From the NCBI GenBank assembly GCA_051294375.1, contig CM119265.1, positions 8,068,772 to 8,132,771 of the forward strand: a stretch of 64,000 bases of DNA, given 5' to 3'. Each line of letters begins with the position of its first letter. The first letter of the stretch is position 1. Both the position numbers and the translations under genes were made by a program. The stretch is from Paraspadella gotoi. Its lineage: Eukaryota > Animalia > Chaetognatha. Shown here in pieces: positions 1 through 64,000 of the stretch. Below the pieces are notes generated by a model. The model was not told where the DNA came from and did not search any database. It saw nothing but the letters and a program-made list of their open reading frames with translations.

Positions 1-2319
1 TCCTTACAGAGTAATTTTTTTTTCTTCGACTCGATAGTATATATATTATATAATATATATGCGACATTTGTTTTTTAAAAAAAACGATTTAATTTATTAC
101 ATGCAGTCAACACAAAAGCTTCTAATATTTAAGTTTAAACATTTTATGATGCTCTCGCAATTAGATTTGTCGAGATTTAATTTTTATTCGTTTTCTTTTT
201 CCCTTTTTCATTTTTTTTCTTTATAAAAAAAAATTAAAAAAATAAGAAAAATATCAAAACAGAAAAGAACAAGAAAACGGAAATAGAAAACGAAATGAAA
301 GAAGCAAAGAAAAAAAAAGAAAATAAAAGAGAGTCCCTAGTCGCAGTTCGGACTCTTTCTCCGCCGCCGCACCTGCCAATTCGCCCAGCCAAACCCTATC
401 TCTCCCCATCTGTCACCCCCATCTGTACCCCATCTCCCTACCCCCCATCTCTTTCGAAGCCAAAAAACTAATCAAATCTCATTCCTTCTTTCTTCCTTTT
501 CAGTGAATTCAATTCGTTGTTTCTCGTGTAAAATAAATATCCTTCAGTTTTTATATAAGTGTCGTAGATGTTGTAACGTTGTTGAAAAATCACATCTGCC
601 TATATTTGTCTACAAACGGACGTGTTTGTAAACAAAAGTACCAAAAAAAAAAACGTGAAAAAAAAAAACGAAAAGTGAAATAAAAAAGAATAAATCATCG
701 TGCTGACCCGTTTTCTTTGTCCGGCGAAAGAGAAGGAAGAAAATCGGGCGGCGGAGAAAAGAAAAACGCACATAAAAAGGAAACAAAAAGGTCAACGTTC
801 GCCCCACGACTCGCGTCACGAATCGCGCCACGAGTCGCGCCAATCCGCGCCAATCGTGGGTCATCGACTCTTCGTTTTCGTCTTGATTTCTCATTTCGTC
901 AACTCACAAACTGAAAACATAAAAAACACTCACTCACTCACAATCCAAATACAAAAAACAAATTCACTAACAAAAAACTCTTCCTTCATTTTTCGTCTCG
1001 TTCTCTATCTTCCTCTCTCTCTCTTTTTCTCTCTCTCACACACCCACACAAAAATTTACTCGTCGTCAATCGGAAACCAAAAAAGAACAAACTTTTTCGT
1101 CGCTTTCTCTTCGGTTCGACAGAGAGCGAGTCGTCAAGCAAAGAAACACAAATCGAGAAAAAATATCGGTTTTTAAAACTTTCGACTCTCTCTCTGTCTT
1201 TAGCTGTATATTTTTTTTCTTTCCCTCTCTAGCTCTATCTAGCTCCGTTTCTATCTGTCTCCTTCAAGTTCCCTAACATCGAAACGCCATCTACAGTGTT
1301 TTTGTTGTCTTCTCTGTTGACAAAAAAACCGAAAAAAACGAAACATCGCTTCCCCTTATCCCACAGAAAAATATAAACAAAACGAACGTTACATATCGAG
1401 TGCTTTGTTATAGTTTCGCCCGGTGCTAAAAATCCACAGCCAAGACGCGTGTACTTTTTAGCGACAGATGTCTCTCTGTCTCTGTCTGCGTATTTGGTAA
1501 CATCTACTCGTTGCGAGAGCGAGACGCGTGCGCGCGATAAAACCAGGCTCCTCCGAGAGAAAAATATCGAATTCGAAAAGGGGAGAGAGATTGTTTATGT
1601 TTATTATTTATTCCGACGAAAAAAAGATCACATATCACGAATTCATCTCGTCTCTCATTTCCTCTTTGAAAAAGTGAAAGAAAACAGCACATATCAGTTT
1701 AAAAAGAAAAATTCACCGACAGAACGAACCAAAAAATAATAATTTATTATTTTTAAACCCGTGAGAAATTATATATATTTATTGTTTATGAAAGAATTTT
1801 CCCCCTGGGATTTAAATCGGTTGACCGAAAAAACCTCCACTACGAAATTCGCACGCGAATACTATTTTTGCATCAATAAAAAAAATTAAAAATAGACTTA
1901 AAAACAAAAACTTAATACTTCGCGAGACATATCTCTATTATCGGCCTTAAAACGCCTCCGAAACAAACAAAACAAACAAAACAAAAACAAACGGTACCCA
2001 TAATCACTCAATCGATCGCCAATAAATCTTTCACTCTCTCTCTTTCTCGATCGAACCGCGCCGCCTGCGAGGCCCCGATCGAGCATAAAACAAGCAAGCT
2101 TGAATTTCTTTCTCCTTCTCTCGTTCGGCGAAAAAGAACCGGAAGAGAATTTTATACAAAAGGAGAGTGAAAATAGTCGCGAACTCAAATAGCGCTTTTG
2201 CCTTTGGACANNNNNNNNNNNNNNNNNNNNNNNNNCTCTCTCTCTCTCTCTCTCTATCTCCTCTCTCTCCTCCTCTCTCTCTCCTCTCTCTCTCTCTCCT
2301 CTCTTCCTCTCTCTCTCTT

Positions 2320-2980
2320 CACTTCTTCGGGTCCCTCCCTCACTTCCGATCGCCAAGCACTGGAAAGCCGTGACGGCTCGCCCGCTGCTCCGCCGATTCG
2401 CTTTCGGACTTTGGGAAGAGCTGCGGGACTCTGAGTCGGTGTACCGATCTGGCCGCCGCCGCTTGCTGTCGACTCACCCGCCTCACCCGCCAGATCGGTT
2501 TTCCCTTTTTGTCAGTTTTCCAGGAGCCAAGGTAGGGTATTTTGGGGTTCCGATCGACGACTCCACTCGCCCCCCGCCCTTCGCCGCCCGCCGGCCGTTG
2601 TACGCGTAAAAATTCCACCTCATTCTCCAACACTTTTTCAGCGGCCTGCCTGACGCCCCCACGCCGCAGCTGCACCCCGCCGCACCCAGCCGCCCCCTAG
2701 TGGATTCGCGCCGCCACCGCCGTCCCAGCCTCCAGCCCGCCGCCACGGCGCCTTTTTCCGCGGAAAGCCCCTACTACGCCATGCTGCTTGTTCGCTCTGC
2801 CCCGCCGACCCACGCTCCCCGGGCCACAATACGCGGGTGTCCCGCCCGCGCCTGCGGGAACGGGAAACCCCCCTTGGCGCCCGCACCACCCTGGCGCTCA
2901 CCCCCGCCACCTACGCTTGGGGTCTCCGGTCTCGGCCCACCTCGTCGATCCCAATCTGGCACTCTGTTCCGCCCATTCAG
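2320..2980 (+). CDS. Error-rich second copy of the Ala/Pro-rich exon, with extra 5' sequence
   Basis: Aligns to 7451-7837 with many insertions and has the same CAG|GT donor at 2981. Confidence 0.4.
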
Positions 2981-3021
2981 GTGATGAAGACAAGGATGGA
3001 GGGATGGTCTCTCCTCTCTCT

Positions 3022-3111
<90 letters not shown>

Positions 3112-3697
3112 TCATCATGTTCTAAATCTTTTTTTCTTCCCTTTCTAAAGGGCTGATGAGAATAAAAGATAAAATATTTCTCCTAATACACACATGACCG
3201 TTTATTATTCTTCGACCCCGCTCGGGATTTTATCATCGATTAAAACATGTTTGTATTTTATATCCAAACGAATCCAACTAAATGGTTTCGATTTTTTTAA
3301 GTCCAACAATCCAAATAAAATGTTTATTTTTTTCATCCAACTTTTTTCGATATCTCCTTATTCTTTTACGCGTTTAAAACATTCTGTTATTCCCTTTCTC
3401 TCAGTTTTGTGTGTGGGTTATGTACGCTGTGTTGTTGAGCTGTTGTTGTCTTAGTCTTTTTCTTTGTCTCTGTTTATTTTCTCTCCGAGAAAATTTTTTT
3501 TCGTGTCGAAATTCCTTTCGATTTATCATTTTATCAAAATACACGAGAGAAGGAAAATTTATTCGAAAATCGAGAGAGAGAGAAAAAAAATGGATTTAAA
3601 AGTTCTCTCTCTCTTTTTTTTTCAATTTTAATCTTCGATCTCAAACATCGACTAGAGATGAACGACTCAGTTCCAAGAGTCTCTTCTCTCTCTCTCT

Positions 3698-3743
<46 letters not shown>

Positions 3744-3785
3744 TCTCCCTCTCTCTTCTCTCTCTCCTCTCTCTCTCTCCTCTCT

Positions 3786-3825
<40 letters not shown>

Positions 3826-4621
3826 CATTCCGCGCATTCTCGACGCTAAAAAATGCCATTTCTACTTATTTTTTTTCTAATTGGAACGGAGTGGAGAGAG
3901 ACGAGAGAGGAGGTAGAAAGAGGGAGCTTGACCATGGCAAGCCAGCCAGTTCTCAAGTTTCTATTTATACGAGAAAATGGGAAATTGGGAACTGAAAACG
4001 ACAGCAAGTTGTCACTGACGATAATGACGTTGGTGCAATTTAATTTCCTTCTGAGATGATTTCATAGAGATCCAGATGGAAACACGCAATGCTGAGCCCG
4101 AGGTTAGAGGTTTCTGATTCCCGAACCTCCGATTTCGATCCGAGGTTTTAAAGTCGAGGCCTGCTCGTCCGTAATTACCGTGAGGTTTGCTTTCTTTACC
4201 ACTTCAACTTGGTGATTTTTTTTTTTTTTTTTTTTTGGTCCATTCAATCCCTCCAATCCCTTGAGTGGTTAAGTCATCAATCCTCTCTCTTTCATTCATT
4301 TATCCAACGCCCCCACCGTCTCTTCGCCAATTCACAATCCCCCTCCAATCAAAATCAATCCCGATGAAGCGAACGACAAAAAATATGACCGTCTTATTTT
4401 AAAAAATAATAACCCCCCGCGAAATATGAAGATAAGGAACCCCCCGGGGGCCTGGCAACGACGACGACAACGACGACGACGACGTCGACGAACAGAGAAG
4501 TCGCTTAAGTGCTCCTTATTGCCTCTGTTATCTGGTTTTACGCTGAAAAAACAAACAAGAGTACGAGCAAAAAGCGAGGAGAGAGACGGAGGGAGGAGAG
4601 AGGTGAGGGAGAGAGAGAGAG

Positions 4622-4665
<44 letters not shown>

Positions 4666-4705
4666 GAGAGAGAGAAGAGAGAGAAGAGAGAGAGAGAGAG
4701 AGAAG

Positions 4706-4737
<32 letters not shown>

Positions 4738-6101
4738 GAGAAATGGACCTCAAGAGGGTCGTGGATAACCCGACGAATGAATTCGGGAAAAAAGAAAGAA
4801 AATAATCAAACGAATACTTTTTTTTAGGCTTAAATAAACTGGGATATTTGTTTGTGGCGGGGGAAAGGGAACTCCTCGTCTCGCGCGGCACGAAGGAAAG
4901 AGTGTCTAACAAGGGGAGAAAAAGGTTTGTTTATCAACAGGGATTCCGTTATATATCCTACTACGAAGATTGGTTATCGAGGAAGATTTCGGATTTGGAG
5001 CGGAACTAAACATTCGAGACTGAGAATCATTATGAAAGATTGGTGTTGAGGGCAAGGGGGAGGGGGTTTGGAAAGGGGTTTGTTTTGGGAGAAGGGTTTT
5101 AGGATCGAGAGCGGATTGACAATTTGTAAGATCACGGGTGGAGCAAAAAGATGAGGGGGGAGGGGTGTCCGAAAGAAGTCCTCGATAATCGAAACTGGAT
5201 ACGCGGATCGAGTAACAGTTTGGATGGATTGAAGGAAGAAACGAGTAAACGATCGACGCGATCGACTAGAAGAATAAAAAGTTTTTAAAACTAAAATCGT
5301 AGTACAAACAAGTTTTATGGAAAGAAAAATAATGATTTGATTTTAGGATTAAACGGAATGGTAGGGATTGATAACGTAGGTTATTCTTTCAAACTAAATT
5401 ATGATAATAGTAAATAAACTATGAATCGATCTGGTTAAAATATTCATTCTAATTCAATGAATATATTTCTTTTAAATTCTTTCCTTTTCCTTTATACTTC
5501 CCTCTTCAATTTCACTCGCCCTAATTTTCACGCCCATCTCCTTAAACATTCCTTTTGTCCCTTTCTCATCCTCTTCCATTCTTTACTCCCTCCTCTCTCT
5601 ATATATCTCGCCCACTTCTCTTTTTCGACGGCCTCTTTTTTTTTCTTGTCGAGAATTTCAGAGCTATCTTTTTTTTAGTAGTTTGCCCATTAACACTTTA
5701 ATATCCAAAGTCGGGGCCGTTGGAAGATGAAATAAAAATACATAAATTTGAAGCTTTATCTCTGTCTCTGTCTCTTTGTCAATCTCCTCTCTCTCTTCTC
5801 TCTCTCCTCTCTCTCCTCTCATCTTCTCCTCATTTCTCTTCCTCTCTCTCTCACCTCTCCCTCTCCCCTTCCTCCTTCCTCTCCCCCTCATTCTCCCTCC
5901 TCGTAGTCGTCCTCTCTCTCTCTCTCCTTCCTTCCTCTCTGCTCCTCTCCTCTCTCCCCACCTCTCTCCGCCGCCCCATCATCTTCCTCTCCTCTCCTCT
6001 CTCTTTCATTCTCCTATAAAATCTTGTATCACAACGCGCAGATTCAAATCTTTTCAACGGCTGCAGAGCAGTTTTTGGAATGAGGGGATATGAGAAAGAG
6101 T

Positions 6102-6142
<41 letters not shown>

Positions 6143-7140
6143 AGAGAGAGCAGAGAGAGAGGAGAGAGAGAGAAGAGAGAGAGAAAACGGCATAGAAAGC
6201 AAAAGGTGGTGATAATGGCGAAGGATCAAGATGATGAGAACGGGGGTAAATGGACCGCGGTTTGACGTTATGGGGTGAGGGGGGGGACAGCGCCCGGTGG
6301 GAGGGGGGGTTCGATTCCAATGAATCGGAAGAAGGGAGGAGACGGGGAAAGGGGGAGGGAAGGAAGAGATATAAAATAAATAACGCAAACGGGAAAGGAG
6401 GGAAATAGAAGGAGAAGAGAACAGGAAATAAAAAAGAAAGAAGAATAGAAATAAAAATAGACGACACCGAAGGGAAGGGAGAGTGGAAGAGAGAGACGAA
6501 GGAAAGGAAAGGTAGGAAAGAGAGAGAACAGAGACAGAATCAAAGACCTACGAAAAAATGACAAGGGCAAGGAAAATGGTAGGAGCAAAAGACTAAAAAA
6601 TAGAAACGGACTCCTCGAGCCTCCACAACACTTTTTTAAATGAAAAAAAAAAAATGACTCGATGACTTCTCCATATTTTCCGCTTCGACCCGATGGTAAT
6701 TTGGCTTTTTTGAAGGCTAAGTTGATCTCCTGTGGATTGAAATCTTTTTGAACAAATAAAATAACAAATCAGATGTGCCGTCAATACTTGCGGAACATTC
6801 CAAAGTCTCATTCATAAATTTTTTTGTTTAAATGTCATCAGCACTCAAAGAACTATTGCCATACGATTTCGTCTCATCCCATCAACCCCCCACATTTGAA
6901 TTTATTAAAAATTAAAACTTATTCGCTTAAATTTAAAGTTGTTAAAAATCATATTAATTTTTCGTTCGATGCACAACGAAGGAAGCGTGAGGAAGGGGGG
7001 GGGTTTTGAGAGGGGCGGAATGGTGTGGGAAAAGAGGGAAGGGAAAGGGAAAAAAAAAAAAGGAGTTACGTATAGTCTCATTGCATATTCGAGTCGTTTG
7101 AAAGAGAATTTCGTCCAGGTTGAGAGAGAGAGATAGAGAG

Positions 7141-7224
<84 letters not shown>

Positions 7225-7450
7225 TTTATTCAAGGTAAGGGGAAAACGAAGTTGTTCGAAGAAGGCGCTCGAATGAAACCGAAATTGAAAGCGATTAAAA
7301 TATATCTTTTGACTTCCCGCAACCGGAAACTGTCCCTCGACGATAAAAAATTTGTTTTTTTAAATTAATAGGGAATATTAAAAGTATAATTTAATAAGTA
7401 GACGCGTACAGTGATTCGACAAGGTTACGTCCAAACATCTCCGACCTTTA

Positions 7451-7837
7451 CCGCCTCACCCGCAGATCGGTCAGGTCGCTCCCGCCGCCCTCGCCGCCGC
7501 CTGCGTTCCGCCTCATTCTCACTTCACGGCCGCCGCCGCCGCAGCTGCCGCCGCAGCCGCCGCCCAGGGATTCGGCGCCGCCACCGCCGTCCCAGCTCCA
7601 GCCGCCGCCACGGCGCCTTTTTCCGCGGAAGCCTACTACGCCATGCTGCTGTCGCGCCCGCCGCACGCCACGCCGCCCGGCGCCAACCACGTCGGGGGGT
7701 TCCCGCCCGCCGCCTGCGGGAACGGAAACCCCCTGGCGCCCGCCACCACCCTGGCGCTCACCCCCGCCACCACGCTGGGGTCTCCGGTCTCGGCCCACCT
7801 CGTCGATCCCAATCTGGCACTCTGTTCCGCCATTCAG
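7451..7837 (+). CDS. Ala/Pro-rich coding exon (5' part missing in this copy), unknown protein
   Basis: GC-rich open frame PPHPQIGQVAPAALAAACVPPHSHFTAAAAAAAAAAAAQGFG...EAYYAMLLSRPP...DPNLALCSAIQ ends at CAG|GTGAAG (donor at 7838), followed by a CT microsatellite. Confidence 0.55.
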
Positions 7838-8536
7838 GTGAAGACAGGATGGAGGGATGGGTCTCTCTCNNNNNNNNNNNNNNNNNNNNNNNNNNNNNNN
7901 NNNNNNNNNNNNNNNNNNNNNNNNNNNNNNNNNNNNNNNNNNNNNNNNNNNNNNNNNNNNNNNNNNNNNNNNNNNNNNNNNNNNNNNNNNNNNNNNNNNT
8001 CTCTCTCTCTCTCTCTTCATATTTCTAAATCTTTTTTTCTTCCCTTTCTAAAGGCTGGAGAATAAAAGATAAATATTTCTCCTAATACACACATAACCGT
8101 TTTTATTATTCTTTCGACCGCTCGGGATTTTATATCCGATAAAACATGTTTGTATTTTATCCAACGAATCCAACTAAATGGTTTCGATTTTTATCCAACA
8201 ATCGATAAAATGTTTATTTTTCATCCAACTTTTTCGATATCTCCTTATTCTTTTACGCGTTAAACATCTGTATTCCTCTTTCTCTCAAGTTTTGTGTGTA
8301 GGTTATGTACGCGTGTGTGAGTGTGTCTTTAGCTCTTTTTCTTTGTCTCTGTTTATTCTCTCCGAGATTTTTCGTGTCGATTCCTCGATTTATCATTTTA
8401 TCAAAATACACGAGAGAAGAAAATTTATCGAAATCGAGAGAGAGAAAAAAAAATGGAAAAAAGTTCTCTCTCTTTTTTTTTCAATTTTAATCTTCGATGT
8501 CAAACATCGACTAGAGATGAACGACTCAGTTCCAAG

Positions 8537-8629
<93 letters not shown>

Positions 8630-8758
8630 ATTCCGCGCATATCTCGACGCTAAAAAATGATTTCTACTTATTTTTTTTCTAATCTGGAACGGAGTGGAGA
8701 GAGTGAGAGAGAGAGAGAGCTGTACATGGCAGCCAGCCAGTCTCAAGTTTCTATATAA

Positions 8759-8954
8759 CGAGAAAATGGAAATTGGGAACTGAAAACGACAGCAAGTGTC
8801 ACTGACGATAATGAGTTGGTGCAATTAAATTCCTTCCGAGATGATTCAATAGAGATCCAGATGGAACACGCAATGCTGAGCCGAGGTTTGTCTGATCCCG
8901 AACCTCCGATTCGATCGAGGTTTAAAGTCGAGGCCTGCTCGATCCGTATTAACC
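8759..8954 (+). CDS. Putative exon (noisy duplicate at ~3970-4180)
   Basis: Open frame ...NWELKTTASVTDDNELVQLNSFRDDSIEIQMEHAMLSRGLSDPEPPIRSRFKVEACSIRIN ends at a GTGAGT donor. Acceptor unclear. Confidence 0.3.
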
Positions 8955-9318
8955 GTGAGTTTGCTTTTCTTTACCACTTCACTGGTGATTTTTTATTTTT
9001 TTTTTTTTTTGGTCCATTCAATCCCTTTCAATCCCTTGAGTGTTAATTCATCAATCCTCTCTCTTTCATTCATTTATCCACGCCCCCCCACCGTCTCTTT
9101 CGCCAATCACAATCCCCTCCAATCAATCAATCCGATGAAGCGAACGACAAAAAATATGACGTCTTTTAAAATAATAACCCGCGCGGAAATATGAAGATAA
9201 GGAACGCTGGCAACGACGACGACGACGTCGACGAACAGAGAAGTCGCTAAGTGCTCCTTATTGCCTCTGTTATCTGGTTTTTTACGCTGAAAAAAACAAT
9301 CAAGGTAACGGAGCAAAA

Positions 9319-9407
<89 letters not shown>

Positions 9408-10442
9408 AAGAGAAGGAGAAAATTCACTCAAGTGAAGCGGGTTTAAAAAACCGACGTTGAATAACGAAAAAGGAAAATGAAACACCATTTCTCTCTTCCT
9501 CTCTTCCACCCCTCTCCTCCACTTCTTTCCACGTTCCGATCCTGCTCGCTCACCTCTCTCATCTCTCTCTCTCTTCTCTCGCTCTCTCCGTCTCTCTCTC
9601 TCTCTCTCTGCGAAAATAAAAAAAACAAAGGGATGATGCTTTGGTGGAAACATTGAGGCGCAAGACTCGACGGAAAACTTACCTTCCTCTTTTTCTTAAT
9701 CAGTTCCAATGAGTTCTATTATCCTGTCGTAACGACTCTCGATGTAGACGATGACGACGACGCCGACGACGACGACGAAAATTAAATGCTGACGACGATT
9801 ATGAGAGATACAAGGTATATGAAGAAGAGATGTGACTGACAAAACCAGAAAGCCGATAAAGAAGACAAAAATGTCTTTAGATTTCTAAAACAAAGAACGC
9901 CAACGATAAGTAATGACAATATAGAATATAGAATATAGAATATAATTTCACAGCGACGAATGAAATCCAACGAACGACAACAAACTACGACTAACAAACG
10001 ACGACGACGAATCAAAAGCTACGAACAAGAAACTAAAATACAAATGTAAGAAGGAAAAGGAGGAAATCGTCTCTCGCCGTCAATTAGGTGGTTTTTTTTG
10101 GGGTGGTCTCCCTCTCCGCAAAACCTATGACCGGGCCGCGAAACATGAGAACATAAGAACCGAAAGCGAAACCGAATATCAGATGCAAGATCCAACAAAA
10201 AAAAAAAGAAAGAAGTCAGGATCACAATAATATTAGTTATTACGATCATAATCTCTCTCTCTCTCATATCTCATCTTTCATCGATGCTCCATCGTCCTTA
10301 ATGTTCCCACGGGAGCCTATGAGTTCTCAATCGTTATTTCTTTCTTTGATTCATGCGCGCGGAGCGAAAAAAAAAACGTAGAGGAACGGGTTATTCTTAA
10401 CGGTTTCTCTCGCATCTCTTCTCTCTCTCTCTCTCGGTCTCT

Positions 10443-10473
<31 letters not shown>

Positions 10474-10486
10474 GCTCTCTCTTCTC

Positions 10487-10518
<32 letters not shown>

Positions 10519-10783
10519 TACCCTCAAGTCACGTGATGAAAAGTCGGAGATGTTTTGACGTAACCTTGTCGAATCCAGTGACGCGTCTCCTATTAAATTA
10601 ATACTTAATATCCACATTAATTAATTTTAAAAACATTTTTATCCGTTCGAGACAGTTTCCGAGTTGCGGAGTCAAGATATATTTTAATCGCTTCAATTTG
10701 CGGTTTCATTTCGAGCGCCTTCTTCGAAAAACTTCGTTTCCCCTTAACCTTGAAATAAACGACTCTCTCTCTCTCTCTCTCTC

Positions 10784-10835
<52 letters not shown>

Positions 10836-11776
10836 GCTCTCCTCTCACCTGACGAAATTCTCTTTGCCCAAACGACTCGAATATGCAAATGAGACTAACG
10901 TAACTCTTCCCTTTCCCTTCCCTCTTTTCCCACACATTCCGCCCCCTCAACCCCCCCCTCTTCCTCACGCTTCCTTCGTTGTGCATCGAACGAAAAATTA
11001 ATATGATTTTTTTTTAACAACTTTAATTTAAGCGAATAAGTTTTTTGATTTTTTAATAGAATCAAAGTGTGGGTGTTGGGGTGATGAGACGAAATCGTTG
11101 GAATAGTTCTTGAGTGCTGATGATTTTAAACAAAAAAATTTATGAATGAGACTTTGGAATGTTCCCGCAAGTATTGCAGCGGCAACAACTTATTGTTCAA
11201 AAATGATTCAAATCCACGAGGAGATCAACTTACGCCTTCAAAAAAGCAATATTGACATCCGGGTCGAAGCGAAAATATGGAGAAGTCATCGAGTCATCTT
11301 TTTTTTCTTTAAAAAAATGTTTGTGAGGCTCGAGGAGCTCCGTTTTCTATTTTTGTCTTTGCTCCTACATTTTCCATGCCCTTTTATTTTCTTCGTAGTC
11401 TTTGATTCTGTCTCTGTCTCTCTCTCTTTCCTACACTTTCCTTTCTCTCTCTCTCTCTCTTCCACTCTCCTTCCCTTCGGTGTCGTCTATTTTTATTCTA
11501 TTCTTCTTTCTTTTTATTTCCTTTTCTCTTCTCCTTCTATCTCCTCCTTTCCCGTTTGCGTTATTTATTTATTATCTCTTCCTCCCCCTCCCCCTTCCCC
11601 GCGTCTCCTCCCTTCTTCCGATTCATGGAATTCGAACCTCCCCCTCCCACCGGGCGCTGTCCCCCCCCTCCACCATAAGTCAAACCGCGGTCCATTACCT
11701 CCGTTCTCATCATCTTGATCCTTCGCCATTATCACCAGCCTTTTGCTTCTATGCCGTTTTCTCCTCTCTCTTCTCA

Positions 11777-11839
<63 letters not shown>

Positions 11840-13047
11840 CTCTCAACTCTTTCTCAATATCCCCTCATTCCAAAACTGCTGCTGCAGCCGTTGAAAAGAT
11901 TTGAATCTGCGCGTGTGAATACAGATTTTTATAGAGGAATGAAAGAAGAGAGAGAGAGAGAGAGAGAGGAGAAGAGAGAGAGAGAGAGAATGAGAGTGAG
12001 AGTGAGGAGAGACAGAGGAACAGAGAACAGAGCATTCAAAATTTATGTATTTTTTTATTCATCTTCAAACGGCCGACTTTGGATATTAAGTGTTAAGGGT
12101 CAAACTACTAAAAAAAAGATAGCTCTGAAATTCTCGACAAGAAAAAAAAAGAGGCCGTCGAAAAAGAGAAGTGGGCGAGATATATAGAGAGGAGGAGGAG
12201 GAGATAAAGAGAGGAAGAGGAAGAGAAAGGGACAAAGGAATGTTAAGGAGATGGGCGTGAAAAATTAAGGGCGAGTGAAATTGAAGAGGAAGTATAAAGA
12301 AAAGGAAAGAATTTAAAAAGAAATATATTCATTGAATTGGAATTGAATTTTATTTTACAGATCGATTCATGGTTTATTACTATTATCATAAGTTAGTTTT
12401 AAAGATAAACCTACGTTTTCAATCCCTACCATCCGTTAATCCTAAAATCAAATCATTATTTCTTTTCCATAAACTTTGTACTACGATTTTAGTTTAAAAC
12501 TTTTTATTCTTCAGTCGATCGTCGATCGTTTACTCGTTCTTCCTTCAATCCATCCAAACTGTTTACTCGATCCGCGTATCCAGTTTCGATTACTCGAGGA
12601 CTTCTTTCGACACCCCTCCCCCCTCATCTTTTTGCTCCACCCCTGATCTTACAAATGTCAATCGCTCTCGATCCTCAACACCCTCTCCCAAACACCCCTT
12701 CCCAAACACCCCTTCCCCCTTTGCCCTCAACACCAAATCTTTCATTATGATTCTCAGTCTCGAATGTTTAGTTCCGCTCCAAATCCAAATCTCCATCGAT
12801 AACCAAATCTCGTAGATATATAACGAATCCCTGTTGATAACAAATCCCTTTTCTCCCCTTGTTAGCACAAATCTCTTTCCTTCGTCCGCGCGAGACGACG
12901 AGTCCCTTTCCCCGCACAAACAAATATCCCATTTTTATTTAAGCCTAAAAAAAAGTATTCGTTTGATTATTTTCTTTCTTTTCTCCGAATTCATTCGTCG
13001 GGTTATCCACGACCCTCTTGACGTCCATTCTCCTCTCTCTCTCTCTC

Positions 13048-16000
13048 TAGGTAAATAGTATTTACAATAGATGCTGTATTGTATGCTTTTGAGGAGTGCA
13101 ACTAACGGATGTAAAATAGGTTTCTTTACATTGATAAGCAAAAAAGAAAAGTAACAAAGGCAGTTTTTTTTTAATAACGAAGGAAAGATTCTAGGCTGCA
13201 TTTAAAAAAAAATATTATACAAAGTATTAAACTTAACAAACAAAAATCATTACGTCCTAAGGTTGGTGACAAAGCTGCGGAGAGACTGTTATAGAAAACA
13301 TAAAAAATACTTCTTTTCGAGTGACACGCCGTTCTAAAATAAAATAAGTCTGCAACGCGTCATATTTTGAAAGAAAAGATAAAAACTGTAATGTTAAGGC
13401 GGAGAAGAGGATAGAAAGAAAGGGAGAAGAGGATAGAAAGAGAAAGGGAGAAGAGAATAGAAAGAAGGGAAGAGGGAGGAAAGAAAATAGTAGGTGAAAT
13501 AGCAAAATGGAACAAATGGAAAGGGAAACAATGAGGAGATCGAGTGTATTGAGTTATAAGGGGAAAGAATGATGATCGAGGGATTGTGTAATAGAAGAGG
13601 GCGTGGGGCGGAAGGGGAGTGGGGGGTGGCGGAAGAAGAGCGTTAGATTGTTGATTGCGGATGTAATGAGCGAAGGAAAAATCGTCTCAAGAACAATCAT
13701 ACATCGGACGCCGACAACACCATAGCGAGATTAATGAGAAAGTGGAGAGAAGAAGATGAGGGAGAAGAAAGAAGGAGAAAATGAAGAAGGAGACGAAGAA
13801 AATATAAAGGGGAAGGAGGAGGCATATAAAAAAAAAACATTGAAGTCTCTAGCGACCACGAGGACAAACACGATGAAGACGACAACCGAGCGAAAAATAA
13901 AAGACGACGACGATGAAGACGAAAAGTAATAAAAAAAAACGACGACGACGACGACGACGAAGACTCGGACGAAGAATAGGACTGACGAACGACGAAAACA
14001 ACAACCAGTACGACGCGATTCCTCCTCCGATTCCTTAATCGAGTCGCAATTGTGAAGAGATAGATTGCAGAGGGAATAGTGAGACCGCCANNNNNNNNNN
14101 NNNNNNNNNNNNNNNGGAGAGGAGAGAGAGACGAGAGATGACGAGCAGAGACGAGTGAGAGATGAGAGGAGACGAGGAGAGATGACGTGCGGAGAGAGAG
14201 GAAAGAGGAGTCTCTAGAGATGAGCAGAAGATGAGAGAGAAAGAGTTTGGGGAAAAATTATGAGCATTTCTCCAAAGGCAGCTGAGAAAGCTGCAGCGGG
14301 AGGGAAAAAATCATAGGAAGAGAAAAAAAGGAAAAAAAAAAAAAAAAAAAAACAAAACAAAAAAAAAAAAAAAAATAAGAGAAAGAAAAAAAAAAAAAAA
14401 AAGAGTAAAAAAGAGGAGGGAGGGAGGGGAAAGAAGAAGGAAAAGCAATTCTCCGCGCCATTGTTGTGCAATAAATAGAAACTAGACTCCAGCAGGACTC
14501 CGGTGCCAGGTTTCAGAAATGTATGGGTGCGGGGCGGGTGAGGAGAGATGATGGTGGGGTTAGAGGTGGTTTAAGCGTTAGAGTGGGGAGGTGGGAGGCG
14601 GATTGGGGGAGGAGAAAGAGTTGTATTGGCCGGACAAAATGCGAAAAGGGCGTCTGTAGACATTTTGAGGTCCGAAAGTTTGAAAAAAAGAAGAAAGTTT
14701 TGGTAGGTAAATAGTATTTACATAGATGCTGTATTGTATGCTTGAGGAGTGCAACTAACGGATTGTAAAATAGGTTTCTTTACATTGATAAGCAAAAAAG
14801 AAAAGTAACAAAGGCAGTTTTTTTTTTTTTTAATTAACGAAGGAAAGATTTCTAGGCTGCATTTAAAAAAATATTATACAAAGTATTAAACTTAACAAAC
14901 AAAAATCATTACGTCCTAAGGTTGGTGACAAAGCTGCGGAGAGACTGTTATAGAAAAACATAAAAAATACTTCTTTTTCGAGTGACACGCGTTCTAAAAT
15001 AAAATAAGTCTGCAACGCGTCATATTTTGAAAGAAAAGATAAAAACTGTAATGTTAATAGGGTAGAAGAGGGAGAAGAGGGAAGAAAGAAAGGGAGAAGA
15101 GAAGAGAAAGAAATAGAAAGAAGGGTAAGAGGGGAGGAAAGAAAATAGTAGTGAAAATAGCAAATGGAACAAATGGAAAGGGAAACAATGAGGAGATCGA
15201 GTGTATGAGTTATAAGGGAAGATGCAATGTGATCGAGGGATTGTGTAATGTAAAGAGGGCGTGGGGCGGAAAGGGGAGTGGGGGTGGCGGAAGAAGAGCG
15301 TTAGATTGTGTATTGCGGATGTAATGAGCGAAGGAAAATCGTCTCAAGACAAATCATACATCGGACGCCGACAACATATCAGCATAATGAGGAAAGTGGC
15401 GTGGAAGAGAGAGATTGAGGGAAGATAGAAGACAGAAGGGGAGAAAATGAAGAACGGAGACCAAGAACGAATATAACAAGGCGGAAAGGTAGCGAGAGCG
15501 ATATATAAAAAAAAACATTGAGTCTCAGACGACCCACCGGAGGACAAACACGATTGAGACGACAACCGAGCGAAAATATAAAGACGACGACGATGAAGAC
15601 GAAAAGATAATAATAAAAAAAAACGACGACGACGTACGAACGACCGAAAGACTCGGACGCTAAGAATAGGACTGACGCAATCGACGAAAAACCAACAATC
15701 GACGACCGGATTCCTCCTTCGATCCTTATATCGAGTCGCACATTGAAATAAATGCAGCAAGGAAATAACTCGCAACAGATTTCATCCAAACATAGAGGAA
15801 GAGAGATGCCGAGCGAGAGAGGACGAGAGAGAGGATAGCGATGACGAGAGAGAAGAGAGACGAGAAGAAGATGAGATGATACCGCATGCAGCGACGAGAG
15901 AGTAGCGAGAGGAGAGAGAGGAAAGTGGGAGAGGCGAATAAAAAATGTGGGGATGGTGGAGGCGGAGCGGCGGGTTAAATAGGAAGTAAGCGAACTGGAG

Positions 16001-16596
16001 CCGGTTATTTGGACCCGTGGCGGCGTTATTAATGACCGAGGGGTGAGAAAGGGATGGGCGAATCTTGTTTACTCGTGTACTGCTGAGGGAGTCCGCGAGG
16101 GATGAGAGAGAAGGAGAGACGAGATCCATGGAGCTGAGATCGAACGACGAGATACGGAGAGAGCTGCATCGGGAGACGACTGGATCGCGAGATGAGATCC
16201 CAGGAGAGACCTCGGACGAGAGCAGAGAGATTACCAAATACTTTCTTCTTTTTTCAAACTTTCGACCTCAAAATGTCTACAGACGCCCTTTTCGCTTTTG
16301 TCCGCCAATCAACTCTTTCTCCACCCAATCCCCTCCCACCTCCCACTCTAACGCTTAAACCACCTCTAACCCACCTCATCTCTCCTCACCCGCCCCTCAC
16401 CCACTTCTGAACCTGGCACCGGAGTCCTGCTGGAGTCTAGTTTCTATTTATTGCACAACAATGCGCCGAGAAATTGCTTTTCCTTCTCTTTCTCCTCCCC
16501 TCCTCTTTTTTACTCTTTTTTTTTTTCCTTTTTTTCTTTCCTATATTTTTTCCTCCCCTTCTCCTTTGGAGAAATTGCTCATAATTTTCCTCCAAA

Positions 16597-16600
<4 letters not shown>
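13048..16600. repeat. Direct duplication 13048-14090 / 14704-15780 and inverted duplication 14215-14704 / 16232-16600
   Basis: Both direct copies start TAGGTAAATAGTATTTACA around the 25-N gap at 14091. CTAGACTCCAGCAGGACTCCGG (~14482) is reverse-complemented at ~16419. Confidence 0.85.
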
Positions 16601-16637
<37 letters not shown>

Positions 16638-16658
16638 CTTCTCTCTCTCTCTCTTCTA

Positions 16659-16689
<31 letters not shown>

Positions 16690-18471
16690 GTTCCGTTCCC
16701 CTTTTTTTTCAGTTACCTCTCACGTTCCGAGTTTCTTTGTCCGTCTTTTTTTCCTTTTTCCTTTTCTCTCAACCCCTTCCTCTTTTCTCCTTCTTTCTCC
16801 TTTCCTCCCCTTTCCTTTCTACATATTTTTTTTCGGCTCAACTGTTTTCTCTATTTTAGTTCCTCCATCTTTTTTCTTTTCCTCCGCCTTTAAAGTGTAT
16901 CTTGAGAGGCTATTCTTTGCCGAGTTTCTTTTTTCTTTTTCTTTTTTTTTTTAAAGATTCCTTTTTTTCTTCTTTTTTTTCCTCTCGTTCTTTTTTCCCT
17001 TTAAAGCTGCAATATAATTTCTAAGACTAGATCTCCGGACAACGTAGATTCTTTTCCTTTAAATCGCGTTTCCGTAACCGTACAACTTTTGCCACTCAGT
17101 TACAAATGACCACGAATGTCACTCGTTCAATCCTTTTTTGTGTCATTTGGTCCAAAGTCAGAGGTCGAGAGACCTTCGTTATTTAATGAATGGATAAATT
17201 TCATATTGTCATTATCAAAGTTTCATTGTAACACAAAGACGACAGCAAAATTGTAATCTTTCGTCTCTTAAATCGAAAAATTCATTTTCAATTCGTTGCG
17301 TTCAACTTTCCATATTATTGTAACACCGTTTCTCTCACATACGCAGTGACTGACGCCCACCCCCTCAACCTTCACCATCATTGGCGCCGTTTTTTCCGGC
17401 ATTTCGCCGTAAACACGCCCCGTAGTATCGCTTCTTCTTTTTTTGTTCTCACGCGTTCGGCTCCTTCGGTATCTTTGGGTCGCGACGTCAGCGGCGGCGG
17501 CGGCGGTTGCGGCGGCGGTTGCGGCGGCGGCGGCGGCGAAAAGTGAGGAGCGGAGACCTCGAGGATTTTTTCGCTGACGTCACGGATTTTGTCGAATCCC
17601 ACCGCGAGACGCGAAACCTCACCTTTTCCTTCATCCCTTTTCTTTTTCGTTCCTCTATTTTAACATATAATATTCTATCTCTCCTCTTTCTTTTTTCTCG
17701 CTTTGTCATTTGCCGTTCCAGATGTTTACCTCCGTTTCTTTTATCTTCTTCTTTCCTTTCCTCTATATCTTTCGCGTTCCAGACTCGAAGGTTCTTCTTC
17801 ACTTTTATCCTTTGACTTTCTCTTCTTCTTTGCTTTAATCCTCTTTTTACTCTTGCCCCCTTCGTTGTACCAACCCGGGTCTCCCTCTTATCTTTTTTCC
17901 TTCCCTTTTTCTCTCCCACTCTAACTTTTCTTTTATTTTCCTTCTTTTAATCCATTGACTTACCAATACTCACACTTCCTTTCTCTTTACTCTTCCTTCT
18001 TCCCTATTTTATCCTTTCTTCCTAATCTTTCACACTCACACACTTTCTCGCCTTCCCATCTCATTTTTCTCCTCCCTCTCCCTCCTCTTCCCCCCTCTCT
18101 CTCTCTTCTCCCTCTCTTTTTCTTCCCATTATTTCGTCCGTTGTTGATCCGCCATTTCCATTTTTTAATCGAAATTGATTTGCGCGACCCGGAATGCCAC
18201 GCGTCGCTCCGCGCGACGAACGCGCGACACACGGAACGTGACGCGTGGCTTTTCCTCCTGCGTGCGGCGTGCGACCGAGTTTCGCTCATGGTCACGCGGG
18301 GCGGCCGTTGACCCGCTTTTGTTTGCGTGCTTGGTGAATCAGTGCTCGAAGCAATGCGCGCCAAGCATCAAGCGCCAAGCAGCGATCTCTCACGCGCATT
18401 TATTATCTCGTCGCCTTCTAGTTTTTTTTTTCTCTTGTCTTGTCATTTTATATTCCTTCTGTTCTTCCTCT

Positions 18472-18515
<44 letters not shown>

Positions 18516-18789
18516 TCTCTCTCTCTCTCTCTTCTCTCTCCTCTCTCTCTCTTCTGCCCCTCGCACTCTCTCCTCCCTGTCTCCACCTCGATTTTCTTAA
18601 AAATTCTTCCGCAGAGAAATGAATTTATATTTTTTTCCCTTTTTCTCTTTTTCTTTTCTTTTGTTTGGTTGCATATTAAATTTACGCGCATTGTTCCGCC
18701 GGCGGGTGGCCTTCCTCGTCTTCTTATTCCTTTCCCTTCCTGCCCCCTTCTCTTCTTCCTCCTCCTCCTCCTCCTCCTCCTCCTCCTCC

Positions 18790-19024
18790 GGGCTTCACGA
18801 CCCCCCGTCGATTTTGTGAGGCGAAATCCATCCTCATCAACGATTTCTCGGCGAAATGACGCCGCCTCTGCCGCCGCCGCCCCCGCTCTGTCGCAGCCGA
18901 CGCGGCGACCCCGCTGCGATCGATGCTGCAACGCGACGCCGCCTTTCCGCTTTCGTGGCGGCGACAGCAGCTGACGGCGGTGACCGCCTCGACGGTCTTC
19001 CCTCGTCTAAGTCGAGAAAGTCAG
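18790..19024 (+). CDS. Possible GC-rich exon
   Basis: GC-rich island open in more than one frame, ending at CAG|GT. No recognisable domain. Confidence 0.2.
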
Positions 19025-19374
19025 GTTTTTCTTTTCCTTTTTTTTTTACGATGAAATGAGAAAAATGGGAAAAATGAGTTTCTTCCCTTTTTTTAAGGGG
19101 GACGGTCAGCGGTGGTGTTGCCCAGTTGTTTTTCCTTCCACCCATTTTCCAAAACCAACGCCCTTTTTTGCGCTTCTACTTCTTTTCAAAAAAAAGTCAA
19201 AAGTCAAAAGACAAAAGTCACAAGTCTCAAGTAAAAAGTTGCTGCATAGTCTTTTGCGTCGCAGCAAAAAAAAANNNNNNNNNNNNNNNNNNNNNNNNNN
19301 NNNNNNNNNNNNNNNNNNNNNNNNNNNNNNNNNNNNNNNNNNNNNNNNNNNNNNNNNNNNNNNNNNNNNNNNNN

Positions 19375-19410
<36 letters not shown>

Positions 19411-20065
19411 CTTACTTATTGCTATGGTTCTCAAATTTTCAAAATTACACGAACATTTTTCTCAGTTTTTTTTACGTTTAGTTTCATTTCAATTATTCTA
19501 ATTAAAATATCCCCAGTTCCCATTGTCCTTTAAACTAAATTGAAAATCTTATTGAAAAATCCTGGACTTTTTCTATTCACATTGTATTTTGTATTGCTAT
19601 TTATTTCATTTCATCTATGAACGCAGATACCAAATACTCGCAATCCACAACATTGCATTTTTTAGGGCATGCGAGACTCGTAATCATTCTAATTGTGATA
19701 AATTGATTAGTACACGCATAATTGCAAATCTTAACTCCGTTAGCTACGATAGCTAAGATAAAGTCTCACCTTTTGAAGGTGAGAGAAGAAACAAGAATCA
19801 CAGATTCCTCTCTCTCTCTCTCTCCTCTCTCTTCTCTCTCCTCTCCTCTCCTCGTCTCTTTTCTCTCTCATCTCATCTCCTCGTCTCGTTTTTTCTCTCT
19901 TTTCTCTCTCCGTTCTCTTTCTCAGTCTCTTTCTCTCTCCTCTTTCTTTCCTCTCTCTTATTCTCTTCTCTCTTTCTCTTTCTCCTCTCTCTCTCTCTCC
20001 CTCGTTATCCTTCTCTCTACTCTCTCTTCCTCTTCTCTCTTGTCCGAGGTCGTCGTGGTTTTGTT

Positions 20066-20306
20066 GTGGGAAATTTTTTCCTCCAACGTCTGGTTCACGT
20101 GACTAAACTGGGAAAGAGTCTCAATAAATATGTCACCGACTCCGCCGACGGAAGATCGGACCGCCCCAGCCGCAGGCAGAAGCGGCAGAGGGGAGAAACT
20201 GTGACATCAGCAGCCACAGCAGCTGCGGAAGAATCAACAGCAGCCGCAGCAGCAGCGAATGGGCGAAGCCAGTGTCGCAGCCGAGTTCATTCCCTCGACG
20301 TCGAGC
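20066..20306 (+). CDS. Possible exon running into a gap
   Basis: Open frame GKSLNKYVTDSADGRSDRPSRRQKRQRGETVTSAATAAAEESTAAAAAANGRSQ..., following a pyrimidine tract. Confidence 0.3.
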
Positions 20307-21203
20307 NNNNNNNNNNNNNNNNNNNNNNNNNNNNNNNNNNNNNNNNNNNNNNNNNNNNNNNNNNNNNNNNNNNNNNNNNNNNNNNNNNNNNNNNNNNNNN
20401 NNNNNNNNNNNNNNNNNNNNNNNNNNNNNNNNNNNNNNNNNNNNNNNNNNNNNNNNNNNNNNNNNNNNNNNNNNNNNNNNNNNNNNNNNNNNNNNNNNNN
20501 NNNNNNNNNNNNNNNNNNNNNNNNNNNNNNNNNNNNNNNNNNNNNNNNNNNNNNNNNNNNNNNNNNNNNNNNNNNNNNNNNNNNNNNNNNNNNNNNNNNN
20601 NNNNNNNNNNNNNNNNNNNNNNNNNNNNNNNNNNNNNNNNNNNNNNNNNNNNNNNNNNNNNNNNNNNNNNNNNNNNNNNNNNNNNNNNNNNNNNNNNNNN
20701 NNNNNNNNNNNNNNNNNNNNNNNNNNNNNNNNNNNNNNNNNNNNNNNNNNNNNNNNNNNNNNNNNNNNNNNNNNNNNNNNNNNNNNNNNNNNNNNNNNNN
20801 NNNNNNNNNNNNNNNNNNNNNNNNNNNNNNNNNNNNNNNNNNNNNNNNNNNNNNNNNNNNNNNNNNNNNNNNNNNNNNNNNNNNNNNNNNNNNNNNNNNN
20901 NNNNNNNNNNNNNNNNNNNNNNNNNNNNNNNNNNNNNNNNNNNNNNNNNNNNNNNNNNNNNNNNNNNNNNNNNNNNNNNNNNNNNNNNNNNNNNNNNNNN
21001 NNNNNNNNCCCCTTGACACTCCAACCAAAGCTGCAGTCCTCCAAGTCCTCTTTATTTTCCCCATCCTCTATACCCTGCCCCTTCCTTCCTTAACCCTCCC
21101 ACCCAACTGAGCGACACCACCCCCCCTTTTTTTCCCTTAAATCGTCCTTCCGCCATCTTTATCGACGTTCTAAGATTTGCCCTTCGGCTTTTGCTCGTCG
21201 TTT

Positions 21204-21204
<1 letters not shown>

Positions 21205-21250
<46 letters not shown>
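21205..21250 (+). repeat. (GTC)n trinucleotide microsatellite
   Basis: About 15 perfect units. Confidence 0.9.
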
Positions 21251-21251
<1 letters not shown>

Positions 21252-21753
21252 GGCTCCCCGTCGATATCTGCAATCCTCGATATCTTCGTCGTCGAGATCG
21301 TCGTTTTCGTCGTCGTCATCGTCGTCAACCTTCACGTCGGCTTCGGTGATTTTATCGCCAAGACTTTTTCGAAATCCCGAATTCGGAAATTTCACCCGAA
21401 ATCCGAACGGAGAATTTTCGGAGAGTTTAATATTTTAATAAGTTTATGAATCTTAAATTAAAATCGTGAATCATCGAATCCCGCCTTTTAAAGTTTGGGC
21501 GAGTTTGCGAAGAAATTCGTTTCCATCAACATTCAGCTTTGTCTCTGGAAAAAGGAAACCATTTCAAGCGAAAACATTAGAAACCGTTAACTTACAAAAC
21601 GATTTTGAATGAATATTCGCTACTCAAATTATAAACGTGAGATTTTAAAATATTGTCAAAAAAGTTTCGGAAAGTCGATGTAACGAAAAATTGTTCCTTT
21701 ATACCACAGAAAATACCCGTCGATAAACGATCGCGCCATTTTATTTTGGCCAG

Positions 21754-21787
<34 letters not shown>

Positions 21788-22291
21788 NNNNNNNNNNNNN
21801 NNNNNNNNNNNNNNNNNNNNNNNNNNNNNNNNNNNNNNNNNNNNNNNNNNNNNNNNNNNNNNNNNNNNNNNNNNNNNNNNNNNNNNNNNNNNNNNNNNNN
21901 NNNNNNNNNNNNNNNNNNNNNNNNNNNNNNNNNNNNNNNNNNNNNCTCTTTTTAAGCCTTCGCTCTCCACTTTTTTTCCCCTTTTCCATTTTTTCCTCTC
22001 CCTATTCGAAGCCTTGATCCCCGAATGTGTTAGGTCTCCCTTTCAATTTTTTTGTTTATGGTCAACATAATTTTTTGGTCAAAGAATTCGAGATTCCGCC
22101 GACCTCAATCCACCCCGCCCCCCGCCCCTCTCCTCCCTTCTCCCTCTCACGCATGTCAGTTGCCCAACATCGACTAAAAACTTGCACAAAGAAGAAAATA
22201 ATAATTGCATTTCTTTCTTTCTTTCTTTCTGTTTTTGACATCAATTTCGGATTATGTGGCTTCAATCCTCAAACTTCGATATTCTTAAGGA

Positions 22292-22324
<33 letters not shown>

Positions 22325-24612
22325 NNNNNNNNNNNNNNNNNNNNNNNNNNNNNNNNNNNNNNNNNNNNNNNNNNNNNNNNNNNNNNNNNNNNNNNNNNNN
22401 NNNNNNNNNNNNNNNNNNNNNNNNNNNNNNNNNNNNNNNNNNNNNNNNNNNNNNNNNNNNNNNNNNNNNNNNNNNNNNNNNNNNNNNNNNNNNNNNNNNN
22501 NNNNNNNNNNNCTCTCTCTCTCTCTCTCTTTCTTTCTCTGAAGAAACTCTGGAGAACGAACCCAAAAACCATAGCGAACCAGGAGAATTTTTCATTCTTT
22601 ATCGTGAGATAATGACTTCGTTAAGATTCCCGATCAATTTATGGTCGAAAGTAGAGTTCATTACTGTAATTGTTTTGTTGTCGTTTTTTTTTTCTTCTGG
22701 TTCTTAAAAAAAACATTATTTACGTAAAATAAATATTTCTCTAATTTTTCTCGATATTAATCATTCGATTAAAACCGATTAAATTCCCCCGCATACCTAA
22801 TCANNNNNNNNNNNNNNNNNNNNNNNNNNNNNNNNNNNNNNNNNNNNNNNNNNNNNNNNNNNNNNNNNNNNNNNNNNNNNNNNNNNNNNNNNNNNNNNNN
22901 NNNNNNNNNNNNNNNNNNNNNNNNNNNNNNNNNNNNNNNNNNNNNNNNNNNNNNNNNNNNNNNNNNNNNNNNNNNNNNNNNNNNNNNNNNNNNNNNNNNN
23001 NNNNNNNNNNNNNNNNNNNNNNNNNNNNNNNNNNNNNNNNNNNNNNNNNNNNNNNNNNNNNNNNNNNNNNNNNNNNNNNNNNNNNNNNNNNNNNNNNNNN
23101 NNNNNNNNNNNNNNNNNNNNNNNNNNNNNNNNNNNNNNNNNNNNNNNNNNNNNNNNNNNNNNNNNNNNNNNNNNNNNNNNNNNNNNNNNNNNNNNNNNNN
23201 NNNNNNNNNNNNNNNNNNNNNNNNNNNNNNNNNNNNNNNNNNNNNNNNNNNNNNNNNNNNNNNNNNNNNNNNNNNNNNNNNNNNNNNNNNNNNNNNNNNN
23301 NNNNNNNNNNNNNNNNNNNNNNNNNNNNNNNNNNNNNNNNNNNNNNNNNNNNNNNNNNNNNNNNNNNNNNNNNNNNNNNNNNNNNNNNNNNNNNNNNNNN
23401 NNNNNNNNNNNNNNNNNNNNNNNNNNNNNNNNNNNNNNNNNNNNNNNNNNNNNNNNNNNNNNNNNNNNNNNNNNNNNNNNNNNNNNNNNNNNNNNNNNNN
23501 NNNNNNNNNNNNNNNNNNNNNNNNNNNNNNNNNNNNNNNNNNNNNNNNNNNNNNNNNNNNNNNNNNNNNNNNNNNNNNNNNNNNNNNNNNNNNNNNNNNN
23601 NNNNNNNNNNNNNNNNNNNNNNNNNNNNNNNNNNNNGTCAATGACGAAATGGAGCCAAGAGTTTCCATCCATTGGACGAATATTCATTGAAGCGACGGAT
23701 CTCATTCGGGCTTCTCTCCAACCGTCCCATAATGAAAAAAAAATAGGATGAGGTGAAAAAAGTCTTTATTACTAGTTTTCGAATTAATTTATTAATTATT
23801 TGGTTTCTTCTTTTGCCTCCTTCACAAGATTACAACTGCGAGAGTGTTTTGATTAACATTAACATTCACATATTGCTTTTTTTTTTGTTTTTCATTCTTT
23901 GAGGTGGATAATGATAATGATAACGACTTTTATTATGAAACAAAATTTCGGACATTTTTCGGTTTTAATGTAAACTTTCATCAGCGCAAAAGTGAAACAA
24001 AATTGTTTTACATTCATAAATTTGCACAATTGTATTGTATTGTATTTATTCATACAGCGGGTCCGAGGACCATGGGCCACAGTGGTTTTACAAAAACACA
24101 AAGCAGATAACAGAGATACAAGCAGTAATACAATAAGTATGACATCAGAAAATTTTATTTCCAGGAACTCAGTAAATTTAAGCAATGAATAAATTTTCCT
24201 AATAGAAAAACGGTCAATTCTACAAAAAAACAAAAAACTACACAGTTTCATATATTAACGGAACATTACTCCTTTGTTCCATAAATGTTGTTTTGTTTTT
24301 GTCTGAAATTTAATTTTCATTTTCTTTTCGCCATCTATCGTTCCATTGGCCCTAATAGATTCGTTGGCCTTTTGTTCGTCCGCCTCCTTCCGCTTTTTCT
24401 CTCTAAACCCTTTTCGTCGAAATTTAAAAAGAAAAAAAAAAAGAATTCAATTACTTAATTCTATCTGTAGAAATTGTTCGGTTCAATCGACATAATGAAA
24501 TGGACGTCGACGACGACGATGAAAAAGACGACGACGACGCCAACTGCGTACACGCGCAGTCGTGACGACTTCTCTCGCAACTGCAGAACTCTCTGGATGG
24601 GAGGAGAAGGAC

Positions 24613-24722
<110 letters not shown>

Positions 24723-25379
24723 GATCTGGCGTCAAGATTAAAAGCGTAAAACTTCAGGCTTCCCCCGTTGCTAAGAAACGCGATCCCTCGATGAATTGAC
24801 CGATTGAACCATAGATTTGGATCTGGAATCGAATTTGGACAGAAGCGCGAATAATAAAATTGGCGAGTCTAAAATGATTCCGTGAAAGCGGACAATCAAG
24901 CTCGTACCTACTTTAAACTCGGCTCAATCCTTTTACTGCTTTTGTTTGTTTTAGTTTCCGAGTTAAACTTGTTATTCTCGGTAAGAATATCAATTTAAAA
25001 ACGATATTTGATATTTGATATTTGATACTACTGATCTACGCAAATTAAAAAGTTATCACCTGAGAGGTAAACAGAGTTTGTTTGGCAAAAATAGTTTGCC
25101 AAATCTTTAAGAATCGCTTAAATCACTTACTGGGTTAAACTGATAAACCAAAACTCAGGGGTAATCGATGCAAACTCTCCTCAATCCAGTAACCAAACCC
25201 CATTCGATAATTCCCTACCCGAGCGAGTTGTACCTTCTCTTCTATTGGACTTTGTGACAGAAATACTTTCCCCCCCTACTCAACCCCCTTTCCACCTTCC
25301 CCGTCCAATCCACCTCCCTCCCCTTCTTCCTTCCTCGGCCGGCAACTTATCGCTTTGAATGAATACTACTGAGAATTTT

Positions 25380-25612
25380 CTAGGGATTGAGAGTCCGAGT
25401 GTACGACGACACCGAAATGTCCCATCGTCGATCCGACCAATAGGCGTTGAGCTCTCTCAGGCGATTAGCCAGTGACAACGTCGAATATTCCCTGTCTCCC
25501 GCGCGCGAAAACTTCGCTTCGGCTTTTGGGCTCCCGAGGGTAAAAACGAATTTCCGGATTTTCCGGCTCCAAAACATGGCTTCCATGGCAGTGGCCAATT
25601 CAGTCTGCAACA
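25380..25612 (-). CDS. Possible terminal exon, truncated by a gap
   Basis: High-complexity open frame LQTELATAMEAMFWSRKIRKFVFTLGSPKAEAKFSRAGDREYSTLSLANRLRELNAYWSDRRWDISVSSYTRTLNP*. Confidence 0.35.
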
Positions 25613-25998
25613 NNNNNNNNNNNNNNNNNNNNNNNNNNNNNNNNNNNNNNNNNNNNNNNNNNNNNNNNNNNNNNNNNNNNNNNNNNNNNNNNNNNNNNNN
25701 NNNNNNNNNNNNNNNNNNNNNNNNNNNNNNNNNNNNNNNNNNNNNNNNNNNNNNNNNNNNNNNNNNNNNNNNNNNNNNNNNNNNNNNNNNNNNNNNNNNN
25801 NNNNNNNNNNNNNNNNNNNNNNNNNNNNNNNNNNNNNNNNNNNNNNNNNNNNNNNNNNNNNNNNNNNNNNNNNNNNNNNNNNNNNNNNNNNNNNNCAGCC
25901 TTCTTCCGCGTTTATTGACCGAGAACACAAGGGGAAAAGGGGGCAAAGCGGATCCACCCATTAATTTGCAATCTCGCCCGATCGAAGTCGAGCCAAAG

Positions 25999-26300
25999 CT
26001 TTTACCCAACACCAAATATTGGATTGGGTCGTACGCCTTGGCCCAACCCCAAATTTTTTCATTGGCTCACAATTTCTTTGTTCCAACCCCAAATGTTGAC
26101 TTTGGCCTTCCCCAAATGTTGACTTGGGCTTACCCCAAATATTGGATTATACACTATACAGTAAAGGGAAATATTGAATTTGGTCAAAAGCCATGACCCA
26201 TAGCCAAACATCGAATTGCGTCGAACGCTTTGACTCAACCCCAAATATTACTTTGGGTTGGACGCTTTTGCCCAACCCCAGTCTAAAGCATGGGCCAAAA
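25999..26300. repeat. Degenerate minisatellite with CCCAACCCCAAATATT core
   Basis: About 7-8 occurrences of (CCAA)CCCCAAATRTT..TTGG(G) at 24-40 bp spacing, internally quasi-palindromic. Confidence 0.6.
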
Positions 26301-26820
26301 ACTTCGTTTTGAGATTAAAGTCAGGATATAAATTATATCAAAAGAGCTAATGTTTATGTATTCATACACTTTATAAACTATGTAATACTATTCAATTCTC
26401 AATACTTATTGTAAAATGAAACGTAAAGTCATCTGAGTTTTAAATCATCTTAGCTTAGTTCGATCTTTCATCCTTTTTTTTTTTTTTTTTTTTNNNNNNN
26501 NNNNNNNNNNNNNNNNNNNNNNNNNNNNNNNNNNNNNNNNNNNNNNNNNNNNNNNNNNNNNNNNNNNNNNNNNNNNNNNNNNNNNNNNNNNNNNNNNNNN
26601 NNNNNNNNNNNNNNNNNNNNNNNNNNNNNNNNNNNNNNNNNNNNNNNNNNNNNNNNNNNNNNNNNNNNNNNNNNNNNNNNNNNNNNNNNNNNNNNNNNNN
26701 NNNNNNNCTCTCTCTCTCTCTCTCTCTCTGTCTCCTTCTCTCGTTCTCTGTCTCACTTTGTCCCTTTTGTTTTCCCTTCTCCTCTTATTCCCATTNNNNN
26801 NNNNNNNNNNNNNNNNNNNN

Positions 26821-28600
26821 CGCGCGAAGTCAAACTTATGTCCGTTCGTTCGCCATCGGAAGTTAGACTGCGTGAGGGGATGTACTGGATTTACGCAGTC
26901 CGGGGCCGCGGCAAATTGCGGTAAACATAAAGCAACGAATTGCTAGCGGTCTCGAAGAAACGCGTGCCCTGAAGATGCGACGTTTTGCTATGGGTGCATA
27001 GAAACTGAGCAGGTGGATGGACAGAAACGCAGCCGCACTGGTGCACTTCCACCACAAACTGCGGCTTGTGCTAGTAAGGGACAATTGGCTTGATTGGGTT
27101 CTCGTTCATGCAATGGGGTGGGACATCCGTTGACTCTCGCTCGTATGGCATGGGAAACAGCACCTGAATTAAAGGCGCGGAAGTTCATGTGGGGACAGCA
27201 GCGGGAGAGTGAGTTTTATCGGTCAATCTATGATCGGGGTACCCTCCGCGGGAGAAAGTGAACATTATGTACCGATCCTGTCGGTAATACGCACTCTAAG
27301 AGTTGTGAGAGCAGACCCAATGTCGAGAGGAAACGAAAAGCGCATCTGCACCGAAGTTGATGTTGTTAAGGCGGACAAAGGGGGCCAGAATAATTAGCGC
27401 ATGCTTACGACGCAACTGACGATAAGATGGTAAAAGGAAGCCTTTACGATTCCTTTAATGTCCGTGTTGTCCTCTTGATGGCGGCATCCGCGACTGAAAA
27501 AAGCCTAATTTGAATCGCTAGTGGGTCGTGGAACTCTTACGAACCGGAGTCTGGCATGTTGTCATTGTCGCGCCCTACGTTCCAAAAACCATGTCAAGAG
27601 AAGTAAATAAGAAGTAATCTCAGGTTATTTATATTGGACACCGACACGATTGTGCGCAAGACGTGGTAAGCTAACCGTGACGGATTCGTGCACCTAGGAG
27701 GTCTAAGAAGAAATTCAAGTGGCTCCGCAGCCAGGAACGTCAGTGGCGGATAGGCATTTGTGTGCTATAAAAGGAATCAGGCCGCCCGCTCCCTGGCGTA
27801 ATTCCCGTCTGGAACTCAGACACATGCGCATCGCCCACGTTGGTTCCGTATATAGGTGGGGAAGATCAGTTAACCAAGATTTCGCCATTGGATTCACCAA
27901 GGAAGCTTCGCCGCGCATGCCCAATGAAAGACCTCAAAGTCAGCCCTGCGGCGTGGCCCATGTCTTGCGGACCTGGACGTTCGGAAGGTATTGTTAACCG
28001 GACGTGACGCCGCTCCGAAGCTAGCATAGGCGCGGGCGGAGTTGTAGTGAAACCACATTGGGGATCGTATCTGTCACGGCGTGAGCCGCATTAAAGTATC
28101 ACATGGGCGTCGTCCGGTCTGTACCGATCCAGGAGTGACTTGAGGGTTAATGGTACGTACATAAGTTGCCCTCGGCGAACAGCGGAGTGACAGAAGGATA
28201 CAAACCGCCAGCCGCAAACGGGTTTTATCTCTCGTGTACGCACGACTCGCTGCTCTAGCATAGGATTAGAATCGTAGGAAACCCTTTAGCCTGGTATGAG
28301 CGCCTTCCGTACAGCACTTGGCTGCGGCCGTCTCCGTATGTTGGGCAATCAAGTAGTGTGCAGCGGGAACCGTGAAAGCCAGGTCAAAGATACCGTATCC
28401 TCTCGTCGGCTACTGTTGGAGAGGTTTCTTGAGCCCTACAACAGACTCCCAGGTCAGAGCTAAGAGAGTATCGAACAGTGCGGGAGGCGGTCTTCGTTAC
28501 TCGCCCACGTCTTTGTTGCCCTCTAATACCGTGGCCGTCTTCACGCCACTTGACGCCCTGGGCACACACTCGTAACACGGCAAGAGGGTAAGCTGTATAC
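26821..28600. other. Compositionally foreign, random-like block (possible synthetic spike-in or contaminant)
   Basis: Starts right after a 25-N gap. Balanced base composition, no microsatellites or long homopolymers, no ORF over ~92 aa, unlike all flanking DNA. Confidence 0.5.
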
Positions 28601-28919
28601 TGGGGTGGGAGTAAATAAAATTAAGGGAAAGAAGGGAAGATTTATTCCAATATCAAATTAAAGGTACTTAGCTGCTTTGCCGAAAATGTGACTAGTACGC
28701 GGTAATGAAAAAAATTTTCCCTAAAATATAAATCCGGAGAGACGTTGATTTTGGAAAAAGGACTACATTTGCCGCAATTAAAAAGTCAAATGGAAATGTC
28801 TTAATTATACCTAAAATAAGTAATTTACAAATAATGTTTCGTATTTCTAAAGAATTTAATAATTATAAACAAAGTTATATTTAAACTGAAGCAAAAACGT
28901 CCAAATTCCAAGTTGGATT

Positions 28920-30902
28920 TGATTACGGACAGTCTGACTGTACTGGGAAACGGATAAAGAACCCCGCGGAAGGTAAATGCCCTCATCCTCCATTCTTCGT
29001 CGTCGTCTCCTTGGAAACGGACGCCGTTGCCCGAAGCGAATAGTGAAGCAGCTTTTCTCGTTGAACAACCGAGCCCGACGCGGCGAAATGTTCCCTCAGC
29101 GCCATCTCTGTTTTGCAACCAGTGGGGATAGGTGTCGCCTGGGCAAGATTGGTGCTCATTCAACAATTAAGAGCGAATCAATAACAGACTCCCGATATAC
29201 ATAAATAAAAACACACACATTAATCAGGCGCGCGAAACCGTTAACCCAAAGAAAAAAGGGATGACAGGAACCCTCTTCTGCGTCTCACTCTGGTCCTGCC
29301 GGTAGGGCGTCTCGCTGACCTTGTGGAATTCGAACGAAACGAAGCCGTGAATGGGCCGTTTGGCAGTTCCGATCGTTACTCTTTGCATCTCTCAGCGTCG
29401 AGTATCAGTTCGAGTGCCTGAAGTTCTTCCCGGTGAGCGACGCGGGACGCATTGGGCTAAGATTACGAAAAACAAATTCTTTTTTTTTCTTTGACGGGAA
29501 CGGGATGTTATAGTCCTCGTTCGTGTTTGTTCAAAAAATAACGGTCATGTGAGGACGACTGGGCGGAGAGACCATAGCCGACCGACCAAACCCGAAAAGT
29601 GACTTATAGAGTTACTACCGCGAGTACTCGCGTCGCCAACTAAAGAACGCGCGAGGGGCGTGAAGTTCAAATCCTACGTCGTACACCACATTTAACGAAT
29701 CACATAAAGTACATAGATATTTTTTGAGAATAGAATGTGTAGCTGCGGGAGGACGCAGGCAGAGTCTTGATCAATGTTACCTTGAAACCAAGGAATGTCC
29801 CTCCCGTCCTATCATAATCGCCATTACTCAAAGCACAAGGAAGGAGGCAATCGAAAGCAGAACTATTTATGACAGTTCCATCGATCCTCGACACACTGAA
29901 AATGGTCGATGTCGGTTTTCAAGTTTCGACACAATACATGAATTATGGAGAATCGTTTCGGGTGAGGCTGATACTTCGCGCCCGCGCATGATTCGAAATC
30001 GGTTAGAAATCACTTTCTGCAATTCATTTTTCCATGCTCACACGAATCCGTTTGAAATGTGAAGCATTCCGGTGCCAGCGAGAGAAGCTTACTCCGCATG
30101 TGTTCGCCGCGCACGGTCTAAAACCCATTGAAGCGAAATTCCGGAGACGAGTCGTGTGCCGTTGATTGACCGCCAGTATTGGGCCCCCATAATCGCGAGG
30201 TTGGCTAACTGGGCAAGTGATCCGTTAGTTTGGTTATATGGGATGGAACTAAAAAATCAACCACGTTCATTAGGGACATTGAGGCAAGAAAGCGCAAGTC
30301 TTCGCCCTCCCTACCATCCCAAGGATTTCCGGGTTTAGCCTGGTGTCGCCTGTAACATGGCCGAAATCCGACGCCTCAGGACTGGCTTAAATTTTAAACG
30401 GTTCTGTCAACCTAAACTCATAACAATTATTAGTTGTCTTTTCAGTATCATAGTGAAGATCCTCTTTCAGAAATTACTAGGTATTAGAAAACATTATTTT
30501 ACTACAATAAAGATAAAGATTTAGAATTAGACTTAGATCTTTTGAAAAAATAAAATTTTTGGTTATTGAGTAAATCCGGATGGACATCCTACATAGTTGT
30601 CGGTCGCAATGGAAGATTGTTTCGTCGAAGTCTTGAATGGACGGCGTTGGGGACGATTTCTCGCTCGACAAAGCGCGGAAGGCTTTCTTACTCGACCGAG
30701 GCTTATTTCGAGCTCATTCGATACAGTTCTGAGTGGACGAGTCCCATTCTCGAGTGATATTTTGCTTGGTTAAGATCTTGAAAGATGGAGGGAAAAGGAA
30801 AGAAAAAATCATAGATTGAAAAAGGAAGAAAGAACAAACAAAAATGACAAGAAGAAAGAAGAAAGGCAAGAAAGAAAGGAGAAGAAAAAAAGAAAAAAAG
30901 AG

Positions 30903-30937
<35 letters not shown>

Positions 30938-32130
30938 GATAACGTCGGCGACGGCATCTTCGCCTCCTGGTGGGAGGGAAATCCTTTTGTCGAAATCGGT
31001 CGGCGACATCGCGAGAGATTCGAAAGTCAAAAACGATTTGGCAACAGCTAAACGGTTTAACAGTTTTAACTGTCGATTTTACGTCTGCTGTATGATTTCT
31101 GTCATTCTTCGAACATATGTAGATGTTTATTTAGAATATAATTATTTCAATCCTTTAAAGATGCTAACGTCATCCGTATCTAAATTGTAAAAATCTCTTC
31201 TTCTATCATCTTCGGAAAATAAAGGACGCATTTCTTAATGGAACATAAGGTTAAAATACTTTCAGCAATTTACAGCTCAAATACTTTATGCCTCGTCTTC
31301 TTCGGATATCGACCCTTTCAAAATTCCGCGCTTTTTCGTATCATCTGCTCTCTTTTCAGTCTCTCATTGCATCTTACAAGTCGCTATGCTTCTATTGTAT
31401 CTTTACAATCCGTGCCAAACATTATCGAGCTATCATTTTATTTTCTTTGCTTCTTTCACTGCAACAACCAGTCAGCAACATCAAAGACGCTCTAACTCAG
31501 CGCCACCTTCCTCCATCGTTACTCAAATGCCACGCCTCCCTTTTTTCATTTGCCACGCCATCGTTGGCGTTTCCGGTCATCGCGCCGCGAATCTCACGGC
31601 CCCGCCCACTTTGACCCCGAACGGGCGCGGCTCTCGAGGTTTCGGCAATCGATTGCCCGATTGTCGAAAGGACCGAGGATTAAAAGCCCGAGGATCCTGA
31701 GGGGCTAATACCGGGCGGGTACCGGGTGAATTTTCCAGTAAATACAGAGTGAATGCCCGAAAGACGATCCTCCGGACTAATGGCCGGGCCGATTTCAAAA
31801 CCGACAAATGTTACCGGTGCAGGGTTGAGATGTGAGAAAGAGTCATTGGCGTAATGGTCTGAGAACGCTTGGGCAAGTGGGCAGTCTCTTTTTAAGTCGA
31901 CAACCATTAGAGAAAGCTGACCACAGAAACGACCTGGACGATGAATTCTCCGCCAGGATCAGGACAATGAACGCCGACCTCTCCGAGCGACGGTGAAACG
32001 GTGAACGCCCGCCGGGCGCGAAAGGTCTCACGCGCGAATTTGTGAGACTGCGGCTTCGCGGATGAATGCCTTCGGTCACGCCCTGTTTAGAGGGAACGCC
32101 CCCAAAGTGGACACGCAACCACGACGGCCT
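28920..32130. other. Cluster of exon-like high-complexity segments disrupted by indels (unidentified gene or genes)
   Basis: GC-richer blocks (28930-29170, 29265-29457, 29520-30360, 30570-30770, 31560-32130) alternate with AT-rich spacers. Protein-like frames, e.g. minus-strand VTIGTAKRPIHGFVSFEFHKVSETPYRQ and VVDLKRDCPLAQAFSDHYANDSF. No family recognised. Confidence 0.35.
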
Positions 32131-33202
32131 TAGTTGCAATTTTCCCCTTTTCCTTTTCCCTTCTTCCTTCTCCCTTCTCCCTTCCTCTTCCACCTTCACC
32201 CTTTCTATTTCTCATCTTAATCTCTCCTCCCTTCTACCTTTCACTTGTCTCTCTCTCATTTGACCTTCTTCTCTCTCACTCCCTCTCTCCCTCCGGTCAG
32301 CATCGAAAGCGGCGCATTGAAAAGGCGCAGTCACCGTGAAAACTCATGTGAAAACCCATGGAAACTCACGCAGATGTGGTCACGCGGTCAACGGCTCTTC
32401 TCGCCAGATCTTGACGACGTTCCCTCCCTCCGCGCCTGCGGCGGCGGAAAGAGCACGAGAGATGGGCTGATGTAGGTTTGATGTATGAATAGGTATGGTG
32501 ACGATGGGTTAGCAGGCCGATTGTTTTTATTTTTCAGTATCCTATTCAACGGGTTTTTTTCTGCCTCCTATTGGTGGAGAAAAATGGGGATCTATAATTA
32601 TAAGCGCTGCGCAGGAGAGAGAGAGAGAGAGATGACGAGGAGGGAAGAGATAGGAGTTAGAGAGAGGGAGAGAGTGAGGAGAGAGAGAGACGAGGAGAGA
32701 GATGAAGCAGGAGAGGAGAGCGCTACCCAATTATTTTTGATAAATTTTAAATTTTCCCGCTCATTGAAATTGGAATAGAGGAATGGTTTTTTATTCTTCG
32801 ATTTNNNNNNNNNNNNNNNNNNNNNNNNNAGTCCGCGCAGCGGCGGCAGTCCGCGCGGTCTCGCAAGCGGCGAACGCGACATGGAATCACGTGGTGCATC
32901 TCGCCGATTATTCATTTATTCATACGCCCATTCTCTTTCGCCTCTCTCTCTCTCCTCTCGTCCATCTCTCTCTCTCTCTCTCTCTCGCTCTCTCTCTCTC
33001 TCTTCTTCTCTCTCTCTCCTCTCCTCTCTCTGTCTCTCTCTTTCTCTCTTCTCTTTCCTCTCTCTTTCCTCCCTTCCTCCTTTATTCCTCCTTTCCTCGT
33101 ACCTTTACTATCTCTATCAATGCCACCGCTCTTGATCCAAAACCTTTCATGTCTCTTCCACGGATCCCTATGTGATCTTTTATCCTCCTCGCTCTCCTCT
33201 TC

Positions 33203-33238
<36 letters not shown>

Positions 33239-34313
33239 CTCTCTGTTCTCTCTTCTTCTCTCTCTCGTCTCTCTCCTCTCTCTCTCTTCTCCTCTCTCTC
33301 TTCTCTCTCACACGCCTCCACCTCTCTCTCGCCAGATGCTGGTCAAGCCGCTTGTTCTCCCGATTCGTTCGCCCTTTCTGTATAGAACGCCGTTGCCTTC
33401 AGTTCTTAGCCTTTAATATCCTTTTCGAATTCCCGTGGGTTCCTTCTTCTTTAATTTAATATTGTATTGTCAGTATATATAAATTGTATAGTAGATAGTT
33501 TTTGAAAAGTCCCTTCCATCACTTTATAGTCTTTTTAAAATATCGGATGCTGTCGTTTATCTTAATACGACTGTTGGCTCACGCTTGATCAGGGGTGCGC
33601 GAAACACGTGCAACAAGCAGCCGACTTATCTTACGCCCATGTTCCTTCCTTGATAAACCTTATAGTAGAGTAAGAATAAGAAATTTACGTTAGTGCGACT
33701 AACTGTAGGCCAAAATCTTCGCCAAGATACTGAACGCATTCTAAGATATTATTTTTATTATAGCAAAGCTAATTTCTCAATCACCCGGGATTCACCTCTC
33801 TCACTTTACTCCAGCTCGCCACGCTCACCCCCAACTCCCACCATACAATACTTTTCCACCCACGCTTTCCTCCCCCCCCCTTGTAACAATCCGCTCTTTA
33901 ATACGAAATGGCGCGCTAGTGTAGTGTATCCGCAGTCCAGCTGCGACTAGGATTCCTTTGTCACTGAGGGTGCGGGAAGCCCCCAAGCCAACAGCTGGAT
34001 TCCCCATCCCAAATGGTGCATAAGGCAGCCACGGCTAGCTTGCACATTAGAATACGCCGTAAAATAATCCTAAAATAACCCTTAAAATAACCTAGCGGTC
34101 TTTACGTTAATAACAAGTATTCCGTCATGCTGACTATCAATTCTCTAATTTTTTTTCTTTTCTTTCTTTTTTCGCGTTAATTGATTCCGTGAGTTATTTT
34201 TTCGTTGGTTCATTGAAAGCTAAATGTTAGAATAATGGGCGCGTCCACTGAGGAAATACTTTTTTTGTAACTGTAAGTTATAGTAAGATTTTGTAGATCC
34301 GTAGGCCAAACTA

Positions 34314-34346
<33 letters not shown>

Positions 34347-36370
34347 TTCTCTCTTTCTCAAATTTTGTCTTACCTATATTGATATGAAATTGGTAAAACC
34401 TATATAAAAATAATCCATTCATTTAATAAATAAGCTATCTTGCCCCTGTCTTTGGTGGTTTAAGGCTTCCATCACTCTTACCATGTATGTAATTTTGACG
34501 GAAAAAAATTTTTTATATGTAACCACTGTAGAATTATAATCCATTAATTCAATAAATGTTTTTGGTTCGTTTGTTTGTTTCTTCTCCACCATAAATAACA
34601 TCATTTTCCCAAATTTATTTTCTTTTTCTTTAAATCATCTATTCATCCCCCTTTCCTTCTTTTTCTTTCTTTTCTCCTTTCCTCCCTTTTCTTTTTCCTT
34701 CTCGAACCTTCGGTTGACGTCAACTTCGTTTCATTCATCTTTCACAAAGAAAAAAAAAAGAGGCTAAAAAAAAAAAAATTCCCTATTGAAATTCGTCGTT
34801 AATCGTCGACGTCGTTTTCGCCGTAATTTTCGTCGCATTTTCGTCGCGAGCAAAAAGAATACAGAAAATGAGTGTCTCGTCAAGTCAGCCGCCTTTTCGC
34901 TGTTGATTTTTTTGCCGTTGCTGTTGCAGACACTCGTTTGGCTGCAGCAAAGAGTCGAATGACAGCTTGCCGCACATAAAAACATTGAACGTAAACAAAC
35001 AATGTTTTCTCAATCGTGGTTCTTCTCTCGCCCACCCGAGACGCGCTTTCTTCTTGCGCTCAACCACCAAAAAAAAAAGTGTGAATCGATTATTCGTGAA
35101 GGTTCACTCACTTTTCCTCACCGAGCGAAGCGGCGCCTGACCCGCGCGAGCTTGAACAGGCTTTTGAATCCAGGAGAAGGGGAAGAAAGAGAGCCTCTCT
35201 TGTCCGCTCTTCCGCTCCACTCGAGAAGAAGAGTTTCCTAGACGCGCCGCTCCTCTAGAGCTAGAGCTAAACTCCACTCAAGCCACGCGGATACGCCCTA
35301 GAGATTAACTCAAGCCTAATAGCTAATACCTAATAGCTTCTAATTTTGATTTTTTTACTGTGTTTTTTCCTTTCTGTTTCGTTGTGATTTGATTTAGAAC
35401 AAAGTTTTGAAGAGAGATTTAAAAACGATTTTTATTTCATAGTGAAACTATATATGCGCGTCTATTAAATGATTAATTATAACCATTTATTAACCCAGAC
35501 AACACAAAGATTCAAAATTTACATATCTGCCAAATACCAAATACCGCCTTTAGTATCATTCCCCATACTTCTATCAAACCTCAATTCCGATCACCCTCAC
35601 CAGTACACTCTCACCCTCCCCCCCCCGCACTACCACAAGACCTCCCGGAGTGGTTTCCCGCCAACAGACGGAATTCCAATTTGTGGCTGATGACCTCCTA
35701 TTAAGGGAGGAGGACGCGCCTCTCCTTCCCCGGATGTGGTATGAATTTGTAAATTGTTGTTTTGTGGCGTCGACTCCTTGAGATGCCGGTTTGGGGGGGT
35801 TGGACTGGGGGGGCGAGGGGGCGTGGCTGAATCGAGCGCCGATGGCGATGCTGGAGGGAAAATTGAGGGAGAGAGAAAGAGAGATAATGGCCGGGGTTAA
35901 AATTAACAGAAATACGCAGAAATATACAATAACTGTTGCGGAAAATGGTTAAGTTCACTCCGCTATATATATAATATATGATAATTATGATATGCAGTGA
36001 TACAACAAGGCTTTCGGTTTCCGTTTCCGTTCTTCTGTTTATCATGATTTTTTTAATTAAGAAATTATATTGGGAGAGGAGTTTTCAAATTTCTGTTTAA
36101 AACTTGATTTAAACTGTCTATGCAAATTTTTTACTCTTACCGTTACGTACAGTAGATGGAAAAAAACTTTTGGTTCAGACTAACGGAAAAAAGGGGAAGA
36201 AAGATCATCCTAGCTAGGGGGGGGTTGGACCCGTGGAACCGTGGTGGTCGGATTATTCTCTGCAATAGGAAACTCACTGTGCCCAATGCCCAGATGGTAG
36301 AGAAGGAATTTCGTCGTCGAGAGGACGAGAAATGGGTGGGAACGTTTTCTTTGGGTCGGAATGGCGAGAC

Positions 36371-36441
<71 letters not shown>

Positions 36442-36909
36442 TCAGAAAAGGAGGAGGGGGAATTTTTAGCGCCGGAGAAACAGTGGTCGTCGGCCGGAAA
36501 GAGAGAATAATGGCTGTAAATAAAGAAAGAGGGAAAAAAAGTTGGATACAAAGGGTCGGTTGACAAGGAAGCCAAAAAAAAAAGGAAATGGAGGAAAGGA
36601 GAAAAAGGAAAAGGAAAAGAAAAGGAAATAACTGAATAGTTTAAAAGGAGAAAAAAGGAACGAATGGCGAAGCTGAATAAAGAAATATCCGAAAAGGAAA
36701 GACCATATTTGGAAATGAATTTCTCGGAAATAAAAGAAAAGTGTTGGAACGATGTACTTTGGTAAGGCAAGGAAAAGGAGGAAGAAAAGAAAGATAAAAA
36801 GGAGAAAGAAAAAAAGAAATAAAACTTGAGAAAAAGAGAATTAAATCCTGAGGGGAAAAAAGGCAACAAGAAACCTGAAGGGAAGCAGAAGAATTGTATC
36901 GAAAAGAAA

Positions 36910-37080
36910 AAAAAAGTTGCCGGAAAAGAAATTCGGTCAACAGAAAAAGAAAAGAGTGGAATTTGCCGGAAAGATAAGAAAAAGCGAAATCCTCCGGAGA
37001 AGAGAAGAAAAAGAAAGGGAAATTCGCCGGAAAAAGAGAAGAAAAAGAAAGTCAAATCCGCCGGAAAAGAAAAGAAAGGA
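36910..37080 (+). repeat. Degenerate ~30-bp tandem repeat (AAAT..GCCGGAAAA-purine)
   Basis: CCGGA recurs five times, separated by A/G-rich spacers. Confidence 0.5.
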
Positions 37081-37402
37081 CAGGGTAGAATTGAGATCGC
37101 GACCCTGGGTCAACCCGTGGGTCGACCCCGACGCCTCCAACAGGCCAAAAATCGAATCCTACGTGAGAAGCGAGGGATTTAGAGGTGGAGGGTGGAAGGA
37201 GGAAGGTGGAGGGTGGTTCCGATTGGGGGGGGGACGGGGGGAGGGGGTAGTGGAAAAAGGTGGAGACTAAATCGTTAAATATCAATAAGAGGCGACGATT
37301 TCGTGAAATTGCGACTTTAAACCGGAACGGGTGCGTCACATGTGAAAGGAATTGACAGACTGATCTTATATTTACTTACCTTTCGCAGTCGAAGGTGAGG
37401 TA

Positions 37403-37680
37403 ATGCCGATGCCTTCGTCATTGCGTCGCACCATCTCTTACCGCGAGTTCCTCTCCGGTCCAGACTCCCGACCCCAAACTTTGTCCTCACCTTTTTCATT
37501 TGCGACTCTCTCTCTCTCGACGGACGACGAGTTCGACCTCGTAAACTCTCCCTCCGGCCTCCCTCCTCACCCGCCACCGCCGCCTGCAGCTGTCGACGCC
37601 GGTCACTCACCTCCGGTCGCTGGTCATTGGTCAATCAGCGCCACTCAATCACCGCCAAACTCACCCGCAAGCCTCTCACG
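37403..37680 (+). CDS. Putative Ser/Pro-rich exon
   Basis: MPMPSSLRRTISYREFLSGPDSRPQTLSSPFSFATLSLSTDDEFDLVNSPSGLPPHPPPPP... with a candidate GT donor at 37681. Confidence 0.4.
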
Positions 37681-38283
37681 GTTCGTCCCTTTTTTGTCCC
37701 TCGTTGCCTTAAGCTCCTTAACTCCCCTTACCTTTTCTCTGTTCAATCCTCACCCCAAATTCACCTCTCACCGCCTCACCCTTCCTTCTTTTAACCTTCT
37801 TTTCGATTTGTCCCTACGATTTGTGCCTCAGCGACGCCGTCCGCCTTCTAACTAACTTTCGACCGATTTTTTCTAAGGTGTTTTTTTTTTTTCCTTTTTT
37901 CCTTTTTTTCCCATTTTATTTCCAAACCTTGAAGTTCTGAATTTTTAATTTTTTGTTTCTTGCCCGTTCTCTCGATCCCTCCTGTCAAAGAGAAAATGGA
38001 CATTTCCCACTTGTTATTTGTCCGCTAAAATATGCGAGGTCATAAAACGCCCAAGCCTCTTTCTCGCCTCTTTAACATCCCTTCTTACAGCCTCTTTTAC
38101 ATTCTTACTTTCTATTTCCTTTCATCCTTGAACGTTTCTTCTTCACTGGAAGTAGAGCTAGTTTCATCTTAGCGAGTAAACCTTTTTCCACACCTTTTAT
38201 GATAGGATGTTAGGACTTTTATCTTTACTTACCCACTGCGCCATCTTTGCTAAAATCCCCGCTTCCTTTCTACTTTTCAAATT

Positions 38284-38376
<93 letters not shown>

Positions 38377-39548
38377 CCCAACGCCCTCGATTGACCCCTG
38401 CATTTGGCTCTTTTTTCTTTGTTTCTTTTGTTTTCTTAGAAATCGACCGCGACGGAAAATCTGACGATAGCGAAACTTAAACTGTATCCTATTATCAGCT
38501 GTCGATTTCGATGTCCCTTTAAACTGGCCACTGTTTACGTCTCGCCGGGACTAAGAGTTTTTTGTTTTTTTTAGTTTGTCGGAAATCAGGGATTAAAAAG
38601 TTCCCTGTTATCTCTCCTTCGTCCACAAGACCTCCTTTCGAAACTTCTCAAATTGCAACTATACTTCTTGTTCGAACAATTCGCAAATTCCAAACGATGC
38701 GATCATAAAAGCTTCAGTCAACCCCCCCTTTCTCCCCGCCCCCCGCCCCCCCTCCATAAAAGCGTCGACCTCAAACGAGCGAAAAGCGACGTTGGTGGAG
38801 GCGAGTGTTAAGGCGTCCAAGTTCCTTTTTCGAATCCTTCATTCCTCGTTTTACCTCAACTCATATTTCACATTTAGCTTTTCTCGTCTCACAGCGCATA
38901 ACATTATCTCGTTTCATTTGGTCGACTACTACGTTCTCCTATCTCACTTGACTGATCTCGCATCTCACAAGACTTTTGAAATCCCTCGTTTCACATCCAC
39001 GAATCACCAATTGATTCACCATGCCACAAAAACCCCCGCTATTCGATCGTTAAAACTTGACAAGTATATCTTATTCTCTCTCTGACCGATATCATAAACC
39101 CCCCTCTTCGCTCCATCACTTAACCCTTTCTCACTTTCGCTTCTCACGTGTTTTCGCTCATCCCCGAGGATCCGAACAATTCACGCAGTTTTACGACATC
39201 TTTCGTCGAGTAATGTCGTCGTCGTCGGCGTCGTCGTCGTCGTCAACTTCATAGCCAACGGCGTCAAACTAAACCGTAAATTGACGCCGGTTTTTGCGAC
39301 GAGTTTCGTTTTCCCTCCGGCGGCGTCGTTGTCCCTTCGCTTCCGACGAACTTTGCGAGTTCCACCCTCGATGGCTTCCTCTCTCTTTTCATCTCTCACC
39401 TCTCTATGGCTTCCTCTCTCTTTTAATCTCTCACCTCTCTATTTTTTTCTCCTGTCTCTTTTCTCGCCTATCTATCCGTCGGCTGCAAAGGCTTCACCGT
39501 TTTATTTTCACATCTCTCTCCTCCCGAGCGCAGACGTTTTCGACAGAT

Positions 39549-39662
<114 letters not shown>

Positions 39663-39980
39663 TACAAACTAGCTTCATTCCATCTCAGTTTTTACTTTCC
39701 CACTAAAATCCCCTCTTCTTTTTTTTATAATAACTTTCAAACTAATTCTTTCTTATTAAACCTCCCCCATTCAATCCCTTTAATACTTTCCTAATTTCTA
39801 CCCAAACAGGAACATCCTTGTTCCTCTCACCTCTCCCTTTTTTTAGTTCTCCCAATTTCATCTCAACTTTTTCTCTCTTTTTTTTTCGTCGCCCCATTTT
39901 TCTCCTCCGCCCTTCCTCTCGTAATCCCCTCCCGCTCGCTCTGGCGATATCCTTGACTCTGATGTACGAGTTTTTGGAGG

Positions 39981-40043
<63 letters not shown>

Positions 40044-40740
40044 GAAATATCGCAGCGGTGAAAATCGCCTGAACGCACGATGGGATCAGTGAACGCAGAG
40101 CTGAATATCACGTGAATGCGTGAGAGGGGCGTTGAACTCTGTGAGTCTGAATGTGTGACGGTGAAATCTCAGGTGAATATGTCTCCGCCGTTGAAGCCTT
40201 TTTAATTGAACCTCGGTTTAAAAGTAAAATGACCGAAGCGAGCTGAAGATTTAATTTTCGCTCTTCGCTGATTTACAACAATCCAAAGTGACAACCTTAA
40301 GTTTACAAACCGACGTGTCCACGAATCGACCTCTAAGTCTAACCAGTGACCAGTGACCTACGTATTTCCATGTACATACTTTTACAATTACACGGCCTTT
40401 CTCTAAAAATAGAAAAACTCATAACTGTAATTGCCATTGACTATAATAGTAGCGAATTTATCGTCAGTTTAGATGGAAAATAGACGAGCCTAAATGAGAA
40501 GCAAAGCCTTACTTCGTCCCGTTTTCTTTATTAACTAATTTATGTCTCTTTTTTTTCTCCCTCCTCCCTCTACATTTTTATTTCGCACCGACTCTCTCTC
40601 TGACTCTCCGTCTCGCTCTCTCAATTCATCGTTCAGGTGAGTCAAGTTAATGATAAAAATTGATTAAAATAGGGAGAAAGTAAAAAAAACATTCTCTCTC
40701 TATCTTTATCTCTATCTCTCTCTCTGTCTCTGTCTCTATC

Positions 40741-40776
<36 letters not shown>

Positions 40777-41176
40777 ACCGTCATCGTTATTCGTCGTTCG
40801 TCGAAAGCAAAGTTCACCCGAAAGCCAAACTCAATTTACTCGACGAACGACGCCGTCTGTAAAGAGCGCCGTGGCACTGGGCGACGCCGGGTGACACCCG
40901 GTGACGTCGCACACAAACGACGGAGCCGAGTTCGGAAGAACTGGTGGCTCTGATCCACCAAAATGTGTCACAAATCCCATTGCCTTCCACTATGAGCTTT
41001 AAAAGAGCGTAACCTACCAATAACGTTTCATACCGACGACACCCCCCTTTGGGACTGGGCTTCCACCACGGGACGTCGGGACGTGGTCATGGCACGTGCA
41101 TTCGTTTGCACGCAATATCCCATAACGTTTATGGTCGATATAGCCCTCGTTGAAGCGTGGAGGACGTCTGTGTTAA

Positions 41177-41289
<113 letters not shown>

Positions 41290-41670
41290 AGGTCCAATTT
41301 TTCGCCTTCGTCCACCGGAAGTCGATTCTATTTTTAGACGCATCGACGGACCGACATTTTCCCTCGTGAACTCACGGGCAGGAATCGCGCGCTTTTCGTG
41401 CGTTTACCTCGACCCTCGCACGCGTATGTATAGCCGCGTACAACGAGTGTCCTCAAGTCGCCGTTGTACGTGCGCGAAACCTCTTTGTACGCTCTGTTCG
41501 ACCGATTCAACGACTACAAACGTCAATGAGTTTTTCGCGCAAATTTGTCCCACTTACCGCTTATCAGTCAAAACCTTTTTTTTTTTTTTTTTTTTTTTTG
41601 CGTTTATCCTGACTGCAAATGTGTTTCTCACCTCTCCATTCTACCCCATTTTCTTTGAAGCAGCACCGAG

Positions 41671-41702
<32 letters not shown>

Positions 41703-41810
41703 GAGAAGAGAGAGAGAGAGGAGAGAGAGAGGGAGGCAGGAGTGAGATTGAGAAAGAGAGAAAGAGAAAGAAGCAGAGAGAGCGAGCGAGTAGAGAGAGA
41801 GAGTCGAGAG

Positions 41811-41859
<49 letters not shown>

Positions 41860-41860
<1 letters not shown>

Positions 41861-42733
41861 GGTTCATAACTCGTCCTAAATCGTTTCTGGGCGTCTATCT
41901 TTAGCGCGTAGTTCATCTACCCCCCTCCTTGCGCTACTCATTACTTTCTTCCTTCTCGAGTCGATCTTGAACTCTTCCCCACCCCTGACCACCCCCTCTC
42001 TTCTCCCACGACCGCCCCCACTACTTTTTTTTTCAACGAAGCTTTGCTGTTATTTTAAAAAAAATTGTAAGGTTAATTGTTTTACCCTTTATTAATTTCT
42101 GATATTAAAAAAAAAAGCTCTTGGGCTATCCAGAATCGTATTTGAGAGTGAGTTGTTAATTTTGTCTATCGCCTTGTGTCGAATATCAACTTACAATGTG
42201 AATTTACGATTTGACTTGAACTTCTCTTATCCTGGGGCTAATTACATTTTTGAGGAGAACGTTGGCGCTGTCAATTCTCTGGCAACTCACCTCTTGTCTA
42301 TTTTCTCTCCTTATTCACAAGCAATGTGAATTTAAGTCTTCACAGTTCTTTATTTCAGGCATCCCTTTCTGTTCCTTCATACGAACCGCAGCGAGACTGA
42401 GTCGCGTGATATCACACCCCAAGTCATCCGCCCCACCCCTCCCCCCCCTTCATTCCCCAACTCCCCTGACGAGGCTCATTGACCTTGAAGTCTTTCGCTC
42501 GGGTCTTCTTCCTTCCATCAAGACTCAGCAATCACGCTCAGTTTCTACAGGTGTTTTCGCAATCACGCTGCGCTGTTTTTCTCTCTCTTTCTCTATTTGT
42601 TTCTTCGTTCTATTCTATCTATTTGAATTCTTCACATTAGGCCCTTAAATTCGCCACTTCTCTTTGTCAATCTCTTCCCAACCAGAATCTAAAGTTGACC
42701 CTCTCAGTCTCTTATGTTTCTTTATACTTACTG

Positions 42734-42764
<31 letters not shown>

Positions 42765-45700
42765 CTCTTTCTCTCTCTCTCGCCTTCAGTCCTCACGTCG
42801 CTCGAGTTCCTTTTTTCTTGTTGTTCCCTTCTCGATTTCGCGACTCGAAATCTGGGATCAGCGAGGATCCATTTTAATCACGGACATAATCGCCAGAAAA
42901 TTGCTNNNNNNNNNNNNNNNNNNNNNNNNNNNNNNNNNNNNNNNNNNNNNNNNNNNNNNNNNNNNNNNNNNNNNNNNNNNNNNNNNNNNNNNNNNNNNNN
43001 NNNNNNNNNNNNNNNNNNNNNNNNNNNNNNNNNNNNNNNNNNNNNNNNNNNNNNNNNNNNNNNNNNNNNNNNNNNNNNNNNNNNNNNNNNNNNNNNNNAA
43101 AAAAAAATTCGGATCTCGATATGAAAATTTCGGGTTTGAATTCCGAGTCGCGTTTTTAATGTTGACTTTGGTTTGTTTACTTTTTTTTTTGTGTGGAGGG
43201 GGAAGATCACGTCTCCTCGTCTCTAAGCAACGCGCGCTCATCGACCATCGTTTGCATCCTCTGTCATCTCTTTCTTTTCTTTTTTTTTTCCTTTTCTTGC
43301 TTTTTTTCTTTACTCACTTTTTCTTTTTACTTATTTACTACGTTTGTTAAAATCTTTCCCTTTAATTGGCCCTAAGTTTATAATCGCTTGTCTCTATAAA
43401 AATGCTTTGTCTAAAAAAAAAAAAAAANNNNNNNNNNNNNNNNNNNNNNNNNNNNNNNNNNNNNNNNNNNNNNNNNNNNNNNNNNNNNNNNNNNNNNNNN
43501 NNNNNNNNNNNNNNNNNNNNNNNNNNNNNNNNNNNNNNNNNNNNNNNNNNNNNNNNNNNNNNNNNNNNNNNNNNNNNNNNNNNNNNNNNNNNNNNNNNNN
43601 NNNNNNNNNNNNNNNNNNNNNNNNNNNNNNNNNNNNNNNNNNNNNNNNNNNNNNNNNNNNNNNNNNNNNNNNNNNNNNNNNNNNNNNTCTCCCGTTCTCT
43701 GTTTCCAATTTTCCAATCCCTTGCTTTGGTTTCTCGAGTGCATCTTTAGTTTTCCTCCCCTTTTTTTTTCTTCACTCATCTTTTGGCTTTCCAATGTTTA
43801 TTGGAATTTTCAGTCCGCATTTTTTTTTCAAATCTTTCCGCTCTCGCACAAAAAAAGAGCGCGTGATAGGTCTCGGTCTCTCTCTCTCTCACTCTCTCTC
43901 TCCTTCTCTCTCTCTCTTTCTCTCTCTCTCTCCTCTCTCTCTTTTCCTCTTTTTTCATTTATGGTGGACTACATTTTCAGTTTTTTCAATTCAAGCGAAT
44001 TTAAACTTGAGCTTTTCGTTGGTTGCTTTTCGTGTTGGTTCGCAGGCAACTGCATTCATGTACCGATCGACCATGAATTTCTAAAAATTCTAACAAGGAT
44101 TCGAAGACAATGAATAAATGACTCAAACTCAAATCTATCTCTTCGCTGTAGTATCGATATCGTGTAATCATGATAACAAAAAGGTTTTTACACATATATC
44201 TTAAATGGCACCAGCCTCACAAAAGTCGGGCCAAAATCGAGAGTATNNNNNNNNNNNNNNNNNNNNNNNNNCAGAGAGACTAATGAAGCGAGGAGAGAAG
44301 GAGATGGGAGAAGGCACGAACGAGAGACCGGAGCGAGGGAGGGAAGAACTGAGGACTCTCGAGCATCTCGATGAGAGGAGCTGGATCGGATGAGAAGCGA
44401 TCCTGAAGCTCTGAGGAGAGCAATGAGTAGGTAGAGATCCGTGCGAGGGTGGGAGACGAACGAGTCGAGGAGAAGGGAGAATTGGAAAGTCGACTGTCAG
44501 ATGGAGAATTGGAATGACCGAGAGGAGCGGTGGATGGAGAGAGAAGAGAGAACGAGACTGAGAGAGAGAGCGAGAGAGAACTGGCGAGAGAGGGAGAGAA
44601 TGTTAGAGGGAGAGAGAGAGAAGAGGAGGAGAGAGACAGGAAGGAGAGGGAGAAGAGAGATGAGCTGAGACAAGTTGAGCAATTAGAAGAAGACGAGTGA
44701 AGAGAGAAGAGAGAGAGAGAGAGGAAGAGAGGGAGAGAGAGATGAGGAGAGAGCGGTTCATAATCTCGTTCCTAAATCGTTTCTGGGCGTCTATCTTTAG
44801 CGTCGTTAGTCATTACCCCCCTCCTTTGCGCTACTCTTTCTTTGCTTCCTTCTGCGAAGTCGATTCTTTGAACTCTTCCCCACCCCTGACCACCCCCTCT
44901 CTTCTCCCGACGGACCGCCCCCACTACTTTTTTTTTTCAACTTAAGCTTTGCTGTTTTTTAAAAAAAAATGTGTAAGTGTTAATTGTTTTAACCCTTTAT
45001 TAATTTCTGATTATAAAAAAAAAAAAAGCTCTTGGGCTATCCAGAATCGTATTGAGAGGAGTTGTTTAATTTTGTCCTATCGCCTTGTGTTCGAAACTCA
45101 ACTAATTTGTGAATTTACGATTTGACTTGAACTTTCTATATCCTGGGGCTAATTTACATTTTGAGAGAGAACGTTGTGCGCTCTGTTTCAATTCTCTGGC
45201 AACTCACCTGCTTGTCTATTTTCTCTCCTATTCACAAGGCAATGTGAATTAGTCTTCACAGTTTCTTTATTTCAGGCATCCCTTCTGTTCCTTCATACGA
45301 ACCCGCAGCGAGACTGAAGTCGCGTGATATCACACCCCAACGTCTCCGTCCCACCCTCTCCCCCCCCTCATCCCCAACCCCTGACGAGGCTCATTGCCTT
45401 GAAAGTCTTTCGCTCGGGGTCTCTTCCTTACATCAAGACTCAGCAATCACGCTCAGTTTCTACAGGTTGTTTTTCGCAAATCACGCTGCGCTAGTTTTGT
45501 TCTCTCTCTTTCTCTATTTGTTTCTTCGTTCTATTCTATCTATTTGATTCTTCACATTAGGCCCTTAATATTCGCACTTCTCTTTGTCAATCTCTTCCGC
45601 AACAGAAGTTTAAGTTGACCTCTCAGTCTCTTTATGTTTACTTTATACTTACTTCTCTCCTCTCTCTCTCCTTTTCTTTGTCTCTCTTTCTCTCTCTCTC

Positions 45701-46514
45701 GCCTTCAGTCCCTCAGCGTTCGCTCGATGTTCCTTTTTTCTTGTTGTTCCCTTCTCGATTTCGCGACTCGAAATTCTGGGTCAGCGAGGATCCATTTTAA
45801 TCACGGACATAATCGCCAGAAAATTGCTTTGAGTCTTGCGAAAGAGAGTGAAGAGAGAGAGAGAGAGACGAGAGAGATTAGAGAGAAAAAAGAGAGAGAG
45901 AGAGAGAGAGATGAGAGAGAGAAGAGGAGAGATGAGAGAGAAAAGAGAGAGGGAACAAGCCGCTATCCGTGTCATTTTTTTCTCTTCCTCCCTTGCTCTA
46001 ACCCGAACCTCGAAAAAAAAGAAAAAAAAAAAAATTCGGATTCTCGATATGAAAATTTCTCGGGTTTTGAATTCTCGAGTCGCGTTTTTTAATGCTTGAC
46101 CTTTGGTTTTGTTTTACTTTTTTTTTTGGTTTGTGGAGGGGCAAGATCACGTCTATCCGTCTCTAAGCAACGCCGCGCTATCGACCATCGTTTGCGATCC
46201 CTCTGTCATCTCTTTCTTATTTTTTTTTTCCTTTTTTGCTTTTCTTTCTTTACTCCACTCTTTTCTTTTACTTATAATTTACTAACGTTTGGTTAAATCT
46301 TTCCCTTTAATTGCCCTAAGTTTATAAATCGCTTGTTCTATCAAAAATGCTTTTCTAAAAAAAAACAAAAAAAAACGAATACAAAAACAAAATTGCAACT
46401 GCTTCCAAAACAGTAATCCCGAAAATAGACAACAATTTTCAATTCGTTTTTCTTCGCGTTGTAGTTGCCGTCAGTTTTTTGTTAGCTCTTCCTTCCTCGC
46501 ATTTGCTTGCCTGC

Positions 46515-46583
<69 letters not shown>

Positions 46584-47217
46584 CTCTCCCTCTCCCGTTC
46601 TCTGTTTCCAATTTTTCCCATCCCTTGGCTTTGGTTTTCTCCGAGTGTCATTTAGTTTTCCTCCGCCTTTTTTTTCTTCACTCATCTTTTGGCTTTCCAA
46701 TGTTTATTGGAATTTTTCAGTCCGCATTTTTTTTTCAAATCTTTCCGCTCTCGCAAAAAAAAAGGCGCGTGATAGTCTCGGTCTCTCTCTCTCTCATCTC
46801 TCTCTCTCTCGTCTCTTTCGTCTCTCCTCTCTCTCTCTCTCCTAGCTCTTCTCTCCTCCCTCTCTCTCTCTTCGGTTCTCTCTCTCTTCCTCTCTCTCTT
46901 TTCCTCTTTTTTCATTTATGGTGGACTACATTTTCCATGTTTTTTCAATTACAATGCGAATTTAAAACTTGAGGCTTTTCGTTGGTTGCTTTCGTGTTGG
47001 TTCGCAGGCAAACTGCATTCAGGTACCGATTCCGATCGGCCATGATTTACAAAATTCTAACAGGATTCGAAGACAAGAATAATGACTCAAACTCAAATTC
47101 TATCTTCGGTGTAGTATCGATATCGGTGTAATCATGAATAACAAAAAAGGTTTTTATCACATATATCTTTAAATGGCACAGCCCTCACATTCAAAGTCGG
47201 GCCAAAATCGAGACGTA
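41860..47217 (+). repeat. Direct duplication 41860-44246 / 44755-47217 around a 25-N gap
   Basis: The second copy is indel-rich and spans the N-gaps of the first copy, the signature of an overfilled gap. Confidence 0.9.
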
Positions 47218-47624
47218 TCATCCGGCAGAAATCGCAAACGACCTCTCGGCGAAACCACTCTGCAAGTGTCGTCGGTTGCGTCGGTGGCTCCTTTTTAGGG
47301 ACAAATGACGAAGTTCGTTAAGATGGCGCTGGAGCGAGAGAGAACGCAGTTTCGAACAAAAGTGGGCGAGGTTTGAGCGGAAGGGGGTAAAGTTTGCACG
47401 GTGGTGAGGTGAGAATAGGGGACGGTGTTTGAGTGCGAAAGAATTGGCTTCGAGTGAAGAGGTTGTTCTGACTGGGGTCGAGACTTTAATTGGTGACTTC
47501 ATTTGGCGGTTGTTTTTTTTTTTTTTTTTTTGAAGGGCGAGAGTAACATTTTTTTCTGTGTTTTTCTCATGTGTTGTTTTTTTACATTTTTTTTTTTCTT
47601 ACGCTTCTCGAATCGAATTAGTTG

Positions 47625-47858
47625 TGTGGAAGACGATGTCGCGAGCAGTTTACCGTCCGTTGCACACAAGGTCCGAACTTCGGATCGGGCTGTAGTCCGA
47701 CACTACAGGTGGGTTAGACGCCCGTCCGCGTTTACTTGTGTGAATCAGCAGGGCGCGCGAACCCGATCCTTTGGGTTGGGAGGAGCTCTTGCTTCCTCCG
47801 GCGCCATAGTGCTGCTGATTCTCGGACGAGTAGTGGGGTATGAAATACTACCACTACA
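47625..47858 (-). repeat. 3' LTR of the miniature LTR element
   Basis: Preceded on the minus strand by the PPT. Differs from the other LTR mainly by small indels. Confidence 0.9.
47663..47742 (-). ncRNA. Twister ribozyme candidate (type P5) in 3' LTR
   Basis: Second copy of the same fold, one G shorter in P4 and in the P2 strand (possibly read errors). Predicted cleavage between 47716 and 47715. Confidence 0.7.
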
Positions 47859-47867
47859 CATCCCCCT
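47859..47867 (-). promoter_or_regulatory. Polypurine tract (PPT)
   Basis: AGGGGGATG abuts the 3' LTR on the minus strand. Confidence 0.7.
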
Positions 47868-48029
47868 AGGCATCACACACCCGCGACAAGTGTGATGGCT
47901 ATGATGCACGCGTTGTGCCGAGCACTCTAGGAGGGGCTGCCTATTCCTGCTCCCGTCTCACACACGATGGTCGAGGGCAGAGGTGTGTTAACATGCCCGG
48001 GCAGAGGTGTATTAACGTGCCAGCGTGTT

Positions 48030-48044
48030 CGTGTGGGCTCACCA
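48030..48044 (-). promoter_or_regulatory. Primer-binding site (PBS)
   Basis: TGGTGAGCCCACACG starts 1 nt after the 5' LTR end. TGG is complementary to the tRNA 3' CCA. The cognate tRNA cannot be assigned by eye. Confidence 0.7.
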
Positions 48045-48045
48045 A

Positions 48046-48278
48046 TGTGGAAGACGATGTCCGAGCAGTTTACCGTCCGTTGCACACAAGGTCCCGAACT
48101 TCGGATCGGGCTGTAGTCCGACACTACAGGTGGGTTAGACGCCCGTCCCGCCTTTACTTGTGTGAATCAGCAGGGGCGAACCCGAGTCCTTTGGGTTGGG
48201 AGGAGCTCTTGCTTCCTCCGGCGCATAAGTGCTGCTGATTCTCGGACGAGTAGTGGGGTATGAAATACTACCACTACA
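48046..48278 (-). repeat. 5' LTR of the miniature LTR element
   Basis: Reads TGTAG...CCACA on the minus strand, is followed by the PBS, and is near-identical to 47625-47858. Confidence 0.9.
48083..48164 (-). ncRNA. Twister ribozyme candidate, circularly permuted (type P5), in 5' LTR
   Basis: Minus-strand RNA: CACACAAG-UAAA-GGCGG-GACGG-GCGUC-UAA-CCC-AC-CUGUAGU(GUCGG)ACUACAG-CCCGA(UCCGAAGU)UCGGG-AC-CUUGUGUG. P5 is 8 bp, P3 7 bp, P4 5 bp. Conserved UAA, GA and L4 UCC.AAG motifs are present; pseudoknots CCG/CGG and AC/GU. Predicted cleavage U^A between 48137 and 48136. P2 is short and imperfect and P1 is minimal. Confidence 0.75.
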
Positions 48279-49517
48279 GTTGTCTCATTTCATCTAATAA
48301 AAAAATAATTTTCAGTTTTGTTTAAATAAAAAATATATCTTCGTTTTTTCCCAAAATCTCCCCCAATCTCTACCCCTTAGCCCCTCTCCCCGTCATAATC
48401 CCTCGAATGAAAGCCCCCCTCCCGAGTCAGATCATGCATAACGAGGCTTAAGGCGAGAAAAGTCTCCCTTCTGACCAAAGGGGTCGCCGACGATGTTTAG
48501 GGAGGATTAGCCGCCGATGCCGCGTCGCCAAACGTTCGTGAGGGGTTGGCCGGGGTCTTGAAGGATGGGTTCTGGGTGGGTAAGGGATGATGCGAGGTAG
48601 GGTTTGGTTCGACGGAGATATTTCTTTTTACTTTGGAAAAGTTGGGGGAATTTTTTTAGGACTCTCTCTATTCTGTGACTCAAGTCTGTGACTTGTGAAG
48701 GTTGAGGTTTTAATGGTTGGGGTATTCGGATTTATGTGAAAGTGTTTCGACGCCGTTATAAATCGATGGACTCACGCGTTATCACAGGAGATCCTCACGT
48801 GATTTGATCTAACTTTTTGTCATTTTCCTCGAATAAATTTCTCGTGATTCTCGATAACGCCATTCGAGATTGACTCGATTCTCCGAGGCGCGAAACCAGG
48901 AATGCCCGCGACGCGTGTCTCTCTGGCTTCGATTTCGCGCGAGAGGCCGTCGCCATCTTGGATTATTTGGGAAGGGAGAGGTTATAAGTACTTAAGTATG
49001 TATATGATACAAAAATTGAGAGAGTTTTATGTTTCTGTTTATATGTAAACATTGTTACATAGCTTGGTAATCGTTAGTTGACGTGAGTAATAAACAGATG
49101 CTAAGGCTACATACTCAAAGAGATTCAAAGGCAGTGACGTTGTAAAGTTGCAAAAAAGGGATTTGGGGTCAAAGGGTCCAATCAGAGGAGACATCGTCGA
49201 ATCCGATATGTTTATTGGTCATTTCCGTTCGTTTGATGAATTTTCGTCTCACGAAAAATTTAGATTCCGAGTTTTATGGTTTTTCCCGCGTCGAATGAGG
49301 AAAAAAAAAGGAGGAGGAAGAGGAGTAGTTGTGGGATAGGGGGTTTTTGATCGCAGCGTGGATGGCGGGGCTTGGTGGTTCCATGGTGGCTTGGGGGTTT
49401 CATGGTGGTCATAATCCGAACGCGCGAATCTATTGCGAGATTTATTGGAGATCGACGCTTCATCGTCAATGTTTCGCGAGGAAGTCCGCCAGCAATCTCG
49501 TCGAGCAGAGCTATATG

Positions 49518-49636
<119 letters not shown>

Positions 49637-50095
49637 AAACCCTATTTCCACCCAACGATTTTCGCGGATCAGACCCTCGTCCTAATTCTTTCTCGATGCT
49701 AAAAACGCCAAGAGTTCCCAATTTCTATTTCCATTTTTCTCAGACCACCATGGTGCACCATTGACTTTCCACCAACACTGTCCGTCCAGTGTCCACTCCC
49801 ATCCACACATCCAATCGGCTCGAGCGCCCCAATAATTTTTCCTCCGCGATCGTGGCGCCACCGCGGCGTCGTCGTTGGCGGCCAAATGATATCTGCGCCA
49901 TTGGGGGCGTGGAAATCGTCGGGGTTGGGCGTGACGGGGAGCTTGAGCGTTTTGGAAACGACGACGACGACGACGACGACGAAATCGAATTTTCCCGCCG
50001 TTTGTTGGAAACGGTCGTTCAAGTTTTATAAAAGTTTGATAAATCAAATCGGCAACTTTGTCCCCGTTGTTTTCCGGTATTTCTTCCATACTTAG

Positions 50096-50480
50096 GTTAT
50101 ATCCTCCGACAGCCGAGACCCAAAATGACGATCGAAACGCAGCTCGCTCGCCGCTGCCGCTGCCGCTGCCGCTGCCGCTGCCGCTGCCGCTGCCGCTGCC
50201 TCTCCCATCAGCCGCCATTCCGAGGGTATCGACGTCTTTTCCTCCGCTCGTTGGGTCGTTTCATCGCGCGGGGGTCACCTTGGCGGCGGCGTTCGGGCAG
50301 CTTCGACGGCTGCGGCATCGATAACTGCTACAGCAGCGGCAGTGCAGCGCGCAGCAAAACTACTGGAACTTGCCTCCCCTCCCTCCTTCTTCTCCTCTTC
50401 CCCGCCGCTGCAGGAACATATTTCAACTGCGACTTCGATCTTTGGCAGGCGAGCGAAACGGAGACCTCTTGATGTGTTTT
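50096..50480 (+). CDS. Putative poly-Ala exon containing a (GCCGCT)n repeat
   Basis: GC-rich block after TTAG. The poly-Ala frame reads AAAAAAAAAAAAAAAASPISRHSEGIDVFSSARW...RAASTAAASITATAAAVQRAAKLLELASPP. A frameshift is needed at the 5' end. Confidence 0.35.
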
Positions 50481-51484
50481 GAACTCCCCCAATGAAAGGG
50501 GCTTCTAACGCCCGCCCCTCAGCCCACGCTTCCGGCTGTCCTCTCTCTCTCTTCTCTCTCTCCACATCTCTCATCTCTCCTTCTCTCCTCTCATTTCTCC
50601 CTCTCCCTCTTTCTTCTTCCTCTTGCTCTCTCTCTCTCTTCTCTATTCCTTCAATCTCCGGTGTTATCCATTCTTCTTTTCGACTCAGTAAAACACGAAC
50701 ATCACATTATTCTTTTCGTTTTCTCTACCATTCCTGGTTTTCTTGCTACTCTATCGTCTTTTCTCTTCTCTTTTTCTTCTCTTTTTCTTTGTCTTTTCTC
50801 ACCTTTTTAACAACCTTTCTATTTCTTTCCTTCTCAGTTTCCTTTGTCTCTTCTTCTTTCTAATTCTTTGTCTTTCCCTTTCTTTCCTTAATCTTTCCAT
50901 CTCCCCAACGTTCTTCTCATTCTCTCCTCAACGCTAAAGACTCATTCCCTTATTCCCATTTCTCTCATCTGTTTCCTTCTTACCCTTCTAGTTCACCTCC
51001 CCCCCCTCCAATTTTCTGTTTTAGTCGTCCTAAGGCTGGTCTGCTTTTGTGATCGAGGTGGGTTTGAGCACGATGGTTGGATGCCTGGAGTGGGTTGATG
51101 TGGGACAGAGGTGAGGTGGCGGATGAGAGGGGGAGAGATCATTTACATGGGTAACAGAGGAATGGAATGTGTGTACGGTGGACAAGAACTAGGGCGGTCT
51201 TCGTTTTTAAACTTAACTCACGTAATTTAAATCAAGAATGGAAAGGCAAAAAAAAAATATCTGTTGAGACAAGGGGAGCCGGATCGTATAGGCTTTTAGA
51301 GTTAGAGAGACCAAGAAGCCCCTGTATTTGGATCTGCTGGAGGAAGAGAAGCCTCAAAACGAATGGAGTAGGGGGAGAGGTTTTAAACGAGCAGAGAGAC
51401 AGAAGGGCATACGCCGAAGTGCGGGACCTGGACGGGGATTTAAAAGTAAAAGTCTTTATGAACTTTTTCTCCGCGCCGGATTCG

Positions 51485-51772
51485 AAGACCGAACGGAATA
51501 GAAGGATGAAGAGAGAAAGAGGAACGAACGCGAGCGAACGACACAACGAACGAACACAAAACGAAACATCGAACGAACAGAAGATACGAAAAAACGACAC
51601 ACCGAACGAACGAACGAACGAAAGAACGAACGAACGAAACGAACTGATGAACGAACGAACTAACGAACGAACCGAACGAACGAACGAAAGAAGAACGAAC
51701 GACGAACTGAACGAAAGAACAACGAAACTGAATGAAACGAACGAAACGAACGAACGGAACGAAGAACGAACT
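51485..51772 (+). repeat. Degenerate (GAAC)n microsatellite
   Basis: Imperfect GAAC arrays; explains the NERT/SFVR ORFs here. Confidence 0.85.
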
Positions 51773-54700
51773 CCTTGCCTTGACCGACTTAGTATTCTCA
51801 CATAAAAGGCCCGGTACCGGCATTTACAGTGTGAGCGATCGACATGCAACCGTAGCACACATCAGCGTGTTCCATGCCGCGGCGTGCGTCAATCTGCACA
51901 GCCAAGAACACGCGCTCTGCGGGATAGCTATGGTCGGTCAAACCTCTCTCTCTCGATCATCCCTCTCTCTCAGCGTTTCTTCTCCTCTCCCTCATCTCCA
52001 CTCTCCCGTCATCGTCATCTCTCTCTCTCTCTCCTCATCTCATCTCTCTCTCCCTCTACTCGTTCGGTCCGTCCTCGTCTGGCTGGGTTGTTGAGTATTG
52101 GGCTTGATAATGAGAATGAGGCTACCCAGACACCAGAAATCGGAGGGATAAGGGGGTCCGATAAAGAGACCACCACAGGGGGGGGCGGGTTGTGGAAGAA
52201 TCCTGGGTGTTACCAGAGTTTAGGGAGAGAGGGAGTAGGTGAGTGTAAGAAAGAATAAGAAAAAGGGGCACTCTTATCCAAAGGCTTCCCATTTCTATTC
52301 CTAATCTTTACTCTTTATCAACTAACCTTAATCTGTAAGAAAATGATTGAATAAATCCCTAATCCTAAACCTAATTCTTAACGCTAATCTCCTCATCTTA
52401 ACATTTAACTAAATATTTAAACTTTAAAACTAATTTGATTATACTTGATTATACCAAGTAAAGATGAGGAGCCAGTGCGCTGTGTCCAAAAAGCTCTACA
52501 GGGTAAGGAAGACTGTTTTGGAGTCGAAGGATAAGACGGCGAGAGGAAGAGTAAGAGATGACGACGGAGCGAACGGCCATTTTAGACGCGAGGCGGTTGG
52601 AAGCGCGAAAACCGGAAACCCGCAAGGCGGCGGGGCGGTCGAGGCGGCGAGCCGAATCCCGTTTCGCCGACGATTAAAATACAAAATGGCCGCCGACGCG
52701 CGAGAGAGGAACTGAAATTCAGAGTCAGATTTTAATAGTGAAAGAGACTGAGAGAGAGAGAGAGTAAGAGAGATGAGAGTTGAGACGAGAGGAGATAGAG
52801 ACGCGAGACTGAGAGAGATGAGGAGAAAGATTAGAGAGCAGCAGGGACATTTGCAAAATGAAAAACAAAATGGAAATAAAATATCGATTAAAAAGTGAAT
52901 TTATGCGGGAGAAAAGAAGGGGAAAAGCAATCCGAGGCAGAGAAAAATAGGACAGGATTTTACTGAGGGGTAGTGAAAAATGACATGACCGACATAAAAT
53001 CAGAGGTAATGTATCATAATCATACCGTGGGCGAGTAAAGAAGAAAATGAGGACGAGAGAGCAGAGAGATATGAATGAAGATGCAATTAATGTGAGAAAA
53101 GATTATCTCATATGCTATATGAGACTGCGAAGATGAATATCGAAGAGCAGAGTTGTTCGAGAGAGAGACGGAGAAGATAGAGATCATTCTCTCCCCCTGT
53201 CATATGCTAGGTCTTACCTCGAAGCCTCGTTGATCGGCCTTCTATATATTGACCTCACTGATATTGTGAAAAGTGAGGAACGCTAAGTCTGTCGTTCATT
53301 CCAGATGAAGTTTTGTTGCTTTGCGAGGCGCTTTGGACGGATTAGGTATCAGTTCCGTAGCGCTCAATCTGAGTGACTATTATTGCGAAATCTGTCCGGA
53401 AATGACCGCAGCCGTTTAACCTTAACAGCAGCTTCCTGCAGTCTGTATAGTACAATATTCTGCTAAAATCCTTGTAGAATTTGTACGTGTCAATGGAAAA
53501 TTGAAAAATACGTGATATACCTGCGATAAGCTTTTCATTTTCGGCTGTCCCTGCACCCAGCCGGCATGTTGACCTGCTTAGCCCACGCAGTCAAAACAGC
53601 GAGAAACCAGCACCGTTTAATGTAAAATCTGTATTGTGGAACCTCCTTCTGCAAGGAGATATTGACCATGGCGCCACAGTCACTTTACTCTGTACCTTAG
53701 TTTTTTTAAACGCTTTGGCACAACTACGGCCTTTTGGATTTTTGTTGACTTCACACTCCTTTGAGTTGCCCGCTTCAGGAGTTTTTTTCATAACCAGAAA
53801 CTCACGAGCGCTTTTCAATAGGCTACAATACTTCACCGCCATCGCCACCAAAATGGAAGCACATGAAGATACAACCACAAAGAAGAGAGCAGAGGAAAAG
53901 AGTAGAGACATATCGGAGGCGCCGGCTATATGGAGTGGGCGGCACGCTGCAGCCCCTGGAGGAAGATTAGCCGACAACATTTGACGTCGGTTTTCGTTGA
54001 TCAAAACGTTAATGGAAGAGGAATTACGCAAGAGCGCCAACCACAAACCGAACTACAATCGCCTGCCTTAAGGAGAGAGAATCGAGAGAGACGACGAGAG
54101 CAGACGCAGAGACAGCGAATGACGAGGAAGATGACAGAGAGAAGATGACTGACGAGAGAGACATGCGAGCATGAAGAGACGACGAGACCAAGGCGGCGCT
54201 TCTTCATTTTCCGCAAATTGAAAAGTTTGCCGCCATTAGTTTCGCCAATTGTGTTTCTCTAATAAAAGTTACAAGCGCCTCTTTCCCCCCCCCCCCCCCC
54301 TGCTGCTCGGCCCTAAACTTTATCATTTTAATTTACTTAAATCTTCAGGTCATCACTGACCCATATATTCCTTTTTCTCATCCTAGACGACTTCCATTTA
54401 ACCACTCCTTTTCTTTTTACTTATACGTTTATTCACACAACTGGAGCACTCTTATTTGACATATATCCGAGAATTAGTATCGGAATGAGACATCATTGAA
54501 ATTGAAGTTATTTACTCGGATCTTTAATCATCCATCAGAAAAGAAGGAGGATCCATATTCGCGCGAGTAACCTCCTGCATAGTTTCATCAGTTCTCGTCA
54601 ACTTTCCTCTCAACATCTAATCAGACTCGACCGGCATCGATCGCTTCCCTGCAATCCGCTAAGTAGGAACGCAACGACGAAGGCGACTGCGCGGACGCAC

Positions 54701-55193
54701 GACGACGTACGTAACGCACGTAACGACGATGTATCCTGCAATAGACCGGTAGACGGCCGGATTGCTTTACAGCCCAAATTCGACTCGCTCTGACGTGGAG
54801 GCGGAATGCGGAGGAAAAGCAGGCAAATGAAAGCGAAGAGAAGATAGACGTGAAAAAGAGGTATGACATAAATCTTCTAGAATTAAAGGAGGACGGGTGT
54901 TAGGACGGAGCGAGGGAGGAGTGAAGAGCGAAAGACGTTCTCAGTAGTAATAAAGGACCTCTGACAGTCGCGTAAGGACGGATAAGAAAAAAGAGTTTAT
55001 TAGTAATGGGGTAACGGGGGACAGAGAGAGAGAGAGATAGAAGGAGAAGAGAGATGAGAAGAGAGAGAGAGAGAGAGAGAGAGGCCCGAGAAAAGAGTCA
55101 GAGACAACGGAAAGACATGAAGACAGAAGAGACAGCCCATGAACCGGAACATGAAACGGCCGCCGGAAGAGCGCCGACCGAGAAAGGAGAGAG

Positions 55194-55224
<31 letters not shown>

Positions 55225-56109
55225 CAGAGAGAGAGGGAGAGAGAGAGAAGAGAGAGGGAGGAGAGAGAGAGAGCGCATTNNNNNNNNNNNNNNNNNNNNN
55301 NNNNTTTTCCTTTTTTTCCTCTGAATTTTCCTTTTTAGAAAACTGTCATAAAAGAGCGCGTCAATTAGGATAAGCATCTATAATGATCTCTCTCTCTCTC
55401 TCTCTCTCNNNNNNNNNNNNNNNNNNNNNNNNNNNNNNNNNNNNNNNNNNNNNNNNNNNNNNNNNNNNNNNNNNNNNNNNNNNNNNNNNNNNNNNNNNNN
55501 NNNNNNNNNNNNNNNNNNNNNNNNNNNNNNNNNNNNNNNNNNNNNTCTCTCTCTCTCTCTCTCTCTCTCTCACGCGCCGAAAAAGTCATTTTCTCTTGTT
55601 TCCCTTCAAATCCAGAAAATCTTCGGGCGTTCAAGGATTTTCTCCGAAGAAGACTGAGAGAGAGACACACACACAGAGACAGAGATAGAGAAAGAGAGAT
55701 GTGGTGGAAAGAAGAGGAACAAGTTAAAAACAGAAAAAAAAACCAAAATTTATGTTATGTTTCAGTGAACGATTCGAATTTCGATCCCGACTTTCGTATT
55801 TCACTTTGTTATATTCACTTCTTGTCAAACTCGAAAAAATAAAGACAATTTTCAGACTGTCGTTGTTCGTCGCATTTTCACGGTGAACCCTTTCACGGTC
55901 CATTTCTTCTCCTCGAGATTCACGACTTCACAGTTCGTAAATGTGAGTCGTGGAAAAAAATTGGAACTCAGAGGCGTTGAGTTGACGAAGGTATCGGCAG
56001 CATTGATGACCTTACCACAACAGGCTGAGCAGTTTCATTGCAGGAATGAGAGCCGAGTGAGTAGCGGCTTTATATCCTCGCCCNNNNNNNNNNNNNNNNN
56101 NNNNNNNNT

Positions 56110-58450
56110 TAACCGTTGTACAACTACTGTTTCAACTGCCGGCTGGTACCGCTCACGTAGATTTAGGCTCAGGTGTCCGTGTTCAAGGCATGCCGATTCT
56201 TGTATGTCGACTGAAGGATGATGAAGGTTAATTTGTGCGGTGCAGTTCTTTAGGCGCCACTTCGTGCACCAATCCTCTAATATCGTATTAGCCTTTTCAT
56301 ACGTATTTCTACCGATTTGCGGAATTATCCGCAAGTGGTCGCTGTGCTGCCTGGTCGTCCGCAACCTGGGCCGGTCTATTCCTTTGTCCCTCGACACACG
56401 TTAGTCGTAGTGTAAATATTGAAGAATGATACAGGAACTGTTATTACCCACCTGAGGGCGTGCCGGATGTTATTTTGAGAGGATTTGGATTTGCAGATGT
56501 GGACCAGAGTTTCAGATTGAGAAACGGCTTTGGTATTTGCGTAATCAAGCAAAAGAGAAGTTGGCTTAGTAATTCCTGTACATAATTTGGCATGAAGCAT
56601 TTCATTGAGAGGAGTTTTGTAAGGGCGAAAGGGCCATTGTCCACCAAGGGTTGGTACGAATGCGCATGTACGAGGTGGAGTCTGTGCACTCACTTCCATA
56701 GAAAACAGGCGCAAGACCGGTTTACGGATGCTTATCACCAAGTGTCATAGGAGCGACCATGGATGCAGAGCAATTTCCTTCTCACAGGAAAGACTTGGTG
56801 AGTAGTATATCTGTTGAGTATCCAGGAATAGGGGTGCTTGAGATAGGCGGCTGACTGCGATTTGTTGTAGGCCATGGGCTTGGAATTTGGTTGTCTCATT
56901 CCTTTTTGTCCAAATCTGGGCTGTTAATCCTGGTTTTGATTAGTACTTTCGAATACTTTGCCTATGCACGATGAGTAAACTAATTGGAAACGACTGATTT
57001 TTTGAATTACTTCAGGTTTTGAATATAATATATAGCACGAGATATAAAACTTAGACTCTTTGTTTCCACACTTTGGGGTAGAGGCCTTTTGCCAAGCAGA
57101 GATGTTGTAAGAATTAGAGGAGCTGCTGGAGGATGGGTAAGATCGGTAGTTGCTATAAGAGAGTAGTAAGGTGAACGGCGGCCGTCTTCTCGCCAGCTGC
57201 CGATTTATTTTTAGCATGCTACGTGAAATAGCTGCATCGAACCTCTTCACGAGAAGTTGGGGCTGTTTCTTGATCTCTTACGCATTTTCCAAAAGGATGT
57301 TGAAGCATCCGCTATTGTATCCCGAACGAGAAGTCGTTGCAATCCATTATCTTCCATTCGTGTCGAAGTTGGATCTAGACTCGGGTTGTAGACCTTTTCC
57401 AATCTCCAGCATGGGTCTCCGCTCTATCCTTGACTGTTACGCTAAGAATGTCCGTCGCTCTTCAACAAGGGCTGGGAAGCGCAATCTGGCGATTGTTTTT
57501 ATATTCAGCTATCTTTAGATAATCTGTAGCATTTCATCTCGGGCCTGCAAAGTATTTGCCATAAGTATCTAACCTTTCTTCCAGTGTTCTGTCTATCTCT
57601 CTGAGGTCTCTTTTTTCAATTCGAGTGAAGATTTTATATATAAAAGTTTGCGTAGAACCGTTCATTGAGGAACCTTCTTTTTCCTCCAAACATGCAATTA
57701 TCTCTTAATCCCAGGAGTAGATTGGACTCTTTCGATAATCTTAATTGATTGCCCTGTTCGCCCGTGTGGCTTTTACGGTTGTTGGAGATTTCGAAGAACT
57801 TGCATTACTGTCTGAAGCGAAATTCTCATGCCATTTGGGTTTACGTATTTCTTTGTGTGCTATCGTTCTTCAGTCAGAGGGTATAGTGATTCTCCTTAAC
57901 TCAACAGTCTCCCCGAATTTCCTTGCCAATCTGTGAACTTTCTTGTTGCCTCTGCTTCTGCCTCTATAAGGCTTAATTATCACTGTAATGTGTGGGGGAC
58001 GGTGGTCGCTTATGTATTTACGGATTTTGTACTCCATTCTTTAAATGATCGTCGGTAACAAAAGGATTTTTCATATGCATAAGCTGAAGTCTAGGCTCCA
58101 CTTCTAAGACATCGCTCGAAAGCTGAAAAAGATTGGCTCACTGTATTTCAGGCATATGAGATGAAAGATGATTGCCAACATCGAGGTCTTCCAGATGTTT
58201 CTACGCTTCGGTGTTCGAGATTAGCTCTCTAAGTATGATAGGTTGGCGTTAATATCGAGATATGATACCTGAAATTTCTGTACCTCATGGAGATACAATA
58301 ATCGAAAAAGTTTGTTTGGGTGCTCTAATGACCTGGATAGAATGTATATTTGGTGGAAACTGTAATTATACGCTAGCGACTAGCTCTGACGAAAAAAGGT
58401 CAGAGGTTTTTTTAATATAATTCTTTCGACCGAGAGGGACGGGCATGTAA
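56110..58450 (-). mobile_element. Degenerate non-LTR retrotransposon (LINE) ORF2: APE endonuclease plus reverse transcriptase
   Basis: Minus-strand motifs in canonical order: LDINAN (GDFNA-like, ~58245), ISDHRP (~58005), RPIS..PIPG (~56840, frameshifted), SGTPQ..FNIY (~56460-56410), QVADD (YADD-like, ~56355), LEDWCTKWRLK (~56270). Many frameshifts and stops. Confidence 0.85.
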
Positions 58451-59517
58451 GAAGTGATGGCGCAAATATTGCTATTTTAAGTTTCCACAAAAAATCCGAG
58501 CCATAAATAAGAAAATTAACACAAAAATCTTCGGAAAATCACGCCCTTCTTTGAAGATTTTTCGCATATTACGAATATTTATTTCCGAATTGAGCTCCTG
58601 GTTGAAAACTCTAGAATTCCGATCAGTTAGCAGTCCTCTTCTGTACTTTTACTTTTAAATAGAAATTATTACCAAAATGGACTATTGCAACTTTAACGAT
58701 GATCGTATCATAATTAAATACCAAATGAAATGTAAAAGAAAGAATTTTAGAGCCCTTAAGACATATTACCATCAGATTCCTGAATTCGAAGTTTATTGTA
58801 AAATGACAAACAAATGGACTCATTAAATGGCGTTGACATTGTATTAGAAGTTGAAATCCTTTATTTTATATTAAAAATATGCGGGTCAAAAATATTTTCC
58901 GCGAGCGGACAAGTTGCATTTGAATCGAATGGTTTTGATGTCAAAATGAATGGTTATTTGATCAAGAGAAAAAAAAAGTGCAAGCCCCTTCAGAGATTAG
59001 CAACAGGATCGGAATCGAGTTATTTTACATTATTATTTACATAATATTTTTCAAACCAGAGGTCGTTGAAAATTATTTGTGGTAGTCAGATCTTTAAGCT
59101 TAAGACAAATCTCCATATGAAAAAGTCTTCCTGATGAACCGATTGTCTAAGAACGACGTAGACTAACTATTATTAGCCTAGAGTTTCGAAGTGACGTGGA
59201 TCTTGCAATTATGTGATTTCTGAGTTCTGAGGTTAATTGCTTTTAAAAAAAATGGTTTCATAATATAAAGGTAGCTTTTGGAATCCAACATCAAAGTATC
59301 GGCGCCTGCCCGAATTTCACGTGTGTTTTTGATACGATGATCTCTCCTCAAATGTATATAGAGTTGCGTAATGGGCATATCTGTCTTTGTCTCCTAGTCT
59401 TAGTGTCATTTACTAGTAGGATCACGTCTGTGCAATAGATGGTCTTGTTATCTCGTCTGTGTATTAGTTACTAATTTTCCAGGTCTTTGTATAATAGAGT
59501 TTGCATTCACCTGCAAA

Positions 59518-59555
<38 letters not shown>

Positions 59556-59903
59556 AGACTTATAATGTGTGTTGACGTCAGTTCCGGATAAAAAAAAAGA
59601 AAGTTTCTTTCTTCCTTTTTTTGTCTCTTTTCTATTTTCTTGTTTTCTTGAATATTTTTTTTTTTCGTCGTAGAATTTATTGTGAATTAATCATGCGTGA
59701 ATTTTTTAGCCTTTTTCATGGAACTCCAAAGTAAAACACTGCTCTTATTAATAATAATATATCGTGTTCACTTTATGAATAATTTTAATTTGTATTAACA
59801 CCAATATATCTCTCTCTTATTTCCCTCACCGACTTTTCATCTTTTATTTTCTCGCATCCACGGAACAATCTCCGCCCTCGCGTCCCATTAGGTAAGCGCG
59901 CTC

Positions 59904-59917
59904 GTTGCCATAGCAAC
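59904..59917. promoter_or_regulatory. RFX X-box motif
   Basis: GTTGCCATAGCAAC, a near-perfect palindromic X-box. Confidence 0.55.
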
Positions 59918-60377
59918 AAACTTTTATTCCTTTCGTCGCATGAAAACATTTTTAGTTATATGAAAACGATTTTTATCGCGGAAACATCGTCTCTCTAATT
60001 GAATTTTATGAGCTGCGATATTTTTATTTCTTCGTCTAACCTGTCCGCGACTCGACGAGCCTTTCCCTCCCGCCAATCACTTCCCATTAAGAGGGGAGGG
60101 GGTGAAGGCGTTGACCCCCCCCCCCGTCGATCTCCGACCCACCGTTTTCCTCCCACTTTCCATTCCCTTCCCCGCGTCGATCCCCGACGATCTCCGACCA
60201 ACCCTCTTTCTCTCCCGACATCTAATCCCCCAATTCTCCGAACCGGTGGGCGGATCCCTGACCCCGTGCCGATCTCTAACCCACCCCCCTTTCACCCCTT
60301 TGCAATTCTGACCAACATTACCTCCCAACCGCACCCCCCTTGCTTTCCCTCCCCTTCTGATCCGAGAGCTCGCCGTC

Positions 60378-60390
60378 GTTGCTAAGCGAC
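60378..60390. promoter_or_regulatory. RFX X-box-like motif
   Basis: GTTGCTAAGCGAC (13-bp variant). Confidence 0.35.
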
Positions 60391-60522
60391 TCGCCGACTG
60401 CAAACTGCCGATAATTTCCAACGTTTCTCTCTATCTTTTCTCCCTTTCCTCTCCTTTTTTTTATTCTTTTTGCCTCGCCTTTTCTTTCTCTCTCTCGATA
60501 GCTCGCCATCCTTCACGAGAGA

Positions 60523-60555
<33 letters not shown>

Positions 60556-62523
60556 NNNNNNNNNNNNNNNNNNNNNNNNNNNNNNNNNNNNNNNNNNNNN
60601 NNNNNNNNNNNNNNNNNNNNNNNNNNNNNNNNNNNNNNNNNNNNNNNNNNNNNNNNNNNNNNNNNNNNNNNNNNNNNNNNNNNNNNNNNNNNNNNNNNNN
60701 NNNNNNNNNNNNNNNNNNNNNNNNNNNNNNNNNNNNNNNNNNNNNNNNNNNNNNNNNNNNNNNNNNNNNNNNNNNNNNNNNNNNNNNNNNNNNNNNNNNN
60801 NNNNNNNNNNNNNNNNNNNNNNNNNNNNNNNNNNNNNNNNNNNNNNNNNNNNNNNNNNNNNNNNNNNNNNNNNNNNNNNNNNNNNNNNNNNNNNNNNNNN
60901 NNNNNNNNNNNNNNNNNNNNNNNNNNNNNNNNNNNNNNNNNNNNNNNNNNNNNNNNNNNNNNNNNNNNNNNNNNNNNNNNNNNNNNNNNNNNNNNNNNNN
61001 NNNNNNNNNNNNNNNNNNNNNNNNNNNNNNNNNNNNNNNNNNNNNNNNNNNNNNNNNNNNNNNNNNNNNNNNNNNNNNNNNNNNNNNNNNNNNNNNNNNN
61101 NNNNNNNNNNNNNNNNNNNNNNNNNNNNNNNNNNNNNNNNNNNNNNNNNNNNNNNNNNNNNNNNNNNNNNNNNNNNNNNNNNNNNNNNNNNNNNNNNNNN
61201 NNNNNNNNNNNNNNNNNNNNNNNNNNNNNNNNNNNNNNNNNNNNNNNNNNNNNNNNNNNNNNNNNNNNNNNNNNNNNNNNNNNNNNNNNNNNNNNNNNNN
61301 NNNNNNNNNNNNNNNNNNNNNNNNNNNNNNNNNNNNNNNNNNNNNNNNNNNNNNNNNNNNNNNNNNNNNNNNNNNNAGTGTCACAAAGTCACAGTGTAAA
61401 AGAGTCACAGAGCCACGGAAATTCAAGGGTACGAAAAGAAACGAAAGGAAGTATGAGTTTTTTAGTNNNNNNNNNNNNNNNNNNNNNNNNNNNNNNNNNN
61501 NNNNNNNNNNNNNNNNNNNNNNNNNNNNNNNNNNNNNNNNNNNNNNNNNNNNNNNNNNNNNNNNNNNNNNNNNNNNNNNNNNNNNNNNNNNNNNNNNNNN
61601 NNNNNNNNNNNNNNNNNNNNNNNNNNNNNNNNNNNNNNNNNNNNNNNNNNNNNNNNNNNNNNNNNNNNNNNNNNNNNNNNNNNNNNNNNNNNNNNNNNNN
61701 NNNNNNNNNNNNNNNNNNNNNNNNNNNNNNNNNCGCTCACCCGGGTTAACCCACTTCCGGGGCAGAGAGAGAAAGAGAGAGTCTACTGGAGGCAGAAATG
61801 GAAAAACCGGATGTAATAGGAACGCGCACAGAAGGGGAGAGACGGGGAGAGCAAAGATTTGGAGAAAGAGAGAGAGAGATGATTTTGAGAGCGAGACGAG
61901 GAAGAGAAGAAACGATTGGAGAAGCGAGAAGGAAATGCGGGGGATCGCCCGCGCATTTCGTGCCGGTCGGAAAGAGAGAGAGAGAGANNNNNNNNNNNNN
62001 NNNNNNNNNNNNNNNNNNNNNNNNNNNNNNNNNNNNNNNNNNNNNNNNNNNNNNNNNNNNNNNNNNNNNNNNNNNNNNNNNNNNNNNNNNNNNNNNNNNN
62101 NNNNNNNNNNNNNNNNNNNNNNNNNNNNNNNNNNNNNNNNNNNNNNNNNNNNGAAAGACAAAATCGGAAAGAATAAATTCATAAACGAAGTCGCAAACTC
62201 CTTGGGTGAATGGTGAATGGTTCGTGACCCTTAAACGATGTTTCAGTTCAAGTGACGATTTCACGCATCGGTTTTGTTGTGTAAAGATGTAACGTGACAT
62301 GAAACTGAAATTCCCGATGGATTGAGGAATCCGTAGAAAGAACGTTTCAAACAACAGCAAAGAGCGCCTTTGATTTCTTCCTTAATAGGATTTCAATTTG
62401 TAATGACTCTCCTTTGAAAGTGGCTTCAGGATTTCCCCCCATCCTTTAAAATAGTGACAAGCGCCCGTAAGAAAGAATGCTAAAGGGAGAAGGAGAGAGT
62501 GAAAGGTTTGTACGCGCTTTTTC

Positions 62524-62537
62524 GTTTCCATGGCGAC
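62524..62537. promoter_or_regulatory. RFX X-box motif
   Basis: GTTTCCATGGCGAC matches the GTTNCC-AT-RGNRAC consensus. Confidence 0.45.
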
Positions 62538-63423
62538 TGAAATGATTTCCCGCTGCTTCCAGAATATCCTCCTGTTTGTTTTTTAGAGTCTCACTTTAGA
62601 ATTTTCTTTAAAACATGAGCTAGAGANNNNNNNNNNNNNNNNNNNNNNNNNGCAGAGAGAGAGGGAGAGAAAGAAGAGAACAGAAGAGACAGAGAGGAAG
62701 AGGAGAGAGAAGAAGAGGGAGGAAGCGAGAGACTGAGAGGAACAGAAGAGAGAGAGAGAGAGAGAGACGAGGAGAAAGAAGAGAAGAGAGACACGAATAA
62801 GTATCGTAAGGAGACGCGAGGCATCCAAAGGCGAGAGATAGTTGTCGACTGTACCGAGAGATATGAAGAGAAGATGAATGCACGCAGCACGAGGAAGGGA
62901 CGTAGGAGATGTGGGATAAAATTGAAAAGTAAAGAGGAGAAGTTAAAGAATCGTCTATTTGCAAGAGAAAATTTTTGACCCTCGCAGAAAGATCAGACAC
63001 GCAGGATAAGGCGTTCAATCTTGTGGAGGTGCAAGAGAGGGGAGGAGGGAGAAAAAGGACGAAAAAATAAAAGCATATAAATGAGAAGGACGAAAGAGTG
63101 AAAGAAAGAGGAAATCAAAGAAAAACTTAAGTAGCAAGCGGGAGAACCAAACAAAGGAGGACAACTGGAAGGTTCGTCGAAGACGACTTCGAAGCTTGGA
63201 CGAGGAAATAAGAAAAGAAAGGTGTGACGTTCGAATGCTTTTGCCTCATTTTTTTGATTAGAATCGATTATTAATTCCTGACGAAAAACAATACGGGGCA
63301 AGCCCGGGCGATAAAAATTGTTACGATTTACTTAGAGGAGTAGAGGAGAAGAGAGAGAGGCTAACAGACTTAGCTTTTTTTACGAGTTCCTTTTCACCTT
63401 CTTCCACAAAGCGAATAGGGACC

Positions 63424-63456
<33 letters not shown>

Positions 63457-63474
63457 CTCTCTCTCTCTCTCTCA

Positions 63475-63506
<32 letters not shown>

Positions 63507-63537
63507 CTCCCTCCGGCGTCCACTCCCTTCACCCCAC

Positions 63538-63974
63538 CTCTCATCAAGTATTCTTGCCGAATCTTTGGCACCTTGAGCTCCCGGCTCATATCATGAAGTT
63601 GCATGACAAACAGTTTTTAACACTGGCGGAAGCCTCATTTTCCTCGCCCGCTTCCACCTCTCGACTCCCCACCCCATTTCCACGTGTAATTCACTCCTGA
63701 CACCACAGCCCCTCCACCTTCCCCCCAAATCCTTTTTCATGTCTTACGTCTTCTCTCGCGTTTTTTTTTTTCGTCGAAAATCGATTGCATTCCTTTGAGA
63801 CGAAACCATTTTAGAGGTGGTGTTCCTCATAAAAAAAAACGGGGGCGAGTTTCCAGTCGCGGGCCGCTGGGTGCACGTATCCATGTCAGACAATGCTGTC
63901 AGGATGAATGCTTGCGTGATGTCGTGTCTATCTTTAGCGGAGGGCTTCATTGCCGTTGCAATATTGAGGAGATA
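63538..63974 (-). CDS. Two putative exons of a minus-strand gene (63748-63974 and ~63538-63620)
   Basis: TTTTAG acceptor before 63974, GTAAGA donor after 63748. Frames YLLNIATAMKPSAKDRHDITQAFILTALSDMD... and MQLHDMSRELKVPKIRQEYLMR|GT. Confidence 0.35.
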
Positions 63975-64000
63975 CTAAAATTGGCGAGCATCGACAGAGG

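Follow-up and report, generated by a model that had tools for sequence, protein, structure and literature searches.

Twister-like ribozyme motifs in both LTRs of a miniature LTR retrotransposon, a candidate retrozyme

Retrozymes are still divided, in a 2026 preprint (10.64898/2026.07.22.740005) and a 2024 review (PMC11722881), into plant LTR elements that carry type III hammerhead ribozymes and animal non-LTR elements that carry type I hammerheads. For the plant elements, a circular RNA is proposed as the template of a helper reverse transcriptase and as the source of full copies, multimers and solo LTRs (PMC4918200). Penelope-like elements carry dimeric hammerheads whose loop is palindromic (PMC6765202). 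Twisters have been reported in RTE elements (PMC8501958; PMC7761336) and in RNA viruses (PMC13725137), and can cleave, although inefficiently, when P1 is missing (PMC8501958; PMC6154101). Among the twister T-variants of PMC8501958, 1.6% had an LTR reverse transcriptase domain within 10 kb downstream, and the available text does not report them as part of an LTR; no new twister permutations appear in the available part of PMC10085705. Ty3/Gypsy elements of the CsRn1 clade, known from trematodes and mosquitoes, have 4-bp TSDs and a primer-binding site (PBS), TGGTGA(G/C)CCCG(T/A), complementary to tRNA-Trp (PMC2582038), in agreement with PMC3630058. A twister in an LTR, an animal LTR retrozyme or a natural dimeric twister was not found in the literature searched, most subscription journals lying outside it.

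The stretch of DNA analyzed here (the window, 64,000 nucleotides) contains a 654-bp element on the minus strand, running from 48278 to 47625, with the following parts:

47621-47624, plus strand: left copy of the target-site duplication (TSD), GTTG
47625-47858, minus strand: 3' LTR, 234 bp, TGT...ACA, 95% identical to the 5' LTR
47859-48045, minus strand: internal region, 187 bp, non-coding
47861-47867, minus strand: polypurine tract (PPT) AGGGGGA, 2 nt ahead of the 3' LTR
48035-48044, minus strand: PBS TGGTGAGCCC, equal to the first 10 of 12 positions of the CsRn1-clade tRNA-Trp PBS
48046-48278, minus strand: 5' LTR, 233 bp, TGT...ACA
48279-48282, plus strand: right copy of the TSD, GTTG

An alignment of the two LTRs spans 237 columns, of which 11 differ (4 substitutions and 7 gap columns), and the occurrence of GTTG on both flanks has a chance probability of ~0.004. 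The PBS-like sequence begins at 48044, one base past the 5' LTR, and a scan of both strands for TGGTGA[GC]CCC finds this single occurrence in the window. The internal region contains a 23-bp direct repeat (47975-47997 and 47999-48021). No ATG frame in the sense orientation of the element exceeds 42 aa, and a 122-aa stop-free frame on the opposite strand has no Pfam match. The element is thus a non-autonomous miniature LTR retrotransposon (TRIM): it is shorter than 1 kb, with terminal direct repeats within 100–250 bp, a PBS after the 5' repeat, a PPT before the 3' repeat, a TSD, no coding capacity, and dispersed copies together with solo repeats. Every structural part of the original prediction, a protein-free 654-bp element with TG...CA LTRs, PBS, PPT and a GTTG TSD, was recovered. 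The 64-kb window holds no second copy. The LTR sense strand contains no TATA, AATAAA or ATTAAA word; ARAGORN finds no tRNA in the LTR, where the A-box word is absent and one imperfect B-box-like word is present, a result that a degenerate tRNA could escape. The predicted fold of the 5' LTR is better than that of shuffled sequences (z −2.46, with 4 of 200 shuffles equally good).

The PBS (10 of 12 positions), the 4-bp TSD and the TGT...ACA ends are all features of the CsRn1 clade, and the match of the PBS to the CsRn1 type points to a helper of that type and to an animal host. It is likely that the helper is a CsRn1-clade Ty3/Gypsy element, and likely that the host is an animal, probably not a plant. 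The Gypsy-type helper originally presumed is therefore supported by these three features, and is itself inferred from them. When 138 frames of the window (136 of 193, filtered, plus 2 added) were compared with Pfam, five weak matches resulted, all below cut-off, and protein and Atlas searches with frames of the window returned no relatives.

Public contigs that include part of the stretch come from nine runs, belonging to one organism and three studies. Contigs from four of 11 listed runs were aligned to the internal region, the 5' LTR and its flank, and all four runs contributed (647, 218, 887, and 73 contigs). Loose contig ends occur at the LTR start, 48278, where 33, 14, 32, and 4 contigs run into unlike AT-rich flanks, and near the opposite LTR end (30, 12, and 29). 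The junction between 5' LTR and internal region is spanned by contigs, and the PPT-to-LTR junction is present in those of X1, X2, and X4. Since both LTR-internal junctions and many insertion junctions occur in independent data, the two LTRs are not one sequence doubled by the assembly, and the expectation of a multi-copy family with distinct insertion sites is borne out by the unlike flanks at both LTR ends. The ratio of junction to single-copy depth is 14–52 and that of LTR to junction depth 7–129, rough figures in which depth does not equal copy number; with the same reservation, they suggest some tens of full elements plus many solo LTRs, the latter from the 7- to 129-fold LTR excess. The window copy departs from the bulk of the contigs at several positions, some of them common to both LTRs (48209 and 48214), and its PPT has a G run two bases shorter than that in contigs of three DNA runs. 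From these departures, the window copy has private changes, homopolymer errors or both.

None of the runs containing part of the stretch is recorded as RNA. One of those aligned, X9, consists of contigs, and its RNA origin is a guess. It covers the element and the PPT-to-LTR joint, and one variant accounts for 87 of 156 in depth, compared with 25 of 560 in X2; these figures give no firm indication of transcription or of circles. The flank has zero cover in both X2 and X9, a gap that carries no weight as evidence.

Each LTR contains a fold of the twister type in the P5 permutation. The features of the motifs, all on the minus strand, are:

48083-48164, minus strand: twister-type motif of the 5' LTR, P5 permutation, compared with the Rfam consensus and Table 1 of PMC8501958
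48164-57/48090-83, minus strand: P5, 8 of 8 pairs Watson–Crick
48151-48, minus strand: P2, 3' strand
48147-43, minus strand: GACGG, with G48147 the predicted general base
48138-48142, minus strand: P1 linker, 5 nt in both LTRs of the window copy
48137-35, minus strand: UAA
48136-48137, minus strand: U^A, the cut site that the twister UAA rule (PMC8501958) predicts for the 5' LTR, at 141 nt from the LTR start
48134-32, minus strand: P2, 5' strand
48131-30 with 48099-98, minus strand: T2, AC with GU, 2 of 2 pairs Watson–Crick
48129-23/48117-11, minus strand: P3, 7 of 7 pairs Watson–Crick
48110-06/48097-93, minus strand: P4, 5 of 5 pairs Watson–Crick
48105-98, minus strand: L4, UCCGAAGU
48104-02 with 48145-43, minus strand: T1, CCG with CGG, 3 of 3 pairs Watson–Crick
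47663-47742, minus strand: second twister-type motif, 3' LTR, predicted cut after U47716

The conserved letters GANGG, UAA, RC, and UCCNAAGY are present in P5 order at 18 of 18 positions in both LTRs, and the pseudoknot pairs T1 and T2 are complete in both. T1 (CCG/CGG) and T2 (AC/GU) differ from the Rfam consensus (CCC/GGG and GC/GC) on both sides, with pairing kept. Mean pair probabilities are 0.98 for P4, 0.85 for P3, and 0.98 for P5. The UAAA linker of the 5' LTR motif is that of the twister-P1 consensus and of Table 1 of PMC8501958. P2 has a 3-nt 5' strand in the 5' LTR, forming two stacked pairs and a third across a bulge, compared with the 4-bp P2 of twister type P5. The twister-type core of ~80 nt originally placed at 48164-48083 of the minus strand is present as drawn, with Watson–Crick pairs. 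The claim that such a core lies in both LTRs stands for the letters, T1 and T2; in the 3' LTR, P2 is broken and P4 is one pair shorter, and a structural descriptor (below) fails to match. When only nested pairs are folded and pseudoknots are ignored, the active register has a probability of 0.0, and a rival form in which the catalytic G is base-paired is more stable by 5.6 kcal/mol. P5 prolongs a long stem of the LTR, so that the motif is integrated into the LTR fold. An alternative reading in P1 order, in which a downstream GACGG (48078-48074) would supply the catalytic strand, was rejected: it has no P1 partner and no GANGG precedes the P1 strand, and the stretch instead pairs with 48249-48243 in the LTR fold.

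Variation among contigs touches the motif unevenly. Among the variant rows listed, common variants fall outside the twister core. The P3 loop base 48121 is variable in 25–69% of contig depth, while core positions 48102 and 48136 vary in 1–4% of depth in DNA runs. The first P2 pair (48148) is disrupted in 3–7% of DNA-run depth and in 20% in X9. Variants at 48075, 48079, and 48254 preserve pairing as G-U in the predicted LTR fold, and no compensating changes within the family were seen in the contig variants listed.

At curated cut-offs, Rfam has no match in the window. With E values up to 0.5, 16 matches were returned for the window, all under cut-off and all off the element, and the three alignments shown sit on CT/AG repeats. 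Searches with 1101 and with 92 bases at the element, at E up to 10, gave no twister match; their sole match, BjrC68, was rejected at 12.9 bits against a cut-off of 39. Neither LTR motif reaches the curated cut-off of RF02684, RF03160, or RF03154. As a positive control, 6 of 12 phage loci pass the Twister-P5 model (RF02684). That model has an 8-bp P1 and no P3; in the LTR motif of the window, P1 is missing and P3 comprises 7 bp.

Custom covariance models were built from canonical phage twisters, one from four sequences and a second from seven sequences covering UAA to P4 only. Sequences with the variant core were left out because members had been chosen with the window's own letters. The first model ranks the LTR motifs first and third of seven (E 1.6 and 3.6), in the wrong register; the second ranks them second and third of eight (7.1 bits, E 1.4) with the right boundaries, aligning both from the predicted cut site to P4. 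Neither result is significant. Under the second model the control loci L096, L270, and L562 score 20, 15.2, and 12 bits, and chance matches reach 9.4 in 30 of 120 metagenome loci. A significant twister model score, a check named beforehand, was thus obtained neither from Rfam nor from the custom models. We infer that the missing P1 and the pseudoknot changes, which such models cannot score, account for this.

Phage twisters place the core of the LTR motifs in context. Locus L270 has the variant core seen in the LTR, full P1–P4 and a 3-nt P2 strand, and scores 44.2 bits with Twister-P5 (cut-off 37.6). Because this Rfam-positive locus carries the LTR core, that core is a natural twister variant. 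In L562 the variant core occurs in P1 order, accompanied by a P1 of 11 bp (20.6 bits, E 0.11), and L096, also with a 3-nt P2, scores 52.2. Among the matches listed, twisters with the variant core number one in 107 viral loci in P5 order and one in 120 in P1 order. None of the 120 loci listed in P3 order was convincing, and the 120 listed from prokaryotes included no such twister. Of two UAAA-anchored scans for the variant core, one listed 98 loci, none convincing, and the other gave no match. A search for relatives by an 18-nt word taken from the P4 hairpin led to a list of 120 metagenome loci with chance matches of 19–31 nt only, and plasmids gave no match.

A descriptor that requires the letters of the core, both pseudoknots (T1 and T2), P4, and two pairs of P2, drafted after the motif had been seen, has one match in the window, the 5' LTR motif, and none in 2 x 24 Mb of Markov background; it does not match the 3' LTR motif. 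Matches to the letters only are common in large collections, and ~56 loose matches would be expected over a scan of such size. Among 227 listed loci chosen for core letters, P3 and P4 are additionally present in L270 only, and the arithmetic chance of all helices together is estimated at ~2e-4 over 250,000 windows. It is very probable that the motif is a twister homolog. Given that it lies below Rfam thresholds, lacks P1 and has a weak P2, it is named twister-like here and not assigned to RF02684.

At P1, the linker of 5–6 nt permits at most one pair in cis, whereas a type-P5 twister forms 2 bp or more there inside a single motif; between two motifs, 6–8 pairs are possible. Neither the self-complementarity of this linker (below) nor the Trp type of the PBS figures in the original prediction. 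In 64, 65, 64, and 84% of the spanning contig depth the linker is one base longer than in the window copy, giving the self-complementary 6-mer GGCGUC, with a self-pairing energy of −6.3 kcal/mol compared with −2.7 for the 5-mer. By chance, 216 of 4096 6-mers are self-complementary and 141 are equally stable. The 5-nt linker of the window copy needs one T1 base for the duplex. The self-complementary linker suggests that P1 may form between the two LTRs, as a "double twister". In the minimum-energy fold of the exact element the linkers pair with each other and the P5 strands are swapped (probability 0.74–0.79 and ~0.8), and with four other transcript boundaries the linker duplex has probabilities of 0.01, 0.95, 0.27, and 0.0. 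Any direct repeat would be expected to exchange helix strands in this way, and the linker duplex is the sole specific feature. Pairing of two motifs may be needed for cutting or strongly help it, a proposal against which the odds are somewhat weighted; cutting by a single motif is possible.

The arrangement of two motifs defines a unit that would be excised from the transcript:

47716-48136, minus strand: predicted unit between the two cut sites, 421 nt, 57% G+C, with cleavage and circularization predicted

In the proposed cycle, the twister-type fold in each LTR would cut the transcript, after U48137 and U47716. This would release the 421-nt unit, comprising one LTR, the PBS, and the PPT with no terminal repeat, and the unit would be ligated into a circle. 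Folded as a circle, it is 65% paired (z −2.66), and none of 100 shuffles is equally good. The circle would then probably be copied back into DNA by a CsRn1-clade Ty3/Gypsy helper, and a requirement for two motifs would spare circles and solo LTRs from cutting. The preferred reading is that the element is a twister-based LTR retrozyme in which both LTRs are cut, the 421-nt unit is circularized and a CsRn1-clade element acts as helper; it is assigned a probability of roughly 0.57. Taken separately, the family probably cleaves, and by analogy with plant retrozymes the balance tips slightly towards the circle as the template of transposition. The fullest version is doubtful. In it, the family would be the first LTR retrozyme known from an animal and also the first to use a twister: a CsRn1 satellite whose strand-swapping double twister cuts only when two copies meet, frees a protected 421-nt circle and leaves solo LTRs harmless to host transcripts.

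The alternative that survives best, itself unlikely, is that the motif is a twister by descent, captured by the LTR (perhaps from a Penelope-like element's tail or an RTE element's head) and now an inactive passenger in an ordinary TRIM that moves via linear RNA with R repeats. P1 is absent in cis, P2 is weak, a competing fold exists, and no model score was obtained; low variation in a recently expanded family is no proof of selection. RTE elements have been reported to contain twisters (PMC8501958; PMC7761336), and in a 2026 preprint eight of nine predicted hammerhead retrozyme dimers failed to cut (10.64898/2026.07.22.740005). An inactive passenger would not readily explain three observations: most of the contig depth retains all core letters and both pseudoknots, whereas the P3 loop is variable in 25–69%; the motif forms part of the LTR fold, with P5 lengthening the LTR stem; and a self-complementary linker is placed exactly at the P1 position.

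It is also improbable, and ranks next, that the twister acts slowly as a single motif and only trims RNA ends, either freeing the element from read-through host transcripts or replacing polyadenylation, with uncut or once-cut linear RNA as the template. Such a role has been proposed for the Perere-3 twisters (PMC8501958), and would suit both the inefficient cutting reported without P1 (PMC8501958; PMC6154101) and an LTR sense strand free of TATA, AATAAA, and ATTAAA. The presence of the motif in both LTRs argues otherwise, as full cutting would delete the R repeat and leave exactly one unit, a situation that plant retrozymes solve via circles; the good fold of the 421-nt unit as a circle also speaks for the retrozyme. 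Solo LTRs derived from circles would account for the large surplus of LTR depth relative to the internal region, and so would recombination. A chance match in a hairpin-rich LTR of an ordinary TRIM without ribozyme ancestry is very improbable: it would accord with the lack of a significant model score, with structure along the whole LTR and with the frequency of letters-only and loose (~56 expected) matches, but not with core letters, five ordered helical elements, two compensated pseudoknots and the UAAA linker all together, nor with the same three departures from consensus in an Rfam-positive phage twister.

If the retrozyme reading is true, the strategy of cutting, circularizing and reverse transcribing would have arisen anew, through a different class of ribozyme and a different lineage of Gypsy elements, and would depend on end chemistry and not on the hammerhead. 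It would provide a second defined job for twisters and a small genomic source of viroid-like circles, and a twister that only a second copy completes would serve as a natural sensor for two copies. Because Rfam gives no score to motifs of this type, TRIM and solo-LTR libraries may conceal further examples.

By every feature tested the element is a TRIM; it lies outside the plant LTR retrozymes, having no hammerhead and a Trp PBS, yet is laid out to work alike. With the CsRn1 clade of Ty3/Gypsy (PMC2582038; PMC3630058) it has in common the tRNA-Trp PBS, the 4-bp TSD, and the TGT...ACA ends, and differs in the absence of gag and pol, the helper relationship being the one proposed above. The animal TRIMs Helenus and Ajax (PMC10886601) and the bivalve TRIMs (PMC6934838) are likewise shorter than 1 kb, with LTRs of 100–250 bp, a PBS, and a PPT, and animal Helenus shares the 4-bp TSD; a captured small-RNA module within the LTR is a further common feature. 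There the module is a tRNA, as in Helenus, or a 5S promoter, whereas here it is a ribozyme fold and no tRNA was found; the available parts of PMC10886601 and PMC6934838 report no ribozyme in their respective elements.

As in the type-P5 twister (RF02684, clan CL00120), the LTR motif shows the strand order, GANGG, UAA, the L4 sequence UCCNAAGY, T1/T2, and P4. In contrast to that type, it lacks a P1 hairpin, has a P3, a bulged 3-nt P2, and a closing P5 of 8 bp, and falls under Rfam thresholds. The Perere-3 T-variants of Schistosoma (PMC8501958) resemble it as animal retroelement twisters with a relaxed P1, a similar P3 start (CUGUAG), and the UAAA linker; unlike the motifs here, they are of P1 type, and the non-LTR (RTE) element bearing them has just one, at its 5' end, and neither PBS nor PPT. 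The dimeric hammerheads of Penelope-like elements and the newt satellite (PMC6765202) also have a helix too short alone and a palindromic loop, and are completed by a second copy in the transcript. They belong to another ribozyme class and another kind of element, and dimer cleavage is demonstrated there and predicted here.

Plant LTR retrozymes (PMC4918200) are larger, with LTRs of 300–400 compared with 233 bp and a unit of ~600–1000 compared with 421 nt, and have a Met PBS (PMC7761336) in place of the Trp type. They use a type III hammerhead, whereas the element here has a twister-type fold, with no CUGANGA on either strand and no Rfam hammerhead. Their cleavage and circles are demonstrated; those of the present element are predicted from sequence, in a host that is probably not a plant. 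In both, a non-coding element with PBS, PPT, a 4-bp TSD, and solo LTRs has a presumed Gypsy-type helper and carries a small ribozyme motif in each LTR, at the same place in both, such that the RNA between the two cut sites amounts to one unit.

The internal region of the 654-bp element contains a 23-bp tandem duplication between the PBS and PPT (window 47975-48021), its copies 91% alike. At this duplication, one contig in each of two public DNA runs (X1 and X4) skips 32 bases. A divergent internal variant (window 47887-48090) accounts for 87 of 156 depth in X9, a run guessed to be RNA, and for 25 of 560 in the DNA run X2, and is not found in X1 or X4. Depth in X9 peaks, tenfold, at window 48182-48219.

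Immediately upstream of the twister motif (window 48173-48183, minus strand) is a B-box-like word, GTTCG, that is not followed by the A of a complete B box; TTTT, TATA and AATAAA are absent from the LTR sense strand. The reverse complement of the motif's P4 hairpin carries the tetraloop word C(UUCG)G (window 48098-48105, plus strand), and an 18-mer of this hairpin has matches in at least 120 unrelated metagenome contigs.

Contigs running from the LTR start (window 48278) on into unlike flanks have the majority flank letters ATAT, ATAC, and ATAT in the three DNA runs, with agreement of only 0.43-0.47. Perhaps the element family has a weak AT-rich target preference. The TSD of the copy in the window is GTTG.

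Kilobase blocks are present twice in the window at 83-89% identity, some of them inverted:
3095-4685 and 8000-9422, repeated block pair
4722-5851 and 11947-13048, repeated block pair
5987-7449 and 10539-11964, repeated block pair
13048-14052 and 14704-15745, repeated block pair
41673-42905 and 44560-45828, repeated block pair
43688-44246 and 46591-47218, repeated block pair

The window also has 22 N runs (4650 bases in total). Blocks and N runs together give the impression either of error-rich reads that were placed next to each other in the assembly or of local duplications. Stop-free, G+C-rich, Ala/Pro-rich frames in a duplicated block (7415-7864 and 2701-3153, plus strand) look like an exon; they have no Pfam match, and a protein search found no longer homolog. 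A 97-residue frame (window 56110-56400, minus strand) has a motif that may recall the terminal part of a LINE reverse transcriptase, a likeness unsupported by Pfam, protein search, and Atlas.

Two phage loci display twisters with a variant core:
L270, 77-155, plus strand, 3-nt P2 strand, pseudoknots T2 AC/GU and T1 CCG/CGG
L562, 47-105, minus strand, 3-nt P2 strand, pseudoknots T2 AC/GU and T1 CCG/CGG

Despite its complete core letters and a P1 helix of 11 bp, L562 scores 20.6 bits with Rfam twister-P1, against a cut-off of 67.2, so this model misses the variant-core subtype.

Follow-up and report, generated by a model that had tools for sequence, protein, structure and literature searches.

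In the 64-kb window, the whole stretch of DNA analysed here, positions 47625-48278 carry two LTRs, a PBS-like site, a polypurine tract (PPT) and flanking TSDs, and this layout marks the locus as an LTR retrotransposon of the non-autonomous kind. Its features are as follows.

47625..48278, minus strand: whole non-coding LTR element of TRIM size, 654 bp, with TG...CA ends
48046..48278, minus strand: 5' LTR, 233 bp, 95.4% identical to the 3' LTR
47625..47858, minus strand: 3' LTR, 234 bp; 10 columns are unlike the 5' LTR, 9 of them gaps
47621..47624, plus strand: left TSD, GTTG
48279..48282, plus strand: right TSD, GTTG
48035..48044, minus strand: PBS-like site TGGTGAGCCC, one base past the 5' LTR
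47859..47867, minus strand: polypurine tract AGGGGGATG, abutting the 3' LTR

Between the LTRs lies a 187-nt core, which on the minus strand starts with TTGGTGAGCCC and ends with AGGGGGATG; we therefore read this strand as the sense of the element and 48046-48278 as its 5' LTR. The sequence TGGTGAGCCC presumably bears a partial resemblance to the primer sites of tRNA-Trp or tRNA-Ile. None of the four frames scanned over the element had a Pfam match, and no second copy was detected within the 64-kb window. Just downstream of the PBS, the core contains an 18-nt direct repeat with one mismatch and 24-nt spacing (47975-47992 and 47999-48016), possibly a packaging or dimerisation signal.

The family was profiled in contigs of public runs from one organism (9 rows from 3 studies, at most 0.27 of sampled words). 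Unlike flanks were found before 47625/47626 in 23 + 6 contigs of run X1 and 20 + 8 of run X4, and behind 47858 in 14 contigs of X1, with flank agreement of 0.42-0.51; so many unlike flanks at the LTR ends indicate a dispersed family with many insertion sites. At 48209 and 48214 nearly all family contigs differ from the window, and given these near-fixed differences the runs may stem from a different population or a closely related species. The LTR-to-internal depth ratio was 13.5 in X9, a possible RNA run, and 12.2-19.8 in three DNA runs. Copies of the element were absent from the viral and metagenome contigs searched.

A hairpin lies at the 5' terminus of each LTR (minus strand, 48277-48250 and 47857-47830). 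Family variants at 47853/48273 (31-38% in X1 and X4) and at 48254 (71%) fall on opposite sides of one predicted pair, which would survive them as U-A, U-G or C-G, the variants being unphased.

The window itself contains 4650 N, has a CpG o/e of 1.1 and is microsatellite-rich. A Pfam scan of 81 of its 101 frames returned two matches, both below the cutoff. A short frame at 56110-56400 (minus strand) presumably resembles the end of a non-LTR reverse transcriptase; Pfam and homologue searches with it were both empty. Kilobase-scale near-duplicates with 84-89% identity (3095-4685/8000-9422, 5987-7449/10539-11964, 41673-42905/44560-45828 and others), together with the many N gaps, suggest that the draft assembly is prone to errors or that local duplications took place long ago.

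Candidate type-P5 twisters in the two LTRs

A twister fold was modelled in each LTR on the minus strand, with the following parts.

48083..48164, minus strand: predicted type-P5 twister of the 5' LTR
48164-57/48090-83, minus strand: stem P5 of the 5' twister
48149-48/48134-33, minus strand: stem P2
48142-38, minus strand: mini-P1
48129-23/48117-11, minus strand: stem P3
48110-06/48097-93, minus strand: stem P4
48105-48098, minus strand: loop L4
48131-30/48099-98, minus strand: pseudoknot T1
48145-43/48104-02, minus strand: pseudoknot T2
G48147 and A48146, minus strand: the GA before T2
U48137^A48136, minus strand: predicted cleavage site of the 5' twister
47663..47742, minus strand: predicted twister of the 3' LTR, with its site at U47716^A47715

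As modelled, the 5' twister runs in the order P5, an A-rich linker, a P2 strand, GA, CGG (paired in T2 to the CCG of L4), a 5-nt P1 and U^AA, followed by CCC, AC (paired in T1 to the L4 letters GU), P3 (7 bp, with C-G as its closing pair) and P4. Sixteen Rfam-confirmed phage twisters went into a twister model, which scored 6.4 bits on the element (E 0.11), covering part of the fold only, and pointed to the hairpin CCGA-UCCGAAGU-UCGG as P4/L4. This hairpin replaced the loop at 48117-48110, which had given no twister when taken as L4. A type-P1 layout by way of a second GA-CGG (48077/47657) was dropped with one P2 pair only, and consensus strings for hammerhead, HDV-like, pistol, hatchet, hairpin and twister-sister ribozymes gave nothing coherent on the element. 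As for the hammerhead core, CUGANGA is absent from both strands and GAAA from the sense strand of the element.

By a strict descriptor the sites called in the initial annotation are non-random: across the 64-kb window, either strand included, it matches U48137 alone, and loosening P2 to 1 bp adds U47716; the descriptor was composed after the fold was known, so this match rate is optimistic. The same descriptor recovers 15 of the 16 Rfam-confirmed twisters and all eight held-out ones. Dinucleotide shuffles of the LTR gave 7 (strict) and 10 matches in 40,000, and E. coli DNA none in 94,695 bases. A 7-feature twister score did not separate the sites from background, and one full-descriptor match among 120 prokaryotic matches to the P4-L4 16-mer was taken as chance.

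Both LTRs have the U^AA site, the GA before T2, the C of T1 and an L4 of the form U-n-n-n-A-A-G-Y. The pseudoknots are complete, T1 with 2 bp (A-U, C-G) and T2 with 3 bp (C-G, G-C, G-C), and they differ from those of the usual twister by compensatory changes, which amount to three compensated pairs. Among phage loci picked for the motifs, the full descriptor matched 39 of 52 with the AC:GU form of T1 and 8 of 8 with the CCG:CGG form of T2, and 18 of 20 tested loci with either form were named twister by Rfam at E<0.01. Judged by these sequences, the unusual T1 and T2 of the element are natural twister variants. The phage contigs concerned (L163-L222) are rich in twisters with AC:GU or CCG:CGG, six of the 20 tested being under the Rfam gathering score.

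When the 5' domain was folded without constraints, P4, P5 and five P3 pairs formed at probabilities of 0.95-1.0. Variation of at least 5% among family contigs (median of three DNA runs) affected 0 of 18 core positions and 4 of 82 domain positions, these four belonging to the loops of P3 and P1, the J5/2 linker and P2; the measure is depth-weighted and unphased, and too sparse for significance alone. In the available part of the CHiTA study, which concerns type-P1 twisters only, P1 was dispensable and P2 imperfections were tolerated, whereas pseudoknot flaws were not (PMC11662667). Taken as a structural model, each LTR probably holds a type-P5 twister fold, a candidate ribozyme.

Downstream of the ribozyme a second GGACGG (minus strand, 48079-48073 and 47659-47653) repeats the catalytic GA-CGG strand, and in the LTR fold it pairs with a UCGUCCG upstream of the tRNA-like block. 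The UCGUCCG strand could possibly also trap the real GA-CGG and act as a switch.

The predicted 421-nt unit, its possible transcription and competing readings

Between the two predicted sites lies the unit that was proposed from the start as the product of tandem self-cleavage.

47716..48136, minus strand: predicted 421-nt monomer or circle between the two sites

Its geometry, one LTR plus the core with sites 421 nt apart, was borne out by the coordinates. From 48136 to 47716 it comprises 91 nt of the 5' LTR, the 187-nt internal part and 143 nt of the 3' LTR, and both ends are equivalent U^AA steps of the two LTRs. As the initial annotation also claimed, the unit would hold the PBS-like site (from nt 93), the PPT (from nt 270) and a full, permuted LTR. 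What the sequence confirms is this architecture and a twister-compatible fold; cleavage, monomer and circle are predictions.

The LTR just upstream of the ribozyme keeps a tRNA register from position 8 to 61.

48163..48241, minus strand: tRNA-like block of the 5' LTR, a weak to moderate candidate for a Pol III promoter (box A-like, CUCCCAA loop, AGGAC and GGTTCG in tRNA register)
47741..47821, minus strand: tRNA-like block of the 3' LTR

GGTTC is present, box A is partial and the anticodon stem is unpaired. With a 50-position PWM built from 22 E. coli tRNAs, the 5' LTR site ranked second in the window, and 1-8 shuffles in 1000 exceeded it; for the 3' LTR site the score was not above shuffles. 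A shorter PWM, nhmmer, ARAGORN and the tRNA model run over the whole window missed the block. Within the element, the top match of the tRNA model was 48241-48163 (6.8 bits, E 0.11), where an acceptor-like 7-bp stem stacks on a T-arm. The majority family letters at 48209 and 48214, tRNA positions 25 and 20, would add 4.7-7 bits. A14 and A58 are absent, as they are from the published fish Helenus LTRs in the available part of the supplement (PMC10886601). A blastn search of phages with the block was empty. The window's top tRNA-matrix score was at 18265 (minus strand), where the DNA is GC-rich, and 6308-6318 (plus strand) matches a box B 11-mer exactly; either signal may reflect chance or the decayed head of a SINE.

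Neither a T4 run nor a polyadenylation signal occurs in the element on its sense strand, and the first T4 is reached 263 nt past its end; the RNA end could therefore come from the 3' ribozyme. We see Pol III transcription from the 5' LTR block as evenly poised on this sequence, and we infer that initiation by Pol III in the 5' LTR would be compatible with a 3' end made by the ribozyme.

We lean slightly towards a twister LTR retrozyme, in which both LTRs would be cleaved and the circle would serve as template for a Gypsy-type reverse transcriptase. A read-through transcript would probably start at the tRNA-like promoter of the 5' LTR, and the twisters would cut it at U^AA in both LTRs to give the ~421-nt unit. 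Twister cleavage leaves a 5'-OH and a cyclic phosphate, and a host RtcB-type ligase would likely close the unit into a circle. RtcB closed animal retrozyme monomers into circles in vitro (30-80%), and in mammalian cells circles are obtained from tandem twisters (PMC7229834). Reverse transcription around the circle, primed by a tRNA, and then integration would be carried out by Gypsy-type proteins; circle-templated reverse transcription and integration have been modelled for plant retrozymes (PMC4918200). On the structural models, cleavage by intact family copies is likely, release of the unit is probable at a somewhat lower level, and ligation and use of the circle are only marginally favoured.

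In the assembly, the 3' LTR twister is short of one G in the P2 strand and of another in P4. A twister-compatible fold lies 5.4 kcal/mol above the MFE for the 5' domain and 9.9 for the 3' domain, with 0-4.3 in 13 controls and pseudoknots uncounted throughout. For the tandem self-cleavage of the initial annotation, modelling supports both sites well structurally, but the 3' ribozyme is weakened in its assembled form, where P5 forms and P4 has a pair probability of 0.03, and release of the unit is less sure from the window locus than from the family. The main rival builds on this misfold. The 3' copy would be misfolded or slower most of the time, an active twister would trim the 5' end only, and the RNA starting at A48136 would keep the whole 3' LTR and a 91-nt terminal redundancy and be reverse-transcribed like an ordinary linear LTR template, with no need of a circle. 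The proposed passage from monomer to circle by a retrozyme route matches the layout of LTR retrozymes, but with a 5'-only cut the redundancy is kept and the circle becomes unnecessary. In the 5'-cleaved RNA, P4 of the 3' ribozyme formed at a probability of 0.04 and a compatible fold cost 11.3 kcal/mol, and twister variants in Perere-3 are reported to trim the 5' end (PMC8501958). However, neither G loss is listed among family variants at 2% and 9 of the 10 LTR differences are gaps, so the losses are probably private to this copy or assembly errors, and identical LTRs place the same ribozyme at both ends. On balance we hold cleavage at the 5' site alone to be rather unlikely.

The motif might also be an inactive relic or a look-alike, the element then being a plain Helenus-type TRIM that Pol III transcribes and whose transcripts stop at T runs in the flanks. 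Published Helenus elements need no ribozyme (PMC10886601), and an Rfam search of the element returned zero ribozyme matches at E<=10. P1 is minimal, its region being 5 nt in the element vs 14-38 nt in all 66 natural P5-type matches, and P2 is weak, with two pairs in the 5' LTR (plus a C-C apposition) and one in the 3' LTR against a twister norm of 3-4 bp. Yet the element retains every descriptor-fixed nucleotide together with the three compensated pairings, and variants common in the family spare the core; we judge the relic distinctly unlikely. Cutting of the tRNA-shaped block by host RNase P/Z, giving a unit-length RNA with ends other than U^AA, would suit the acceptor-like stem and T-arm aligned by the tRNA model but is very improbable, as that score is not significant, the anticodon stem is unpaired and the adjoining twister core is left unexplained.

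Returning to the retrozyme reading, 48143-48138 form one G-C pair around a self-complementary tetraloop, and this P1 6-mer has a computed energy of -6.3 kcal/mol as a two-copy duplex and +5.4 as a one-pair hairpin. In a 617-nt read-through RNA, the strand-swapped twister-compatible fold lay 3.3 kcal/mol below the separate folds, both being 15-18 kcal/mol above the MFE. The swapped P1 had probabilities of 0, 0, 0.39, 0.79 and 0.96 in five transcript windows, and with this spread and a chance of ~4.5% for a self-complementary 6-mer, the double twister is only a hint; we regard two-copy folding through P1, as modelled, as possible but doubtful. Axolotl HHR_Amex1, active as a dimer, has a single-pair helix with a palindromic tetraloop (PMC7229834), a likeness to the element. 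The double twister, if true, would explain why a one-copy circle with a rejoined twister stays uncut. The most elaborate form, a first twister LTR retrozyme, probably animal, that combines a tRNA-type Pol III promoter, a ribozyme replacing the terminator and an obligatory P1 strand swap, which would confine processing to full read-through RNA and keep the ligated one-copy circle stable, strikes us as improbable; such an element, if real, would be a natural version of twister-plus-RtcB circularisation.

Relation to known retrozymes, twisters and TRIMs

The element resembles plant LTR retrozymes in being non-coding and in having a self-cleaving motif per LTR (a predicted one in the element), a PBS, a PPT and a 4-bp TSD (PMC4918200, PMC7761336). 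Double cleavage in the plant elements leaves no R region, and a circle is therefore invoked (PMC4918200). They differ in the ribozyme (type III hammerhead in plants, predicted twister here), the unit (~600-1000 nt vs a predicted 421 nt), the LTRs (300-400 bp vs 233 bp) and the PBS, which is a tRNA-Met site in plants, whereas the element has a site that does not look like it and a tRNA-like block in the LTR (PMC4918200). As modelled, the element would work like an LTR retrozyme but falls outside that class by the hammerhead criterion.

In the literature covered, as far as its texts were available, LTR retrozymes carry type III hammerheads and occur mainly in plants, animal retrozymes are non-LTR and hammerhead-bearing (PMC7761336, PMC6765202, PMC9695139, PMC13725137, PMC11722881, bioRxiv 10.64898/2026.07.22.740005), and twisters in retroelements are single motifs at the 5' end of RTE elements (same literature, including PMC8501958 and the bioRxiv preprint). 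A twister LTR retrozyme was not found in these sources; subscription journals, Repbase and the bioRxiv and CHiTA supplements could still hold such a family. Paired LTR twisters, if real, would mean that one ribozyme can be exchanged for another in the retrozyme route, that this route, should the host be an animal, can work with Gypsy-type machinery outside plants, and that Rfam overlooks ribozyme-bearing LTR elements once P1 has shrunk, so that others may hide among annotated TRIMs.

Type-P5 twisters of RF02684 share with the element U^AA, GA, an 8-nt L4, T1, T2, P4 and a closing P5. Relative to RF02684, the element has P1 cut to one pair with a self-complementary tetraloop, P3 present and a 2-bp P2, and is below Rfam detection. 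Schistosoma Perere-3 likewise has a twister with reduced P1 in a retrotransposon, but of type P1 and as a single 5'-end copy, with no tandem pair, in an autonomous non-LTR element (PMC8501958). Animal non-LTR retrozymes, taken together with HHR_Amex1 and Schistosoma SINE-like repeats, share with the model of the element the minimal one-pair helix, the Pol III promoter followed by a ribozyme and the RtcB circularisation, and differ in their type I hammerheads, tandem repeats and absence of LTR, PBS and PPT (PMC7229834, PMC6765202).

Helenus/TRIMp3 elements are a further close parallel. In the available part of PMC10886601 a ribozyme is not described for Helenus, its Pol III transcription is itself unvalidated, and neither the PBS nor the ribozyme strings of the element were found in the supplement. 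Like Helenus, the element is a TRIM of less than 1 kb (the limit of that class being about 1.3 kb) with a PBS, a PPT and a 4-bp TSD of the animal type, and has an internal part with a TTGG start and a purine end; its putative box A/box B region in the LTR may likewise derive from a tRNA (PMC10886601). The 4-bp TSD combined with a PBS unlike that of tRNA-Met, a pairing seen in animal Helenus, suggests that the host is an animal and probably no plant. A Helenus family of the sterlet has the same degenerate box B, GGTTCGCGCCC, as the element (PMC10886601).
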